The notes under the pieces: model-generated
Database searches by the model: none
The model's input: the letters and a program-made list of their open reading frames with translations, nothing else
What the model was told of the DNA's origin: nothing
Assembly: GCA_964582565.1 (NCBI GenBank)
Contig: CAZOSY010000003.1
Span: 2,178-37,728 of the forward strand
Direction: 5' to 3'
DNA: 35,551 nucleotides
Source: an uncultured Bacteroidales bacterium
GTDB taxonomy: Bacteria; Bacteroidota; Bacteroidia; Bacteroidales; CAZZDX01
Translations under genes and position numbers: made by a program
Shown here: one piece after another, positions 1-35,551 of the stretch
Layout of the letters: each line of letters opens with the position of its first letter
Numbering within the stretch: position 1 is the first letter of the stretch

Positions 1-128
1 CAACGTCTCTACAATGCATTGTAACGATCTACCTATGGTTTAAAAAAAAATTGGCTACCAAGTTCGGCTACTGACGAATGACGAATGACGAATTTTAGCC
101 AATTGATAATATGTTCACAAATTTTATG

Positions 129-136
129 TAATTTTG
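129..136 (+). promoter_or_regulatory. Bacteroidota-type -7 promoter box TAATTTTG
   Basis: Matches the established Bacteroidota TAnnTTTG -7 consensus, 30 nt upstream of the ATG at 166. It sits within the 21-nt string ACAAATTTTATGTAATTTTGT, which recurs almost exactly at 7352-7372. Confidence 0.45.
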
Positions 137-165
137 TAAAAAAATTTTTAACCAAATATAAAATC

Positions 166-885
166 ATGAAAATATTTAATCTGTCTGTAATCTTATTACT
201 TATATCATTTATAACTGCATTTAATAGTCATAATGATAAAAACAAAATTAAAGAGCAAGGTACTTTTATAATATCAAATAATAATCCACAAAATATTAAA
301 GAGCTTCCTTATACACGATATCATGTAAAATCCGGTATAGCAGAATACAATTTAACAGGCATACAAACAGGCACAGAGACAATATATTTTGATAAATGGG
401 GGATGCGTGAAGCAAAATATACAAAAGCAATAGTTACAATATTTGGTATGACTAAAAATTTGAATACCATGGAACTTACTGATAATAACTGGCATTATTC
501 TATTGATTTTGATACAAAAACAGGAACAAAATACAAAAACGACTCTCTGCAAATACAGGCACAACAAATGGAGACAAACGACCTGGTAATGATAGGAGAA
601 GAAAATATGAAAAAAATAGGTGGAGAAAAAACAGGCACAGAAAAAATTGCAGGCAAAACATGTGATATATGGAAAATAGAAAAAATAGGAGCTAAAATTT
701 GGCTTTGGAAAGGTATTTCTTTAAAAACTTATGTTAATATGCTGGGAATGGAAATGACTAATATTGCAACAAAAATTGATATAAATACTGATATCCCTGA
801 AAGTAAATTTGTAATTCCTGCAGATATAATTATTACAGAAACTACAAAAAAAACAAATAGCAGACATAATTATTATATAAAATAA
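166..885 (+). CDS. hypothetical secreted protein
   Basis: The ORF track gives 85..885. I prefer the internal ATG at 166, where MKIFNLSVILLLISFITAF is a signal-like hydrophobic N-terminus, because the promoter box lies inside the longer ORF. I recognised no family motif. Confidence 0.5.
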   Translation: MKIFNLSVILLLISFITAFNSHNDKNKIKEQGTFIISNNNPQNIKELPYTRYHVKSGIAEYNLTGIQTGTETIYFDKWGMREAKYTKAIVTIFGMTKNLNTMELTDNNWHYSIDFDTKTGTKYKNDSLQIQAQQMETNDLVMIGEENMKKIGGEKTGTEKIAGKTCDIWKIEKIGAKIWLWKGISLKTYVNMLGMEMTNIATKIDINTDIPESKFVIPADIIITETTKKTNSRHNYYIK

Positions 886-974
886 TTGTAATCGTTCACA
901 GGGCGCTAAAATTGGAAATTAGCACATTACAAATCCGATACAATAAACTATAACAACATTTTTAATATTAAAAA

Positions 975-3900
975 ATGAGACCTGATTTTAACGAAATATG
1001 CAAAAAACGTATCATTGTCTTTGATGGAGCAATGGGAACCAATATACAAAATTACAACTTAACTGATGATGATTTTGGAGGTAAAGACGGATGTAATGAA
1101 ATATTAAATATCTCCCGTCCTGATATTATCCGCCAAATACATGCATCTTTTTTTAAAGCAGGCAGTGATATTGTTGAGACCAATACTTTTGGCGCTAATG
1201 CCATTGTCCTGAAAGAATATGGAATATCAGACAAAGATTATGAACTGAATAAACATGCTGCTCAATTAGCCAAGTCCGTTGCTAATGATTTTTCAACAAA
1301 AGATAAACCAAGATGGGTTGCTGGCTCAATAGGACCGGGGACAAAATTGCCATCTCTTTTACAAATAACTTTTTCAGAGATAAAAACAGCTTATCGTCGT
1401 CAGGTGCAGGGATTGTTAGATGGTGGTGTTGATATGTTAATTACAGAGACATCGCAGGACTTATTACAGATTAAAGCCGCTTTGGTTGCTATTTTTGAAA
1501 TATTTAAAGAAAGAAAAATCAAAATACCTGTCATTACACAGGTAACTATGGAAGATACAGATGTTATGTTGCTTGGCTCTGATATGCTCACTGTAATCAC
1601 CGCTTTATCTCCTTTCCCTGTTGATGTATTAGGGATAAACTGTGCCACAGGACCTAAGCCAATGAGAAAACACATAAGAACTTTGGCTAAATACAGCAAA
1701 AAACTTATTTCTGTCCAACCTAATGCAGGATTGCCTGAAAATATAAATGGTAAATTAACATATAAACTACAACCAGAAGAATTTGCCTCTGATGTAAAAT
1801 ATTTTGCAGAAGAATTAGGTGCTAATATTGTTGGCGGATGCTGTGGGACAACCCCGGAATATCTTAAATTAGTTGCAGACAATGTTAAAAATATTATACC
1901 TAAAATCAGAAATCCAAAATTGGAGCCGGCAGCAGCAAGTTTATATAATGCTGTTCCTTATGATACAACACCTAAGCCCTTGATAATCGGAGAACGGGCT
2001 AATGCAAACGGGTCTAAAAAATTCAGAGAATATCTTCTTAGTAATGATATGAATGGAATGCTCTCTGTTATAAAAAAACAAGAACAGGAACAAGCTCATA
2101 TTATTGATGTTTGTGTTGCTTATACAGGTCTTGATGAACAAAAATTAATGAACGCTTTTATTCAACGATTAAATACTGATTGTCAAATCCCTCTCATGAT
2201 TGATTCTACTGAAATATCTGTAATTGAAAATGCTTTGCAACGTATTGGAGGAAAAGCAATAATAAATTCTGTTAATCTTGAAGACAAAGGAAAACATTTA
2301 GGGAAAATATTACAGTTATGTAAAAAATATGGTGCTGCTGTTGTAGCTCTTACTATTGACGAAGATGGTATGGCTAAAACTGCTGACAAAAAAGTAGAAA
2401 TTGCACATCGTATATATGATATAGCTGTAAATGAATATAACATTCTGCCGGAAGATATATTTTTTGATACATTAACATTTACTCTTGGAAGTGGTGCCAA
2501 AGAATATCGCAATGCTGCCGTAGAATCTATGAATGCTATAAAAAGAATTAAATCAGAACTGCCAGATGTTAAGACCATATTAGGCGTATCAAATGTATCT
2601 TTTGGATTAAAACCGGCAATAAGACATCGGCTTAATTCTGTGTTCCTTGCCAATGCTATAAAATACGGATTAGATGCTGCCATATTACACCCGGGAAAAA
2701 TAATATCTTTACATAAACTAAAACAAAAAGAAAAAAATATATTAGAAAATCTGATTTATAACACAAAAGAAAACGGAAAAAATCCTATTACCGAGATATT
2801 AAATTATTATGAGACACATGAAATAAAAAAGGACACTACTGAAGAATTAGAAAAATTATCAGTTGAACAACGGTTAAAAAAAAGAATTATTGATAGCAAC
2901 AACATAGGATTAGAAGAAGATTTGAAAGAATGTCTGAAAAACACTTCTGCTCTTGATATAATTAATAAAATATTACTTGACGGAATGAAGACAGTGGGCA
3001 AACTGTTTGGTTCAGGAGAAATGCAACTGCCTTTTGTTCTTCAATCTGCCGAGACAATGAAGACAGCAGTATCTTTACTCAAACCCTTTATGGAGAAAAA
3101 AACTCAGGCACAAGCAAGGGCATCTGCTATAATTGCTACTGTCAAAGGCGATGTTCACGATATAGGCAAAAATCTTGTAGATATTATATTAACTAATAAT
3201 GGGTTTAAAATATTTAATCTCGGTACAAAACAACCTGTTGAGTCAATATTAAAAGCATACAAGGACTCAAAAGTTGACATTATTGGAATGAGTGGATTAT
3301 TAGTGAGGTCAACTATTATAATGAAAGAATATCTGGAAGTAATGAATGAAAAAAATATATTGCCACCTGTAATTCTTGGAGGCGCAGCTCTTACACGAAA
3401 ATATGTAGAAAAAACTCTTGCTGATATTTATAATGGTGATGTATATTATGCCAAAGATGCTTTTGAAGCCCTTTCAATATTAACAAAAATATCTGATAAT
3501 AAAAAAAATAAATTATCTAAAAAAATCAGTAAAAAATCTGTAATTTATGATAAATCTGTTTCAGTAATAAAACCTAATATCAAACAAGAACCAAAACAAA
3601 ATCCTGTTAAAAATGTTATACCTCCAACTTCTCCTTTTTGGGGAACAAAAGTTGTAAAAGATATTCCTTTATCAAATATTCTGCCTTTTTTAAATAAAGA
3701 CACTCTGTATAAATTGCACTGGGGAATAAAAAAAGGCAAAAAATCAAAAGATGAATATACTAAAATAATTGACACTGAATTTGAGCCTATACTTAAAAAA
3801 CTTATACAAAAGGCAAAAAAACAAAATCTTATACAAGCTAAATTAATATATGGATATTTCCCTTGCAATTCTTATAAAAACAGCTTACTGATATACAAAA

Positions 3901-4436
3901 ATCCAAATGATAAAGATTATATAGTAAAATTTGATTTTCCAAGGCAAGACAAAGAAAACGGGTGGTGTATAATCGATTATTTTAATCCTGTCAACTCAGG
4001 AATACGCGATATAGCAGGATTTCAAATAGTAACAATAGGCGACAAAGCTTCCGAAGAATCACAACGTTTATTCAAATCAGACAAATACAAAGAATACTTA
4101 CTATGGAATGGATTTGCTTCTCAAATGGCTGAAGCATTAGCAGAATACTGGCATAAACAAATGCGTATTGAACTAAAAATAAATAACAATGACTCTAACG
4201 ACACAAAAAAAATATTCTCTTGTCATTATCAGGGTTGCAGATTTTCTCCCGGCTATGCTGCATGCCCGAACTTAGAAGACCAAAAAAAAATATTTCAATT
4301 ACTTAAGCCCGAACAAATTGGCATTAAACTTACCGAAGAATTTCAATTAATACCGGAACAATCTACATCATCTATCATTGTCCATCATCCGGATGCAAAA
4401 TATTTTTCTGTAAAAACACACAATAAAACAAAATAA
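975..4436 (+). CDS. metH: cobalamin-dependent methionine synthase
   Basis: 1153 aa with all modules present. The Hcy-binding domain has Zn-ligand cysteines (INCATGP, GGCCGTTP), followed by a pterin-binding barrel. The B12-binding domain has DVHDIGKN (DxHxxG), MSGLL and LGGAALT. The AdoMet-activation domain has RFSPGYAACP. Confidence 0.95.
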   Translation: MRPDFNEICKKRIIVFDGAMGTNIQNYNLTDDDFGGKDGCNEILNISRPDIIRQIHASFFKAGSDIVETNTFGANAIVLKEYGISDKDYELNKHAAQLAKSVANDFSTKDKPRWVAGSIGPGTKLPSLLQITFSEIKTAYRRQVQGLLDGGVDMLITETSQDLLQIKAALVAIFEIFKERKIKIPVITQVTMEDTDVMLLGSDMLTVITALSPFPVDVLGINCATGPKPMRKHIRTLAKYSKKLISVQPNAGLPENINGKLTYKLQPEEFASDVKYFAEELGANIVGGCCGTTPEYLKLVADNVKNIIPKIRNPKLEPAAASLYNAVPYDTTPKPLIIGERANANGSKKFREYLLSNDMNGMLSVIKKQEQEQAHIIDVCVAYTGLDEQKLMNAFIQRLNTDCQIPLMIDSTEISVIENALQRIGGKAIINSVNLEDKGKHLGKILQLCKKYGAAVVALTIDEDGMAKTADKKVEIAHRIYDIAVNEYNILPEDIFFDTLTFTLGSGAKEYRNAAVESMNAIKRIKSELPDVKTILGVSNVSFGLKPAIRHRLNSVFLANAIKYGLDAAILHPGKIISLHKLKQKEKNILENLIYNTKENGKNPITEILNYYETHEIKKDTTEELEKLSVEQRLKKRIIDSNNIGLEEDLKECLKNTSALDIINKILLDGMKTVGKLFGSGEMQLPFVLQSAETMKTAVSLLKPFMEKKTQAQARASAIIATVKGDVHDIGKNLVDIILTNNGFKIFNLGTKQPVESILKAYKDSKVDIIGMSGLLVRSTIIMKEYLEVMNEKNILPPVILGGAALTRKYVEKTLADIYNGDVYYAKDAFEALSILTKISDNKKNKLSKKISKKSVIYDKSVSVIKPNIKQEPKQNPVKNVIPPTSPFWGTKVVKDIPLSNILPFLNKDTLYKLHWGIKKGKKSKDEYTKIIDTEFEPILKKLIQKAKKQNLIQAKLIYGYFPCNSYKNSLLIYKNPNDKDYIVKFDFPRQDKENGWCIIDYFNPVNSGIRDIAGFQIVTIGDKASEESQRLFKSDKYKEYLLWNGFASQMAEALAEYWHKQMRIELKINNNDSNDTKKIFSCHYQGCRFSPGYAACPNLEDQKKIFQLLKPEQIGIKLTEEFQLIPEQSTSSIIVHHPDAKYFSVKTHNKTK

Positions 4437-4441
4437 AAAAT

Positions 4442-4465
4442 GACTAAAATTTAAGTATTTTAGTC
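4442..4465 (+). terminator. hairpin between metH and metF (weak terminator or attenuator)
   Basis: 9-bp stem GACTAAAAT/ATTTTAGTC with the 6-nt loop TTAAGT, followed by GTTTG. The T-tract is poor and the stem is AT-rich. Confidence 0.3.
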
Positions 4466-4506
4466 GTTTGTAATAAATATATGTTTAAAAAAATGTTTAA
4501 TAAAAA

Positions 4507-5463
4507 ATGAAAGTTACTGAACATCTAAAAAATACTGATAAGCCCATTTTTAGTTTTGAGATAATACCACCATTACGCGGGAAAAACAGTAATAACATTA
4601 TCAGGATTGTAGAACAATTGCAACAATTTAAGCCACCTTTTATTGATGTTACAAGCCATTCTTCTAAAATATATTATGAAAAAGATAAAGATGGTAAAGA
4701 AAAAAGATATATTACAAAAAAAAGACCAGGAACAACAGGTATATGCGGTGTTATACAAAACAGATTTAATATAGACACTGTTGCTCATATATTATGTAGT
4801 GGGTTTACAAGAGAAGAAACAGAAGATGTTCTTATTGAACTAAACTTTCTTGGAATACAAAATTTATTGCTTTTATACGGAGATGAAATAAATTATAAAA
4901 AAAATATAGAGAAAAACAGAACAGTAAATTTTTCTACTATTGACCTTATAAAACAAGTTAAAAATCTTAAAGATGCTAAATATATTGACGAAGTTATAAA
5001 TCCTGAGCCAATAGATTTCTGTATAGGCGTAGCTGCTTATCCTGAAAAACATTTTAAAGCTAAAACTCTAAAAGATGATATAAATTATCTGAAACAAAAA
5101 GTTGATGCAGGAGCCGATTATATTGTAACTCAAATGTTTTTTGATAATAACTATTTCTTTGATTTTGTAAAACTGTGCAGAGATGCAGGTATAACAGTTC
5201 CTGTCATCCCGGGTATAAAAATCCTTAACAAACAAAACCAGATAAACACTATACCTGAAAATTTCTATGTTAAAATACCTGAAACATTAAAAAATCAATT
5301 AACACAAAATCCTGAAAATGCCAGAGAAACAGGTATTAACTGGAGTATAAAACAATGTAAAGAACTGATAAATAATGGAGTAAAAAGCATTCATTTTTAT
5401 ATTATGAATGATACAAGTTCTGTTATACAGGTTATTAATAAACTTAACCTGAATAATTCATAA
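4507..5463 (+). CDS. metF: 5,10-methylenetetrahydrofolate reductase
   Basis: 318 aa. The N-terminal FSFEIIPP motif, the YPEKH segment and GADYIVTQMFFD are typical of MetF. The gene lies directly downstream of metH. Confidence 0.9.
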   Translation: MKVTEHLKNTDKPIFSFEIIPPLRGKNSNNIIRIVEQLQQFKPPFIDVTSHSSKIYYEKDKDGKEKRYITKKRPGTTGICGVIQNRFNIDTVAHILCSGFTREETEDVLIELNFLGIQNLLLLYGDEINYKKNIEKNRTVNFSTIDLIKQVKNLKDAKYIDEVINPEPIDFCIGVAAYPEKHFKAKTLKDDINYLKQKVDAGADYIVTQMFFDNNYFFDFVKLCRDAGITVPVIPGIKILNKQNQINTIPENFYVKIPETLKNQLTQNPENARETGINWSIKQCKELINNGVKSIHFYIMNDTSSVIQVINKLNLNNS

Positions 5464-5623
5464 GTTTTCGTTATGAGAGTTGAAAGTGCCAATAGAATTG
5501 GAAAGCACAGGATTGAGCATCGGAGATGTAGCAGAGCTACATTGAGAAGCGAAATCCGAGCATTTTCAATTATAGCAGGCAATTTCAACTCGTAATAGAT
5601 AATTTATGAATTATTCAGGTTAA
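5444..5623. repeat. 180-nt structured element E1 (unclassified ncRNA or MITE-like)
   Basis: Perfect 20-bp inverted arms TTAACCTGAATAATTCATAA (5444-5463) and TTATGAATTATTCAGGTTAA (5604-5623). Inner pairing is GAGTTGAAA/TTTCAACTC, and an internal hairpin is ATGTAGC-AGA-GCTACAT. The core is alignable to 9255-9397. Confidence 0.6.
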
Positions 5624-5770
5624 ACTTATTTGAATTATTTCTGGCATTAATTTTGATTATATATTTTTTAAAATGCCATATAAATGAATTAAAATTAAAA
5701 TGTTTAATATTGTTTAAAATTTTTTTTACAGACACTAATAATTTATAAATATATTTAAAATCAAAAAATT

Positions 5771-6832
5771 ATGAAAACCTCAAAAAATTATTCTTTTTTA
5801 TTGATAATCTGTCTTGGGTTGTTTATAGCTTCTTGTTCAACAACTTCTACCTCAGTACAGGTATTGGTTCCTGCAGAGATAACTGTCCCTCATCATATCA
5901 AAAAATTAGCAATTGCTAATCGTTCTTTACCTGCTAAAGGCGAACAGTTTTCCAATTTTATTGAAGGATTTCTTACAGGTGAATCTATTTGGGGAGACAA
6001 AGAAGGATCTAAAAGGTGTATTGAAGGACTTGCAAATAAATTAAATTCTTCACCAAGATTTGGTGCTACAATATCACATACATCTCTTAAAGGAACGGGA
6101 ACAAGAGAATTTTCTGTGCCTTTGCAATGGAATATGGTAAATAATATATGTAAACAATATAATGCAGACGCTCTAATCCTGCTTGAAACTTTTGATTCAA
6201 ACATTGCTTTTAAAACAGATAAAAAAACAAAAAAACAAAAAATTAAAAATAAAGAAACAGGAATAAGTAAAGATACTATTATAACTGAATATCTCGCTAA
6301 CTTGATTATCAATGTTAATGCTGGATGGCGAATCTATGACCCTGTTAACAAAAAAATAATTGATGAGGACTCTTTTATAGATGAAAAAAGATGGGGAAAA
6401 ACAGGTAAAAGTCCAGAAGATGTAGAAAGAAAATTACCTCCCAAAAGAGATGCAATAAATAGTGCCGGATATTTTGCAGGACAACAATTTGCAATAAGAA
6501 TATCACCTAACTGGAGAAACGTTGCAAGATATTACTATATTAAAGGACCTAATAATTACTTTAAAATGGCAAAGAATTATGCAAGAGCAGGTAACTGGGA
6601 TAAAGCTATGGACTTTTGGGAAAAACTAACCCCAAACCCAAATCACAAAATTGCAGGAAGAGCTTCTCATAATATGGCTGTAGCTAACGAAATGAAAGGA
6701 AACCTAAAACAAGCTCTCAAATGGGCAAATATTGCATATCAAGAACATAATATCAGAAAAGACAGATCTTATGTCAATGCTATTAGCCGTAGAATTATGG
6801 ATCAAGACAAACTTAAAGAACAAATGGAATAA
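5771..6832 (+). CDS. lipoprotein with C-terminal TPR-like repeats
   Basis: Signal peptide with lipobox LFIASC. The C-terminal helical repeats AKNYARAGNWDKAMDFWEKL and ANEMKGNLKQALKWANIAYQ resemble TPR units. Confidence 0.6.
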   Translation: MKTSKNYSFLLIICLGLFIASCSTTSTSVQVLVPAEITVPHHIKKLAIANRSLPAKGEQFSNFIEGFLTGESIWGDKEGSKRCIEGLANKLNSSPRFGATISHTSLKGTGTREFSVPLQWNMVNNICKQYNADALILLETFDSNIAFKTDKKTKKQKIKNKETGISKDTIITEYLANLIINVNAGWRIYDPVNKKIIDEDSFIDEKRWGKTGKSPEDVERKLPPKRDAINSAGYFAGQQFAIRISPNWRNVARYYYIKGPNNYFKMAKNYARAGNWDKAMDFWEKLTPNPNHKIAGRASHNMAVANEMKGNLKQALKWANIAYQEHNIRKDRSYVNAISRRIMDQDKLKEQME

Positions 6833-6910
6833 TATAACTGCCTGAAATAAAATTTGATTAGCTTATTGTAATAATCGGCAATCTACAGTAAACAGTCAGC
6901 AATTTTTTTG

Positions 6911-6918
6911 TAAATTTG
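6911..6918 (+). promoter_or_regulatory. orphan TAnnTTTG box (TAAATTTG) facing a repeat-filled noncoding tract
   Basis: An exact -7 consensus match, but the next plus-strand CDS starts about 480 nt away and has its own box at 7364-7371. Confidence 0.2.
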
Positions 6919-6985
6919 GTTCACAAATTTGTTAAATTCTTAACAACATCATCAGTTAGTCATGTTTGGCTACTGATTGCAAATT

Positions 6986-7048
6986 CCGTTGTAAATCCCG
7001 CATTTATACCGTTGGATATTATCCTACGGGATTTACCAACGGGGTAAA
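6986..7048. repeat. P-family hairpin repeat (CCGTTGG / CCAACGGGGTAAA / CCTACGGG motifs)
   Basis: TTTATACCGTTGGAT (7003-7017) and TTTACCAACGGGGTAAA (7032-7048) recur at 35364-35378 and 35393-35409. CCGTTGTAAATCCCG (6986-7000) is an alternative partner for CGGGATTTACCAACGG (7027-7042). Confidence 0.6.
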
Positions 7049-7074
7049 CTTTTGAATAAAGAAAATTGACTAAG

Positions 7075-7328
7075 GGATTCTAACAAAAGATTCCTCACTG
7101 CGTTCGGAATGACAGTTAATTATTTTTAGGTGGGTAAAGAGAGGCGTTTCGCCTTAGGCGAAACGCCTCTCTTTACCCATAATATATTAACCAAAATTAT
7201 CATTCCGAATGGAGCACATTCACTGGGTTCAGTGTAAACTCCACGGAATGAGGAATCTCAAGCTAAATTAAAATAGAGTAGATGGTAAAATACTATTTTA
7301 TGTAGCACCTCAAAATAATATTTAGCCA
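7075..7328. repeat. R-family nested-palindrome element, copy 1
   Basis: Central 23-bp perfect stem with a 3-nt loop (7131-7179). The middle arms are TTCGGAATGA/TCATTCCGAA. The outer arms are GATTCCTCA/TGAGGAATC (7089-7257). A 3-prime tail of about 70 nt follows. Direct copy of 9446-9675. Confidence 0.8.
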
Positions 7329-7363
7329 TAATTATTTTTTTTCTCGTCTTGACAAATTTTATG

Positions 7364-7371
7364 TAAATTTG
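7364..7371 (+). promoter_or_regulatory. Bacteroidota-type -7 promoter box TAAATTTG
   Basis: Lies 26 nt upstream of the ATG at 7397, within ACAAATTTTATGTAAATTTGT. That string is shared with 117-137 and partly with 24024-24045. Confidence 0.5.
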
Positions 7372-7396
7372 TCTTTTTTAATTAAAATATATAATT

Positions 7397-9178
7397 ATGT
7401 CAGGAAAAACATTTGTAGAAAAAATTTTAGGTGCAAAAAAAAACAGTATAGTTTTCAAAAAACCAAATATTGTCTTAACGCATGATAATACGGCAAGTAT
7501 TGAAAAAACATTTAAAAAAATGGGAGGAGATAAAGTTTCTGACCCAAATCAGTTATTAATTGTCTTAGACCATAATGCTCCGCCAACAAATGCGAAATTA
7601 GCAAATCAATATCAGGGAATAAGGAATTTTGTAAAATATCAGGGAATAAAAAAATTCTATGATGCAGGCATGGGAATTTGCCATCAATTGATGGCAAATC
7701 ATGCTGAACCCGGGATGTTGATTGCAGGAAGCGACAGTCATACCTGCACAGCCGGTGCCTTTAATACTTTAGCTGTTGGTATTGACAGAACAGAATCTGC
7801 CGGCTTATGGAAAAGAGAAGAGACATGGTTTCGTGTGCCTGAATCTATTAAAATTACTCTTAAAGGAAAATTAAATAAAGGAGTATATGCAAAAGATATC
7901 TCTCTCTGGATAATCGGTATGCTCGGCTCTGCCGGTGCTAACTATATGTCAATAGAATATCATGGACAAGGAGTAGAAACATTAACTATTGCACAACGAA
8001 TGACTTTAGCTAATCTTGCTTCTGAAATGGGAGCAAAAAATGCTGTGTTTCCTCCTGATAAAGTTTTAGCTAATTATTATGGAAAAGATAAAATTTCCGG
8101 AGTGTGGGCTGACCATGATGCAGAATATTTTAAAGAAATAGATATTAACTTAAATGATATTTTCCCGGTAGTTGCTGCTCCGCATTATGTTGACAATATA
8201 AAAGCTGTGTCAGAAGTTCAGGGCACAAAAGTAAATCAGGGATTTCTTGGAACCTGCACAAATGGTCGTCTCGAAGATTTACTTGTTGCATCCGAAATCC
8301 TTGAGAATAAAAAAATATCTGATGGATTTCAGTTAATTGTAACTCCGGCTTCAAAAGATATATATTTACAAGCTATTGAACAGGGAATAATCTCTAAACT
8401 GATGAAAGCAGGGGCAACAATACTCTCTGCATCTTGCGGACCTTGTCTGGGACTGGGGCAAGGCATTCCTGCTGACGGTTTTAATGTGATTTCTACTGCT
8501 AACAGAAACTTTTTGGGGAGAATGGGTAATAAAAATGCTAATATCTATTTAGCTTCACCGGCTTGTGTTGCTTATTCTGCTATTAAAGGTGAAATAACTG
8601 ACCCAAGAGGAATGCAATATAATGACAAATTTCCTTTTTCTAAAAAACAAACTTCCAGTGTTGAAATAAAAAAAGATGATAATCGTAAAGCAAATGGCAT
8701 CTGGAATTATAAAAATATTGATGACTTGAATACAGACCAGATGTTTGCAGGTAATCTGACATATAATATATTAAGTTCAGATGCAGAAGATATTATGCCT
8801 CATTTATTTAAGGGTTTTGATGAAAATTTTGCAGAAAATCTGCAAAAAAATGATATTATTATAGCAGGCAATAATTTTGGTTGTGGTAGCTCACGCGAAC
8901 ATCCTGCTGTTGGCTTGTCTTATGCAGGTGTTAAAGCTGTTATTGTTAAATCTGTTAATAGAATATTTTTTCGCTCTTCTGTCAATCAGGGCTTGCCTGT
9001 AATTATACTTGCCCAAGCTGTTGAGGCATTTAAACATGGAGATAAAGTAAATATAAATTTTGAAAAAGGTATTATAAATATTAATGATAAAATATTTAAT
9101 TTTGCTCCGCTCCCTGATAAACTAATGGAAATCTTTAAAGCAAAAGGACTGGTAAATTTTATTAAAAAAAACAGGTAA
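7397..9178 (+). CDS. aconitase-family dehydratase, fused LeuC-like large and LeuD-like small subunit (3-isopropylmalate or homoaconitate dehydratase type)
   Basis: 593 aa. The large-subunit motifs are GSDSHTCTAG plus the Fe-S ligand cysteines in GTCTNGR and SCGPCLG. The C-terminal ~170 aa carries the small-subunit motif GNNFGCGSSREH. Substrate cannot be assigned from sequence alone. Confidence 0.8.
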   Translation: MSGKTFVEKILGAKKNSIVFKKPNIVLTHDNTASIEKTFKKMGGDKVSDPNQLLIVLDHNAPPTNAKLANQYQGIRNFVKYQGIKKFYDAGMGICHQLMANHAEPGMLIAGSDSHTCTAGAFNTLAVGIDRTESAGLWKREETWFRVPESIKITLKGKLNKGVYAKDISLWIIGMLGSAGANYMSIEYHGQGVETLTIAQRMTLANLASEMGAKNAVFPPDKVLANYYGKDKISGVWADHDAEYFKEIDINLNDIFPVVAAPHYVDNIKAVSEVQGTKVNQGFLGTCTNGRLEDLLVASEILENKKISDGFQLIVTPASKDIYLQAIEQGIISKLMKAGATILSASCGPCLGLGQGIPADGFNVISTANRNFLGRMGNKNANIYLASPACVAYSAIKGEITDPRGMQYNDKFPFSKKQTSSVEIKKDDNRKANGIWNYKNIDDLNTDQMFAGNLTYNILSSDAEDIMPHLFKGFDENFAENLQKNDIIIAGNNFGCGSSREHPAVGLSYAGVKAVIVKSVNRIFFRSSVNQGLPVIILAQAVEAFKHGDKVNINFEKGIININDKIFNFAPLPDKLMEIFKAKGLVNFIKKNR

Positions 9179-9236
9179 TTTGCAATAACGAATATCCGAA
9201 AATTATGTGGGCAAATTGTATTTTTATAAAATATAA

Positions 9237-9415
9237 AGGGGAGTTCTAATAATTGGTTTTGTATATGAAAGTGAGCGAAAAATATCAGTATGAGGCGGAG
9301 GGTAAAATATTCCGCAGGCATAGCCATAGCTATGGTGAGGAAAGATTTTGCCCGATAACGAAATAATGATATTTTGCAGCCACTTGTAATAAAAAGTAAT
9401 TATTAGAACTCCCCT
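9237..9415. repeat. 179-nt structured element E2 (homolog of E1)
   Basis: Perfect 18-bp inverted arms AGGGGAGTTCTAATAATT (9237-9254) and AATTATTAGAACTCCCCT (9398-9415). Internal pairings are AAAATATCA/TGATATTTT and GCGGA/TCCGC, plus a CATAGC/GCTATG hairpin. Core blocks are shared with E1. Confidence 0.6.
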
Positions 9416-9445
9416 AAAGATATAGAAAAAAATCAATTGCTTAAT

Positions 9446-9675
9446 GGATTCTAACAAAAGATTCCTCACTGCGTTCGGAATGACAGTTAATTGTTTTTAG
9501 GTGGGGAAAGAGAGGCGTTTCGCCTTAAGCGAAACGCCTCTCTTTCCCCATAATATATTAACCAAAATTGTCATTCCGAATGGAGCTAAGCGGAATGAGG
9601 AATCTCAAGCTAAATTAAAATAGGCTAGCTGGTAAAATATTATTTTATGTAGCACCTCAAAATAATATTTAGCCA
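9446..9675. repeat. R-family nested-palindrome element, copy 2
   Basis: Same order and orientation as 7075-7328. The central palindrome at 9502-9550 has 22-bp arms. The right inner segment is shorter than in copy 1. Confidence 0.8.
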
Positions 9676-9762
9676 AAAAAAAGTTACTTTATAAACAAAT
9701 TTTAAACAAGTAATAGTTAAATTGTTGTTGCTATATGCTTGTTCTGTGAGTTATATAAACAA

Positions 9763-11742
<1,980 letters not shown>

Positions 11743-11751
11743 TTAATTCCA

Positions 11752-11759
11752 CAAATTTA
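11752..11759 (-). promoter_or_regulatory. Bacteroidota-type -7 promoter box (TAAATTTG on the minus strand)
   Basis: The plus strand reads CAAATTTA. It lies 31 nt upstream of the gyrB ATG at 11721. Confidence 0.45.
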
Positions 11760-11908
11760 ATAATTATTTTATTATAAAAAACATAAATATTGCATTAAAA
11801 TCACAGATTTATTGACATTTTTTAATATTGTATTAATATAAAAATATAAATATTGTAAAAATGGGACTAACAGGGGAAAGTTGTTACAAAAACAAGAAGC
11901 TAGTCAAT

Positions 11909-11947
11909 AAAAAAACTGTTACTAAAAATTTAGTAACAGTTTTTTTT
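11909..11947 (-). terminator. bidirectional intrinsic terminator downstream of T9SS paralog A
   Basis: Stem ACTGTTACTAAA/TTTAGTAACAGT, flanked by an A-run on one side and a T-run on the other. It lies 22 nt past the stop codon. Confidence 0.75.
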
Positions 11948-11968
11948 ATATAATATTTTGATTTTTAT

Positions 11969-14923
11969 CTATCTGTTAACAATAATTTTGTGAGTATATA
12001 CATCTTCTTTGTTTTGCAATCTGATAAGATAAATGCCGTTATCTAAATTTTCAAGATTTATCTCTTTTGTATTCAGACCTGTATGAGGATAAATATTTTT
12101 CTCTATCAAAGTTTGTCCTAATATGTTCATTACAGATAAATGTATTGGGCTTAAAGAAAGAGAATTGAGTTCTATTTTAACAAATATCTTACCTGTTTTG
12201 GTAGGGTTAGGATAAATATTTATATTTGACTGGTTTGTTAATTCTTTTATATTCACGCCTTCTTCTGTTGTAAAAGAAAATTCAGGACTCCATTCTGATG
12301 TATCACGACTATGTATTGCTCTTACTCGCCAGTAATATGTTTTTAAACGGGCAAGTCCTCCTATACCTCCTATTTCAATGGTATCAATAGAGCTAGTATC
12401 AACAACAGGATTGTTGAAACCTGGTAAAGTATCATATTGTATTTCATAATAGTTTATTCCTGTAATTTCTTCCCATTTTAAACCAGGATTAACCTCTATG
12501 TCTGTTGCTCCATCAGCAGGATAAGTAAGATTAGCTTTATCAATTACAGTAAAATACCATACAGATGTCCAATCACTGGTATTGCTACTATTATATTTTG
12601 CTCTTACCCTCCAGTAATACTTGGTTCCAAATAAAAGTTCGTTGTTAGAAATCTGTACATAAGGCAAATTATCATCGGCAACAGTAAAACTATATTCAAA
12701 ACTATTAAAATCTGCAATAGTATCAATTTCAAAATCATAATTTGGCACACCTGCTATAGAATTGCATCTTAAAAATACATCAGGCATCATATCGTCAGCA
12801 CCATCATAAGGTGCAATAAGTGTTGCATTATTTACTGTTATAAATGTTCTTACTTGAGACCATGCAGATGCATCGCTATTATGTATAGCTCTTACTCTCC
12901 AGTAATATTTTGTTCCAAATAAGGACTGGACAGCAAATGCCTGTGTTTCAGGCAAATCACTGCTAACTGAAATAATGTTATATTGTGAACTGTTAAAATT
13001 ATTTGTAGTATCAACTTCGCAACTATAATATGTTACACCTGTTACAGCATCCCATTTTAATATCAAACTCAATGATTGATTTGTTACACCATCATTTGGA
13101 TAAATTTGATTTAAAGTATCAATAACTGTAAAGCTTCTTGTTAATGACCATGCAGAAGAATCCGTGCTGTTAAGAGCTTTAACTCTCCAAAAATATTTTT
13201 TACCAAATAATAATTCCTGCGTATTTACAGAAGTATTAACTGATATTAATGTATCTGAAAATAAAAATAAAGAGTTTGTATCTAATTCAATCATATAGGA
13301 AGTTGCTCCTGATATTGCAGCCCACTCTAATAATACATCCGGCATTTGGTTTGTTGCTAAATCTTCCGGTGATATTAAATTTGGAGAACCCGGCATTGTA
13401 TCCAAACTGGTAAAAAACCATATTGATGACCATGAACTTGTATCAATATTATGCATGGTTTTTACTCTCCAGTAATACTTGGTTTTAAACAATAGTGTAT
13501 CAAGGTTTATTTGTGATACATTATCAGTATCTGATATAAGAAGCGTACTGTTAAAATTTAAAGAAGTATCTATTTGTGTAATATAATTTGTTATTCCTGT
13601 AATACTATCCCATTTTAATGAAACATCTAACATTTGACCTGTTGCATTATTAACAGGTGAAATCAAACCAACAGTATTAATAACAGTAAAATTTCTTGCT
13701 GTTGACCAGTCAGAAGAATCAGTGCTATTAATGGCTTTAACTCTCCAAAAATATTTTTCAGCAAATAATAGTTCCTGTGTATTTACAGAAGTATTAGTTG
13801 ATGTTAATGTATCTGAAAATTGGAATAAAGAATTTGTATCTATTTCAATCATATAAGAAGTTGCTCCTGATATTGCGGACCATTCTAATAATGTATTTGG
13901 CATTTGGTTTATTGCTAAATCTTCCGGTGATATTAAATTTGGAGCATTTGGCATTGTATCCAAAGTAGTAAATGACCATTTTGGTGACCAAAAAGAAGAA
14001 TCGTTAGTTCCTATAGCTTTCATTCTCCAGTAATATGTTTGTCCAAACAAAAACGTATCAAGAGTTATCTTGCTGTTATTAGACCATATTAAACCTGAAT
14101 CTAAGGATGTTAAATCTATGGGTGTTGGGAAAAATAATATTTTAAGAGGATTAGGAAAAGAATTGTTTGTATCTAATTCTATTTTATATAAATTAATTCC
14201 CAAAACAGGGTCCCAATCTAATAACACATTATTTGGCGACAGTTCTGTTGCTAAATTTTCGGGTAATACTAAATTTGGAGCACTTGGTATTGTATCTATT
14301 GTGGCGAAAGACCATACTGATGACCATAAACTGGTGTCAGCACTATGTCTGGCTCTTATTCTCCAGTAATATTTAGTTCCGTATAACAATTGGCTTGAAC
14401 TCATACCTATAGCAGAACCATTTACAAAGCCAGATATAAGATGCGTGCTGTTAAAATTTATGATAGTATCAATTTGATAATCATAATTTGTTAATCCTGT
14501 AATGCTATACCATGTTAATAATGCATTTGGTAACTGATATTTGGCACCATTATCAGGTAATTCTAAGGCAACGGTATTAATGACAGTAAAATTTCTTACT
14601 GCTGACCAATAAGAAGAATCGCTGTCATCTATAGCTTTAACTCTCCAAAAATACTTTTCACCAAATAAAAGTTCATGAGCATTAACAGTAGTTACTGCTG
14701 ATGTAAGTATTATCGGATTAATGAACAAAGAATTTGTATCTATTTGAATTTTATAATACAATCCAAAGTCGCCTGTTACCGGCTCCCAATTCAGTAATAC
14801 ATTTGGCATTTGGTCAACTGCCGAATTGCTTGGCGACACCAAACTTGGTGTATAAATCCTTGTCTGTGCTAAAATTCCTGAAACAACTAAAACAAACATA
14901 AAAACAAAAAATATTTTTTTCAT
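11969..14923 (-). CDS. T9SS-sorted repetitive surface protein, paralog A (nine FN3-like modules plus C-terminal sorting domain)
   Basis: 984 aa with signal peptide MKKIFFVFMFVLVVSGILAQ. Nine modules of about 93 aa each end in Y[YF]WR[VIM][KR][AT]...D[ST]S.WS...F. The C-terminal ~85 aa (IYPNPTKTG...GIYLIRL...KIIVNR) matches the type A T9SS sorting domain. Confidence 0.85.
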   Translation of the reverse strand: MKKIFFVFMFVLVVSGILAQTRIYTPSLVSPSNSAVDQMPNVLLNWEPVTGDFGLYYKIQIDTNSLFINPIILTSAVTTVNAHELLFGEKYFWRVKAIDDSDSSYWSAVRNFTVINTVALELPDNGAKYQLPNALLTWYSITGLTNYDYQIDTIINFNSTHLISGFVNGSAIGMSSSQLLYGTKYYWRIRARHSADTSLWSSVWSFATIDTIPSAPNLVLPENLATELSPNNVLLDWDPVLGINLYKIELDTNNSFPNPLKILFFPTPIDLTSLDSGLIWSNNSKITLDTFLFGQTYYWRMKAIGTNDSSFWSPKWSFTTLDTMPNAPNLISPEDLAINQMPNTLLEWSAISGATSYMIEIDTNSLFQFSDTLTSTNTSVNTQELLFAEKYFWRVKAINSTDSSDWSTARNFTVINTVGLISPVNNATGQMLDVSLKWDSITGITNYITQIDTSLNFNSTLLISDTDNVSQINLDTLLFKTKYYWRVKTMHNIDTSSWSSIWFFTSLDTMPGSPNLISPEDLATNQMPDVLLEWAAISGATSYMIELDTNSLFLFSDTLISVNTSVNTQELLFGKKYFWRVKALNSTDSSAWSLTRSFTVIDTLNQIYPNDGVTNQSLSLILKWDAVTGVTYYSCEVDTTNNFNSSQYNIISVSSDLPETQAFAVQSLFGTKYYWRVRAIHNSDASAWSQVRTFITVNNATLIAPYDGADDMMPDVFLRCNSIAGVPNYDFEIDTIADFNSFEYSFTVADDNLPYVQISNNELLFGTKYYWRVRAKYNSSNTSDWTSVWYFTVIDKANLTYPADGATDIEVNPGLKWEEITGINYYEIQYDTLPGFNNPVVDTSSIDTIEIGGIGGLARLKTYYWRVRAIHSRDTSEWSPEFSFTTEEGVNIKELTNQSNINIYPNPTKTGKIFVKIELNSLSLSPIHLSVMNILGQTLIEKNIYPHTGLNTKEINLENLDNGIYLIRLQNKEDVYTHKIIVNR

Positions 14924-14969
14924 ATTATTAATTTATTATTAAAAAATATTATTATTCATTTTAGTCAAT

Positions 14970-15008
14970 AAAAAAACTGTTACTAAAAATTTAGTAACAG
15001 TTTTTTTT
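14970..15008 (-). terminator. bidirectional intrinsic terminator downstream of T9SS paralog B (duplicate of 11909-11947)
   Basis: Identical hairpin and flanking runs, offset by exactly 3,061 nt. Confidence 0.75.
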
Positions 15009-15029
15009 ATATAATATTTTGATTTTTAT

Positions 15030-17984
15030 CTATCTGTTAACAATAATTTTGTGAGTATATACATCTTCTTTGTTTTGCAATCTGATAAGATAAATGCCGT
15101 TATCTAAATTTTCAAGATTTATCTCTTTTGTATTCAGACCTGTATGAGGATAAATATTTTTCTCTATCAAAGTTTGTCCTAATATGTTCATTACAGATAA
15201 ATGTATTGGGCTTAAAGAAAGAGAATTGAGTTCTATTTTAACAAATATCTTACCTGTTTTGGTAGGGTTAGGATAAATATTTATATTTGACTGGTTTGTT
15301 AATTCTTTTATATTCACGCCTTCTTCTGTTGTAAAAGAAAATTCAGGACTCCATTCTGATGTATCACGACTATGTATTGCTCTTACTCGCCAGTAATATG
15401 TTTTTAAACGGGCAAGTCCTCCTATACCTCCTATTTCAATGGTATCAATAGAGCTAGTATCAACAACAGGATTGTTGAAACCTGGTAAAGTATCATATTG
15501 TATTTCATAATAGTTTATTCCTGTAATTTCTTCCCATTTTAAACCAGGATTAACCTCTATGTCTGTTGCTCCATCAGCAGGATAAGTAAGATTAGCTTTA
15601 TCAATTACAGTAAAATACCATACAGATGTCCAATCACTGGTATTGCTACTATTATATTTTGCTCTTACCCTCCAGTAATACTTGGTTCCAAATAAAAGTT
15701 CGTTGTTAGAAATCTGTACATAAGGCAAATTATCATCGGCAACAGTAAAACTATATTCAAAACTATTAAAATCTGCAATAGTATCAATTTCAAAATCATA
15801 ATTTGGCACACCTGCTATAGAATTGCATCTTAAAAATACATCAGGCATCATATCGTCAGCACCATCATAAGGTGCAATAAGTGTTGCATTATTTACTGTT
15901 ATAAATGTTCTTACTTGAGACCATGCAGATGCATCGCTATTATGTATAGCTCTTACTCTCCAGTAATATTTTGTTCCAAATAAGGACTGGACAGCAAATG
16001 CCTGTGTTTCAGGCAAATCACTGCTAACTGAAATAATGTTATATTGTGAACTGTTAAAATTATTTGTAGTATCAACTTCGCAACTATAATATGTTACACC
16101 TGTTACAGCATCCCATTTTAATATCAAACTCAATGATTGATTTGTTACACCATCATTTGGATAAATTTGATTTAAAGTATCAATAACTGTAAAGCTTCTT
16201 GTTAATGACCATGCAGAAGAATCCGTGCTGTTAAGAGCTTTAACTCTCCAAAAATATTTTTTACCAAATAATAATTCCTGCGTATTTACAGAAGTATTAA
16301 CTGATATTAATGTATCTGAAAATAAAAATAAAGAGTTTGTATCTAATTCAATCATATAGGAAGTTGCTCCTGATATTGCAGCCCACTCTAATAATACATC
16401 CGGCATTTGGTTTGTTGCTAAATCTTCCGGTGATATTAAATTTGGAGAACCCGGCATTGTATCCAAACTGGTAAAAAACCATATTGATGACCATGAACTT
16501 GTATCAATATTATGCATGGTTTTTACTCTCCAGTAATACTTGGTTTTAAACAATAGTGTATCAAGGTTTATTTGTGATACATTATCAGTATCTGATATAA
16601 GAAGCGTACTGTTAAAATTTAAAGAAGTATCTATTTGTGTAATATAATTTGTTATTCCTGTAATACTATCCCATTTTAATGAAACATCTAACATTTGACC
16701 TGTTGCATTATTAACAGGTGAAATCAAACCAACAGTATTAATAACAGTAAAATTTCTTGCTGTTGACCAGTCAGAAGAATCAGTGCTATTAATGGCTTTA
16801 ACTCTCCAAAAATATTTTTCAGCAAATAATAGTTCCTGTGTATTTACAGAAGTATTAGTTGATGTTAATGTATCTGAAAATTGGAATAAAGAATTTGTAT
16901 CTATTTCAATCATATAAGAAGTTGCTCCTGATATTGCGGACCATTCTAATAATGTATTTGGCATTTGGTTTATTGCTAAATCTTCCGGTGATATTAAATT
17001 TGGAGCATTTGGCATTGTATCCAAAGTAGTAAATGACCATTTTGGTGACCAAAAAGAAGAATCGTTAGTTCCTATAGCTTTCATTCTCCAGTAATATGTT
17101 TGTCCAAACAAAAACGTATCAAGAGTTATCTTGCTGTTATTAGACCATATTAAACCTGAATCTAAGGATGTTAAATCTATGGGTGTTGGGAAAAATAATA
17201 TTTTAAGAGGATTAGGAAAAGAATTGTTTGTATCTAATTCTATTTTATATAAATTAATTCCCAAAACAGGGTCCCAATCTAATAACACATTATTTGGCGA
17301 CAGTTCTGTTGCTAAATTTTCGGGTAATACTAAATTTGGAGCACTTGGTATTGTATCTATTGTGGCGAAAGACCATACTGATGACCATAAACTGGTGTCA
17401 GCACTATGTCTGGCTCTTATTCTCCAGTAATATTTAGTCCCGTATAACAATTGGCTTGAACTCATGCTTGGAGCAGAACTGCTTACAGAGCCAGATATAA
17501 GATAAGTGCTGTTAAAGTTCATAATAGTATCAATTTGATAATCATAATTTGTTAATCCTGTAATACTATGCCATTGTAGTAATACATTTAGTAACTGGCA
17601 TTTGGCACCATTATCAGGTAAATTTAAAGTAACAATATTAATAACAGTAAAATTTCTTACTGCTGACCAATTAGAAGAATCGCTGTCGTCTATAGCTTTA
17701 ACTCTCCAAAAATATTTTTTACCAAATAAAAGTTCATGAGCATTAACAGTAGTTACTGCTGATGTAAGTGTTACCGGGTTGGCAAATGAATCAGTTATAG
17801 CTATTTGAATTTTATAATACAATCCAAAGTCGCCTGTTACCGGCTCCCAGTTCAGTAATGCATTTGGCATTTGGTTAACTGCCGAATTACTTGGCGATAC
17901 CAAACTTGGTGCATAAGTCCTTGTCTGTGCTAAAATTCCTGAAACAACCAAAGCAAATGCGAAAACAAAAAATATTTTTTTCAT
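15030..17984 (-). CDS. T9SS-sorted repetitive surface protein, paralog B
   Basis: 984 aa. Residues 174-984 are identical to paralog A. By my hand count there are about 31 differences within residues 1-173. Confidence 0.85.
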   Translation of the reverse strand: MKKIFFVFAFALVVSGILAQTRTYAPSLVSPSNSAVNQMPNALLNWEPVTGDFGLYYKIQIAITDSFANPVTLTSAVTTVNAHELLFGKKYFWRVKAIDDSDSSNWSAVRNFTVINIVTLNLPDNGAKCQLLNVLLQWHSITGLTNYDYQIDTIMNFNSTYLISGSVSSSAPSMSSSQLLYGTKYYWRIRARHSADTSLWSSVWSFATIDTIPSAPNLVLPENLATELSPNNVLLDWDPVLGINLYKIELDTNNSFPNPLKILFFPTPIDLTSLDSGLIWSNNSKITLDTFLFGQTYYWRMKAIGTNDSSFWSPKWSFTTLDTMPNAPNLISPEDLAINQMPNTLLEWSAISGATSYMIEIDTNSLFQFSDTLTSTNTSVNTQELLFAEKYFWRVKAINSTDSSDWSTARNFTVINTVGLISPVNNATGQMLDVSLKWDSITGITNYITQIDTSLNFNSTLLISDTDNVSQINLDTLLFKTKYYWRVKTMHNIDTSSWSSIWFFTSLDTMPGSPNLISPEDLATNQMPDVLLEWAAISGATSYMIELDTNSLFLFSDTLISVNTSVNTQELLFGKKYFWRVKALNSTDSSAWSLTRSFTVIDTLNQIYPNDGVTNQSLSLILKWDAVTGVTYYSCEVDTTNNFNSSQYNIISVSSDLPETQAFAVQSLFGTKYYWRVRAIHNSDASAWSQVRTFITVNNATLIAPYDGADDMMPDVFLRCNSIAGVPNYDFEIDTIADFNSFEYSFTVADDNLPYVQISNNELLFGTKYYWRVRAKYNSSNTSDWTSVWYFTVIDKANLTYPADGATDIEVNPGLKWEEITGINYYEIQYDTLPGFNNPVVDTSSIDTIEIGGIGGLARLKTYYWRVRAIHSRDTSEWSPEFSFTTEEGVNIKELTNQSNINIYPNPTKTGKIFVKIELNSLSLSPIHLSVMNILGQTLIEKNIYPHTGLNTKEINLENLDNGIYLIRLQNKEDVYTHKIIVNR

Positions 17985-18021
17985 ATTCTTAATTTATTAT
18001 TATAAAAAATTAGAAATTATT

Positions 18022-20868
18022 TTATTTAAAAACTATAAATTTAGCAGAAACTTTTTCTTTTTCTGCAATCAATTGAACAAAGTATGTCCCGGAATAAAAA
18101 GAATTACAATCTATTATAAACTTATGATTACCAGACGGTTGATTGGATAAGTCAATTGATTTTATAATTCTGCCTGTTATATCATAAATATTAATCATTA
18201 TATTACTGCTCTTATTCAGATTATATTCAATATTCATATTATCTGTTACAGGATTAGGGTATATTTTTAATTCAGATTTAGCTATTGCTACAGGATTATC
18301 AGGTTCTTTTATTCCGACATAATCCAGACATTCAAATATTCCCCGTCCATGAGTGCCAATATAAACAGCTCCATAATTAGTAATTCCCGGGAAGTTGTTA
18401 ATTTGTTGTCCCATCATATAGACCGGAACTCTTGCCATATATTCATTATCTTCTGCCCATGTTGGATAAGAATAATTTATATTTTGAGTAGTAAATACAC
18501 CATATTCTGTTCCTAAAATTACAGTATTTGAATTATACATAGGAATTACAGAAGCATAAACAGGCATTCTTGGTAATGCATTAGTTCCGCTTCCTTGTTT
18601 TGAAGAAAAAATAGGCAAAGAGTCCAATACATTAGTAGATTCATAAACGTAATTAGTATTACCATAATTGCCGAGTGTAACAATAATATGATTATTATCA
18701 TTAGGATCTATAGCAATAGAAGTAACTGCCTGATAGCTAAATGTTTTTAATAATTTTGTTTCAATAGCGCAGGAAGAGCTGGTAACATCAGAGTTTGAGA
18801 AGTCATAAGACAAAGCAAGGTTTGACATTCTGTATAATTTTCCTCCGTTAGTGCCAACAAAGAGATAGTTTCCGTTTTTGGAATAAGACATTGTTTGCAC
18901 GGCTCCTGTAAATTCAGATATTTTATACCATTCGGGTATTTTTGAGAAGTCCAAAGCTTGTTTAGTCATCCATACACCTCCATTTATGCCAAGAAAAAAT
19001 TTGGACTGAATAATATCCTGAATTTTTATAGAATCTCCTGTATAAAGAGGTGATTGAAGAACATATTCAAAAGGATAGTTGTTGTTATTACTTTTTACTA
19101 TAATAGTATCTCCCGCAGCATATTGATTTGTATCAGCCAAAAAAGTTACAGAATCAGTGCTGTGAATATCATTAATACTCTCCCAAAATACAATAGGAGT
19201 AACAAAACATGCCTCAATATTAGAATTTATCATTCTTTGGCTATAAAATGCAGCCACTAGATTTCCGTCGTTATCAATAGTATAAGGACCTTGGAAATTA
19301 TTACCTAAATCAGGGGATCGGCTTGCTTCACCATAATAAATTGAAGCGAATAACACTTCCGGATTGATTAAAGAAAAGGCACAATATCCGCCATCTCCTC
19401 CCATAATATGTTTTCCATTCATAGGAGTATTACCTTTTCTGTCAATAAGTATAGTTCCGTTGTCTTGTGTGCCGCCCATTACAGAGCCATCACCTCCATA
19501 TGCTACTGTATAAAACTGAACAGTATTATAATTTCTGTTTAAAGTATGGAATGTTTCTCCGCCATCAGTAGATTGTGATACTCCGCCATCACTTCCGGTA
19601 TAAATTATGTCAGGATTTTCAGGATGAAAAACATATTTATGATGGTCGGCATGGATATAATGAATATCTGTAGGTTCTAAGAACCACAGTGTTTTATTTG
19701 TCCATGTTCCTCCCTGATTCCATTCCCACATATCAATACCACCAAGGATAATTTTATCGCGATTGTTTGGAAATACAACTATTTCATTATCATAATGTCC
19801 TTGATTTCTAAATGGCTGGAAGTCATCTGAGCCACCAGGACCAATAATTTCCCATGTTTCTCCTTTATCTGTAGATCTATAGATATTTTTTATTTCGCCA
19901 TTTGTTTTTGCAGCGCTGGCATATATATAGTTAGGGTCAGACGGAGCTATTGCAAATTCAATTCTGCTAACACCTGTTGCACCTGGAATATTTTTTTCAT
20001 CAAAAGTGCCGAGTTCTCCATTAGTAGAGATATAACATTTATTATTTATACAAGCAAGGACGCTTCTGTCAGAAGCCACTTCAACATCATAAGTTTTACC
20101 ATTATTAGGATGTCCCGGGGCTAATTCCACAGGATTTGTCCATGTTTCTCCCTGATCGTCAGATACTTTTAAGCCACTATTTGTTGCGGCATATACTCTT
20201 TCAGAAACAGGGTCGCATGCTAATTCATATACAAAAGCCCATTTAACAGAAGTGCTGTTTGGGGTAGGTTTTGTAGAAGGCAAAAATTCAAATGTCTCTC
20301 CATCTGTTGATTTATACATTCCCTGTCCAATAAAACTTGTGCTGCCATTAGCACCACCAGTAACAACGCCAAAACCTTCTCCTGTGCCAACATAAATAAT
20401 TCCACTAGGGGATTGTGTAATACAAGAGATAGCAAGATTTTGTGCCATATCATTAACTGGCACCCACGAACTACCTCCTGTAGTTGATTTCCATAATCCG
20501 CCACTTACACCACCGGCATACATAATATTTGGATTATTTCTGTCAATAAGTATTGCTCTTGTTCTGCCTCCAACATTATCAGGTCCAACTTCTGCCCAAT
20601 TAAGACCTATAGCAGTTTTTGTTTTTGCTAATTTATTTACCTGTGCTCTGGCATTTAATACATCTTGCGAATTAATTTCTCCTGTTATCTTATTATTTCT
20701 AATTGAAGCCAAATATTCAATAGCTCCTTTTATACCTTGTTGTTTTTGAATATTATCTTTACGGGGTATATATTTTTGCGTTTTAAATATACCTGAGGAA
20801 GTAATAATAAAAGTAATACTTACAAAAGATAAAACTATTAAACTTAAGAATAAATTTTTGTTTCTCAT
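18022..20868 (-). CDS. BNR/Asp-box repeat (sortilin/VPS10-like beta-propeller) protein with T9SS sorting domain
   Basis: Asp-box motifs are STTGGSSW, SDDQGETW, STDKGETW and STDGGETF. The C-terminus KIYPNPVTDN...GTYFVQL...KFIVFK is a T9SS sorting domain. The ORF track starts at 20895, but I prefer the ATG at 20868 (MRNKNLFLSLIVLSF), which begins directly at the signal peptide. Confidence 0.8.
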   Translation of the reverse strand: MRNKNLFLSLIVLSFVSITFIITSSGIFKTQKYIPRKDNIQKQQGIKGAIEYLASIRNNKITGEINSQDVLNARAQVNKLAKTKTAIGLNWAEVGPDNVGGRTRAILIDRNNPNIMYAGGVSGGLWKSTTGGSSWVPVNDMAQNLAISCITQSPSGIIYVGTGEGFGVVTGGANGSTSFIGQGMYKSTDGETFEFLPSTKPTPNSTSVKWAFVYELACDPVSERVYAATNSGLKVSDDQGETWTNPVELAPGHPNNGKTYDVEVASDRSVLACINNKCYISTNGELGTFDEKNIPGATGVSRIEFAIAPSDPNYIYASAAKTNGEIKNIYRSTDKGETWEIIGPGGSDDFQPFRNQGHYDNEIVVFPNNRDKIILGGIDMWEWNQGGTWTNKTLWFLEPTDIHYIHADHHKYVFHPENPDIIYTGSDGGVSQSTDGGETFHTLNRNYNTVQFYTVAYGGDGSVMGGTQDNGTILIDRKGNTPMNGKHIMGGDGGYCAFSLINPEVLFASIYYGEASRSPDLGNNFQGPYTIDNDGNLVAAFYSQRMINSNIEACFVTPIVFWESINDIHSTDSVTFLADTNQYAAGDTIIVKSNNNNYPFEYVLQSPLYTGDSIKIQDIIQSKFFLGINGGVWMTKQALDFSKIPEWYKISEFTGAVQTMSYSKNGNYLFVGTNGGKLYRMSNLALSYDFSNSDVTSSSCAIETKLLKTFSYQAVTSIAIDPNDNNHIIVTLGNYGNTNYVYESTNVLDSLPIFSSKQGSGTNALPRMPVYASVIPMYNSNTVILGTEYGVFTTQNINYSYPTWAEDNEYMARVPVYMMGQQINNFPGITNYGAVYIGTHGRGIFECLDYVGIKEPDNPVAIAKSELKIYPNPVTDNMNIEYNLNKSSNIMINIYDITGRIIKSIDLSNQPSGNHKFIIDCNSFYSGTYFVQLIAEKEKVSAKFIVFK

Positions 20869-20912
20869 ATTGCTTATTTTATTATAATTAAACATTCTGT
20901 ATTTTAAAAATA

Positions 20913-20920
20913 CAAATATA
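20913..20920 (-). promoter_or_regulatory. candidate -7 box (TATATTTG on the minus strand)
   Basis: The plus strand reads CAAATATA. It is upstream of both candidate start codons of the BNR gene. No clear -33 TTTG. Confidence 0.3.
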
Positions 20921-21066
20921 TAAAAAATAATTTAATATAAAACCATTAAACAATATTTTTTTATTTTTATCAAACTTTTACCACATTGTATTACACTATG
21001 AAACAAAATTTGAGACATTTTTTAGAATAATTGGGTTAATTGGGATTTTGCTAATTGATATATTTA

Positions 21067-21837
21067 TTATTTATTATATCTTTTCCCAAAATGAAAGCTA
21101 AAATAAACAGACAGGAATATATTATTATTAGTATTAAAAGCCATAATTGGAATAGATTTTGGATATGCATCAATAATAGCACCAACTTCAAGGGCTTTAA
21201 TATTTTTGTTGTATAAGCCATACTCAAAGTTAAATCCAACTTTTCCATAAATTCCCGGATAGACACTCATTTTGTCCAGTCCCTTAGTAAAAGCTGCTCT
21301 GCCACATATATTTTCCATAAAATGTTTGTTAGGGTCAAATCTTTCTGTGGTGATATCATAGTCAGAAGCGGATGAAAAATCCAAAGTATAAATACTCAAA
21401 TAAACAGGTTTTGTTAATCCCAAAGATATGCCTCCATAATAGAAATACCTTACTTCAACTCCACCCCAGTAAGGTTTGGTATTTATTATTTTTTGAATTC
21501 CAATGCCTGTCCTTATATTAAATAATTCATTTAACTTACCATAGACATAACTTTTAGAATTGTCAAAATAAGGATTTATAGTTTTTGTTTCTTTGGGATG
21601 TTTTGTTTTTACAAGTTCAATCTCAAGCATTTTTTTTTTAAACCCTGTTAAATGCTTACCTTTTCTGAAAGTAAATCCCCATCCGGCAGAATGGATAACA
21701 AAAGCTGCACTATATTCTTTATAGTATAAAACTTTTACCTGCTCAATGCTTGTTGTATCCTGAGAATAAGAATAAAAGCAAAAACAAAGAAGAATAGATA
21801 TTAATAATAGTTTTATATTTATACTTATATTTCGCAT
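21067..21837 (-). CDS. hypothetical secreted or outer-membrane protein
   Basis: 256 aa with an N-terminal signal-like segment (LLLISILLCFCFYSYSQ). Alternating hydrophobic patterns such as GFNFEYGLY and VGAIIDAY are suggestive of beta strands. I recognised no family. Confidence 0.5.
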   Translation of the reverse strand: MRNISINIKLLLISILLCFCFYSYSQDTTSIEQVKVLYYKEYSAAFVIHSAGWGFTFRKGKHLTGFKKKMLEIELVKTKHPKETKTINPYFDNSKSYVYGKLNELFNIRTGIGIQKIINTKPYWGGVEVRYFYYGGISLGLTKPVYLSIYTLDFSSASDYDITTERFDPNKHFMENICGRAAFTKGLDKMSVYPGIYGKVGFNFEYGLYNKNIKALEVGAIIDAYPKSIPIMAFNTNNNIFLSVYFSFHFGKRYNK

Positions 21838-21962
21838 TATTTGTAATTAATTATCTGCCTAAGGACGAATAATTTATAAAGATAAAAAAAAATTACAAAT
21901 CAAAGATTATAATCACTTATAATAAAAAAATAAAAATCAATCAGATGCCTGACCCATAGATT

Positions 21963-22109
21963 TTATTTTTGAATATTAGCATTATGTGCTCCTGAATAAG
22001 CATAGGCAGGACATGGTGGCTCTCTTGTTATTCTGTTTGTCCTGCATGAAGATAAAAACATAGTTAATAAAAATAATACTGTAACAAACAATAATAAAAC
22101 TTTTTTCAT
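21963..22109 (-). CDS. small putative lipoprotein (48 aa), absent from the ORF track
   Basis: My own translation is MKKVLLLFVTVLFLLTMFLSSCRTNRITREPPCPAYAYSGAHNANIQK. It has a basic N-terminus, a hydrophobic core and an LSSC lipobox. Confidence 0.4.
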   Translation of the reverse strand: MKKVLLLFVTVLFLLTMFLSSCRTNRITREPPCPAYAYSGAHNANIQK

Positions 22110-22272
22110 AATTTTACTTCAAAATTTAAGTTCTTTATAGATAATCAAAAAATTTTTGCAAATTTAGTTTTTATTTTATAAATAATAAAAAAAAATATCA
22201 ATTATTTATAAATATTAAAGTTTAAATTTATATAAACATCTGATATACAAGGATAAACAAAAAAAAATATTT

Positions 22273-24027
22273 TTGAAAAAAATTATTTACATATTATTCA
22301 TTCTGCTTTTTTGTTTTGTTTTTAAATTAAATGCGCAAAACTATACTTTATCATTAGAAAACAATAGTGATAAAGACAATAAAATGATTAAGAAATTAAA
22401 TTATAAAAAGCATTTTTATACTAAAACAGAAAGAGAAAAAGAAATAAAAAATATTTTATTTTGGCTTTACAATAATTCATATATAACTGCAAGATTTGAC
22501 AGTATTATTGAAGATTCATTAAATTTATCTGCATATCTGTTTGTCGGAAACAAATATACATTAGCATCTGTTAATAAAGGAAATGTTGATAAGACATTAC
22601 TTAGTGAAGTTGGCTATAAAGAAAATTTTTATTCACCTAAAGCAGGCAAAGTTTTTCAATATAAAGAGATACGAACTTTAATTGAAAAAATACTTATTTT
22701 TTGTGAAAACAATGGCTATCCTTTTGCTTTAATTAAATTAGACAGCATAAGCATTGATTCAAACTGTTTACAGGCAAGTTTAAATCTTAATAAAAATCTT
22801 AAAATTAATATTGACAGCATTATTATTAAAGGAAATGCAAAAATTTCTAATACCTATCTTTACTCTTATTTAGGAATAAAACCAAAAAATATTTATAATG
22901 AATCAAAAATAAACAAAATAAATACCAGATTAAAAGAATTACAATTTGTTAAAAAAACAAAACCCATTGATATAATATTTGTAAAAAATGATGCAAAAAT
23001 TTTGCTTTATATAGATAAAAAAAATGTTAGCCAGTTTAATGGCATTTTAGGTGTTTTACCTAATAATAGGACAGGAAAAATTTTGCTAAATGGTGATGTT
23101 CATTTAAAATTGCTCAATTCATTTGGAAAAGGAGAACTAATTGATTTTAACTGGCGTAAAATAGAACAAAACACTCAAAACTTAAAAACTAATTTTGTCT
23201 TGCCTTTTATCTTATCTACTCCTTTTGGCATTGACTTTAAATTTTCTATTTACAAAAAAGATACTTCTTATCTTAATATAAATTCTAATATTGGTATTCA
23301 GTATTTATTTAAAGGGAATAATTATATAAAAGTTTTTTTAGACAATCGTAAATCTTCATTAGTTAGCACTACGGGATTGAAAAATATAACTGTGCTACCT
23401 TCTTATGCTGATATTTCGACAATGTTTTACGGCTTAGAACTAAATAATGAAAAACTTGACTATGGTCTCAACCCAAGAAAAGGTTATCAAATAAAACTCT
23501 CGGCAGCTGCAGGGAATAAAAATATTAAAAAAAATGATAAAATAAACCCTGATATATATGACAAATTAAAATTATCAACAACACAATATAAAATAGAATC
23601 TGATTTTGGTGTGTTTTTACCTTTGTTTCAAAAAAATACAATCTTTATTAATATAAAAAGTGCAATTATTGATAATCCAAATCTTTTTGAAAATGAACTT
23701 TACAGAATCGGAGGATTAAAAACACTTAGAGGTTTTGACGAAGAATCTATTAATGCTTCATTATATTCAATTTTAAATATTGAATACAGATATCTGTTAG
23801 AACAAAATTCTTACATATATCTTTTTTGGAATGGGGCATATTATGAAAACAAATCTGTTAATCCGCCTGAAGTGAGTTGCGACAGACCTTATGGCTTTGG
23901 TGCTGGAATTAGTTTTGAAACAAAAATAGGGATATTCTCTATTAATTATGCTCTTGGAAAACAATTTAATAACCCTATATATTTCAAATCTGCAAAAATC
24001 CATTTTGGGGTGGTTAATTATTTTTAA
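22273..24027 (+). CDS. Omp85/BamA-family outer-membrane barrel protein (surface antigen D15-like)
   Basis: 584 aa. Starts at TTG, with a signal peptide ending NAQ. It has a POTRA-like N-terminal half, an L6-loop-type motif LRGFDE and an aromatic C-terminal residue (GVVNYF). Confidence 0.7.
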   Translation: MKKIIYILFILLFCFVFKLNAQNYTLSLENNSDKDNKMIKKLNYKKHFYTKTEREKEIKNILFWLYNNSYITARFDSIIEDSLNLSAYLFVGNKYTLASVNKGNVDKTLLSEVGYKENFYSPKAGKVFQYKEIRTLIEKILIFCENNGYPFALIKLDSISIDSNCLQASLNLNKNLKINIDSIIIKGNAKISNTYLYSYLGIKPKNIYNESKINKINTRLKELQFVKKTKPIDIIFVKNDAKILLYIDKKNVSQFNGILGVLPNNRTGKILLNGDVHLKLLNSFGKGELIDFNWRKIEQNTQNLKTNFVLPFILSTPFGIDFKFSIYKKDTSYLNINSNIGIQYLFKGNNYIKVFLDNRKSSLVSTTGLKNITVLPSYADISTMFYGLELNNEKLDYGLNPRKGYQIKLSAAAGNKNIKKNDKINPDIYDKLKLSTTQYKIESDFGVFLPLFQKNTIFINIKSAIIDNPNLFENELYRIGGLKTLRGFDEESINASLYSILNIEYRYLLEQNSYIYLFWNGAYYENKSVNPPEVSCDRPYGFGAGISFETKIGIFSINYALGKQFNNPIYFKSAKIHFGVVNYF

Positions 24028-24036
24028 AATTTTATG

Positions 24037-24044
24037 TAAGTTTG
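24037..24044 (+). promoter_or_regulatory. Bacteroidota-type -7 promoter box TAAGTTTG
   Basis: Lies within AAATTTTATGTAAGTTTGTAA, 61 nt upstream of the ATG at 24105. The extended motif is shared with 119-139 and 7354-7373. Confidence 0.45.
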
Positions 24045-24104
24045 TAATTGCTAATTTTTAATTTTTTAACTGAATTTTCTTGAAATATAAAAATATTAAA
24101 ACAA

Positions 24105-24998
24105 ATGAAAAAAATATATTTATCAGTCATCATTTATTTAATTTTTGGTTGTCAATCTTTTGCACAGACAGCAGACAAACAACAGTCGTCAATGCATGAA
24201 AGAATTAACAGAGTAAAAAATGCGACAGTACAAATTATTGTAAACGGAGAAGTTGCAGGAACCGGCTTTGTTATATCTGAAGATGGCTTGATAGCAACAT
24301 GCTTTAATGTTGTTAAGAACAAACAAACTTCATTTCATAAAATAGACATTACAAATGGCACAATAGATAATACGAACAATGCCGGAGCCAAAATATCATC
24401 ATCAATTGAAGTTAAATTTTATGACGGGACAAAACTCTCTGCCAAGGTCTCTAAATATTTGAATACGCAAGAAAAAATTCATAAAGCATACACAAAAGAT
24501 TATTGCATATTAAAAATAAAATCTTTAAAAAAGTTTAAATTTCTTGCTCTTGGCAGTTTCGCCGATGCTTATGAAGGAGCAAATTTATATCTGTCAGGAT
24601 TTCCTGCCGGCATTGACCAGCCGATTGTCTCTGTTGGAATGTTATCAACAAAATATGTTAATACTAATTATATTGTATATCAGGATTCTGTAAAAACAGC
24701 ATGGATTGATATACCTACAAACAAAGGAAATTCAGGTAGTCCTGTAATACTTATGGGTAAAGAGCCAAAAGATGATAAAGTTATAGGTATTGCATCTTTT
24801 GAATTATCTCCATACAGTAAAATAACTAAGGACTTAGAGAATCATATAAAGACCATACCTCAGGGACTTAAACTGTTTGGACTAGATATTAAAAAGTTTT
24901 ATACAATTATAAGTGAATCAGTATCCTCTAACTCTGTTGGTGTTAGTGGCTGTATATCAATAGATTATATAAAAAGTGCATTAGACACAAAATTATAA
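24105..24998 (+). CDS. secreted trypsin-fold (S1C/Trypsin_2-like) protein, possibly catalytically impaired
   Basis: 297 aa with a signal peptide. GTGFVISEDGLIATCFNVV aligns by eye to the GSGFVI..DG.I.TNAHVV block. DYCILKI supplies the Asp and GNSGSPV the Ser. Asn68 (AAT at 24306-24308) occupies the expected His position. Confidence 0.7.
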   Translation: MKKIYLSVIIYLIFGCQSFAQTADKQQSSMHERINRVKNATVQIIVNGEVAGTGFVISEDGLIATCFNVVKNKQTSFHKIDITNGTIDNTNNAGAKISSSIEVKFYDGTKLSAKVSKYLNTQEKIHKAYTKDYCILKIKSLKKFKFLALGSFADAYEGANLYLSGFPAGIDQPIVSVGMLSTKYVNTNYIVYQDSVKTAWIDIPTNKGNSGSPVILMGKEPKDDKVIGIASFELSPYSKITKDLENHIKTIPQGLKLFGLDIKKFYTIISESVSSNSVGVSGCISIDYIKSALDTKL

Positions 24999-25092
24999 AA
25001 TTAAGTTTACTTTTTTTTATTCGTTTTTACACTTTTTGTGTAAACCTATTTCAGGACGAGACACTTTTTTAGCTAACAAAATTGTTTTTTAA

Positions 25093-25635
25093 TCATTTTC
25101 TTTTTATAGTATGTTTGAATTTTAATACCGCAAAGTTTAATTCTATTGTTGTTTCGGTTTCATTTAAACTAAGGTCGTCATCGAAAATTTCGGTAATGAT
25201 TTCACCGCTTTTTCGCATGATGTCCTTCTTTTTCTGTTCATCAGTCACATTTGACAACTCTTTTATATTTCTTGAAAGATTTTTAATCTTTGCAAATGTT
25301 TCAATGATGGCAAGGGTTGTTTGCGTTGCTCTTTTACTTTTAAGAATAGTTGCGAGCATATATAAACCTTTTTCGGTAAATGCCTTTGGTGGTTGAGGGA
25401 AAAATTTTATTTTTGCAAGGTTATCAAAATTTTTGATAACCTCCTGTTTCTCGTCATTAGTGAGTATAAATATATATCCTTTAGGAAATTTGTCGGGATT
25501 ATTTTTGACCGCTTGATTTATCTCTCTTGTTTCAACAGAATATAGAGCTGCCACATCACTGTCCAGAATGGTTTTTTTCCCTCTAATCTCAATAATCTTT
25601 TTTCCGACTTCCTCAAATTTTACGATAGTATTCAT
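25093..25635 (-). CDS. ORF6N (KilA-N-related) domain protein
   Basis: 180 aa. The N-terminal IIEIRGKKTILDSDVAALYSVETREINQAVKNNPDKFPKGYIF is the characteristic ORF6N DNA-binding block, which is common in phage and mobile contexts. Confidence 0.7.
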   Translation of the reverse strand: MNTIVKFEEVGKKIIEIRGKKTILDSDVAALYSVETREINQAVKNNPDKFPKGYIFILTNDEKQEVIKNFDNLAKIKFFPQPPKAFTEKGLYMLATILKSKRATQTTLAIIETFAKIKNLSRNIKELSNVTDEQKKKDIMRKSGEIITEIFDDDLSLNETETTIELNFAVLKFKHTIKRK

Positions 25636-25675
25636 CTTTGTTATGTATTATAATTTTAGGTGGATTTTAAAAATT

Positions 25676-25714
25676 AACTTAGCTGAAATCGCTTTCGGCT
25701 AAGTTCATTTTTTT
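25676..25714 (+). terminator. strong orphan hairpin with T7 run
   Basis: AACTTAGCTGAAA-TCGC-TTTCGGCTAAGTT forms 13 bp including one G-T pair. It is followed by CA and then TTTTTTT. No plus-strand gene ends nearby. On the minus strand it lies upstream of the ORF6N start. Confidence 0.35.
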
Positions 25715-25955
25715 ACTTCTTAATAGAGGAAATTGCAGAGCCTGCCTGTCTGCCGTGCCAACGGCACAGGTAGATTAATCAATTTTCTTAAATCAGTGTA
25801 AATATACAACATTTAAACGATAATTATAATAATATTAAATTTTTGTTTTTTTATCATGATTATTATAATAACCCAAGTTATGATATATAAACGAAAATTA
25901 TTTGTATCAGAAAAATAAAAATAAATAAACTGATACTGTAATACTTTATTTTATT

Positions 25956-25963
25956 TATATTTG
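25956..25963 (+). promoter_or_regulatory. Bacteroidota-type -7 promoter box TATATTTG
   Basis: Lies 23 nt upstream of the rmuC ATG at 25986. Confidence 0.45.
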
Positions 25964-25985
25964 CTAAACAAAAAAATTAACTAAT

Positions 25986-27320
25986 ATGGAAGCATTATAC
26001 ATTATAACAGGTTTAGTCATTGGATTTTTCATCACATGGGTTTTTACAAAAAATAAATTATCTATCCTTAATAAAGAAAAAACTAATCTTGATAAAGAAA
26101 AAAGCATATTTCAAAATGAACGGGATAATTTGAAAGAAAATAAAGAAAACTTAGAAACAGATTTAGAAAAAGAGCAAAATTACTCAGCAGATTTAAGAGT
26201 TCGGTTAGGGAAAAAAGAAACAGAAAATGAAAATATTCAGGACAAACTTAATACACAAAAAAAAGAGTTAGAAGAGATACAAAAAAAATTTACTGTTGAA
26301 TTTCAAAATATCGCGAATAATATATTAAAACAAAACTCAAAAGAATTTACAAATCTTAATCAGGAAAAAATTGGTAATATTTTAAATCCTTTAAAAGAAC
26401 GAATTAAGGAATTTTCAGAAAAAGTAGAAAAGACACATAACGAAGGGAGAATAAACAGTGCCAGCTTAAAAACAAAGATAGAAGATTTATCTAAAAACAA
26501 TGAAAAATTAAGTAAAGAAGCTAATAATTTGGCTAAAGCATTAAAAGGAGAATCTAAAACTCAGGGTGATTGGGGTGAAATGATTTTAGACAGGACGTTG
26601 GAGATGTCCGGTTTAGAAAAAAGTATAGAATATAAAAAACAAGAATCTATAAGAAACAAACAAGGCGTTTTAATTCGTCCTGATGTTATTATTCTTTTGC
26701 CTGAAAACAGAAATATTATTGTTGACTCAAAGGTCTCATTAAACGCTTACAATGATTATGTAAATACAAATAATTTAGAAGAGAAAAAAATACATTTAAA
26801 AAAACATATTGAATCAATAAAAAATCATGTAAAAGAATTGAGTAAAGCAAACTATCAAAATACTGTTGAAAATTCTCTTGATTTTGTTCTTATGTTTTTG
26901 CCTATTGCTCCTTCTCTTGATATTGCTCTGCAAAATGAAAATGATTTGCTTAAATTTGCATATAATAAAAAAGTAATTATTGTAACTCCTTTTACATTGC
27001 TTGCAACTCTTAAAACTATTGAATCATTATGGAGACAAGAGAAACAAAATAAAAATGCAATAAAAATAGCCCAGCAAGCAGGTGATATGTATGACAAATT
27101 TGTTTCGTTTTTAGAAGATTTTAAAAAAGTTGGAGACCAGATTAAAACTGTGCAGGGAACTTATGATAAAGCAGAAAATAAACTATCGTCAGGAACAGGC
27201 AATCTTATTAAAAGATCTGAAAACATTAAACAATTAGGGGCAAAAACATCTAAAATATTGCCTAACCAATTTACAACAACAAGAGAAATAAACTTTATTG
27301 AAGGAAAAAATGAAAATTAA
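25986..27320 (+). CDS. rmuC: DNA recombination protein RmuC
   Basis: 444 aa. It has an N-terminal TM helix, a long coiled coil, then the RmuC nuclease-like domain (GDWGEMILDRTLEMSGL, RPDVIILLP, VDSKVSL). Confidence 0.85.
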   Translation: MEALYIITGLVIGFFITWVFTKNKLSILNKEKTNLDKEKSIFQNERDNLKENKENLETDLEKEQNYSADLRVRLGKKETENENIQDKLNTQKKELEEIQKKFTVEFQNIANNILKQNSKEFTNLNQEKIGNILNPLKERIKEFSEKVEKTHNEGRINSASLKTKIEDLSKNNEKLSKEANNLAKALKGESKTQGDWGEMILDRTLEMSGLEKSIEYKKQESIRNKQGVLIRPDVIILLPENRNIIVDSKVSLNAYNDYVNTNNLEEKKIHLKKHIESIKNHVKELSKANYQNTVENSLDFVLMFLPIAPSLDIALQNENDLLKFAYNKKVIIVTPFTLLATLKTIESLWRQEKQNKNAIKIAQQAGDMYDKFVSFLEDFKKVGDQIKTVQGTYDKAENKLSSGTGNLIKRSENIKQLGAKTSKILPNQFTTTREINFIEGKNEN

Positions 27321-28560
27321 ACTTTATTTATTTTTCTTTATTATATCATCTCTATTTATTGGTTGTTCTATAACACAGATAAGTAATCAAAACTTGTCTT
27401 ATATCTATGAGACCAAATTAAATTTGCCAACAGCCCAATATATTGTATTTCATAAATCCGATACCTGTTCAACATTATATTACAAGATAAATACTTCAAA
27501 TTTTCTTTATACAAAACCCGCGGGTGAAGATAAATACTTCGCTAATATTAAACTAAAATATGAACTATTTGAATCTTTTGAATCCAAACAAATTATTGAC
27601 AGCAACTCTGTAAACATAAAAGACAGCACCAATTATAAATTAAATTATGTAATCCTTGACAGTTTAAACTTTAAAGCCATTTACAATAAAAATTATCTGT
27701 TAAAAATTATTTTAACTGATATAAATAAAAAAACATCATCAAATACATTTATAAATATCTCAAAAGGCAATTATTTTAATCGTCAAAATTTTATTGTAAA
27801 AACAGTTGATGACTCACCATTATTTTCTTATACCATTGATAAATATACTAAATTTAAAATCACTTACAGAGATACTGCAAGCAAAAAATTATATGTAAAT
27901 TATTACAACAGAACTTTCCCTATTGCCCTTCCACCTTTTGCTTTATCTTTTGAACCACCACATTTTGTTTACAAAGCTGACAGCACTTTTATTATTGATT
28001 TAAGTAAAGGAAAAACAAATATCATTAATTTATCAAAACAAGGATTCTATCATTTCAGAACAGATACAACTGTTAGATACGGATTAACACTTTTTAGATT
28101 TTATAATGGTTTTCCAAAAACAAGAACACCAAAACATTTGTTGGAACCACTTAGATATCTTACAACACAAAAAGAATATAACAAATTTATCTCTTCAAGA
28201 AACAAAAAACTTGCTGTTGATAACTTTTGGATTGAAAACTCTGGGAATCCTGACCGTGCAACAAAAATGATTAAAAAATTTTACAACAGAGTTCAGGATG
28301 CTAACATATTATTTTCGTCTTATCTGGAAGGATGGAAAACTGATAAAGGAATTATTTATATAATTTACGGACCACCAAATGTAGTTTATAAAACTTCTGA
28401 TACAGAGACATGGATATATGGCGTAGCAGGTAATATGAGGTCAATAAACTTTAATTTTATTAAAATTGATAACCCTTTTGCTGATAATGACTACTTTCTA
28501 AACAGAGTGCCTGCACTTAAAGATAGCTGGTATAAAGCTGTTGAAATATGGAGAAGATAA
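27310..28560 (+). CDS. GWxTD domain-containing lipoprotein
   Basis: EGWKTDKGIIYIIYGPPN is the GWxTD signature, and the lipobox is LFIGC. The ORF track starts at TTG 27298. I prefer ATG 27310, which overlaps the rmuC stop by 11 nt. Confidence 0.7.
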   Translation: MKIKLYLFFFIISSLFIGCSITQISNQNLSYIYETKLNLPTAQYIVFHKSDTCSTLYYKINTSNFLYTKPAGEDKYFANIKLKYELFESFESKQIIDSNSVNIKDSTNYKLNYVILDSLNFKAIYNKNYLLKIILTDINKKTSSNTFINISKGNYFNRQNFIVKTVDDSPLFSYTIDKYTKFKITYRDTASKKLYVNYYNRTFPIALPPFALSFEPPHFVYKADSTFIIDLSKGKTNIINLSKQGFYHFRTDTTVRYGLTLFRFYNGFPKTRTPKHLLEPLRYLTTQKEYNKFISSRNKKLAVDNFWIENSGNPDRATKMIKKFYNRVQDANILFSSYLEGWKTDKGIIYIIYGPPNVVYKTSDTETWIYGVAGNMRSINFNFIKIDNPFADNDYFLNRVPALKDSWYKAVEIWRR

Positions 28561-28572
28561 TTTTACAAGTAT

Positions 28573-28705
28573 GAGTCCACTCCGAAAAGTCAAAATTGTG
28601 TCATTCCGAATTTAGTTCGGAATCTCTAATTTCAATAATATCAAAAGATGCTGAAACAAGTTCAGCATGACAAATAAGTAAATATCTACTTTTCGGAGCG
28701 GACTC
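28573..28705. repeat. 133-nt nested-hairpin element E3
   Basis: The closing helix is GAGTCCACTCCGAAAAGT / ACTTTTCGGAGCGGACTC (17 of 18 pairs). The inner hairpins are ATTCCGAA-TTTAG-TTCGGAAT and ATGCTGAA-ACAAG-TTCAGCAT. It shares the GTCATTCCGAA motif with the R family. Confidence 0.7.
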
Positions 28706-28754
28706 AAGATTAATAACATCAAAATAAATAATAAATTTTAAAAAAATATATACA

Positions 28755-29495
28755 TTGAAAAAAACAAATATCATCTTTGGCATAAGACCTGTAATTGAGA
28801 TAATAAAATCAGGAAGAGAAATTGACAAATTACTTATACAAAAAGGGCTGAAAAGCAGAAACTTTTTTGATTTAAATTTTTTGATACAGAAATATAAAAT
28901 TCCTTGTCAATATGTTCCTGTTGAGAAATTAAACAATATAACACCAAAAAATCATCAGGGTGTAATTGGATTTATATCAGAAATAGAATATCAACATATT
29001 GAAAACATATTACCTTTTGTATATGAACAAGGCAAAAATCCTCTGATATTAATTCTTGACAGAATTACAGATGTTAGAAACATGGGAGCAATAGCAAGAA
29101 CATCTGAGTGTGCCAATGTTGATGCCATTATAGTTCCAACAAAAGAAACAGCACAAATAAACGCTGATGCCATAAAAACCTCTGCCGGAGCTTTAGCCAA
29201 AATACCTGTATGCAGAGAAGATAATCTTATACATACTTTTAACTTCTTGAAAAACAGCGGATTACAAATTATTGCCTGTACTGAAAAATCTGACGTATAT
29301 TACAACACTATTGATTTTACAATACCAACAGCTATAATCATTGGCTCTGAAAAAGATGGAATATCTCAAAAATATTTGAGAGTATCTGACAATATTGTAA
29401 AAATACCAATATTAGGAAAGATAGAATCGTTAAATGTTTCAGTAGCAACAGGAATAATACTTTATGAAGCTATAAGACAAAGGGCTAAACATTAA
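28755..29495 (+). CDS. rlmB: SpoU/TrmH-family 23S rRNA 2-prime-O-methyltransferase (RlmB-like)
   Basis: 246 aa, TTG start. Shows an N-terminal substrate-binding domain (IFGIRPVIEIIKSG) and the SPOUT motifs VRNMGAIARTSECANVDAIIV, IIGSEKDGIS and ESLNVSVATGIILYE. Confidence 0.8.
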   Translation: MKKTNIIFGIRPVIEIIKSGREIDKLLIQKGLKSRNFFDLNFLIQKYKIPCQYVPVEKLNNITPKNHQGVIGFISEIEYQHIENILPFVYEQGKNPLILILDRITDVRNMGAIARTSECANVDAIIVPTKETAQINADAIKTSAGALAKIPVCREDNLIHTFNFLKNSGLQIIACTEKSDVYYNTIDFTIPTAIIIGSEKDGISQKYLRVSDNIVKIPILGKIESLNVSVATGIILYEAIRQRAKH

Positions 29496-29979
29496 TTAGT
29501 GTTTGTTCATAATGTCAGATTTCTTTGTTATGCTTGTCTTTCAAATCAGTCATTTACAAAAGTAAACTCCTGATTTTCAAGACTGCGCAAGCCTCGAACT
29601 CGAACATTCTGAACTAAACACTTACTTTATAGACAGACATTAATTGGTGTCTGTTCGTAATATCAAAACTTATCAGTCGGGCGACTGACCGATACTTCAA
29701 CAACCCTGAAACAAGTTCAGGATGACGTTGTTCGGCACAAGTGTGTCCATCAGGCAATTGCCTGATAAAATCGTAATTCTCTTTGGGCATGGTTATTGAG
29801 CAAAGCCGAAATATAGATGTTTCATTATAACATTTCTCCCACAAATTTTACCGAAGAACCAATATTTTTTACTTTATTTATAATTTTTTTATATTTTTGT
29901 ATTTTGTATCAGTTACGATAAACCCCGTAGGATATATCCTACGGGGTAAATGCCGTCAGGTCAGGCAATTGCCTGACGG
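29490..29979. repeat. palindrome-dense noncoding tract with duplicated rlmB 3-prime end
   Basis: The 30-nt direct repeats at 29490-29519 and 29638-29667 match at 25 of 30 positions. The perfect palindromes are ATCAGGCAATTGCCTGAT (29749-29766), CCCCGTAGGATATATCCTACGGGG (29923-29946) and GTCAGGCAATTGCCTGAC (29960-29977). There is also a hairpin CCTGAA-ACAAG-TTCAGG at 29705-29721. Confidence 0.75.
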
Positions 29980-30060
29980 AATTTACAATTGAATGACTGA
30001 CCTGTAAAACACTATTACGATAAGTAATTATAGCAATTTTTTCAATTCCTGAAATTTTGA

Positions 30061-30068
30061 TATTTTTG
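30061..30068 (+). promoter_or_regulatory. Bacteroidota-type -7 promoter box TATTTTTG
   Basis: Lies 24 nt upstream of the ATG at 30092. Confidence 0.4.
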
Positions 30069-30091
30069 ATTAAATAATAAAAAGTTAAGAA

Positions 30092-30412
30092 ATGGATATA
30101 AAAATACTTGCTCAGGAAATAAAACAACACTTAAATATACATTTGGACGGAAATGTTTCAGATATTGTTTTTTTTGGGTCTCAAATTAAAGGAAACTCTA
30201 AACCTGACTCTGATTATGATGTGTTAATTGTACTAAAAAGCAATTACAATAGAAAAATAAAACGGTTAATTAACGATTTGTGCTATGACTTTGATTTAAA
30301 ATATGACATTTTTCTTGATACACAAATAATTTCTGAAAATGAATTAAAAGTTGGATTAAGAGGTAAGCATCCGATATTTAAAACAGCATTAAAGGAAGGA
30401 CTCCACGCATGA
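30092..30412 (+). CDS. minimal nucleotidyltransferase (MNT) antitoxin-type protein
   Basis: 106 aa. GSQIKGNSKPDSDYDVLIV matches the GSxxxG...SDxDxxV pol-beta nucleotidyltransferase signature. Its stop overlaps the next start (ATGA). Confidence 0.8.
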   Translation: MDIKILAQEIKQHLNIHLDGNVSDIVFFGSQIKGNSKPDSDYDVLIVLKSNYNRKIKRLINDLCYDFDLKYDIFLDTQIISENELKVGLRGKHPIFKTALKEGLHA

Positions 30413-30810
30413 TTAATGATAAAGATAGACAAGTCCTGATTGAATATCGTCTCAATCAGGCAAAAAAGGTAATATTAGAGGTTGAACAATTAATAGCTGC
30501 TGATTTATTAACAGTTGCTGTAAATAGAATCTATTATGGCATATTTTATTGTTTAAATGCACTTGCTCTTAAATATAATTTCCAATCTTCAAAGCATTTA
30601 CAATTAATTGGTTGGTTTAATAAGACATTTATCAAATCGGGATTGATAGAAAATAAATTTGGCAAGATTTTGCGTGATGCTTTTAAAAATAGAACTGATG
30701 GAGATTATGCTCCATTTATAGAATTTAGTAAATCCGATGTAATTGATATGCAAAAAGATATGAAAAAATTTATTGAAAGAATAGAATCTTTTATAAAAAA
30801 ATTAAGATAA
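30409..30810 (+). CDS. HEPN domain protein (toxin partner of MNT)
   Basis: 133 aa and all-helical. The NRIYYGIFYCLNALAL block and the C-terminal NRTDGDY are typical of MNT-linked HEPN proteins. The 4-nt overlap with the MNT gene fits a translationally coupled pair. Confidence 0.7.
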   Translation: MINDKDRQVLIEYRLNQAKKVILEVEQLIAADLLTVAVNRIYYGIFYCLNALALKYNFQSSKHLQLIGWFNKTFIKSGLIENKFGKILRDAFKNRTDGDYAPFIEFSKSDVIDMQKDMKKFIERIESFIKKLR

Positions 30811-30818
30811 ACCTCCGT

Positions 30819-31817
30819 TTATCGCGGTTTGTATCCTGATTTAGTCAGAATTTTTTGTGCATCATTTTCAGACATTAAATTTTTAAGAGATACTTGTTTA
30901 TTGTTTTTCATATAAGAGCGAACTATCTGCCATCCAATCCAGCAACCTGTTCTTGAAGGTGAATCTTGTGAAAAAGACGAGGTAAAAGGTCCGTCAGATA
31001 TAAATTTGTCAAACACTTTCTTATCAGTAGAATATAAGACCTCTTTATTTATAAAAAAAGCCCAGATATTAGGTTCGTTTTTTTTAACCCATTCAAGTTG
31101 AGACCATGTATATCCTATCTTTATTGAATCAGGCGTATTGCTCGTCATAGCATCAACAAAATATAATATTTTCCCTTTATAAATAATTTTATCCAAAAAA
31201 GTTCTGTCAGCACTATTGGCAGAGATGTTTGCTTTTGCTATCTCTTTCATACAATCACTCACTATAAACTCTCTTTGCATCCTGTATCTTTTATATAACG
31301 GAATCCCTGTTACAGAATAAAATTTGGAATTTTTTCCAAGATATAAATCCAATGAAATAATCAACACGGTATCAGCAAATATAATCGGAGATTCATATTC
31401 CAAACCGGATATATAAGTATAAACTCCCGGCATTTTTTTATCAGGAAAATAATATTTATAATGTTTAAAAGCTAATGTTAACTGCTTTTCCAAATCATTA
31501 AGATTTGGATATTTTTTAATACAACTTTTATAAATAGTAACAATTCCAGGGTCTGTAATATATTCTCTAATCTGAATTAAATTTAGTGTATCATTTAAAT
31601 CCCCATTAAGGAAAAAACCAAAATTTTTAGCATTGGAATGCAATTCCTGTTTTAAATTATTAATATCAACATTAAACAAAAACTTTTCATATCTGTTTAT
31701 CTTAACATCTACACCTTTGACTTTGGAAATATCTTTTTCTAACTTATTTTTATTATAATTGCAGGAAGTTACGATAAAAACAGACAATAATAAAATTATA
31801 TATATTTTTTTTTTCAT
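30819..31817 (-). CDS. gldB: GldB-like gliding-motility lipoprotein (tentative)
   Basis: Lipobox FIVTSC. The size of about 330 aa and the C-terminal GCWIGWQIVRSYM block resemble GldB as I recall it, but I did not verify this by search. I prefer the ATG at 31817 over 31823. Confidence 0.4.
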   Translation of the reverse strand: MKKKIYIILLLSVFIVTSCNYNKNKLEKDISKVKGVDVKINRYEKFLFNVDINNLKQELHSNAKNFGFFLNGDLNDTLNLIQIREYITDPGIVTIYKSCIKKYPNLNDLEKQLTLAFKHYKYYFPDKKMPGVYTYISGLEYESPIIFADTVLIISLDLYLGKNSKFYSVTGIPLYKRYRMQREFIVSDCMKEIAKANISANSADRTFLDKIIYKGKILYFVDAMTSNTPDSIKIGYTWSQLEWVKKNEPNIWAFFINKEVLYSTDKKVFDKFISDGPFTSSFSQDSPSRTGCWIGWQIVRSYMKNNKQVSLKNLMSENDAQKILTKSGYKPR

Positions 31818-31886
31818 AAACAAAATTTTTACTATTATTGCATTAAATTTAACAAACTATTTAATAATTAATTCAAATTCAAAAAT

Positions 31887-32645
31887 ATGAAAAAAACATC
31901 AATAATACTCACAGTTTTTTTAATATTATTTTTTGTTACAAACTCAGGTTTTGCTCAAAACACAAAAGCATTTCGTTTTGGGCTAAAAGGTTGCCCAACT
32001 CTTACATGGCTAAAACCCGATGTAAAAATAAATAGCCAGCAAGCTGCTACTTTGCCTACAGACACAAAAGAATATACATCAGAAGGTATGATTTTTGGAT
32101 TCTCTTATGGATTTATGGGAGAATTTACTTTGGCAGATAATTATTCTTTTGTAACAGGAATTGATATTACATATAATGGCGGAAAATTAAAATATCCGCA
32201 TACACAAAACATAAATGATACTATCCCGACTTTTGGAACTATGAACAGAAAATATGTTGTTAAATATATTGAAATACCTTTAATGTTAAAAATGAAAACC
32301 AACGAAATTGGCTATATTACTTATTTTGGTCAGTTTGGCTTTGGAACTTCATTTAATTTAAGCGCAAAAGCAAATGATGATTTTGTATATAAAACTACAG
32401 GTGATAACGAAACTATCACTGATCCGGATGTTGACGTAAAAGATGATGTGAGATTCTTAAAAGAATCATTGATTATTGGACTTGGTATTGAATATTCTCT
32501 TGGAGGAACAACATCTGTAATAGCAGGTATAAACTTTAATAATGGTTTTTCTAATATTCTAAAAGGGAAAAATGATATAAATTCAGAAATAGAAGAAAAA
32601 GCAATATCTAATTATTTGGAAATAAATGTTGGAATCTTGTTTTAA
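31887..32645 (+). CDS. small outer-membrane beta-barrel protein (PorT/OMP_b-brl_2-like)
   Basis: 252 aa with a signal peptide ending FAQ. FRFGLKG follows early in the mature region, amphipathic strands alternate throughout, and the C-terminus is aromatic (NVGILF). Confidence 0.55.
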   Translation: MKKTSIILTVFLILFFVTNSGFAQNTKAFRFGLKGCPTLTWLKPDVKINSQQAATLPTDTKEYTSEGMIFGFSYGFMGEFTLADNYSFVTGIDITYNGGKLKYPHTQNINDTIPTFGTMNRKYVVKYIEIPLMLKMKTNEIGYITYFGQFGFGTSFNLSAKANDDFVYKTTGDNETITDPDVDVKDDVRFLKESLIIGLGIEYSLGGTTSVIAGINFNNGFSNILKGKNDINSEIEEKAISNYLEINVGILF

Positions 32646-32686
32646 TAATTTTGACTATTTCTAAGGGTTTGTTAAAAAACAACCTA

Positions 32687-35335
32687 TCAGTCAGTTGTTC
32701 TGCTCGTAAGACAGAGTTTTAATTTTGTTTCAATCACTTTTATCTTATCTTCAGCATCTTTTCTTTTCTTTTGTTCTATTTCAACAATTTTTTTAGGAGC
32801 ATTTTTTATAAATTTTTCATTCTCAAGTTTTTTAGTTACAGAATTTAAAAATGCTTTTGTATATTTCAATTTTTCTTCCAGCATTTTAATTTCTGTTTCT
32901 GTATTATCTGATTTTTCAAAAGGAATATAAAATTCTGTTAAGTTGACTATAAAAGATATGGCATTTTCAATTTTTTTATTAACATAGTCAAAATGTTTTA
33001 TATTACAAAGTTTAGCTACAACTTCATCAAATTTTGTATCCGGCTGTTCATCATTATTTTTTTTAATAAAAAAGTCAATTGGACTTTTAAAAGATATATT
33101 TTTTTCTTTTCTAACATTTCTTATTGCAATAACAACTTCTTTGGCATATTCAAATTGTTTAATAATTTCCGTGCTAAAATTTTCAGATTTTGGAAGCAGA
33201 GATATTATAATACAGTCATTTTCGTTTCTTTTTTTTATTAAATGCCATATTTCTTCAGTGATAAAAGGCATAAAAGGATGAAGAATTTTTAATGTTTTTT
33301 CAAAAAATACTATTGTTGCATCATAAGTTGTTTTGTCTATTGACTGTTGATAAGCAGGTTTTATAATTTCAAGATACCATGAGCAGAAGTCGTTCCAGAA
33401 AAACTTATAAACACACATTAAAGCGTCAGATAAACGATATTTAGAAAAAAAATCGTCAATAGTTTTAATTGTCAGGTTTAATTTTGCATCAAACCATTGT
33501 ATTGCTTTTTTGTTTGAGGTAGGTTGTTTGATTTTATCATTTATTTCCCATCCTTTTATTAAACGGAAAGCATTCCATATTTTGTTGCTAAAATTTCTTC
33601 CCTGTTCACAAAGTTTTTCATTAAACAGCAAATCATTTCCGGCGGGAGAACATAAGAGCATTCCTACACGCACACCATCAGCTCCATATTTATTAATTAA
33701 TTTGATAGGGTCAGGAGAATTTCCTAATGATTTAGACATTTTTTGTTTTTGTTCATCTCTTACAATTCCTGTAAGATAAACATTTTTAAATGGTTTTTCA
33801 TTACAATATTCATATCCTGCCATAATCATCCGTGCTACCCAGAAAAATAATATTTCAGGGGCAGTAACTAAATCATCTGTTGGATAATAATATTTAATCT
33901 CTTTATTATCAGGATTTCTGATGCCGTCAAATACAGAGATAGGCCATAGCCATGAAGAAAACCATGTATCTAAAACATCCTGTTCCTGTTTTAAATCATT
34001 CAGAGTTAAATTTTTTATATTAAATTTTGACTGGGCAATGTCAAAAGCATCTTGTTTGTTTTTAGCTACTATATATTTTCCGTCAGGCAAATAATATGCA
34101 GGGATTCTGTGTCCCCACCATAGCTGACGTGAGATACACCAGTCCTTAACATTTTCCATCCAATGATAATATGTATTTTTAAATTTTGCAGGATAAAATT
34201 TAATGTTATCATTCAAAACATTTTTTAATGCTGGACCTGTAAGTTTTTTCATATTACAAAACCATTGCATAGAAAGTTTTGGCTCTATAACGACATCAGT
34301 TCTTTCAGAGAATCCAATTTTATTAATATAATCTTCTGTTTTAACTAAATAATCATTTTTTTTAAGGTCTCTGACAATTTCTTCTCTAACAGCAAAACGG
34401 TCTTTACCTATATATAACTGAGCTTTTTCATTTAATGTTCCATTATCATTAAAAATGTCAATAACATCAAGTTTGTATTTAATTCCCAATTTATAGTCAT
34501 TAATGTCATGAGCAGGTGTTATTTTTAAGGCGCCTGTGCCAAATTCTTTATCAACATATTCATCATATATTATTGGTACAGAGCGATTTATCAAAGGGAC
34601 TATTGCTTTTTTATTTTTTAGATGTTTATATCGTTCATCATTAGGATTAACGCATATAGCTGTATCGCCAAGAATAGTTTCAGGACGTGTTGTTGCAATA
34701 GTCAGCCATTTATTTGTATTTTCTATTTTATAACGTAGATAATATAATTTTGAATTTATTTCCTTATGCACAACTTCTTCGTCTGAAAGAGCTGTTAAAG
34801 CTTTTGTATCCCAGTTTATCATTCTCACGCCGCGATAGATATATCCTTTGTTATACAAATCAATGAATACATCAGTAACAGATTCAGACATATCATTGTC
34901 CATAGTAAATTTAGTTCTGTTCCAGTCGCAGGATGCTCCTATTTTTTTTAGTTGTTCAAGGATAATATCGCCGTGTTGTTTTTTCCATTTCCATGCATAT
35001 TTTAAAAAATTTTCCCTTGTAAGGTCTGTTTTTTTAATACCTTGCTCTTTAAGTTTAGCAACGACTTTTGCCTCAGTAGCAATAGAAGCATGGTCAGTTC
35101 CCGGCACCCAGCAGGCATTTTTGTTTTGCATACGGGCACGGCGAACTAATACATCCTGAATGGTATTGTTTAACATATGACCCATGTGTAAAACGCCTGT
35201 AATATTAGGCGGAGGTATAACAATTGTATAAGGTGTGCGATTATCAGGTGTTGAGTCAAAAAAATTTTTTTTAATCCAGTAAGAATACCATTTGTCTTCG
35301 ACCTGTTTCGGATTATATTTTGTTGTAATTTCCAT
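32687..35335 (-). CDS. valS: valine--tRNA ligase
   Basis: 882 aa. Shows the HIGH-type motif [13 protein letters not shown], the KMSKS motif, a CP1 editing-domain insertion and a C-terminal coiled coil. Confidence 0.96.
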
Positions 35336-35363
35336 TGTTTAAGTATTCGGGATAAAGCAATTG

Positions 35364-35495
35364 TTTATACCGTTGGATTAACCCTAGGTAATTTTACCAA
35401 CGGGGTAAATATCCTACGGCATTTATATTTTATTGAAAATTATTGTTAAATTGTTTACCCCGTGAAATTCCGCGAAGCGGAATATTTCACTGGGG
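35364..35495. repeat. P-family hairpin repeats at the window edge
   Basis: TTTATACCGTTGGAT and TTTACCAACGGGGTAAA (35364-35409) duplicate the 7003-7048 arms. ATCCTACGG follows. A second hairpin is CCCCGTGAAATTCCGC-GAA-GCGGAATATTTCACTGGGG (35458-35495). Confidence 0.6.
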
Positions 35496-35551
35496 TTAAA
35501 TTGTTAAATTTTGTTGTTTTGTTTTTATACTCACCCCTAACCCCTCTCTAC

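Follow-up and report, generated by a model that had tools for sequence, protein, structure and literature searches.

The presence of two long palindromic elements in the same orientation, one on either side of a single aconitase-family gene, raises the question of whether they form a device that acts on this gene or belong to a dispersed family of which the gene is a mere neighbour. They lie in a window of 35,551 nucleotides from an uncultured Bacteroidales bacterium, the whole stretch of DNA analysed here. The initial annotation described mostly identical direct copies at 7075-7328 (copy A) and 9446-9675 (copy B), and comparison of the window with itself bears this out at ~93% identity, with same-orientation matches of 93% between 7054-7215 and 9425-9586 and of 94% between 7244-7331 and 9591-9678, copy A having 24 extra bases at alignment positions 7216-7239. 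While the copies are real, their 5′ start had been placed too late: similarity runs from ~7053-7059 and from 9421, and tblastn identifies this earlier-starting similarity at both copies as residual 3′-end sequence of a GIY-YIG gene.

Each copy had also been read as three nested helices. The base pairing is present, but the outer and middle helices are made up of two inverted copies of a ~25-nt hairpin unit, GTCATTCCGAACGCAGTGAGGAATC, and are not evolved helices of one structure. In copy A the outer helix pairs GATTCCTCA (7089-7097) with TGAGGAATC (7249-7257) and the middle helix pairs TTCGGAATGA (7103-7112) with TCATTCCGAA (7200-7209), while each hairpin unit can also fold on itself with a predicted energy nearly that of the nested fold. 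Copy A begins with the last 17 codons of an ssn-like gene (7059-7109, + strand; KKID*GILTKDSSLRSE), which run into an SRM-like left hairpin unit (7089-7113), an exact 25-mer that reads as the unit on the − strand. There follow an AT-rich spacer of 17 nt (7114-7130), a central perfect palindrome (7131-7179; 24+1+24), a second AT-rich spacer of 19 nt (7180-7198), a right hairpin unit (7199-7257, + strand) and a tail (7258-7328, + strand). The right unit carries a 34-nt hairpin inserted in its loop (7210-7243) and starts with A, not with the G of the family (ATCAT vs GTCAT); the last ~24 nt of the tail (7305-7327) are an inverted copy of sequence upstream of ssn at two metagenome loci, L131 and L141. 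Homology of copy A to the L131 unit begins at 7059 (blastn), and its remnant is 88% identical to the L131 protein over 17 aa (tblastn). Copy B shows the same order: a degenerate ssn 3′-end remnant (9421-9480, + strand; YRKKSIA*WILTKDSSLRSE by tblastn), a left hairpin unit located by exact 25-mer search (9460-9484, − strand), a central module (9487-9565) of spacer, perfect palindrome (9502-9550; 22+5+22) and spacer, a right hairpin unit with a short loop (9570-9604, + strand; GTCATTCCGAATGGAGCTAAGCGGAATGAGGAATC) and a tail (9605-9675, + strand) with the terminal inverted-repeat sequence at 9652-9674. The 25-mer and the palindrome core are absent from every shuffle of the window and thus lie far beyond chance, and the two copies give folding z-scores of -10.9 and -13.1; none of 200 shuffles folds as stably. 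A further element of the same kind occupies 28570-28712, where two inward-facing hairpin units (28600-28624 on the + strand and 28647-28671 on the − strand) lie within an 18-bp outer stem.

The hairpin unit is found letter-perfect in unrelated DNA of 28-64% GC; its left 24-mer stands alone and exact in six unrelated contigs of 43-64% GC and occurs six times in one wastewater Bacteroidia locus. The first description of Ssn GIY-YIG nucleases and their hairpin sites dates from 2025 and concerned mainly Neisseria and other Pseudomonadati; these nucleases cut the NTS in single-stranded DNA, and SsnA shows no binding of RNA (Chenal et al., 2025; PMC11893778). The Neisseria NTS/dRS3 site (NTS, CGTCATTCCCGCGMAVGCGGGAATCYRG) has GTCATTCC...GGAATC in common with the unit described here, which consists of GTC, ATTCC...GGAAT and C, its 8 and 6 flanking bases being identical to those of the NTS (14 in total). 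The flanks that define NTS/SRM repeats, GTC before and C after the palindrome of a 20-50 nt hairpin, are those of GTCATTCCGAACGCAGTGAGGAATC; in the NTS the GTC is needed for cleavage and the C for binding (PMC11893778), and the right unit of copy A has ATC in place of GTC. As in Ssn systems, the repeat is a short hairpin with an orientation (5′ GTCAT, 3′ ...ATC) and many copies per genome, directly adjoining small single-domain GIY-YIG genes and flanking them on both sides, and a repeat-flanked gene corresponds to the ‘NTS-gene-NTS’ arrangement discussed in PMC11893778. The inner stem is nevertheless different, with ATTCC-GA...GA-GGAAT where the NTS has ATTCCCGCG..., and the published SRM pattern HGTCWYN(0-2)YYVSBRHN(0-5)WNVSBRGN(0-2)RNCYNB matched no unit in a regex scan of the window and related loci, since the inner stem CCGA... 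violates its positions S and B. Further departures are the AT-rich Bacteroidota host, the nuclease stop codon inside the hairpin, and the inward-facing pairing of units around a perfect palindrome with conserved geometry, which is absent from the main text of PMC11893778. Judged by these shared letters, the outer and middle parts of the element are copies of a widespread hairpin unit related to the Ssn nuclease site NTS/SRM.

The link to an ssn-like gene extends to the whole family. Every copy retains the last 17-27 codons of the gene, whose stop codon lies inside the left hairpin unit. L131 carries the whole gene (GIY-YIG by Pfam, E 1.2e-14), disrupted by a 41-nt hairpin insertion; it is the only ssn copy seen beside the element family of the window, and an intact form of it was seen in none of four runs, so that the elements may be relics in this host. 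Nuclease homologues of 63-86% identity end in ...DSSLRSE, which is the translated hairpin, and hairpin units flank small single-domain GIY-YIG genes at L131, L140, L141, L143, L144 (on both sides), L148/149, L170-175 and L176-181. The nuclease homologues are single-domain proteins of 105-122 aa, and both features agree with putative membership of the Ssn clade (CDD cd10448), the family match itself being to Pfam GIY-YIG; a sequence search returned no relative in the PDB.

A search with the two-arm palindrome pattern returned nine metagenome loci representing eight distinct sites, all of them true copies adjoining ordinary genes. The element is thus a many-copy palindromic one, as the further copies sought after the initial annotation were present at eight more loci in three metagenomes, in other gene contexts, and the sites known in all sequences examined number ten. 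Its depth is 5-30 times that of the flanks in four runs, which suggests roughly 5-30 copies per genome, an approximate figure taken from assembly depth with no complete genome to hand. The left ends of the copies vary (469-549 in L131 coordinates) and the right end is constant at ~770. The pattern GGCGTTTCGC-N1-9-GCGAAACGCC proved too loose in a contig scan: the matches listed were GC-rich, terminator-like palindromes from unrelated bacteria, with no true relative among them; in viral contigs one palindrome arm had seven chance matches, the tail had none, and a pair of hairpins 60-90 nt apart had one chance match, in a coding region.

The same composite recurs with different perfect palindromes in the flanks of ssn homologues at L140, L143, L144 (both sides, direct), L148, L170 and L176. 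Its plan is shared in other Bacteroidota and comprises a hairpin unit on the − strand, a spacer, a perfect palindrome, a spacer and a hairpin unit on the + strand, with arms of 11-28 bp, loops mostly of 3 nt and spacers of 16-25 nt. The arm length in 14 clean palindromes is reached by 0 of 200 shuffles, the 5′ palindrome arm is purine-rich in 11 of 12 independent cases, and GC content follows a wave of 0.5 in the units, 0.1-0.24 in the spacers and 0.55 in the palindrome. Between the two window copies the central stem differs by the paired T>G and A>C change noted at the outset, T 7135 and A 7175 in copy A facing G 9506 and C 9546 in copy B, the family having G-C at this position. Covariation goes beyond this one pair, as a second, independent compensated pair is found in L133; two such pairs within the family are reached by 18 of 500 shuffles. 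Uncompensated changes occur too, in L139, in L134 and in a variant of site B from four other assemblies, which has an imperfect palindrome at the same place. A form lacking exactly the 79 nt of the copy B central module (joint 9486>9566) is present in the same metagenomes. The A/G differences at 7122 and 7199 were considered as another coupled change and rejected; both positions are G in the family consensus, so that the two changes are not compensatory, and the nested fold leaves 7122 unpaired and sets 7199 opposite C 7113.

The many copies, their modular make-up, the ssn remnants and the shared flank plan lead us to regard the window copies as probably a truncated, non-autonomous Ssn-associated mosaic repeat, 5′-truncated from a unit of ssn gene and recognition hairpins. 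What we infer of Ssn cleavage at the units, of the mobility, function and mode of spread of the family and of any effect on the flanked gene takes the following form. The parent unit would be a small selfish or domesticated one, in which recognition hairpins flank an ssn-like gene for a GIY-YIG nuclease. The core composite of each copy runs from the − strand hairpin unit through the ~17-nt AT-rich spacer, the perfect GC-rich palindrome and the ~19-nt AT-rich spacer to the + strand unit and then the tail. By analogy with SsnA and the NTS of Neisseria, each unit would fold as a hairpin in single-stranded DNA during replication, transformation or conjugation, and the cognate Ssn would bind it and nick a few bases 5′ of GTCAT; with the units of a pair facing inward on opposite strands, either strand would be cut once, beside the palindrome. 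The family has spread into many intergenic regions of the AT-rich Bacteroidota genome, and the aconitase-family gene merely has a copy in the intergenic region on either side of it. What keeps the palindrome paired may be that the element functions or is copied as a DNA hairpin, that its arms correct each other, or both. In the window and its relatives, what is probably the same Ssn system, its 25-nt site identical letter for letter, occurs both in AT-rich Bacteroidota and in DNA whose base composition is very different. Its sites are arranged as a regular composite around a structure-conserved palindrome, and the dispersed copies, as truncated pieces of the nuclease gene's own 3′ flank, offer a concrete and testable picture of repeat birth.

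A stronger proposal, which we put forward tentatively and consider doubtful, is that inward-facing Ssn-type hairpins around a perfect palindrome constitute a functional, undescribed cis-module of Ssn elements that spreads in a homing-like manner. It draws on the conserved geometry, namely spacers of 16-25 nt, the 3-nt loop and, in 11 of 12 independent cases, a 5′ arm rich in purines. The two nuclease sites would be exposed as the palindrome drives formation of a hairpin or cruciform, and nicks beside the palindrome would seed ectopic repair in which the module and a variable stretch of the ssn 3′ end are copied into new intergenic sites. Spread of this kind would account for copies whose 3′ end is constant while their 5′ ends are ragged. 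Where a gene has a module on each side, as do ssn in L144 and the aconitase-family gene here, it might then be a unit of restricted or promoted exchange.

How the family is moved admits another answer, in which an ordinary MITE is mobilized in trans by a classical transposase acting on ~24-nt terminal inverted repeats, the Ssn-type hairpins and palindrome being cargo. Such repeats do lie at either end of the unit that bears ssn, and every tail ends in one: GGTTAAATATTATTTTGAGGTGC at 65-87 (− strand) and its inverse at 748-770 (+ strand) bound the L131 unit, at L141 that left repeat precedes an intact ssn, and a contig at about single-copy depth joins the two terminal repeats directly, skipping 649 nt. 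The L131 unit is moreover flanked by CAAATATAT and CAAATACAT, a possible 9-bp target duplication, but one that comes from a single locus in AT-rich DNA. None of the ten sites has an adjoining transposase gene, the associated gene being the GIY-YIG nuclease; the constant association with an IS transposase that would have reclassified the element as an ordinary MITE was not seen at these sites. Most copies also lack the left terminal repeat and have varied truncation points, neither of which is expected from cut-and-paste of a unit bounded by repeats, and the composite recurs beside ssn genes with unrelated tails and terminal repeats; we therefore consider this origin unlikely. Selection on the structure, as RNA or as DNA, had likewise been proposed. 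Pairing is indeed maintained, and the very stable predicted folding, the compensated stem changes and the position of the element, directly after the ssn stop codon and, at site B, between convergent genes, would suit a 3′-UTR element or a bidirectional terminator or insulator transcribed with its neighbours and selected as RNA. Against this, Rfam gave no match at the gathering score, its sub-threshold matches being generic hairpin noise (miRNA precursors, U12-like); the stem is followed by no T-run and a terminator scan found nothing at the element. The stems, perfect Watson-Crick palindromes in which G-U pairs are almost absent, are equal on both strands; this fits DNA palindromes better and, together with the action of Ssn on single-stranded DNA and not on RNA (PMC11893778), points to DNA hairpins. 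No evidence of an RNA gene emerged, and we consider a structured RNA quite improbable.

There remains the flanked gene itself, which encodes a fused large and small subunit protein of the aconitase/homoaconitase/isopropylmalate-dehydratase family (7397-9178, + strand; 593 aa; Pfam, NCBIfam). The gene has a Bacteroidota-type, promoter-like motif of its own, TAAATTTG, which lies beyond the element at 7364-7371 and recurs before other genes (family D20). A locus-specific device, in which the direct repeats mark a cassette and mediate excision, circularization or amplification of the gene, might be expected from ~230 bp direct repeats on both sides of one gene; ssn itself lies between two direct composites in L144, and the L154 assembly opens on a fusion between the left flank of copy B and the copy A body, the junction expected of a circle or tandem duplication. 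That junction is shorter than 141 nt, sits where a contig of a k=141 assembly ends and may be artefactual. In four runs the depth of the gene equals that of its flanks (6.1 vs 5.3-5.7, 14 vs 11-15, 28.5 vs 27-28 and 6.8 vs 8.4), all ten assemblies of the locus carry both elements at the same spacing, and the family occurs singly at many other loci, so that these data show no sign of the suggested excision or amplification of the gene and such a cassette is very improbable indeed. No empty site, with one element left and the gene absent, was found, identical proteins coming only from near-identical strains with both elements; beyond these the nearest relatives of the gene (78-79% identity) have other neighbours and are not syntenic. 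Two joints that look like deletions, 7104>9591 and 7115>9566, belong to short contigs derived from further members of the family and do not represent gene loss. The aconitase-family gene is thus an ordinary gene between two copies, and the element is not a device specific to it.

The Ssn-associated repeat shares features with several known classes of element. With MITEs such as the Correia elements it has in common a size of ~150-250 bp, inverted termini, internal deletion variants and an intergenic location, but no cognate IS or transposase was found at its sites, there is no clear target duplication, and a constant 3′ end is combined with varied 5′ truncation. REP, BIME and REPIN sequences with their RAYT also form long hairpins from short imperfect palindromes arranged as inverted doublets, occur between genes in many non-autonomous copies, and have a cognate enzyme gene flanked by repeats and a single-strand DNA hairpin as substrate. 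The gene flanked here encodes a GIY-YIG nuclease, for which strand-transfer activity is not known, whereas RAYT is a Y1 HUH (IS200/IS605-like) transposase, and the hairpin unit is identical across very distant hosts, REPs being lineage-specific. In layout the repeat resembles the intergenic mosaic elements of Neisseria (NIME; dRS3-RS-dRS3), in which short inverted-repeat hairpins bracket 50-150-bp segments of intergenic DNA (PMC1797815), and NIME arrays were stated to be unobserved outside Neisseria (PMC1797815). In the window the bracketed segment is 85 nt, within the ~50-150 bp RS size range, and the make-up is likewise modular with variable segments, array length varying between strains in L170-L172; the wave in GC content along units, spacers and palindrome is a further feature in common with NIME. 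The units of the window family are ATTCC-N11-GGAAT and do not fit the dRS3 consensus ATTCCC-N8-GGGAAT, they are single in the window and not in long arrays, and the inner segment is always a palindrome; the resemblance, here in Bacteroidota, is one of analogous architecture and not of membership of the same family. For annotation, the hairpin translated at the end of these nucleases accounts for a common class of spurious ‘hypothetical proteins’ ending in ...DSSLRSE, and the dispersed copies explain assembly breaks in such genomes.

Two copies of a palindromic element flank the aconitase-family gene in the same orientation (copy A, 7075-7328; copy B, 9446-9675), as the initial annotation described, with 93% identity between 7054-7215 and 9425-9586 and 94% identity between 7244-7331 and 9591-9678; copy A holds 24 bases more than copy B. 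Both contain three sets of inverted repeats, and their motifs and folding energy were reached by no shuffle. The left arms of the annotated 'outer' and 'middle' helices form a single 25-nt unit, with the minus-strand sequence GTCATTCCGAACGCAGTGAGGAATC. The right arms repeat this unit in the opposite orientation, its loop interrupted by an inserted hairpin (copy A, 34 nt; copy B, 10 nt). Because the outer and middle arms are one unit in both orientations, the nested fold amounts to a self-folding unit pairing with its own inverted copy around a palindrome. The predicted energies with DNA parameters are similar for the nested form and for three separate hairpins (-44.4 vs -42.1 kcal/mol).

A full-text search for unit-like strings retrieved the description of Ssn, small single-domain GIY-YIG proteins that bind the dRS3-containing Neisseria hairpin NTS, CGTCATTCCCGCGMAVGCGGGAATCYRG (Chenal et al., 2025; PMC11893778). 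Ssn binds NTS only as single-stranded DNA and the cut falls a few bases upstream; cutting depends on three bases before the NTS palindrome and binding on the C after it, and related motifs (SRM) flank ssn genes in many phyla (PMC11893778). The window unit shares GTCATTCC and GGAATC with NTS, including the bases critical for cutting and binding, but differs in its inner stem, and the published degenerate SRM pattern (PMC11893778) gives no match to it. Six unrelated IMG/VR contigs (43-64% GC) carry an exact 24-mer of the unit on its own, often with sister units such as GTCATTCCGAGCGAAGCGAGGAATC or GTCGTCCTGAGCGCAGCGAAGGATC beside it. On a viral contig of 59% GC (L001/L002, ~3485-3560, minus strand) the exact 25-mer lies ~20 nt past a tRNA-3'-end-like sequence, GGTTCGATTCTAGCCCCTGCCACCA.

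The element is also tied to an ssn-like gene. At locus L131 it lies downstream of a GIY-YIG gene (Pfam E 1.2e-14) whose final codons, ...KDSSLRSE-stop, are the left hairpin unit. Every other copy keeps only the last 17-27 codons of this gene, the remnant in copy A reading KKID*GILTKDSSLRSE (7059-7109), and on L131 coordinates the copies have variable starts (469-549) and a common end (~770). The tail closes with ~24 nt that repeat, in inverted orientation, the sequence lying upstream of ssn at L131 and at L141, a locus with an intact ssn homologue; these inverted ends delimit a unit of ~700 bp. The L131 gene itself is disrupted at 335-375 by a 41-nt mini-palindrome insertion, which produces a frameshift and stop; a ~40-nt member of the same family, CCCCRGTGAAAT...ATTTCACYGGGG, occurs at window 35454-35499. 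The 5' half of the L131-type ssn reaches about three times single-copy depth in four runs, none of which showed an insertion-free form, so this paralogue may have no functional copy in the host.

Homologues of the nuclease (100-120 aa) number in the thousands, several with the DSSLRSE end. In other Bacteroidota, homologues of 63-86% identity are accompanied by the same plan of minus-strand hairpin, spacer, perfect palindrome, spacer and plus-strand hairpin with an expanded loop (L140, L143, L148/149, L170-175 and L176-181, and at L144 on both sides of the gene in direct orientation). Arms measure 11-28 bp, most loops have 3 nt and the spacers span 16-25 nt; the palindrome sequence is different in each composite, the arm length of 14 clean palindromes was reached in 0 of 200 shuffles, and 11 of 12 independent cases have a purine-rich 5' arm. 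Downstream of the ssn homologue in wastewater Bacteroidia (L170-L172, ~1820-2510), the identical 25-mer and a 19-nt spacer form a tandem array of strain-dependent copy number (527, 615 or 696 nt to the next gene), resembling neisserial intergenic mosaic elements (PMC1797815). The elements are most likely a variant, in Bacteroidota, of the hairpin repeat system of Ssn/NTS type; their regular composite form and their derivation from the flank of the nuclease gene itself add to what has been published on Ssn.

The element is multi-copy and dispersed. The two-arm pattern of the palindrome was found at nine loci, representing eight distinct further sites in three JGI metagenomes, all true copies of 26-29% GC adjoining ordinary genes. 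Logan contigs end at the edges of the element, whose depth is ~5-30 times that of single-copy flanks in four runs. It is most likely neither a locus-specific device nor an RNA gene. Its modules vary among copies: the 31-nt left unit is absent in L133 and L136, the tail in L132, and L134 has the entire hairpin-palindrome-hairpin segment inverted and the right unit unexpanded. In some contigs precisely the 79 nt of the central module (9487-9565) are missing; in others the left unit is joined directly to the right unit's end.

If the units behave as the SsnA site does, nicking would occur 5' of GTCAT on the strand that each unit occupies, and the inward-facing pair would bracket the palindrome with one nick on each side; in the form without the central module, the joints are 2 and 4 nt away from the two GTCAT motifs. 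The ragged 5' and constant 3' ends are compatible with copies made by repair from a break close to the hairpins, or with post-insertion decay. The terminal repeats fit transposase action in trans, as does a single possible 9-bp duplication, at L131. Selection on the structure or palindrome-internal correction had been proposed from the paired difference between the copies, T/A (7135/7175) in A and G/C (9506/9546) in B, which is confirmed. Pairing is kept in 96.4% of central-stem cells over ten distinct family members, and two-sided changes occur at two pairs (columns 47/87 in copy A and, as a second compensated pair, 45/89 in L133), a number reached in 18 of 500 shuffles; uncompensated changes comprise an A.C mismatch (L139) and a bulge (L134). 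Each arm of a perfect palindrome repeats the other on the opposite strand, so correction of one arm by the other (template switching or conversion) accounts for the paired changes no less well than selection. Structural constraint is better supported by the cross-lineage substitution of entire palindromes. At site B the window palindrome is perfect (9502-9550), whereas four other, independent assemblies (L150, L151, L154 and L155) have five differences, none compensated (9503 G>T, 9516 C>T, 9528-9530 AGC>GTA), which means that either one lineage's copy has decayed or the other's has been corrected.

The gene between the copies encodes a fused large and small subunit of the aconitase/homoaconitase/isopropylmalate dehydratase family, and appears to be no more than a bystander to the elements. 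Its promoter motif sits outside the element. Its sequencing depth equals that of its flanks and both copies are fixed in ten assemblies of the locus, which argues against the suggested device for its excision or amplification. At the start of contig L154 (1-100), copy B's left flank runs into the body of copy A and then the aconitase gene, a junction that a circle or a tandem duplication would produce; alternatively, it is an assembly artefact at the contig end.

The window carries other palindromic repeats. Directly upstream of copy B, 9214-9438 is an unrelated repeat with perfect 17-bp inverted termini (GGGGAGTTCTAATAATT / AATTATTAGAACTCCCC); its contig depth is 40-80 times that of its flanks, and it is therefore more abundant than the copy A/B element. 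A third nested palindromic element, with 33-nt arms 88% complementary, occupies the MTHFR-DUF6340 intergenic region (5437-5630). The small repeat CCGTTGG...CCAACGGGGTAAA occurs just upstream of copy A (6985-7045), where metagenome contigs carry a variant junction 7030>6848, and near the window end (35370-35412).

The window is AT-rich (30% GC), encodes Bacteroidota-typical proteins (T9SS sorting domains, DUF6340, MetH, MTHFR, GyrB) and has nearly identical DNA in salt-lake and marine metagenomes. A tandemly duplicated 3061-bp unit at 11901-17984, with long stretches 100% identical, yields two T9SS-sorted proteins of 984 aa each with Ig/fn3-like repeats, with a third, 957-aa paralogue beside them. 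At 30092-30810, a nucleotidyltransferase gene (106 aa) and a HEPN gene (133 aa) overlap and are likely a toxin-antitoxin pair. The motif TTGACAAATTTTATGTAAATTTGT, repeated upstream of genes at 114-137, 7349-7372 and 24022-24045, probably includes the Bacteroidota -7 box TAnnTTTG.

Follow-up and report, generated by a model that had tools for sequence, protein, structure and literature searches.

ERIC repeats have been used for decades in strain typing. In Enterobacteriaceae and Vibrio, these elements (ERIC/IRU, RU-1) are intergenic, multi-copy, non-coding imperfect palindromes that form one long stem-loop and carry terminal inverted repeats (TIRs) and target-site duplications (PMC2229807). Mobilization by a transposase has "no experimental support" in their case (PMC2229807). 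Bacterial MITEs are 100 to 200 bp long and have TIRs, target-site duplications and long stem-loop transcripts (PMC2229807); those derived from an insertion sequence (IS) with a parent, such as RUP/IS630-Spn1 and Nezha/ISNpu3, are presumed to be mobilized in trans (PMC2229807, PMC3184786). For REPINs, a single-stranded fold is considered to matter (PMC3116915; 10.1101/2021.07.10.451892).

We analyzed a 35,551-nt stretch of DNA from an uncultured Bacteroidales bacterium, here called the window, in which an earlier note had described the elements E1 and E2 as members of a structured RNA family. Our analysis makes it very probable that E2 is a copy of a 177-bp non-autonomous foldback MITE, that E1 represents a sister subfamily and that both belong to a large superfamily of rod hairpins. 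The coordinates of the features are collected in Table 1.

Table 1. Features of E2 and of the related hairpin repeats in the window
Feature	Position	Strand	Remarks
E2, element proper	9238-9414	+	177-bp rod hairpin, one copy of a non-coding dispersed repeat
E2 target-site duplication (4 bp, TAAA), left copy	9234-9237	.	same 4-mer at 9415-9418
E2 target-site duplication (4 bp, TAAA), right copy	9415-9418	.	
E2 left terminal inverted repeat GGGGAGTTCTAATAATTG	9238-9255	+	common to all E2 copies
5' subterminal conserved block GTTTTGTATATGAAAGT of E2	9256-9272	+	same block at the same offset in E1, L224, L129 and L170
E2 apical module: helix, CGCAG, hairpin CATAGC-CATA-GCTATG, GTGAG, helix	9307-9346	+	model R2 37.3 bits, E = 8.6e-9 (partly by construction)
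3' subterminal conserved block CACTTGTAATAAAAAG of E2	9381-9396	+	partner of the 5' block; CTYGTAATARA kept in E1, E2, L129 and L170
E2 right terminal inverted repeat AATTATTAGAACTCCCC	9398-9414	+	loose ends start at 9418-9422
E1, sister MITE subfamily: TTAA / CCTGAATAATTC...GAATTATTCAGG / TTAA	5444-5623	+	model R1 179.6 bits
E4, third hairpin repeat, very high copy	29491-29645	-	match to the ERIC central inverted repeat at the apex (CAGGAGTTTAC-TTTT-GTAAATGACTG)

The 179 nt at 9237-9415 fold into one rod hairpin, with a minimum free energy of -74.3 kcal/mol (z = -9.9 versus dinucleotide shuffles). We confirmed the perfect 18-bp inverted repeat reported at 9237-9254 and 9398-9415 (AGGGGAGTTCTAATAATT / AATTATTAGAACTCCCCT). 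Its outer A and T are part of the flanking 4-bp duplication TAAA and not of the element, which is thus bounded by 9238 and 9414. Unitigs and loose ends of the sequence graph stop at 9232-9237, the left edge of E2. The 5' subterminal block, of which two further loci (L248 and L279) carry close variants, pairs with the 3' subterminal block; this pairing contains a conserved GA bulge and also G.T pairs. Rod hairpins that occur in multiple copies in many phyla have the 21-mer of 9319-9339 at their tips. The neighbors of E2 are an aconitase-family gene and gyrB, the former lying 58 nt upstream of the TAAA site into which the element inserted.

E2 is one of about 20 to 30 near-identical copies in an uncultured bacterium from salt-lake samples of Antarctic type. 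In four sequencing runs, k-mer depth in the interior of E2 was about 20 times that of its flanks (136 versus 6.1, 614 versus 28.5, 254 versus 14 and 160 versus 6.8), and many different loose-end flanks begin at 9232-9237 and 9418-9422. From metagenome contigs, we recovered 43 loci, including 36 E2-type copies of 97 to 100% identity with 30 distinct left and 29 distinct right flanks, corresponding to at least 30 insertion sites. The terminal inverted repeat (GGGGAGTTCTAATAATT / AATTATTAGAACTCCCC) was found in essentially all 36 copies. An identical 4-bp TWWW sequence (TAAA, TTAA, TTTA, TATA, TTAT or TAAT) was present on both sides of 20 of the 30 non-redundant copies, versus 5.75 expected when the pairing was permuted and a maximum of 15 matching 4-mers in 10,000 permutation rounds. 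This direct repeat is thus a target-site duplication. The other 10 copies lacked matching flanks and are likely chimeric short-read assemblies; identity over 5 bp was seen in none of the 30. The copies are intergenic in all cases, frequently abutting stop codons, and their orientation showed no significant bias (14 sense versus 13 antisense at gene 3' ends). At the window locus itself we observed neither an empty site nor a joint skipping E1 or E2: E1 is present in all 10 strain contigs that cover it, and E2 in every one of them that extends that far. E1 and E2 gave no matches in a plasmid collection. As is characteristic of bacterial MITEs, E2 is non-coding and, at 177 bp, shorter than 300 bp.

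E1 forms a rod hairpin like that of E2 (-80.6 kcal/mol; z = -12.8). Its depth was 4 to 5 times that of its flanks (21 versus 5 and 106 versus 25-28), corresponding to about 4 to 5 copies. An E1-type pattern matched seven times, at the window copy and at six fetched loci; two of these (L160 and L167) share flanks, which leaves about five further contexts, and L088 departs from the window sequence exactly at 5444, the left edge of E1. E1-type copies are flanked by TTAA or CTAA, and since TTAA is identical to its reverse complement, the target-site duplication of E1 is ambiguous. The neighbors of E1 are metF and a DUF6340 gene, and its left arm provides the final 6 codons of metF together with the stop codon.

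The core blocks listed for the two elements in the earlier note are literally present and collinear. GTTTT-NNN-TATGA-R-AGT begins 19 nt from 5444 and 9237, where E1 and E2 had been noted to start, and CTYGTAATARA lies on the 3' side of both. The same note made kinship depend on a core similarity above that of shuffled sequence, and the direct pair fails here, since 353 of 500 shuffles equaled or exceeded the local alignment (score 17 versus 17.8 +/- 2.3). The kinship of E1 and E2 is rescued via intermediates only. L224, retrieved with a pattern for E1 alone and 85% like E1, matched E2 at identical coordinates (77-102) with a score of 35 versus 17.5 +/- 2.3 for shuffles (0 of 1,000 as high; z = 7.4). 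The bridges between the elements are L129 (Belliella marina), L224 and L190 (Chlorobiota MAG) and L170. With conserved blocks, conserved size and pairing kept despite sequence change, the proposal of one family was borne out, and the search for additional homologs yielded relatives in other genomes, including L224, L129 and L170. The closing helices, described as unrelated, do differ in sequence, but both contain AATAATT. The idea of an RNA family rather than a MITE survives in part: a structured single-strand signature was found (see below), but E1 and E2 are each multi-copy, with copies that share terminal repeats. They very probably represent two subfamilies of MITE and not a pair of RNA genes.

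Two other repeats in the window were compared with E1 and E2. E3 (28573-28705), which had been suggested as a distant relative, gave 8.6 bits with model R1 (E = 2.3) and no match with model R2; we rejected the kinship, and E3 is a separate, unrelated repeat at ~100x depth. E4 had a summed depth of ~35 to 350 times that of its flanks, varying with the bin, and a fold of -47.5 kcal/mol (z = -4.5). Its local alignment to E. coli ERIC scored 27 versus 15.8 +/- 2.2 for shuffles (0 of 1,000 as high), and it was identical to the ERIC central inverted repeat at 21 of 26 positions (z = 5.0). Model R1 gave 18.1 bits on E4 (E = 0.013).

The apical motif of E2 is CGCAG-CATAGC-N4-GCTATG-GTGAG, and a superfamily apex pattern was taken from E2 itself. 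This pattern was found at at least 117 loci, mostly at the apex of multi-copy rods with CTAG, TCA or TTA as flanks, and the superfamily elements are multi-copy rod hairpins of 160 to 180 nt. The carriers are Bacteroidota-like, Chlorobiota, Firmicutes, Planctomycetota, Acidobacteriota, Myxococcota and several classes of Proteobacteria. Among cultivable organisms, candidate carriers are Belliella marina, Parashewanella curva and plasmid hosts of Cupriavidus or Variovorax. The membership of E2 by model R2 (Table 1) is partly by construction, the pattern having been taken from E2. Three features lie outside this pattern, namely, the CGCAG motif, the architecture as a rod and the copy number. Moreover, model R2 finds L129, the apex of which lies outside the search pattern (22.6 bits, E = 5e-4). 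Four pattern matches in Balneolaceae are conserved coding sequence and another (L146) lies inside a 9-kb ORF; these were rejected as elements. A full-text literature search for the apex motif returned GFP primers only. What the superfamily conserves is the irregular apical helix (...AAGGC-helix-GCGCAG-hairpin-GTGAG-helix-AACG...) and not the terminal repeat.

We then compared the superfamily with ERIC. The E. coli ERIC aligned to superfamily cores with z values of up to 8.2, and z exceeded 3 in 18 of 72 cases in the + orientation versus 0 of 72 in the - orientation. Direct alignment to ERIC was not significant for E2 (z = 0.9) or E1 (z = 0.2). The ERIC central inverted repeat (CAGGAGCTTACAT/AAGTAAGTGACTG) is absent from E2, the apex of which is CATAGC-CATA-GCTATG. 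These alignments show that E. coli ERIC/IRU is significantly related to the superfamily and that the link between E2 and ERIC is transitive. E2 belongs to a previously unlinked group of relatives of the enterobacterial ERIC repeats that extends over many phyla.

The helices of these elements covary. Both sides were changed in 32 of 52 pairs with 89.8% of cells paired, a value that none of 500 shuffles reached and that fell to about 40% when the partners were slid. Among the E2 copies, three compensated pairs were observed versus 0.40 expected (P = 0.005). In every one of five lineages, the fold of the + strand was more stable than that of the - strand, by 10 to 24 kcal/mol, and the mismatches were unequal (30 G.T versus 2 A.C; 20 A.G versus 2 C.T). 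The same was seen in 28 superfamily representatives, with 174 G.T versus 37 A.C (P ~1e-22) and 132 A.G versus 10 C.T (P ~1e-28), and with the + strand more stable in 26 of them. Recent polymorphisms among E2 copies showed no G.T excess (5-6 G.T versus 9-10 A.C). Lineages with diverged arms share asymmetric features, namely, the GA bulge, G.T pairs, an apical G bulge and an A bulge. Since helices covary and the mismatches on one strand are overwhelmingly G.T and A.G and not A.C and C.T, we infer that propagating lineages have been selected for the + strand fold as a single strand, which may be a transcript or single-stranded DNA (ssDNA).

A broader possibility, which we hold to be doubtful, is that E1, E2 and E4 belong to a superfamily of mobile hairpins with a strand-specific fold that extends across the bacteria and includes ERIC and possibly Correia elements. 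In it, the conserved apical helix, and not the termini, would be recognized on the RNA or ssDNA form by a widespread mobilization or host factor. If true, this would account for ERIC-type elements never having been assigned a transposase, and it would represent a new mode of MITE propagation.

The covariation, the conserved irregular loops flanked by covarying helices and the strong one-strand excess of G.U and G.A are also in line with E1 and E2 being genes of a structured noncoding RNA (ncRNA) family, with the conserved blocks as functional RNA motifs and the closing helices drifting by compensatory change. The z values of the rod folds of both elements fit this as well, as does the sense orientation that both have in the 3' region of the upstream gene within the window. 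We nevertheless consider such genes unlikely. About 20 to 30 near-identical copies lie with target-site duplications in unrelated contexts, in both orientations relative to their neighbors (see the counts above) and with no conserved synteny. No promoter or terminator signal of the elements above chance was detected, and no Rfam family was assigned. A check against Rfam, proposed with 6S, retron msr/msd and other families in mind, gave no match at the gathering score in the window; a permissive E-value mode over 5300-9800 gave chance matches only, and 10 superfamily loci gave none. No tRNA or tmRNA genes were found, and no RNA run was seen to contain the sequence. Several specific candidates were rejected: a retron msr/msd, with no reverse transcriptase gene adjoining E1 or E2; integron attC and 6S, the defining features of which are absent; a hammerhead-like reading of UGAGAG...GAAAG, with no stem II and no Rfam match; and a coding reading (TATGA start, GTAATAG stops), since the ATG of the 5' block opens frames of 33 (E2), 43 (E1) and 7 codons (L129) that encode unrelated peptides. 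E2 is in all likelihood neither a riboswitch nor a terminator nor the gene of a small RNA, and an ncRNA is compatible with the MITE interpretation only as a mobile element with a structured transcript.

The strand-specific fold, its conserved bulges and its G.T and G.A mismatches, which ssDNA tolerates too, could likewise belong to ssDNA hairpin elements moved by an HUH/Y1-type enzyme (REPIN-RAYT or the "peel and paste" of IS200/IS605-like elements) that reads an imperfect bulged hairpin on one strand. In agreement with this, the conserved part is the interior of the hairpin and not the tips, and no DDE partner was found in same-community contigs or reference genomes. Specifically, no longer element with the same ends was present in the ~400 kb of contigs that this community supplied, keeping in mind that short-read assemblies lose IS copies, and ORF clustering in these contigs gave no multi-copy ORF. 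Across 185,579 reference genomes, only MITE-sized copies had the E1-type end, with no autonomous element; scanning all fetched contigs for the TIR revealed no parent IS; and a Pfam scan of 125 ORFs showed no transposase among the best 25 families. Within that same view of the best 25 Pfam families, however, no RAYT or TnpA gene was seen beside any copy. In addition, HUH/Y1 systems make no target-site duplications and insert by a fixed tetra- or pentanucleotide, whereas the duplications of E2 are variable 4-bp sequences, and neither GTAG/CGTC-tagged REPs nor a REP doublet architecture was observed in E1 or E2. Movement by such an enzyme is thus very improbable in our view.

A purely DNA-level MITE, its hairpin a by-product of long inverted repeats of foldback origin with no single-stranded form under selection, would fit the TIRs, the target-site duplication, the copy number and the neutral-looking recent polymorphisms (A.C at least as frequent as G.T), but we give it almost no credence, given the compensated pairs above expectation, the G.T over A.C and A.G over C.T excesses and the asymmetric features common to lineages with diverged arms, which require maintenance after the common ancestor.

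For the non-autonomous foldback MITE that we favor, new copies would be made by an enzyme acting in trans whose target cuts are staggered by 4 bp. By default, one would think of a DDE transposase, and the target-site types would suit IS5-like or IS1380-like families. Likely sites of protein recognition are the apical module and the subterminal loop (GTTTT..TATGA / GTAATA). Read-through from the upstream gene would place a hairpin of -74 kcal/mol in its 3' untranslated region in the case of E2, and E1 probably rewrites the C terminus and stop codon of metF. Weighing against this reading are the autonomous partner that the above searches did not reveal and the absence of an empty site at the window locus. 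The mechanism is also incomplete, since ordinary cut-and-paste of double-stranded DNA gives no reason for the conservation of a strand-specific fold. Taken alone, E2 is an ordinary selfish repeat that should be masked in the annotation of this genome. The cross-phylum family, the covarying helices and the one-strand mismatch signature offer a concrete handle on ERIC mobility.

Among known systems, integron attC sites likewise keep their structure while their sequence varies, with strand-specific folding and extrahelical bases. They have RYYYAAC/GTTRRRY core sites, lie beside an integrase in cassette arrays and lack target-site duplications, whereas E1 and E2 are dispersed beside housekeeping genes. 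REPINs are also hairpin-forming, multi-copy and vertically persistent. They are doublets of 20- to 40-nt REPs with GTAG/CGTC tags, without target-site duplication, and lie beside a RAYT gene; E2, in contrast, has a target-site duplication, the arms of E1 and E2 are not self-palindromic REPs, and the copies in the window have no RAYT beside them. IS-derived MITEs resemble E1 and E2 in being small and non-coding, in their TIRs, target-site duplication and AT-rich targets and in a predicted fold that is stable. They differ in having a parent IS, none being found for E1 or E2 (Nezha was compared by description only), and the TIRs of the E1 and E2 subfamilies differ while interior motifs are kept, the opposite of what a shared transposase binding the tips predicts.

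Correia elements (CREE/NEMIS) of Neisseria are, similarly, foldback MITEs, of 100 to 156 bp, intergenic, with a long TIR, structured transcripts and no known cognate transposase. Similarity to the superfamily was seen in their 5' motif (ACAAGGCGA..CGCAGACA; z = 4.3 with L272), and GGCAACGC is present on the 3' side, whereas their apex and TIR (TATAGTGGATTAA...) are unrelated to those of E2 and their duplication is TA. Model R2 gave 9 to 14 bits on gonococcal Correia copies (E about 0.08-0.3, not significant), and a scan of viral contigs for Correia elements was empty. Kinship of Correia elements to the superfamily is treated here as a lead and not as a demonstrated relationship.

E2 differs from ERIC in its apical hairpin (CATAGC/GCTATG, without AAGGCG and AACG), in its length (177 versus about 127 bp), in its duplication (4-bp TWWW versus TA) and in its host, an uncultured T9SS-bearing (Bacteroidota-like) bacterium. 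Like ERIC/IRU, E2 is intergenic, multi-copy and non-coding, with a single long stem-loop, TIRs and a duplication. Around the apical hairpin, the ERIC scaffold (GCAGGAAGGCG..AGCGAG-[hairpin]-GGTGAGCG-AACGCAG) is similar to that of the superfamily (CAAGGCG..GCGCAG-[hairpin]-GGTGAGCA..CAACGCAG), and within the window, E4 carries the ERIC central inverted repeat itself.

E2 is predicted to fold along its full 179 nt into a single rod of ~67 pairs (-74.3 kcal/mol, z = -9.9 against shuffled sequence), and the perfect inverted repeat reported at its ends was confirmed, since AGGGGAGTTCTAATAATT pairs fully with AATTATTAGAACTCCCCT. Its sister element, E1, has a similar predicted fold (-80.6 kcal/mol, z = -12.8). 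We mapped assembly-graph contigs from four metagenome runs onto the window and observed an interior depth for E2 of ~20× that of its flanks (136 vs 6.1, 614 vs 28.5, 254 vs 14 and 160 vs 6.8), and for E1 of 4 to 5× flank depth. Contigs ended at the boundaries of E2, with many different outward sequences from 9232-9237 and 9418-9422, and E1 showed contig breaks and diverse outward sequences at 5442-5446 and 5621-5623. In the JGI contig L088, an identical E1 is fused to a glycosyltransferase gene, and the contig departs from the window exactly at 5444.

Coordinates of the elements and of neighboring features
Feature	Sequence	Coordinates	Strand	Remarks
E1	window	5444-5623		
E1/metF overlap	window	5444-5463		E1 left arm covers final 20 nt of metF
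E1 left arm	contig L088	400-419		closes glycosyltransferase ORF, frame as in metF
E2	window	9237-9415		
E2 inverted repeat, left	window	9237-9254		AGGGGAGTTCTAATAATT
E2 inverted repeat, right	window	9398-9415		AATTATTAGAACTCCCCT
E2 left-end remnant	locus L149	1419-1450		31 nt, GAGGAGTTCTAATAATTGGTTTTGTATATGA
E3	window	28570-28711		separate dispersed repeat, sharp ends, depth ~100× flanks
E4	window	29491-29645	-	dispersed hairpin repeat, very high copy
Composite repeat, two copies	window	7054-7331; 9425-9678		93-94% identical
Palindrome in each composite copy	window	7131-7179; 9502-9550		49 nt, G+C rich, perfect stem
Tandem duplication	window	11901-14960; 14962-18020		3,061 bp; first 300 nt 100% identical

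A metagenome scan returned 43 loci. The 36 E2-type copies were 97 to 100% identical, with 30 distinct left and 29 distinct right flanks; E1-type pattern matches numbered seven, including the window's own copy, and two of the six fetched (L160 and L167) had flanks in common. Identical 4-mers (TAAA, TTAA, TTTA, TATA, TTAT or TAAT) preceded GGGG and followed CCCC in 20 of 30 nonredundant E2 copies, whereas permuted flank pairing gave 5.75 matches on average and 15 at most in 10,000 trials; a 5-bp flank match was found in none of the 30. E2 thus duplicates 4 bp of its target, at TWWW sites. Short-read assembly may produce chimeric contigs at repeats, and copies with mismatched flanks include contigs that share one flank (L155 with L164; L181 with L178 and L162), which points to such chimeric assembly. 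E1-type copies were flanked by TTAA or CTAA; since TTAA equals its own complement, the TTAA duplication is ambiguous. All copies were intergenic, in both orientations, and many touched a stop codon. At gene 3' ends we counted 14 sense and 13 antisense copies, and the split at 60 nt or less from the stop (11 vs 4) was not significant. No empty site was seen in strain contigs covering the window locus. E1 and E2 are non-autonomous multicopy insertions with defined ends and target-site duplication. In locus L149, the E2 remnant is continuous with a ThiF/MoeB-like ORF whose apparent start is the ATG within the conserved TATGA block.

The sequence blocks that the earlier note described as shared by E1 and E2 are present and in the same order. 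It had staked their relationship on similarity exceeding that of shuffled sequence, and here the direct pair failed, with a local alignment score of 17 vs 17.8 ± 2.3 for dinucleotide shuffles. Related sequences bridge the two. A search pattern made from the common blocks and run over reference genomes yielded one true homologue, L129 of Belliella marina, which has a third type of closing helix, a base like that of E1 and an apex like that of E2. An E1-only pattern retrieved L224 and L190 from a Chlorobiota MAG; these are 85% like E1, and their apex, CAGACATAGCTTTAGCTATGGTGAG, aligns with that of E2 at coordinates 77-102 in both (score 35 vs 17.5 ± 2.3, 0/1,000 shuffles). By this transitive sequence evidence E1 and E2 are homologous, which the pair alone does not demonstrate.

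The helices covary. In an alignment of five lineages (E1, L224, L129, L170 and E2), both sides had changed in 27 of 52 predicted pairs. When 11 copies were aligned with a model, a procedure that fits the structure and so flatters the pairing figures, 89.8% of cells were paired and both sides had changed in 32/52 pairs; none of 500 shuffles scored as high, and sliding the partners lowered pairing to ~40%. Moreover, compensated pairs were found in three young E2 copies (GGAGAG/CTCTCC in L172, AAGTA/TACTT in L148 and another in L147) compared to 0.40 expected (P = 0.005, position-shuffling simulation). The predicted fold of the element (+) strand was 10 to 24 kcal/mol more stable than that of its complement in all five lineages, and it was also the more stable fold in 26 of 28 representatives of the wider superfamily described below. 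Opposed bases in the rod were skewed likewise, with 30 G.T vs 2 A.C and 20 A.G vs 2 C.T in the five lineages, and 174 vs 37 and 132 vs 10 in the 28 representatives, counted with no phylogenetic weighting. Recent polymorphisms among E2 copies lacked this bias, a pattern expected when selection acts on propagating lineages and decaying copies are left to drift. An element existing only as double-stranded DNA offers no reason for such asymmetry, which points to selection of the fold on one strand via a single-stranded stage, either RNA or single-stranded DNA, since both tolerate G.T and G.A mismatches.

The proposal that E2 belongs to an RNA family and is not a MITE holds for the structured, covarying, strand-specific fold, but a MITE carries this fold, not an RNA gene. 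Nor can a lack of shared terminal repeats be held against a MITE here, as each subfamily shares its own. No partner enzyme was found in ~400 kb of community contigs, by ORF clustering, among the top 25 families of a Pfam scan of 125 ORFs, or in reference genomes with an E1-type end. Movement would be by an enzyme acting in trans that cuts the target with a 4-bp stagger, and a folded single strand would be recognized at the apical module and at an asymmetric subterminal loop, whose two sides, GTTTT..TATGA and GTAATA, face each other and include a GA bulge and two G.T pairs.

In a reference-genome scan, at least 117 loci matched the apex pattern of E2, CATAGC-N4-GCTATGGTGAG; the matches listed were mostly tips of 160- to 180-nt rod hairpins, multicopy per genome. 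Carriers include a Syntrophomonas MAG, a Planctomycetota MAG, a Hyphomicrobiaceae chromosome, Parashewanella curva, Saprospiraceae, Ichthyobacteriaceae, Comamonadaceae, and Acidobacteriota and Myxococcota MAGs. Terminal repeats vary between genomes and flanks are CTAG, TCA...TCA or TTA...TTA, while the core is common: C-AAGGC-(helix)-GCGCAG-C-CATAGC-N4-GCTATG-G-TGAG-CA-(helix)-AACG. Its two helices and outer stem covary, and its irregular segments are conserved. A covariance model of this core built with no window sequence, R2, detected L129 (22.6 bits, E = 5e-4), although its apex falls outside the search pattern, as well as the Bacteroidota/Chlorobiota members L227, L279 and L248. The E1-type base motif is present in L279, with near variants in L227 and L248 (TTCGCTATGAGA/TCGTAACAGA; TTCGTTGCGAAA/TTGTAGTAGA). 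R2 scored E2 at 37.3 bits, partly by construction, and did not match E1; Rfam gave no match among 10 superfamily loci. The Hyphomicrobiaceae chromosome CBDCWE010000003.1 carries a 268-bp CTAG-flanked form (L242, L261, L273, L282, L291 and others) in which the closing helix encloses a pair of stem-loops and the conserved apex is on just one of the pair; in L291, two ends abut tail to tail. Cores on the large plasmids Cupriavidus pMTS3 (L343) and Variovorax plasmid 4 (L344) were 78 to 89% identical to that of Comamonadaceae L294; they occupy spaces between acyl-CoA and carboxylase operon genes and carry no annotation. Ralstonia and Mitsuaria matches likewise had no annotated feature underneath. 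The superfamily duplications (TA or CTAG, TNA, TTAA, TWWW) presumably resemble those of the IS5 family, and TTAA those of the IS1380/piggyBac group.

The window is AT-rich chromosomal DNA (G+C ~30%) with metH, metF, a DUF6340 gene, an aconitase-family gene and gyrB, and several of its proteins have type IX secretion sorting tails. Its genes have identical counterparts on salt-lake and marine metagenome contigs; the nearest MetF among 185,579 reference species was only 64% identical. The last six codons of metF (LNLNNS) and its TAA stop come from the E1 left arm; its occurrence at the glycosyltransferase ORF of L088 represents another copy of E1 or else chimeric assembly. The gap holding E2, 3' of the aconitase-family gene, contains no canonical terminator, and E2 would place a very stable hairpin in the 3' region of that transcript. 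Of the two copies of the composite repeat, one follows E2 directly and the other lies upstream of the aconitase-family gene. Its depth is high, and some contigs skip 9476-9590 or 9487-9565, indicating an inner module present or absent in other copies. The copies of the tandem duplication, which could be a genuine recent event or an assembly artifact, each code for a 984-amino-acid protein that combines fibronectin/Ig repeats with a sorting tail for type IX secretion. E3 contains the modules TGTCATTCCGAA...TTCGGAATCTC and GCTGAAACAAGTTCAGCATGACA; it had been suggested as a distant relative, but neither R2 nor the earlier covariance model R1 links it to E1 or E2.

Bacterial MITEs measure 100 to 200 bp, with terminal inverted repeats, target-site duplications and long stem-loop transcripts, and how they move is without experimental proof according to reviews (PMC2229807, PMC3184786). 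E2 itself is another MITE, an element type already known. Gonococcal Correia elements, taken from a chromosome filed among plasmids (PLSDB lists the 2.17-Mb Neisseria gonorrhoeae chromosomes NZ_CP119140.1 and NZ_CP119142.1 as such), have ACAAGGCGA..CGCAGACA in common with one superfamily member (z = 4.3); a profile test failed, and this possible kinship is a lead only. E4, with a summed depth of ~35 to 350× flanks depending on the bin, has an apex, CAGGAGTTTAC-TTTT-GTAAATGACTG, matching the central inverted repeat of Escherichia coli ERIC (score 27 vs 15.8 ± 2.2, 0/1,000 shuffles), and GAGGC..GCGCAG on its 5' side. For a 2024 study that surveyed 183,232 genomes for MITEs (PMC11602168), a term search of the text gave no passage on ERIC as part of a cross-phylum family. 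Direct alignments of E2 and E1 with ERIC were not significant, and R2 placed ERIC in the correct register at 8.4 bits only. Against 72 superfamily cores, ERIC reached z values of up to 8.2, with z > 3 in 18 on the + strand and in none on the - strand. The sequence of one ERIC copy from E. coli is GCAGGAAGGCG-ACAAGCGAG-(long hairpin)-GGTGAGCG-AACGCAGACGCAGCA; it has the scaffold of the superfamily but another apical hairpin. It is this cross-phylum, ERIC-like superfamily, with its one-strand signature, that should be followed up.

Follow-up and report, generated by a model that had tools for sequence, protein, structure and literature searches.

Probable recent homogenisation of the 3' part of an old tandem pair of T9SS cargo genes in an uncultured Bacteroidales bacterium

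Two genes for 984-residue T9SS cargo proteins are encoded head to tail between gyrB and a sortilin-like gene in the window, the 35,551-nucleotide stretch of DNA from an uncultured Bacteroidales bacterium that was analysed here. We consider it likely that they are an old, real pair, that their 3' parts have been homogenised repeatedly by recombination between the copies and that this process is ongoing. The identical 3' block would thus be a recent gene conversion tract in an old tandem pair, a reading that follows from the combination of an old 5' divergence, with a dS equal to that of the ortholog, and an identical 3' block.

Structure and origin of the repeat

Base-by-base comparison of both units confirmed a repeat period of 3,061 bp. 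The segments 11901-14377 and 14962-17438 are identical over 2,477 bp (0 mismatches), while the remaining 584 bp (14378-14961 and 17439-18022) contain 68 mismatches and 0 indels, corresponding to 88.4% identity. The boundary between the two parts is sharp (0/2,477 against 68/584 mismatches). At the mismatch rate of the 5' block (11.6%) the chance of a mismatch-free run of 2,477 bp is approximately 1e-133 by arithmetic estimate, and chance is excluded as the source of this contrast. An earlier sequence-only reading of the window had described an exact 3,061-bp duplication with a perfect block of 2,477 bp. The period and the perfect block were borne out, the latter by a full alignment without the scattered mismatches which that reading had named as a refutation; exactness applies to 2,477 of the 3,061 bp only. 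The features are listed in Table 1.

Table 1. Features of the tandem gene pair and its surroundings (positions in the window).
Feature	Position	Strand	Basis or remark
gyrB, single-copy downstream flank	9763-11721	-	syntenic in L004 and L017
Repeat unit 1, gyrB side: terminator, copy 1 CDS and 38-nt leader	11901-14961	-	period 3,061, junction alignment
Homogenised tract, unit 1: codons 183-984, stop codon and terminator	11901-14377	-	
Bidirectional intrinsic-terminator hairpin of copy 1, facing gyrB	11909-11946	.	18-nt perfect inverted repeat between A and T runs
Copy 1 CDS, 984 aa: signal-peptide-like N-terminus, ~10 Fn3-like repeats, T9SS type A C-terminal domain	11969-14923	-	
Unconverted 5' block, copy 1: leader, putative signal peptide, first ~1.7 Fn3-like domains	14378-14961	-	
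Duplication junction, 14961/14962	14955-14968	.	junction and flank alignment
Repeat unit 2, sortilin-like gene side: terminator, copy 2 CDS and 37-nt leader reaching the stop codon of the upstream gene	14962-18022	-	
Homogenised tract, unit 2	14962-17438	-	identical to unit 1 tract
Identical hairpin after copy 2, between both copies	14970-15007	.	inverted-repeat search
Copy 2 CDS, 984 aa, architecture as copy 1	15030-17984	-	
Unconverted 5' block, copy 2	17439-18022	-	haplotype also present in independent contig L025
Upstream neighbour: 957-aa sortilin/BNR-like T9SS cargo gene	18022-20895	-	37 nt upstream of copy 2
Candidate Bacteroidota -7 promoter box TATATTTG	20913-20920	-	ends 17 nt upstream of sortilin-like ATG; consensus match only

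The two units have the same orientation and are connected by a novel end-to-start join, as in a tandem duplication. At this join a homologue of the sequence around the upstream gene's stop codon (…TAAAAT…) is fused to post-terminator sequence (TAGTCAAT…); the sequence between the units matches the right flank as far as …ATTTTA, beyond which it matches the left flank, and the parental sequences share only about 2 nt (TA). In gene orientation the junction 30-mer reads TTTTTTTATTGACTAAAATGAATAATAATA. A single illegitimate-recombination event, joining post-terminator sequence to the region around the upstream gene's stop codon, would have produced this arrangement and with it a 3,061-bp unit that carries no recognisable promoter.

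The sequence-only reading had proposed to compare the locus in relatives, and this comparison was carried out. The nearest relative found (contig L004) is syntenic, with 88-94% nucleotide identity, and has the single-copy state at the same locus: its gene order is sortilin-like gene, one 980-aa gene, gyrB. A contig scan with the sortilin-like neighbour as query yielded, besides two spurious matches, no more than one relative of 41% identity (L001). At the match L001 has an ORF of 966 aa (9166-12066) and just upstream a further ORF of 957 aa (6262-9135); no long direct repeats were found in this contig, which is therefore uninformative on the duplication. Among independent contigs of the species the left repeat edge was recovered, the 14961/14962 junction was not, and none contained the 5' block of copy 1.

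RecA-dependent recombination between long direct repeats can lead to their loss, amplification or conversion, and tandem duplications in the laboratory are usually unstable and quickly lost without selection. In Salmonella and E. coli, tandem duplications are head to tail, with a novel join of little or no homology (Anderson & Roth; Reams & Roth; Sandegren & Andersson). The pair described here resembles these in its head-to-tail layout and its low-homology join point. It differs in its age: laboratory duplications are short-lived, whereas this pair persisted until its 5' blocks reached a dS of 0.23, which implies that both copies were retained by selection. As a repeat the pair is plausibly also a substrate for unequal recombination, in line with what the sequence-only reading had remarked on copy number.

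Divergence and homogenisation of the two copies

The dS between the 5' blocks of copy 1 and copy 2 (0.23) is close to the values obtained against the L004 ortholog, which are 0.21 for copy 2 and 0.24 for the 3' block. The duplication is therefore old. The sequence-only reading had offered a very recent duplication as one explanation; in its simple form this is contradicted by the dS and by the divergence of the 5' block, which reaches right up to the junction. Identity to the L004 ortholog in this block is 86% for copy 1 and 90% for copy 2, and the private changes (42 in copy 1, 22 in copy 2, 35 in L004) are distributed in a star-like manner among three taxa without an outgroup. The duplication may precede or follow the split from L004, whose lineage may have lost a copy.

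Both 5' blocks evolved under purifying selection, with dN/dS values of 0.3-0.4 (0.4 between the two copies); positive selection on the 5' block was considered and is not supported by these values. The branch leading to copy 1 contains 11 synonymous and 13 nonsynonymous codon changes against a neutral expectation of about 1:3.6, and this ratio suggests that both copies are functional.

The 3' block presents a different picture. Here identity is 100% between the copies but about 90% with the L004 ortholog: at 245 sites L004 differs from a state that both copies share, and there are 0 sites at which the copies differ. In this part of the gene the paralogs thus resemble each other more closely than they resemble the ortholog. 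Ongoing gene conversion, which was among the options of the sequence-only reading, is supported by the parity of the dS values, by the identities of the 3' block and by the endpoints and mosaics seen in the contigs described below.

We infer the following course of events. After the duplication the copies would have diverged, a trace of which is kept in the 5' 584 bp. Homologous recombination between the copies would then repeatedly have overwritten one of them, either by non-reciprocal gene conversion or by an equivalent cycle of unequal exchange, and presumably in a RecA-dependent manner. In the genome of the window the latest tract would comprise codons 183-984 and the terminator, halting at the outer edge of homology (11901/14962). 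Elsewhere in the species tract ends appear to differ and 5' pieces of the copy-1 type occur in the upstream copy, which would mean that the process is ongoing and gives rise to mosaic N-terminal regions.

Variation within the species and rival explanations

Contigs of the same species, which stem from independent short-read assemblies, are 99.9% identical to the window in the flanks. All eight contigs that extend from the sortilin-like side end within the tandem gene, and the sortilin-like protein is identical across the eight. Together with L017, a SPAdes contig from the gyrB side (3300039186), five of nine contigs stop exactly one k-mer length (31, 127 or 141 nt) beyond a site that distinguishes the copies or beyond the edge at 11901. 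L017 reaches exactly 127 nt into the repeat from the edge at 11901, and L008, from the same JGI sample, ends 127 nt beyond its last difference from the window at site 1187. L010 and L011 (k141) end 141 nt beyond site 737, and L014 (Logan sample SRR8862235) ends 31 nt beyond the difference between copy 1 and copy 2 at site 74. Such stops are expected where two copies exist in these samples; co-occurring strains could also cause contig breaks of this kind.

The tract limits inferred are 584 in the window, 737 in ERZ27317826 and ERZ27316679 and 1187 in 3300039186, those outside the window being read from contig stops and not from assemblies that resolve both copies. Three contigs (L008, L009 and L012) carry the copy-1 state in the position of the upstream copy over a run of 14 consecutive sites that distinguish the copies (500-584), while L010 and L011 carry the copy-2 state. 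L008 and L012, which come from different samples and data sources (JGI and ENA, respectively), are the same save one 1-nt indel. Varying endpoints and transferred patches among strains are consistent with independent conversion events, in samples in which the second copy is unassembled. Within the species the 5' region has alleles of 77-93% identity beside flanks of 99.9% identity; allelic exchange between strains, instead of exchange between the copies, could account for some of the mosaic diversity. A private patch at sites 607-737 in L008 and L012 was compared with the other internal repeats, and no better match was found in the window or in L004. Contig L025 (P0002), in which the 5' end of the gene is fused to a NusB-like 3' end, was judged to be a chimeric MEGAHIT contig of 869 bp joined at GGTAAAAAA and was rejected as a rearrangement.

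An assembly artefact would take one of two forms: either one copy is real and the second results from mis-joined strain variants, or there are two copies and their perfect identity reflects repeat collapse or polishing. The locus is evidently hard to assemble, since every recovered short-read assembly of the species breaks here, and the proteins of the window are absent from the contig collection (exact look-ups of copy 1, copy 2 and gyrB returned no record). In addition, no repeat-spanning reads are needed to resolve a graph of the form flank, R, X1, R, X2, flank, and R is then written identically twice. A mis-join would nevertheless have to account for a second copy whose own 5' block has 68 substitutions and an intact reading frame, for a junction sharing about 2 nt with either parental flank, which is far too short for a k-mer mis-join, and for assemblies at k = 31, 127 and 141 that stop exactly k nt past distinguishing sites or the 11901 edge. 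Collapse would alter only the degree of identity and leave the sharp difference from the 5' block in place. We regard an artefact as unlikely: of the doubt raised by the sequence-only reading, a spurious second copy is improbable in view of the separate 5' block, the novel junction and the end of L017, and a few 3' differences could be hidden by a shared consensus. In a different scenario the duplication is recent, all 3,061 bp were once identical and the 5' 584 bp of one copy were later replaced by an imported, diverged allele. Allelic exchange is plausible given 5' alleles of 77-93% identity beside 99.9% identical flanks, and the 5' block of copy 1 lies at a roughly similar distance from copy 2 and from L004. 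Yet the divergence of copy 1 extends to within 5 nt of the junction (mismatches at offsets 3041-3056 of 3061), and a single-copy donor has no homology past this point, confining the second crossover to a few bases. An import into copy 2 would predict that the divergence shifts in the adjacent sortilin-like gene, the protein of which is identical in the eight conspecific contigs, and tract limits that vary by sample fit repeated conversion better. An import is thus quite improbable.

The pair might also be a dedicated system of cassette-type variation, similar to pilE/pilS, in which the promoterless downstream copy, insulated by a terminator, is the donor archive and the expressed upstream copy the recipient. 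Copy 1 indeed has no TAnnTTTG box upstream and is preceded by a strong terminator, tracts of the copy-1 type occur in the upstream copy of other strains, and variation is concentrated in the N-terminal region. The donors of the pilE/pilS, vlsE and tprK type are silent, truncated or promoterless cassettes; copy 1, in contrast, is a complete ORF of 984 aa with a start codon, a signal-peptide-like N-terminus and the 11:13 changes of purifying selection. There is just one candidate donor, the conversion tract in the 3' part is long and homogenises the genes instead of diversifying them, and the inverted-repeat search yielded no specialised cis element, all of which makes a dedicated system highly improbable. 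A further, speculative reading, which we consider unlikely, is that in an environmental, non-pathogenic member of the Bacteroidota the pair forms a minimal two-cassette diversity generator, which varies the exposed N-terminal tip of a surface protein of the T9SS: the terminator-attenuated downstream copy would store an alternative tip, segmental conversion would shuffle tip segments between the copies without introducing differences into the anchoring 3' part, and pressure from phages or grazers would maintain many mosaic alleles in the population. Homogenisation by recombination between two old copies remains the reading that we prefer.

Gene products, expression and related systems

The proteins of copy 1 and copy 2 differ at 31 residues, none of them beyond residue 173, so the identity of residues 174-984 given in the sequence-only reading is correct, as is its description of two 984-aa T9SS-sorted repeat proteins, which was confirmed by the ORFs and by profile matches to the sorting domain. 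Residues 903-983 match Por_Secre_tail PF18962 (4e-12, 46.7 bits, cutoff 27) and TIGR04183 (2.1e-12, 46.9 bits, cutoff 23), placing the protein among the T9SS type A cargo proteins with a C-terminal sorting domain. The N-terminus, MKKIFFVF(M/A)F(V/A)LVVSGILAQ, is signal-peptide-like as judged by eye, and the signal-peptide-like sequence of the copy-1 type includes GTTTTTATGTTTGTTTTAGTT. The repeats are Fn3-like, of the Ig_Rha78A_N / Pur_ac_phosph_N type, and the product would be a chain of such domains, either secreted or located on the cell surface. In a surface-attached T9SS cargo anchored at its C-terminus, the variable region, being N-terminal, would lie at the distal tip. A search of the protein collection with the C-terminal 287 aa found 231 family members, none above 42% identity; the 3' part of the conspecific gene is therefore absent from this collection. 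The PDB sequence search gave 0 hits.

The chromosomal neighbourhood of the locus is of a housekeeping kind, and the genome of this uncultured member of the Bacteroidota has approximately 30% G+C. No mobile-element genes were found at the tandem pair, and Rfam and tRNA scans of the window gave no matches. The sortilin-like neighbour likewise bears a T9SS sorting domain in profile searches, and the conspecific contigs L010-L012 contain a GldB_lipo gene just past the HEPN/nucleotidyltransferase pair; both are indirect hints that the genome may encode the T9SS machinery.

Each unit ends in an identical intrinsic terminator, as the sequence-only reading had stated, with the same 18-nt inverted repeat in both; RNAfold predicts 17 paired bp and -18.1 kcal/mol. 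The candidate promoter box ahead of the sortilin-like gene is the sole minus-strand TAnnTTTG in 17715-20920, the next minus-strand match downstream being located at 17707-17714. No such box was found upstream of copy 1, and no recognisable promoter was found within the 3,061-bp unit; a scan for sigma-70-type promoters was uninformative (48 sites, 45 expected by chance). Since the 37-nt gap between the sortilin-like gene and copy 2 contains no terminator, copy 2 is probably co-transcribed with this upstream cargo gene. The strong terminator ahead of copy 1 suggests that its expression probably relies on read-through or on a non-canonical promoter. Phase variation by invertible promoters, as in other Bacteroidota, was also considered and rejected: between 11500 and 22300 no inverted repeats flanking a promoter segment were found beyond the terminator hairpins and AT-rich chance pairs, and Pfam scans of the main ORFs outside 30092-32645 revealed no recombinase domain.

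Gene conversion is a well-known route of bacterial surface-protein gene evolution and the mechanism proposed here is not new. The 3' segments of Helicobacter pylori babA/babB and homA/homB evolve in concert by intragenomic gene conversion and the 5' segments are divergent (PMC2795765, citing Pride & Blaser 2002). The tandem pair shares with these surface-protein paralogs both this pattern and mosaic alleles that differ between strains. The H. pylori paralogs are located at dispersed loci and encode autotransporter-like outer-membrane proteins of a pathogen, while the genes studied here are head to tail and encode T9SS cargo of an environmental member of the Bacteroidota; furthermore, bab conversion has been shown experimentally, whereas conversion in the tandem pair is deduced from sequence. 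Strains of Porphyromonas gingivalis differ in rgpA, kgp and hagA by domain rearrangement and allelic exchange (PMC5266723). These genes also encode T9SS cargo and their repeats also break short-read assemblies, but they are dispersed, bear a protease domain that the tandem pair lacks and contain cleaved adhesin and DUF2436 domains instead of Fn3-like ones. Prokaryotic paralogs in long-lasting concerted evolution are closer to each other than to their orthologs owing to recurrent conversion, and most of them belong to key pathways and protein complexes, which has been ascribed to gene balance (Wang & Chen 2018, PMC6053082). The pair described here is likewise closer than orthologs through conversion, but it encodes a variable surface or secreted protein and is homogenised in part only.

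Taken together, the locus appears to be a clean natural case of a bacterial tandem gene pair under partial concerted evolution, combining an old 5' difference that is selectively maintained, a fresh 3' homogenisation and population data pointing to repeated conversion. For genome analysts it is a caution, since the pair breaks every recovered short-read assembly of the species and the age of a duplication cannot be dated from perfect identity of paralogs. For the biology of T9SS it would add a further example, outside Porphyromonas, of cargo genes that vary between strains by repeat recombination.

Extent of identity and surroundings of the two units

A base-by-base comparison showed that the two units repeat with a period of 3,061 bp, and each carries one ORF of 984 aa. 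The 3' blocks match over 2,477 bp without a mismatch, whereas the 5' blocks (leader, signal peptide and the first ~1.7 Fn3-like domains) differ at 68 positions in 584 bp (88% identity, no indels). The sequence-only reading had termed the duplication exact over 3,061 bp, which is wrong for these 584 bp per unit; its mismatch-free 2,477 bp and its identical translation of residues 174-984 were borne out, since the proteins differ at 31 residues, none of them beyond residue 173. With mismatches as frequent as in the 5' block, such a run has a probability of ~1e-133 (our own arithmetic); the sharp contrast between the blocks is genuine rather than due to chance.

Positions of the features in the window
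Feature	Position	Strand
Unit with copy 1 (gyrB side)	11901-14961	
Copy 1 ORF	11969-14923	-
Unit with copy 2 (sortilin side)	14962-18022	
Copy 2 ORF	15030-17984	-
3' blocks	11901-14377; 14962-17438	
5' blocks	14378-14961; 17439-18022	
Junction between the units	14961/14962	
TAnnTTTG before the sortilin-like gene	20913-20920	
TAnnTTTG in copy 1	14893-14900	-
Two-domain units	12989-13288; 13547-13846	
Intergenic element, direct copies	7054-7331; 9425-9678	
HEPN/nucleotidyltransferase pair	30092-30810	

The genes around the tandem pair are ordinary chromosomal ones, in the order metH, MTHFR, aconitase-family, gyrB, tandem pair, sortilin/BNR-like T9SS cargo, BamA-like, RmuC and ValRS, and a Pfam scan of the main ORFs outside 30092-32645 found no mobile-element domains. 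The toxin-antitoxin-like HEPN/nucleotidyltransferase pair is kept in the same-species contigs L008-L012 (at 86-804). An intergenic element of ~260 nt flanks the aconitase-family gene on either side in copies that share ~90% identity and differ by one 24-nt indel. Within it, a perfect GC-rich hairpin of ~22 bp is nested in CGGAATG/CATTCCG inverted repeats, and the element has no Rfam match. Several short-read contigs of the same species stop at 9395-9416, just before this element, which is therefore probably multi-copy and MITE- or REP-like.

Read in gene orientation, the start of copy 2 lies 37 nt past the sortilin-like stop codon with no terminator in between, and that of copy 1 lies 38 nt past the junction, which is found directly behind the terminator of copy 2. 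At the junction, homology with the upstream gene's stop-codon region gives way to homology with sequence just beyond the gyrB-side terminator. The two parental sequences overlap there by only ~2 nt, far too short for a k-mer mis-join, and the structure is the one expected for a tandem duplication via illegitimate recombination. Each CDS is followed by a terminator, an 18-nt perfect inverted repeat with flanking A and T runs (hairpin of 17 paired bp, -18.1 kcal/mol, RNAfold). The Bacteroidota -7 box TAnnTTTG does not occur in the unit before either start codon; on the correct strand, the nearest match ends 17 nt before the sortilin-like ATG. Copy 2 would be co-transcribed with the sortilin-like gene, and copy 1 would need terminator read-through or a non-canonical promoter. 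A further match, TATGTTTG, lies within the signal-peptide codons of copy 1; it arises from copy-1-specific substitutions, is missing in copy 2 and is probably irrelevant because it is located downstream of the copy 1 start codon.

Age of the duplication and single-copy relative

Comparison with related genomes, as the sequence-only reading had proposed, showed that the syntenic metagenome contig L004 (Ga0265594_1000148; 88-94% DNA identity to the window) holds a single gene of 980 aa between the sortilin-like gene and gyrB. In a three-way alignment of the 3' block, the copies are 100% identical and each is ~90% identical to L004: both copies agree against L004 at 245 sites, and they differ from each other at none. 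The 5' blocks are about equidistant (copy 1-copy 2 88%, copy 1-L004 86%, copy 2-L004 90%), with 42, 22 and 35 private changes in copy 1, copy 2 and L004, respectively. Between the copies dS is 0.23 in the 5' block, comparable to the dS to the ortholog of 0.21 (5' block) and 0.24 (3' block), so the 5' blocks parted about when the two species did. The dN/dS is 0.3-0.4 throughout, and the private changes of copy 1 comprise 11 synonymous and 13 nonsynonymous ones, far from the neutral ratio of ~1:3.6; both 5' blocks have thus been kept functional under purifying selection. The identity of the 3' block is recent. An old 5' part combined with a recent 3' part is the hallmark of an old pair that evolves in concert through gene conversion.

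Same-species contigs

The sortilin-like protein is identical on eight contigs from JGI, ENA and Logan assemblies. Upstream of the gene these contigs and the window share ~99.95% identity, with 5 mismatches in 10 kb, and within the first 840 bp of the gene they differ at 64 sites. At the position of the upstream copy, all contigs carry a third haplotype at sites 98-284 and the copy-2 type at 303-458. The copy-2 type continues past 458 in L010 and L011, and L008, L009 and L012 have the copy-1 state at 14 of 14 distinguishing sites in 500-584 and then a private patch (607-737). L008 (JGI) and L012 (ENA), from different samples, are the same but for one 1-nt indel; with this agreement across samples and data sources, an assembler chimera is an unlikely source of the mosaic. 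The 5' region of the gene is hypervariable within the species. From ~766 nt past the sortilin-like stop, L009 (ERZ27315634) is 77% identical to the window and 81% to L004, an allele with strong divergence in genomes that are nearly identical elsewhere.

In L012 (= L007, protein P0001, ERZ27315541), the loss of 1 nt from a T run ~800 nt past the sortilin-like stop codon cuts the upstream-copy gene to 267 aa. The otherwise identical L008 does not have this deletion, which may reflect either a true frameshift variant or an error of assembly. In the 869-bp contig L025 (ERZ27315452 k141_512267, 434-869), the first 270 nt of a copy-2-type gene, with copy-1 states at two sites, are fused to a NusB-like 3' end at GGTAAAAAA; this contig is most likely chimeric.

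All eight sortilin-side contigs (8/8) terminate inside the gene. In a de Bruijn graph, a contig stops at the edge of a repeat one k-mer beyond the branch point. L017, the gyrB-side contig from JGI 3300039186, corresponds to window 2115-12027 and ends exactly 127 nt into the repeat beginning at 11901; L008, from the same sample, ends 127 nt past site 1187, the last one at which it differs from the window. The MEGAHIT contigs L010 and L011 end 141 nt past site 737, and L014 (Logan SRR8862235) ends 31 nt past site 74, a copy-1/copy-2 difference followed by 31 shared bases. The k of 141 was read from the MEGAHIT contig names (k141_…), and for the JGI and Logan contigs k is presumably 127 and 31, respectively, the usual settings of these pipelines. 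The break points in independent samples fit a two-copy repeat. On these partly inferred k values those samples would also contain two copies, with a common outer edge at 11901 and inner limits at 584 (the limit in the window), 737 and 1187.

Probable gene conversion and the variable N-terminus

The sequence-only reading had left three options for the identity. A very recent duplication does not fit, with a dS of 0.23 in the 5' block close to that of the ortholog, and a recent duplication into which a foreign 5' block was brought later is disfavoured as well: the divergence reaches to ≤5 nt from the junction, where a single-copy donor would have no homology. As to an assembly artefact, a spurious second copy is disfavoured by the junction structure, by the diverged yet intact 5' block of that copy and by the independent contig break points; the assembler may have written one consensus twice, in which case the identity is overstated and the 2,477 bp would hold a few real differences between the copies. 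The remaining option, gene conversion, fits the old 5' divergence beside an identical 3' block. RecA-type conversion between the copies would homogenize them, and it is probably ongoing. A dedicated cassette system is not supported, as copy 1 is a full gene under constraint. Perfect 2.5-kb direct repeats 0.6 kb apart are otherwise expected to collapse quickly, as tandem duplications are unstable; their persistence suggests that both copies are retained by selection.

In H. pylori, babA/babB and homA/homB follow the same pattern, their 3' parts evolving in concert and their 5' parts being divergent (PMC2795765), and concerted evolution of prokaryotic paralogs has been surveyed generally (PMC6053082). 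The closest precedent among T9SS cargo genes is rgpA/kgp/hagA of P. gingivalis, where identical repeats in and between genes break assemblies and strains vary by domain rearrangement and allelic exchange (PMC5266723).

The 984-aa protein has a signal-peptide-like N-terminus, ~10 Fn3-like repeats of ~94 aa (Pfam matches Ig_Rha78A_N 4e-32, Pur_ac_phosph_N 4e-18 and fn3 2e-13) and a C-terminal T9SS type A sorting domain (PF18962 and TIGR04183). Bacteroidota MAGs commonly contain ~500-aa homologs, named 'T9SS type A sorting domain-containing proteins', of ≤42% identity; a PDB sequence search found no relative. At the DNA level, the internal repeats are 66-78% identical, and their two-domain period is 558-570 nt. 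For adjacent two-domain units at a spacing of 558 nt, identity is 88% in L004 (10864-11163 vs 11422-11721) and only 76% in the window, which suggests that homogenization also takes place among repeats inside the gene. The product most likely acts as a binding protein, either at the cell surface or in secreted form. Because the T9SS type A domain anchors the protein at its C-terminus, the N-terminal tip would be its exposed, variable end.

Follow-up and report, generated by a model that had tools for sequence, protein, structure and literature searches.

Two neighbouring genes on the reverse strand of the window (the whole 35,551-nucleotide stretch analysed, from an uncultured Bacteroidales bacterium) are identical along most of their length and clearly different at their 5-prime ends. 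The question raised by this locus is how such a mosaic arose. The sequence-only reading of the window had proposed that gene conversion homogenises the 3-prime 2.4 kb, leaving the N-terminal modules distinct or diversifying. The two copies were therefore compared with each other, with a sister species, with another assembly of the same species and with public sequencing runs.

The tandem unit and its product

Base-by-base comparison at an offset of 3,061 revealed a 3,061-bp unit present as a tandem duplicate (Table 1). The sequences joined at the head-to-tail junction are unrelated except for a TA dinucleotide, common to 11901-11902, 14962-14963 and 18023-24, which constitutes a 2-nt microhomology, and independent contigs crossing the junction were recovered from two public runs, X2 and X8. 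The unit is thus a tandem duplication formed by illegitimate recombination. The hairpin between the two genes has a twin at 11909-11946 and is likely to be a bidirectional terminator. A scan for sigma-70 promoters and terminators gave counts equal to the shuffled expectation, the consensus not being applicable to Bacteroidota. The 957-aa gene upstream served as the anchor of the single-copy context in other assemblies.

Table 1 Coordinates of the features of the duplicated locus in the window
Feature	Position	Strand
Tandem unit 1 (copy A): 68-bp 3-prime flank with hairpin, gene A, 38-bp upstream spacer	11901..14961	-
Tandem unit 2 (copy B): layout as unit 1; upstream end touches the stop codon of the 957-aa gene	14962..18022	-
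Duplication junction (14961/14962)	14960..14963	
Perfect hairpin, 18-nt stem, A7/T7 flanks; just past the gene B stop, between B and A	14970..15007	
Gene A, 984 aa: putative signal peptide, nine ~94-aa FN3 modules, T9SS C-terminal sorting domain (residues 903-982)	11969..14923	-
Gene B, 984 aa: architecture as gene A; 31 residue differences from A, all in residues 9-173	15030..17984	-
Identical block, copy A; 2,477 bp, equal to 14962-17438	11901..14377	
Identical block, copy B	14962..17438	
Divergent block, copy A; 584 bp, 68 differences; codons 1-182 and 38-bp spacer	14378..14961	-
Divergent block, copy B; 5-prime end type common to allele D and the sister species	17439..18022	-
Hot spot 1: codons 62-72, C-C' loop of FN3 module 1 (17770-17800 in copy B)	14709..14739	-
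Hot spot 2: codons 154-173, C-C'-E region of FN3 module 2	14405..14462	-
Upstream neighbour: 957-aa T9SS cargo, Sortilin/Vps10-like repeats and C-terminal sorting domain	18022..20895	-
Downstream neighbour: GyrB/ParE-type topoisomerase subunit	9763..11721	-

The N-terminus of the product, MKKIFFVF(M/A)F(V/A)LVVSGILAQ, resembles a signal peptide in sequence. Nine YxWR(V/I/M)(K/R) motifs follow at a spacing of ~94 aa, and the Pfam fn3 family matched at 51 bits against a cut-off of 25. The AF2 model of residues 21-211 had a pLDDT of 93.3, and the top Foldseek matches in the PDB were all tandem FN3 pairs (E 1e-10). With its repeated ~90-aa, seven-stranded beta-sandwich modules, the product is a fibronectin type III repeat protein. 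A Por_Secre_tail domain (PF18962/TIGR04183) occupies the extreme C-terminus, residues 903-982 of 984 (46.7 bits, cut-off 27), which on sequence grounds would make the protein a T9SS type-A cargo; the window also contains GldB (353.7 bits) along with another gene for a sorting-domain cargo. The N-terminus of a T9SS-anchored protein with a type-A sorting domain is expected to be the exposed end, and the N-terminus of the present protein would be surface-exposed.

Searches of the PDB by sequence gave no match, and exact-protein look-ups found neither copy on record. Only 4 proteins at E <= 1e-10 were returned by the N-terminal protein search among 5.8 billion, and no close named homologue was found in these proteins or the PDB. 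Metagenome and genome scans with the protein yielded a single close relative, L001 (= L004), from a sister species of ~90% nucleotide identity.

Divergence between the copies

Counted from the 3-prime end, the first difference between the copies was confirmed at 14378/17439, and the identical block takes in 68 bp past the stop codon. From this breakpoint to the start codon (14378-14923), an ungapped alignment with no indels showed 61 differences in 546 bp (11.2%), and the proteins differ at 31 residues, the last of which is residue 173, the change at codon 182 being synonymous; the earlier hand counts of about one position in nine and 31 changes within 173 residues were accurate. Other parts of that description needed correction. 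The substitutions, described as a mix, are not an even one, as 51 are transitions (T<->C 32, G<->A 19) against 10 transversions, and they affect all four bases, not adenine specifically. The divergent block, followed only up to the ATG in that description, continues through the 38-bp upstream spacer with 7 further differences as far as the junction. The breakpoint falls at codon 182, inside FN3 module 2 and just ahead of a conserved YYWR motif, and not at a module boundary.

Divergence peaks at the edge of the unit, with 17.6% at the 5-prime end of copy A (13 differences in the 74 bp of 14888-14961), 10.8% in 14378-14887 and 0% beyond. The contrast between identical and divergent parts is far beyond chance (maximum chi-square 301; probability of 0 differences in 2,477 bp at the N-terminal rate ~1e-133). 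Differences moreover fall in clusters (dispersion index 2.3, P = 5e-5). Hot spot 1 contains 14 A/B differences and shows a third state in allele D, which is A-type at hot spot 2. A compensated codon insertion and deletion was considered for the cluster at codons 62-66 by hand comparison of codons and was not clearly more parsimonious (6-7 changes and 2 indels versus 9 changes).

Between A and B, dS over codons 1-182 was 0.18-0.31, compared with 0.20-0.40 over the remainder of the gene when set against the sister species; the dS of the divergent block thus equals that between species. The corresponding dN/dS was 0.28-0.52, below 1 and similar to the 0.16-0.38 of that between-species comparison. 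In the hot spots dS reached 0.46-0.59 versus 0.165 elsewhere, dN was raised as well, and dN/dS was at most 0.68. Since dS is raised along with dN, the hot spots represent old sequence and not a fast-evolving protein. The view of the N-terminal modules as distinct or diversifying is therefore retained as regards their variability between copies and strains, but not as regards accelerated protein change.

Copy number and alleles in public data

Public runs were examined as Logan contigs, which show presence, not absence, and whose depths are whole-contig means. Junction k-mers were found in 2 of 10 runs only, X2 (103 nt, 4x versus 7-8x for the flank) and X8 (703 nt, 5.9x). In X2, 73 consecutive junction 31-mers were present and the graph branches exactly at 11901/14962. 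No junction contig was found among the Logan contigs of X1; here a 781-nt contig passes 11901 unbroken, and two body contigs, one A-type (14800-14886, 11.2x) and one B-type (19.9x), meet a single B-type 5-prime end, which runs on into the 957-aa gene in a 6,082-nt contig. The X1 depths are additive, A (13.5) and B/D (24) together approximating the shared region (32-35) and the left flank (33.5), and the A-type and B-type bodies in this run behave as alternative alleles of a single-copy locus. The sister species (L001/L004) has one copy, inside a 56-kb contig from a short-read assembly, which could collapse a perfect tandem repeat.

The 5-prime end of copy A, 14888-14961, was seen only in those public runs that also contain the junction (X2, X8) and never as an allele of the single-copy locus, so copy A may have been evolving separately for longer than expected of a very young duplication. 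The segments of copy A, in the form given in the window, are never all present in one examined run, X1 being without the junction and X2 without the pure A-type 14504-14582. Loose contig ends at 14893-14944, none of which matches the window or L004, belong to other abundant genes with a common ~35-nt signal-peptide-coding start.

The samples are salt-lake and marine metagenomes. Between the window and L007, a second assembly from this species, the ~10 kb of flanking sequence (17926-27984) contains 5 differing sites, but the ~800 bp at the start of the gene (17143-17925) contain 64. The species background is thus ~99.95% identical in the adjoining ~10 kb, whereas the N-terminal alleles are ~8-11% divergent. 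Strain-level polymorphism of the N-terminal segment, which the sequence-only reading had suggested seeking in metagenomes, was hence found both in L007 and in Logan contigs. In a four-way alignment of alleles A and B (the window copies), C (L004) and D (L007), quartet patterns came in consecutive runs (AC/BD x5, AD/BC x8, AB/CD x4), with 6 switches observed versus 15.8 expected (P = 2.5e-5), a test on these four sequences. Allele D was confirmed independently by Logan contigs of six runs, which match it in difference counts and letters. It combines a B-type 5-prime end with an A-type 3-prime end, as a product of unit-deleting unequal crossing-over would, so that gain and loss of the duplication both fit. 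Another allele beyond A, B and D was present in Logan contigs of X2 and X3 and was counted as a fourth; alleles D and E hold some states shared with neither A nor B. Mosaic alleles in circulation number at least four, and several occur side by side in every run examined.

The 3-prime part behaves otherwise. Strain-level contigs were identical over 12535-13204 and 13915-14224, and background strain divergence leads to only 1.2 expected differences in 2,477 bp (P(0) = 0.29); on so near-clonal a background the 3-prime identity needs no special homogenisation. Variants in the shared block were seen at 16836-16859 in X2 and X4, their copy of origin not being assignable.

Origin of the mosaic

These results are best explained, in our moderately confident view, by a young, polymorphic tandem duplication carrying two old alleles of a hypervariable N-terminal segment. 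The locus would encode a T9SS-exported surface protein, a rod of nine FN3 domains, of which the N-terminal ~230 codons (putative signal peptide, the first two modules and the beginning of the third) would exist as old, recombining alleles in an otherwise near-clonal species. Illegitimate recombination at the TA microhomology would have duplicated a 3,061-bp unit with exactly this one gene, with the hypervariable segment present as a different allele in each copy. At 14378/17439, the change from 0% to 11% divergence would mark a homologous-recombination crossover in the conserved YYWR-motif region of module 2. The 3-prime 2.4 kb would be identical because that part hardly varies in the species and the duplication is young, rather than through repeated homogenisation. 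A recombination breakpoint was therefore the right kind of explanation in the earlier reading, but its homogenising gene conversion is not favoured, as the 3-prime part is invariant between strains too, the sister species is single-copy and the junction is confined to 2 of 10 runs, dN/dS resembles that of the remaining gene, and the two body types are alternative alleles of one locus in X1. Some of the mosaics may be due to conversion still taking place between the copies. The order of duplication and allele exchange is what we infer, as is any selective agent acting on the N-terminal segment.

An unlikely alternative is an old duplication, dating at least from the sister-species split, in which recurrent gene conversion keeps the 3-prime 2.4 kb identical while the 5-prime edge escapes and diverges, the single-copy strains and the sister species having lost the unit by unequal crossing-over. 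The head divergence is indeed as deep as the species split, and the A-type 5-prime end occurs only with the junction; however, the gene is single-copy in the outgroup and the junction is limited to two runs (short-read data). The peak of divergence at the unit edge would suit conversion tracts that rarely reach it, but the other edge, 11901-11968, is without any divergence. While allele D resembles a B/A deletion recombinant and the A-type/B-type mosaics show that exchange occurs, D and E have states found in neither copy. The sharp tract boundary and donor/recipient mosaic of concerted evolution are present, as the chi-square and quartet tests show; the paralogs, 100% identical in the 3-prime part, are nevertheless matched there by equally identical strain contigs, so this identity carries no conversion signal. 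Moreover, a perfect 2.4-kb tandem repeat is unstable, and its retention through ~10% sequence divergence would require sustained selection.

It is also rather unlikely that the pattern is an assembly effect, the junction being real in some cells but the window copies representing one collapsed 2.4-kb repeat node traversed twice in the short-read graph of a mixed population, with the perfect identity, the breakpoint (as the first graph fork) and the copy A phasing due in part to the assembler. Independent short-read assemblies do break inside the gene (at 17143 in L007, with Logan contigs of 100-700 nt in this region), though the window may come from long reads. The coexistence of alleles in every run, the scattering of the copy A segments over different runs and the unassignable shared-block variants would all suit such a collapse; on the other hand, the junction 31-mers of X2 and the long junction contig of X8 show that the tandem arrangement was not invented, and the X2 graph branches exactly where a true tandem requires.

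More doubtfully, the distal FN3 head may be under long-term balancing (negative frequency-dependent) selection, for instance by phages or grazers using it as a receptor, such that alleles as old as the species split persist and recombine and the duplication fixes two of them in one haploid genome; if true, this would be a bacterial version of permanent heterozygosity, one cell displaying two heads at once. That the N-terminal modules were altered after duplication by diversifying positive selection or by a targeted mutator (a diversity-generating retroelement, for example) is highly improbable and already largely refuted, for although residue changes are concentrated in the C-C' and C'-E loops of each of the two FN3 modules, at what should be the exposed end of a T9SS-anchored protein, dN/dS stays low even in the hot spots with dS raised too, transitions dominate and the substitutions are spread over all four bases, and the 35.5-kb window is without a reverse transcriptase, recombinase or template repeat. 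An invertase or shufflon was likewise rejected, no flanking inverted repeats being present besides the terminator hairpin.

The locus is an ordinary recombination mosaic and not a new mechanism, and it shares features with several known systems. Concerted evolution of duplicated bacterial genes by gene conversion is known from tufA/tufB and rRNA operons, which likewise have identical paralog tracts with sharp breakpoints. In those cases, however, both copies are ancient and universal and conversion is shown by within- versus between-genome identity, whereas here the outgroup is single-copy, and over the identical tract strains resemble each other as closely as the paralogs do. Transient tandem duplications (copy-number polymorphism) form at short junction homologies in bacteria, and the present head-to-tail, one-gene unit with a 2-nt junction microhomology, found in part of the population, resembles them; such duplications are normally fully identical, unlike the two alleles here, 11% apart over 584 bp. 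Hypervariable surface genes in near-clonal aquatic and hypersaline populations include 'replacement' variable regions attributed to phage pressure. The extreme local allelic diversity of a presumably exposed surface protein on a ~99.95% identical background is similar, but only part of one gene varies here and not a glycosyltransferase/O-antigen island. T9SS type-A C-terminal-domain cargo with FN3/Ig repeats is a known class, with which the protein shares a putative signal peptide, the repeated beta-sandwich modules, a Por_Secre_tail above the Pfam cut-off and GldB in the window, while differing in being without a close named homologue.

The babA/babB/babC genes of Helicobacter pylori form chimeric genes by intragenomic homologous recombination and gene conversion, and their copy number and locus occupancy vary between strains (PMC4552749). 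Like the present copies, these outer-surface adhesin paralogs have near-identical 3-prime regions and a variable part (PMC4552749). Unlike them, bab genes are scattered over separate loci instead of being arranged in tandem, have their variable part in the middle, and encode Helicobacter outer membrane proteins (OMPs) rather than FN3-repeat T9SS cargo; the phase-variable CT repeats of bab were not seen here. A literature search on T9SS, tandem duplication and gene conversion found nothing relevant.

A striking pattern within one genome can mislead, as a tandem-paralog mosaic of 0% and then 11% divergence mimics concerted evolution, while the population data point to an ordinary young copy-number variant that by chance holds two old alleles. 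Biologically, the diversity of the alleles is the more useful lead, with a divergence of ~8-11% limited to the first ~230 codons of a T9SS FN3-rod protein. The N-terminal modules are likely to be the interaction surface of this protein, and are a candidate target of phage or predator pressure.

The tandem pair and its surroundings

ORF listing and repeat finding showed that copies A and B lie head to tail, repeating every 3,061 bp (units 11901-14961 and 14962-18022). Position-by-position comparison at this offset revealed an unbroken identical run of 2,477 bp (11901-14377 and 14962-17438), and the first difference was located at 14378/17439, exactly where the sequence-only reading had placed it. 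Its estimates for the stretch from there to the ATG, roughly one difference in nine without indels and about 31 amino acid changes, were also borne out: 61 differences were counted in 14378-14923 (11.2%), gaps were unneeded, and the 31 changes all fell within residues 9-173. The block had been taken to end at the ATG; it was found to run on through the 38-bp spacer upstream, with 7 further differences, to the junction of the units at 14961|14962 (68 differences in 584 bp). The substitutions, described there as a mix of transitions and transversions, proved strongly transition-biased (51 to 10). The 0%/11% contrast is beyond chance (maximum chi-square 301; P ~1e-133 that 2,477 bp would show no difference if the rate were that of the N-terminal stretch). 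The breakpoint lies at codon 182, within module 2 and directly ahead of the conserved GTKYYWRIRA motif.

Pfam assigns residues 903-982 of the encoded protein to a Por_Secre_tail T9SS sorting domain (46.7 bits; cut-off 27) and also matches fn3, Ig_Rha78A_N and Pur_ac_phosph_N-type repeats. Nine YxWR(V/I/M)(K/R) motifs, spaced by about 94 residues, mark out nine modules. The AlphaFold2 model of residues 21-211 was confident (pLDDT 93.3), and its best PDB matches were all tandem fibronectin type III (FN3) pairs. A two-module super-repeat was also observed among the nine modules, with a spacing of 558 bp (12989-13288, 13547-13846, 14447-14746 and the copy B equivalents); module pairs (1,2), (4,5) and (6,7) share 66-76% nucleotide identity with one another, and module 3 is longer (112 aa).

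Features of the tandem pair and its neighbours
Feature	Coordinates	Strand	Details
Copy A ORF, 984 aa	11969-14923	-	ORF listing
Copy B ORF, 984 aa	15030-17984	-	ORF listing
Perfect hairpin, 18-bp stem	11909-11946, 14970-15007		AAAAAAACTGTTACTAAA / TTTAGTAACAGTTTTTTT; A7/T7 flanks; 22 nt past each stop codon
Upstream neighbour, T9SS cargo, 957 aa	18022-20895		Sortilin/Vps10-like repeats + Por_Secre_tail
Downstream neighbour, GyrB/ParE-type topoisomerase subunit gene			

The gap between the 957-aa gene and copy B is only 38 bp, which suggests that the two are co-transcribed, and the former's stop codon reaches into the duplicated unit at its right-hand end. Judged from its sequence, the hairpin in each unit is likely to be a bidirectional terminator. 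Since it follows the stop codon of each unit, copy A would sit downstream of a probable terminator, its own upstream sequence amounting to just 38 bp, and its expression may be weak or different. The remaining window is core chromosome (metH, metF, an aconitase-family protein, RmuC, GldB and ValRS). At 30092-30810, adjacent genes for a nucleotidyltransferase (106 aa) and a HEPN-domain protein (133 aa), with overlapping stop and start codons, have the layout of an MNT-HEPN toxin-antitoxin module, and an ORF6N-domain protein adjoins RmuC (25093-25635, 25986-27320).

Alleles of the N-terminal segment

Searches of genome and metagenome collections gave a single close relative, an uncultured Bacteroidales MAG (L001, identical to L004), about 89-93% identical over the neighbourhood, with one copy of the gene and the same two neighbours either side within a 56-kb contig. 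Of the 68 sites that distinguish A from B, this sister species sequence (C) was B-like at 42, A-like at 22 and neither at 4, and 35 more sites in the divergent block were private to it. Its A-like sites were concentrated in hot spot 1 (codons 62-72 of the gene, in module 1; 14709-14739 in A).

A protein search with the N-terminus reached allele D on L007, a MEGAHIT contig of the same species from another sample, which stops inside the gene. It aligned with the window from 27984 down to 17143, with 5 differences in the ~10 kb flank and 64 in 17143-17925; the five flank differences are clustered (3 at 24372-24376 and 2 at 21280-21338). Allele D has the B-type sequence in the spacer, the signal peptide and the positions corresponding to 14504-14582, the A-type over those corresponding to 14378-14462, and matches neither at hot spot 1, where it shows a third state. 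It also departs from both copies over the counterpart of 14225-14355, a stretch in which the two are identical. At the parsimony-informative sites of A, B, C and D, all three groupings occurred in consecutive runs (6 switches against 15.8 expected, P = 2.5e-5), which makes the segment a recombination mosaic. The start of module 3 in allele D (L007 10700-10838; window equivalent 17143-17354) reads AVDQTPDVLLDW against ATELSPNNVLLDW in the window, with a one-codon deletion; AVDQTPDVLLDW is nearer to the consensus shared by the other modules, and may thus have arisen by intragenic conversion. Close to the contig end, the called protein P0001 (267 aa) is cut short by a 1-nt deletion (equivalent of 17220) that could be an error of assembly. 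A second protein, P0002 (133 aa), on the 869-nt ENA contig L008, matched part of the N-terminal query at 78% identity; L008 has several short ORFs, P0002 bears a precomputed NusB Pfam label, and a further allele, frameshifted or present as a chimeric fragment, may be its source.

Ten public metagenome runs, salt-lake and marine, contain parts of 14300-15100; they were read as Logan contigs, which show presence, not absence, and give depths as means. The strain polymorphism that the sequence-only reading had proposed to look for over 14378-14923 was found. Allele D was confirmed exactly in six runs, the difference counts in four intervals (13, 10, 27 and 1) matching and 11/11 diagnostic letters agreeing. 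A fourth allele was present in X2 and X3 at 14479-14604 (3.1-3.6x), with 14 differences from A; it is B-type save for A letters at 14509, 14529, 14538 and 14574, and has two changes of its own. The sister species sequence, with 21 differences in this interval, is distinct from it. At 12535-13204 and 13915-14224, contigs of several runs were identical to the window, so strain-level variability is confined to ~14225-14925. Very deep contigs (30-120x) from unrelated contexts matched 14893-14944 only over the ~35 nt coding MKKIFFVF... and the AT-rich spacer, their continuations having no match in the window or L004; this signal-peptide start is common to other abundant genes or organisms.

Copy number and selection

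In X2, a 103-nt contig crosses the junction (14889-14991) at a depth of 4 against 7-8 in the flank, and the graph branches exactly at 11901/14962; in X8 a 703-nt contig crosses it. As a targeted index search with 14870-14995 returned these two runs only, the junction is real but not general. Contigs of 781, 3,023, 746 and 1,525 nt in X1, X3, X4 and X6, respectively, pass unbroken through 11901, linking the gyrB flank with the gene, and no junction contig was found among the Logan contigs of these four. In X1, an A-type body (11.2-13.5x) and a B-type body (~20-24x, D included) join one B-type 5-prime end and then the 957-aa gene, and their depths sum to those of the shared region (32-35x) and left flank (33.5x). 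A and B thus behave in X1 as alleles of a single-copy gene.

The N-terminal modules had been thought possibly to be diversifying. This was not supported, as dN/dS between A and B over codons 1-182 was 0.40 (NG86), 0.52 (LWL85) and 0.28 (YN00), near the 0.16-0.38 obtained when the remainder of the gene is compared with the sister species, and no different regime is visible on the head. The dS between the heads (0.18-0.31) is as large as that between the two species over the rest of the gene (0.20-0.40). Amino acid changes cluster in the module 1 C-C' loop (codons 62-72) and the homologous C-C'-E region of module 2 (codons 155-173). Since dS is raised there too (0.46-0.59 against 0.165 elsewhere) and dN/dS is at most 0.68, these clusters are patches of older ancestry and not of accelerated protein change.

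Origin of the pair

Gene conversion homogenising the 3-prime 2.4 kb had been proposed from its perfect identity. At the background of 5 differences in ~10 kb, two population draws of these 2,477 bp would differ at 1.2 positions, with P(0) = 0.29, and the identity is therefore no evidence of homogenisation. The part needing explanation is the old variation of the head, present independently of the duplication. We favour, with some reserve, a young, polymorphic tandem duplication at a TA microhomology, whose units hold two alleles, older than the duplication, of an N-terminal segment that is hypervariable. On this reading the 14378 breakpoint marks a homologous crossover within the conserved YYWR region.

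An old duplication with concerted evolution would account for the outer edge of copy A (74 bp, 14888-14961; 17.6% divergent), which was found only in company with the junction and never at the single-copy locus, and for the B-5'/A-3' form of allele D, expected from unequal-crossover deletion of a tandem pair; on these two points it keeps a minor share of the probability. An assembly contribution, with a repeat node traversed twice or copy A phased from mixed strains, has a share about as small: in its favour, all of copy A, as written in the window, occurs in no single run; against it, the junction itself was recovered in X2 and X8. Neither a targeted mutator nor strong positive selection is a serious candidate, given the want of a reverse transcriptase or recombinase in the window, the 51:10 transitions and the hot-spot dN/dS of at most 0.68.

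The closest well-studied analogue is the bab adhesin family of H. pylori, whose paralogs have homologous 3-prime regions and form chimeras via intragenomic recombination, with locus occupancy differing among strains (PMC4552749). Unlike bab, the pair described here is tandem, encodes FN3-repeat T9SS cargo and lacks a phase-variable repeat. The processes, tandem duplication and homologous recombination between alleles of a surface protein, are known, and the pair adds a new case of them. Most worth pursuing is that, in an environmental population close to clonal, deep allelic diversity is restricted to the distal FN3 modules.
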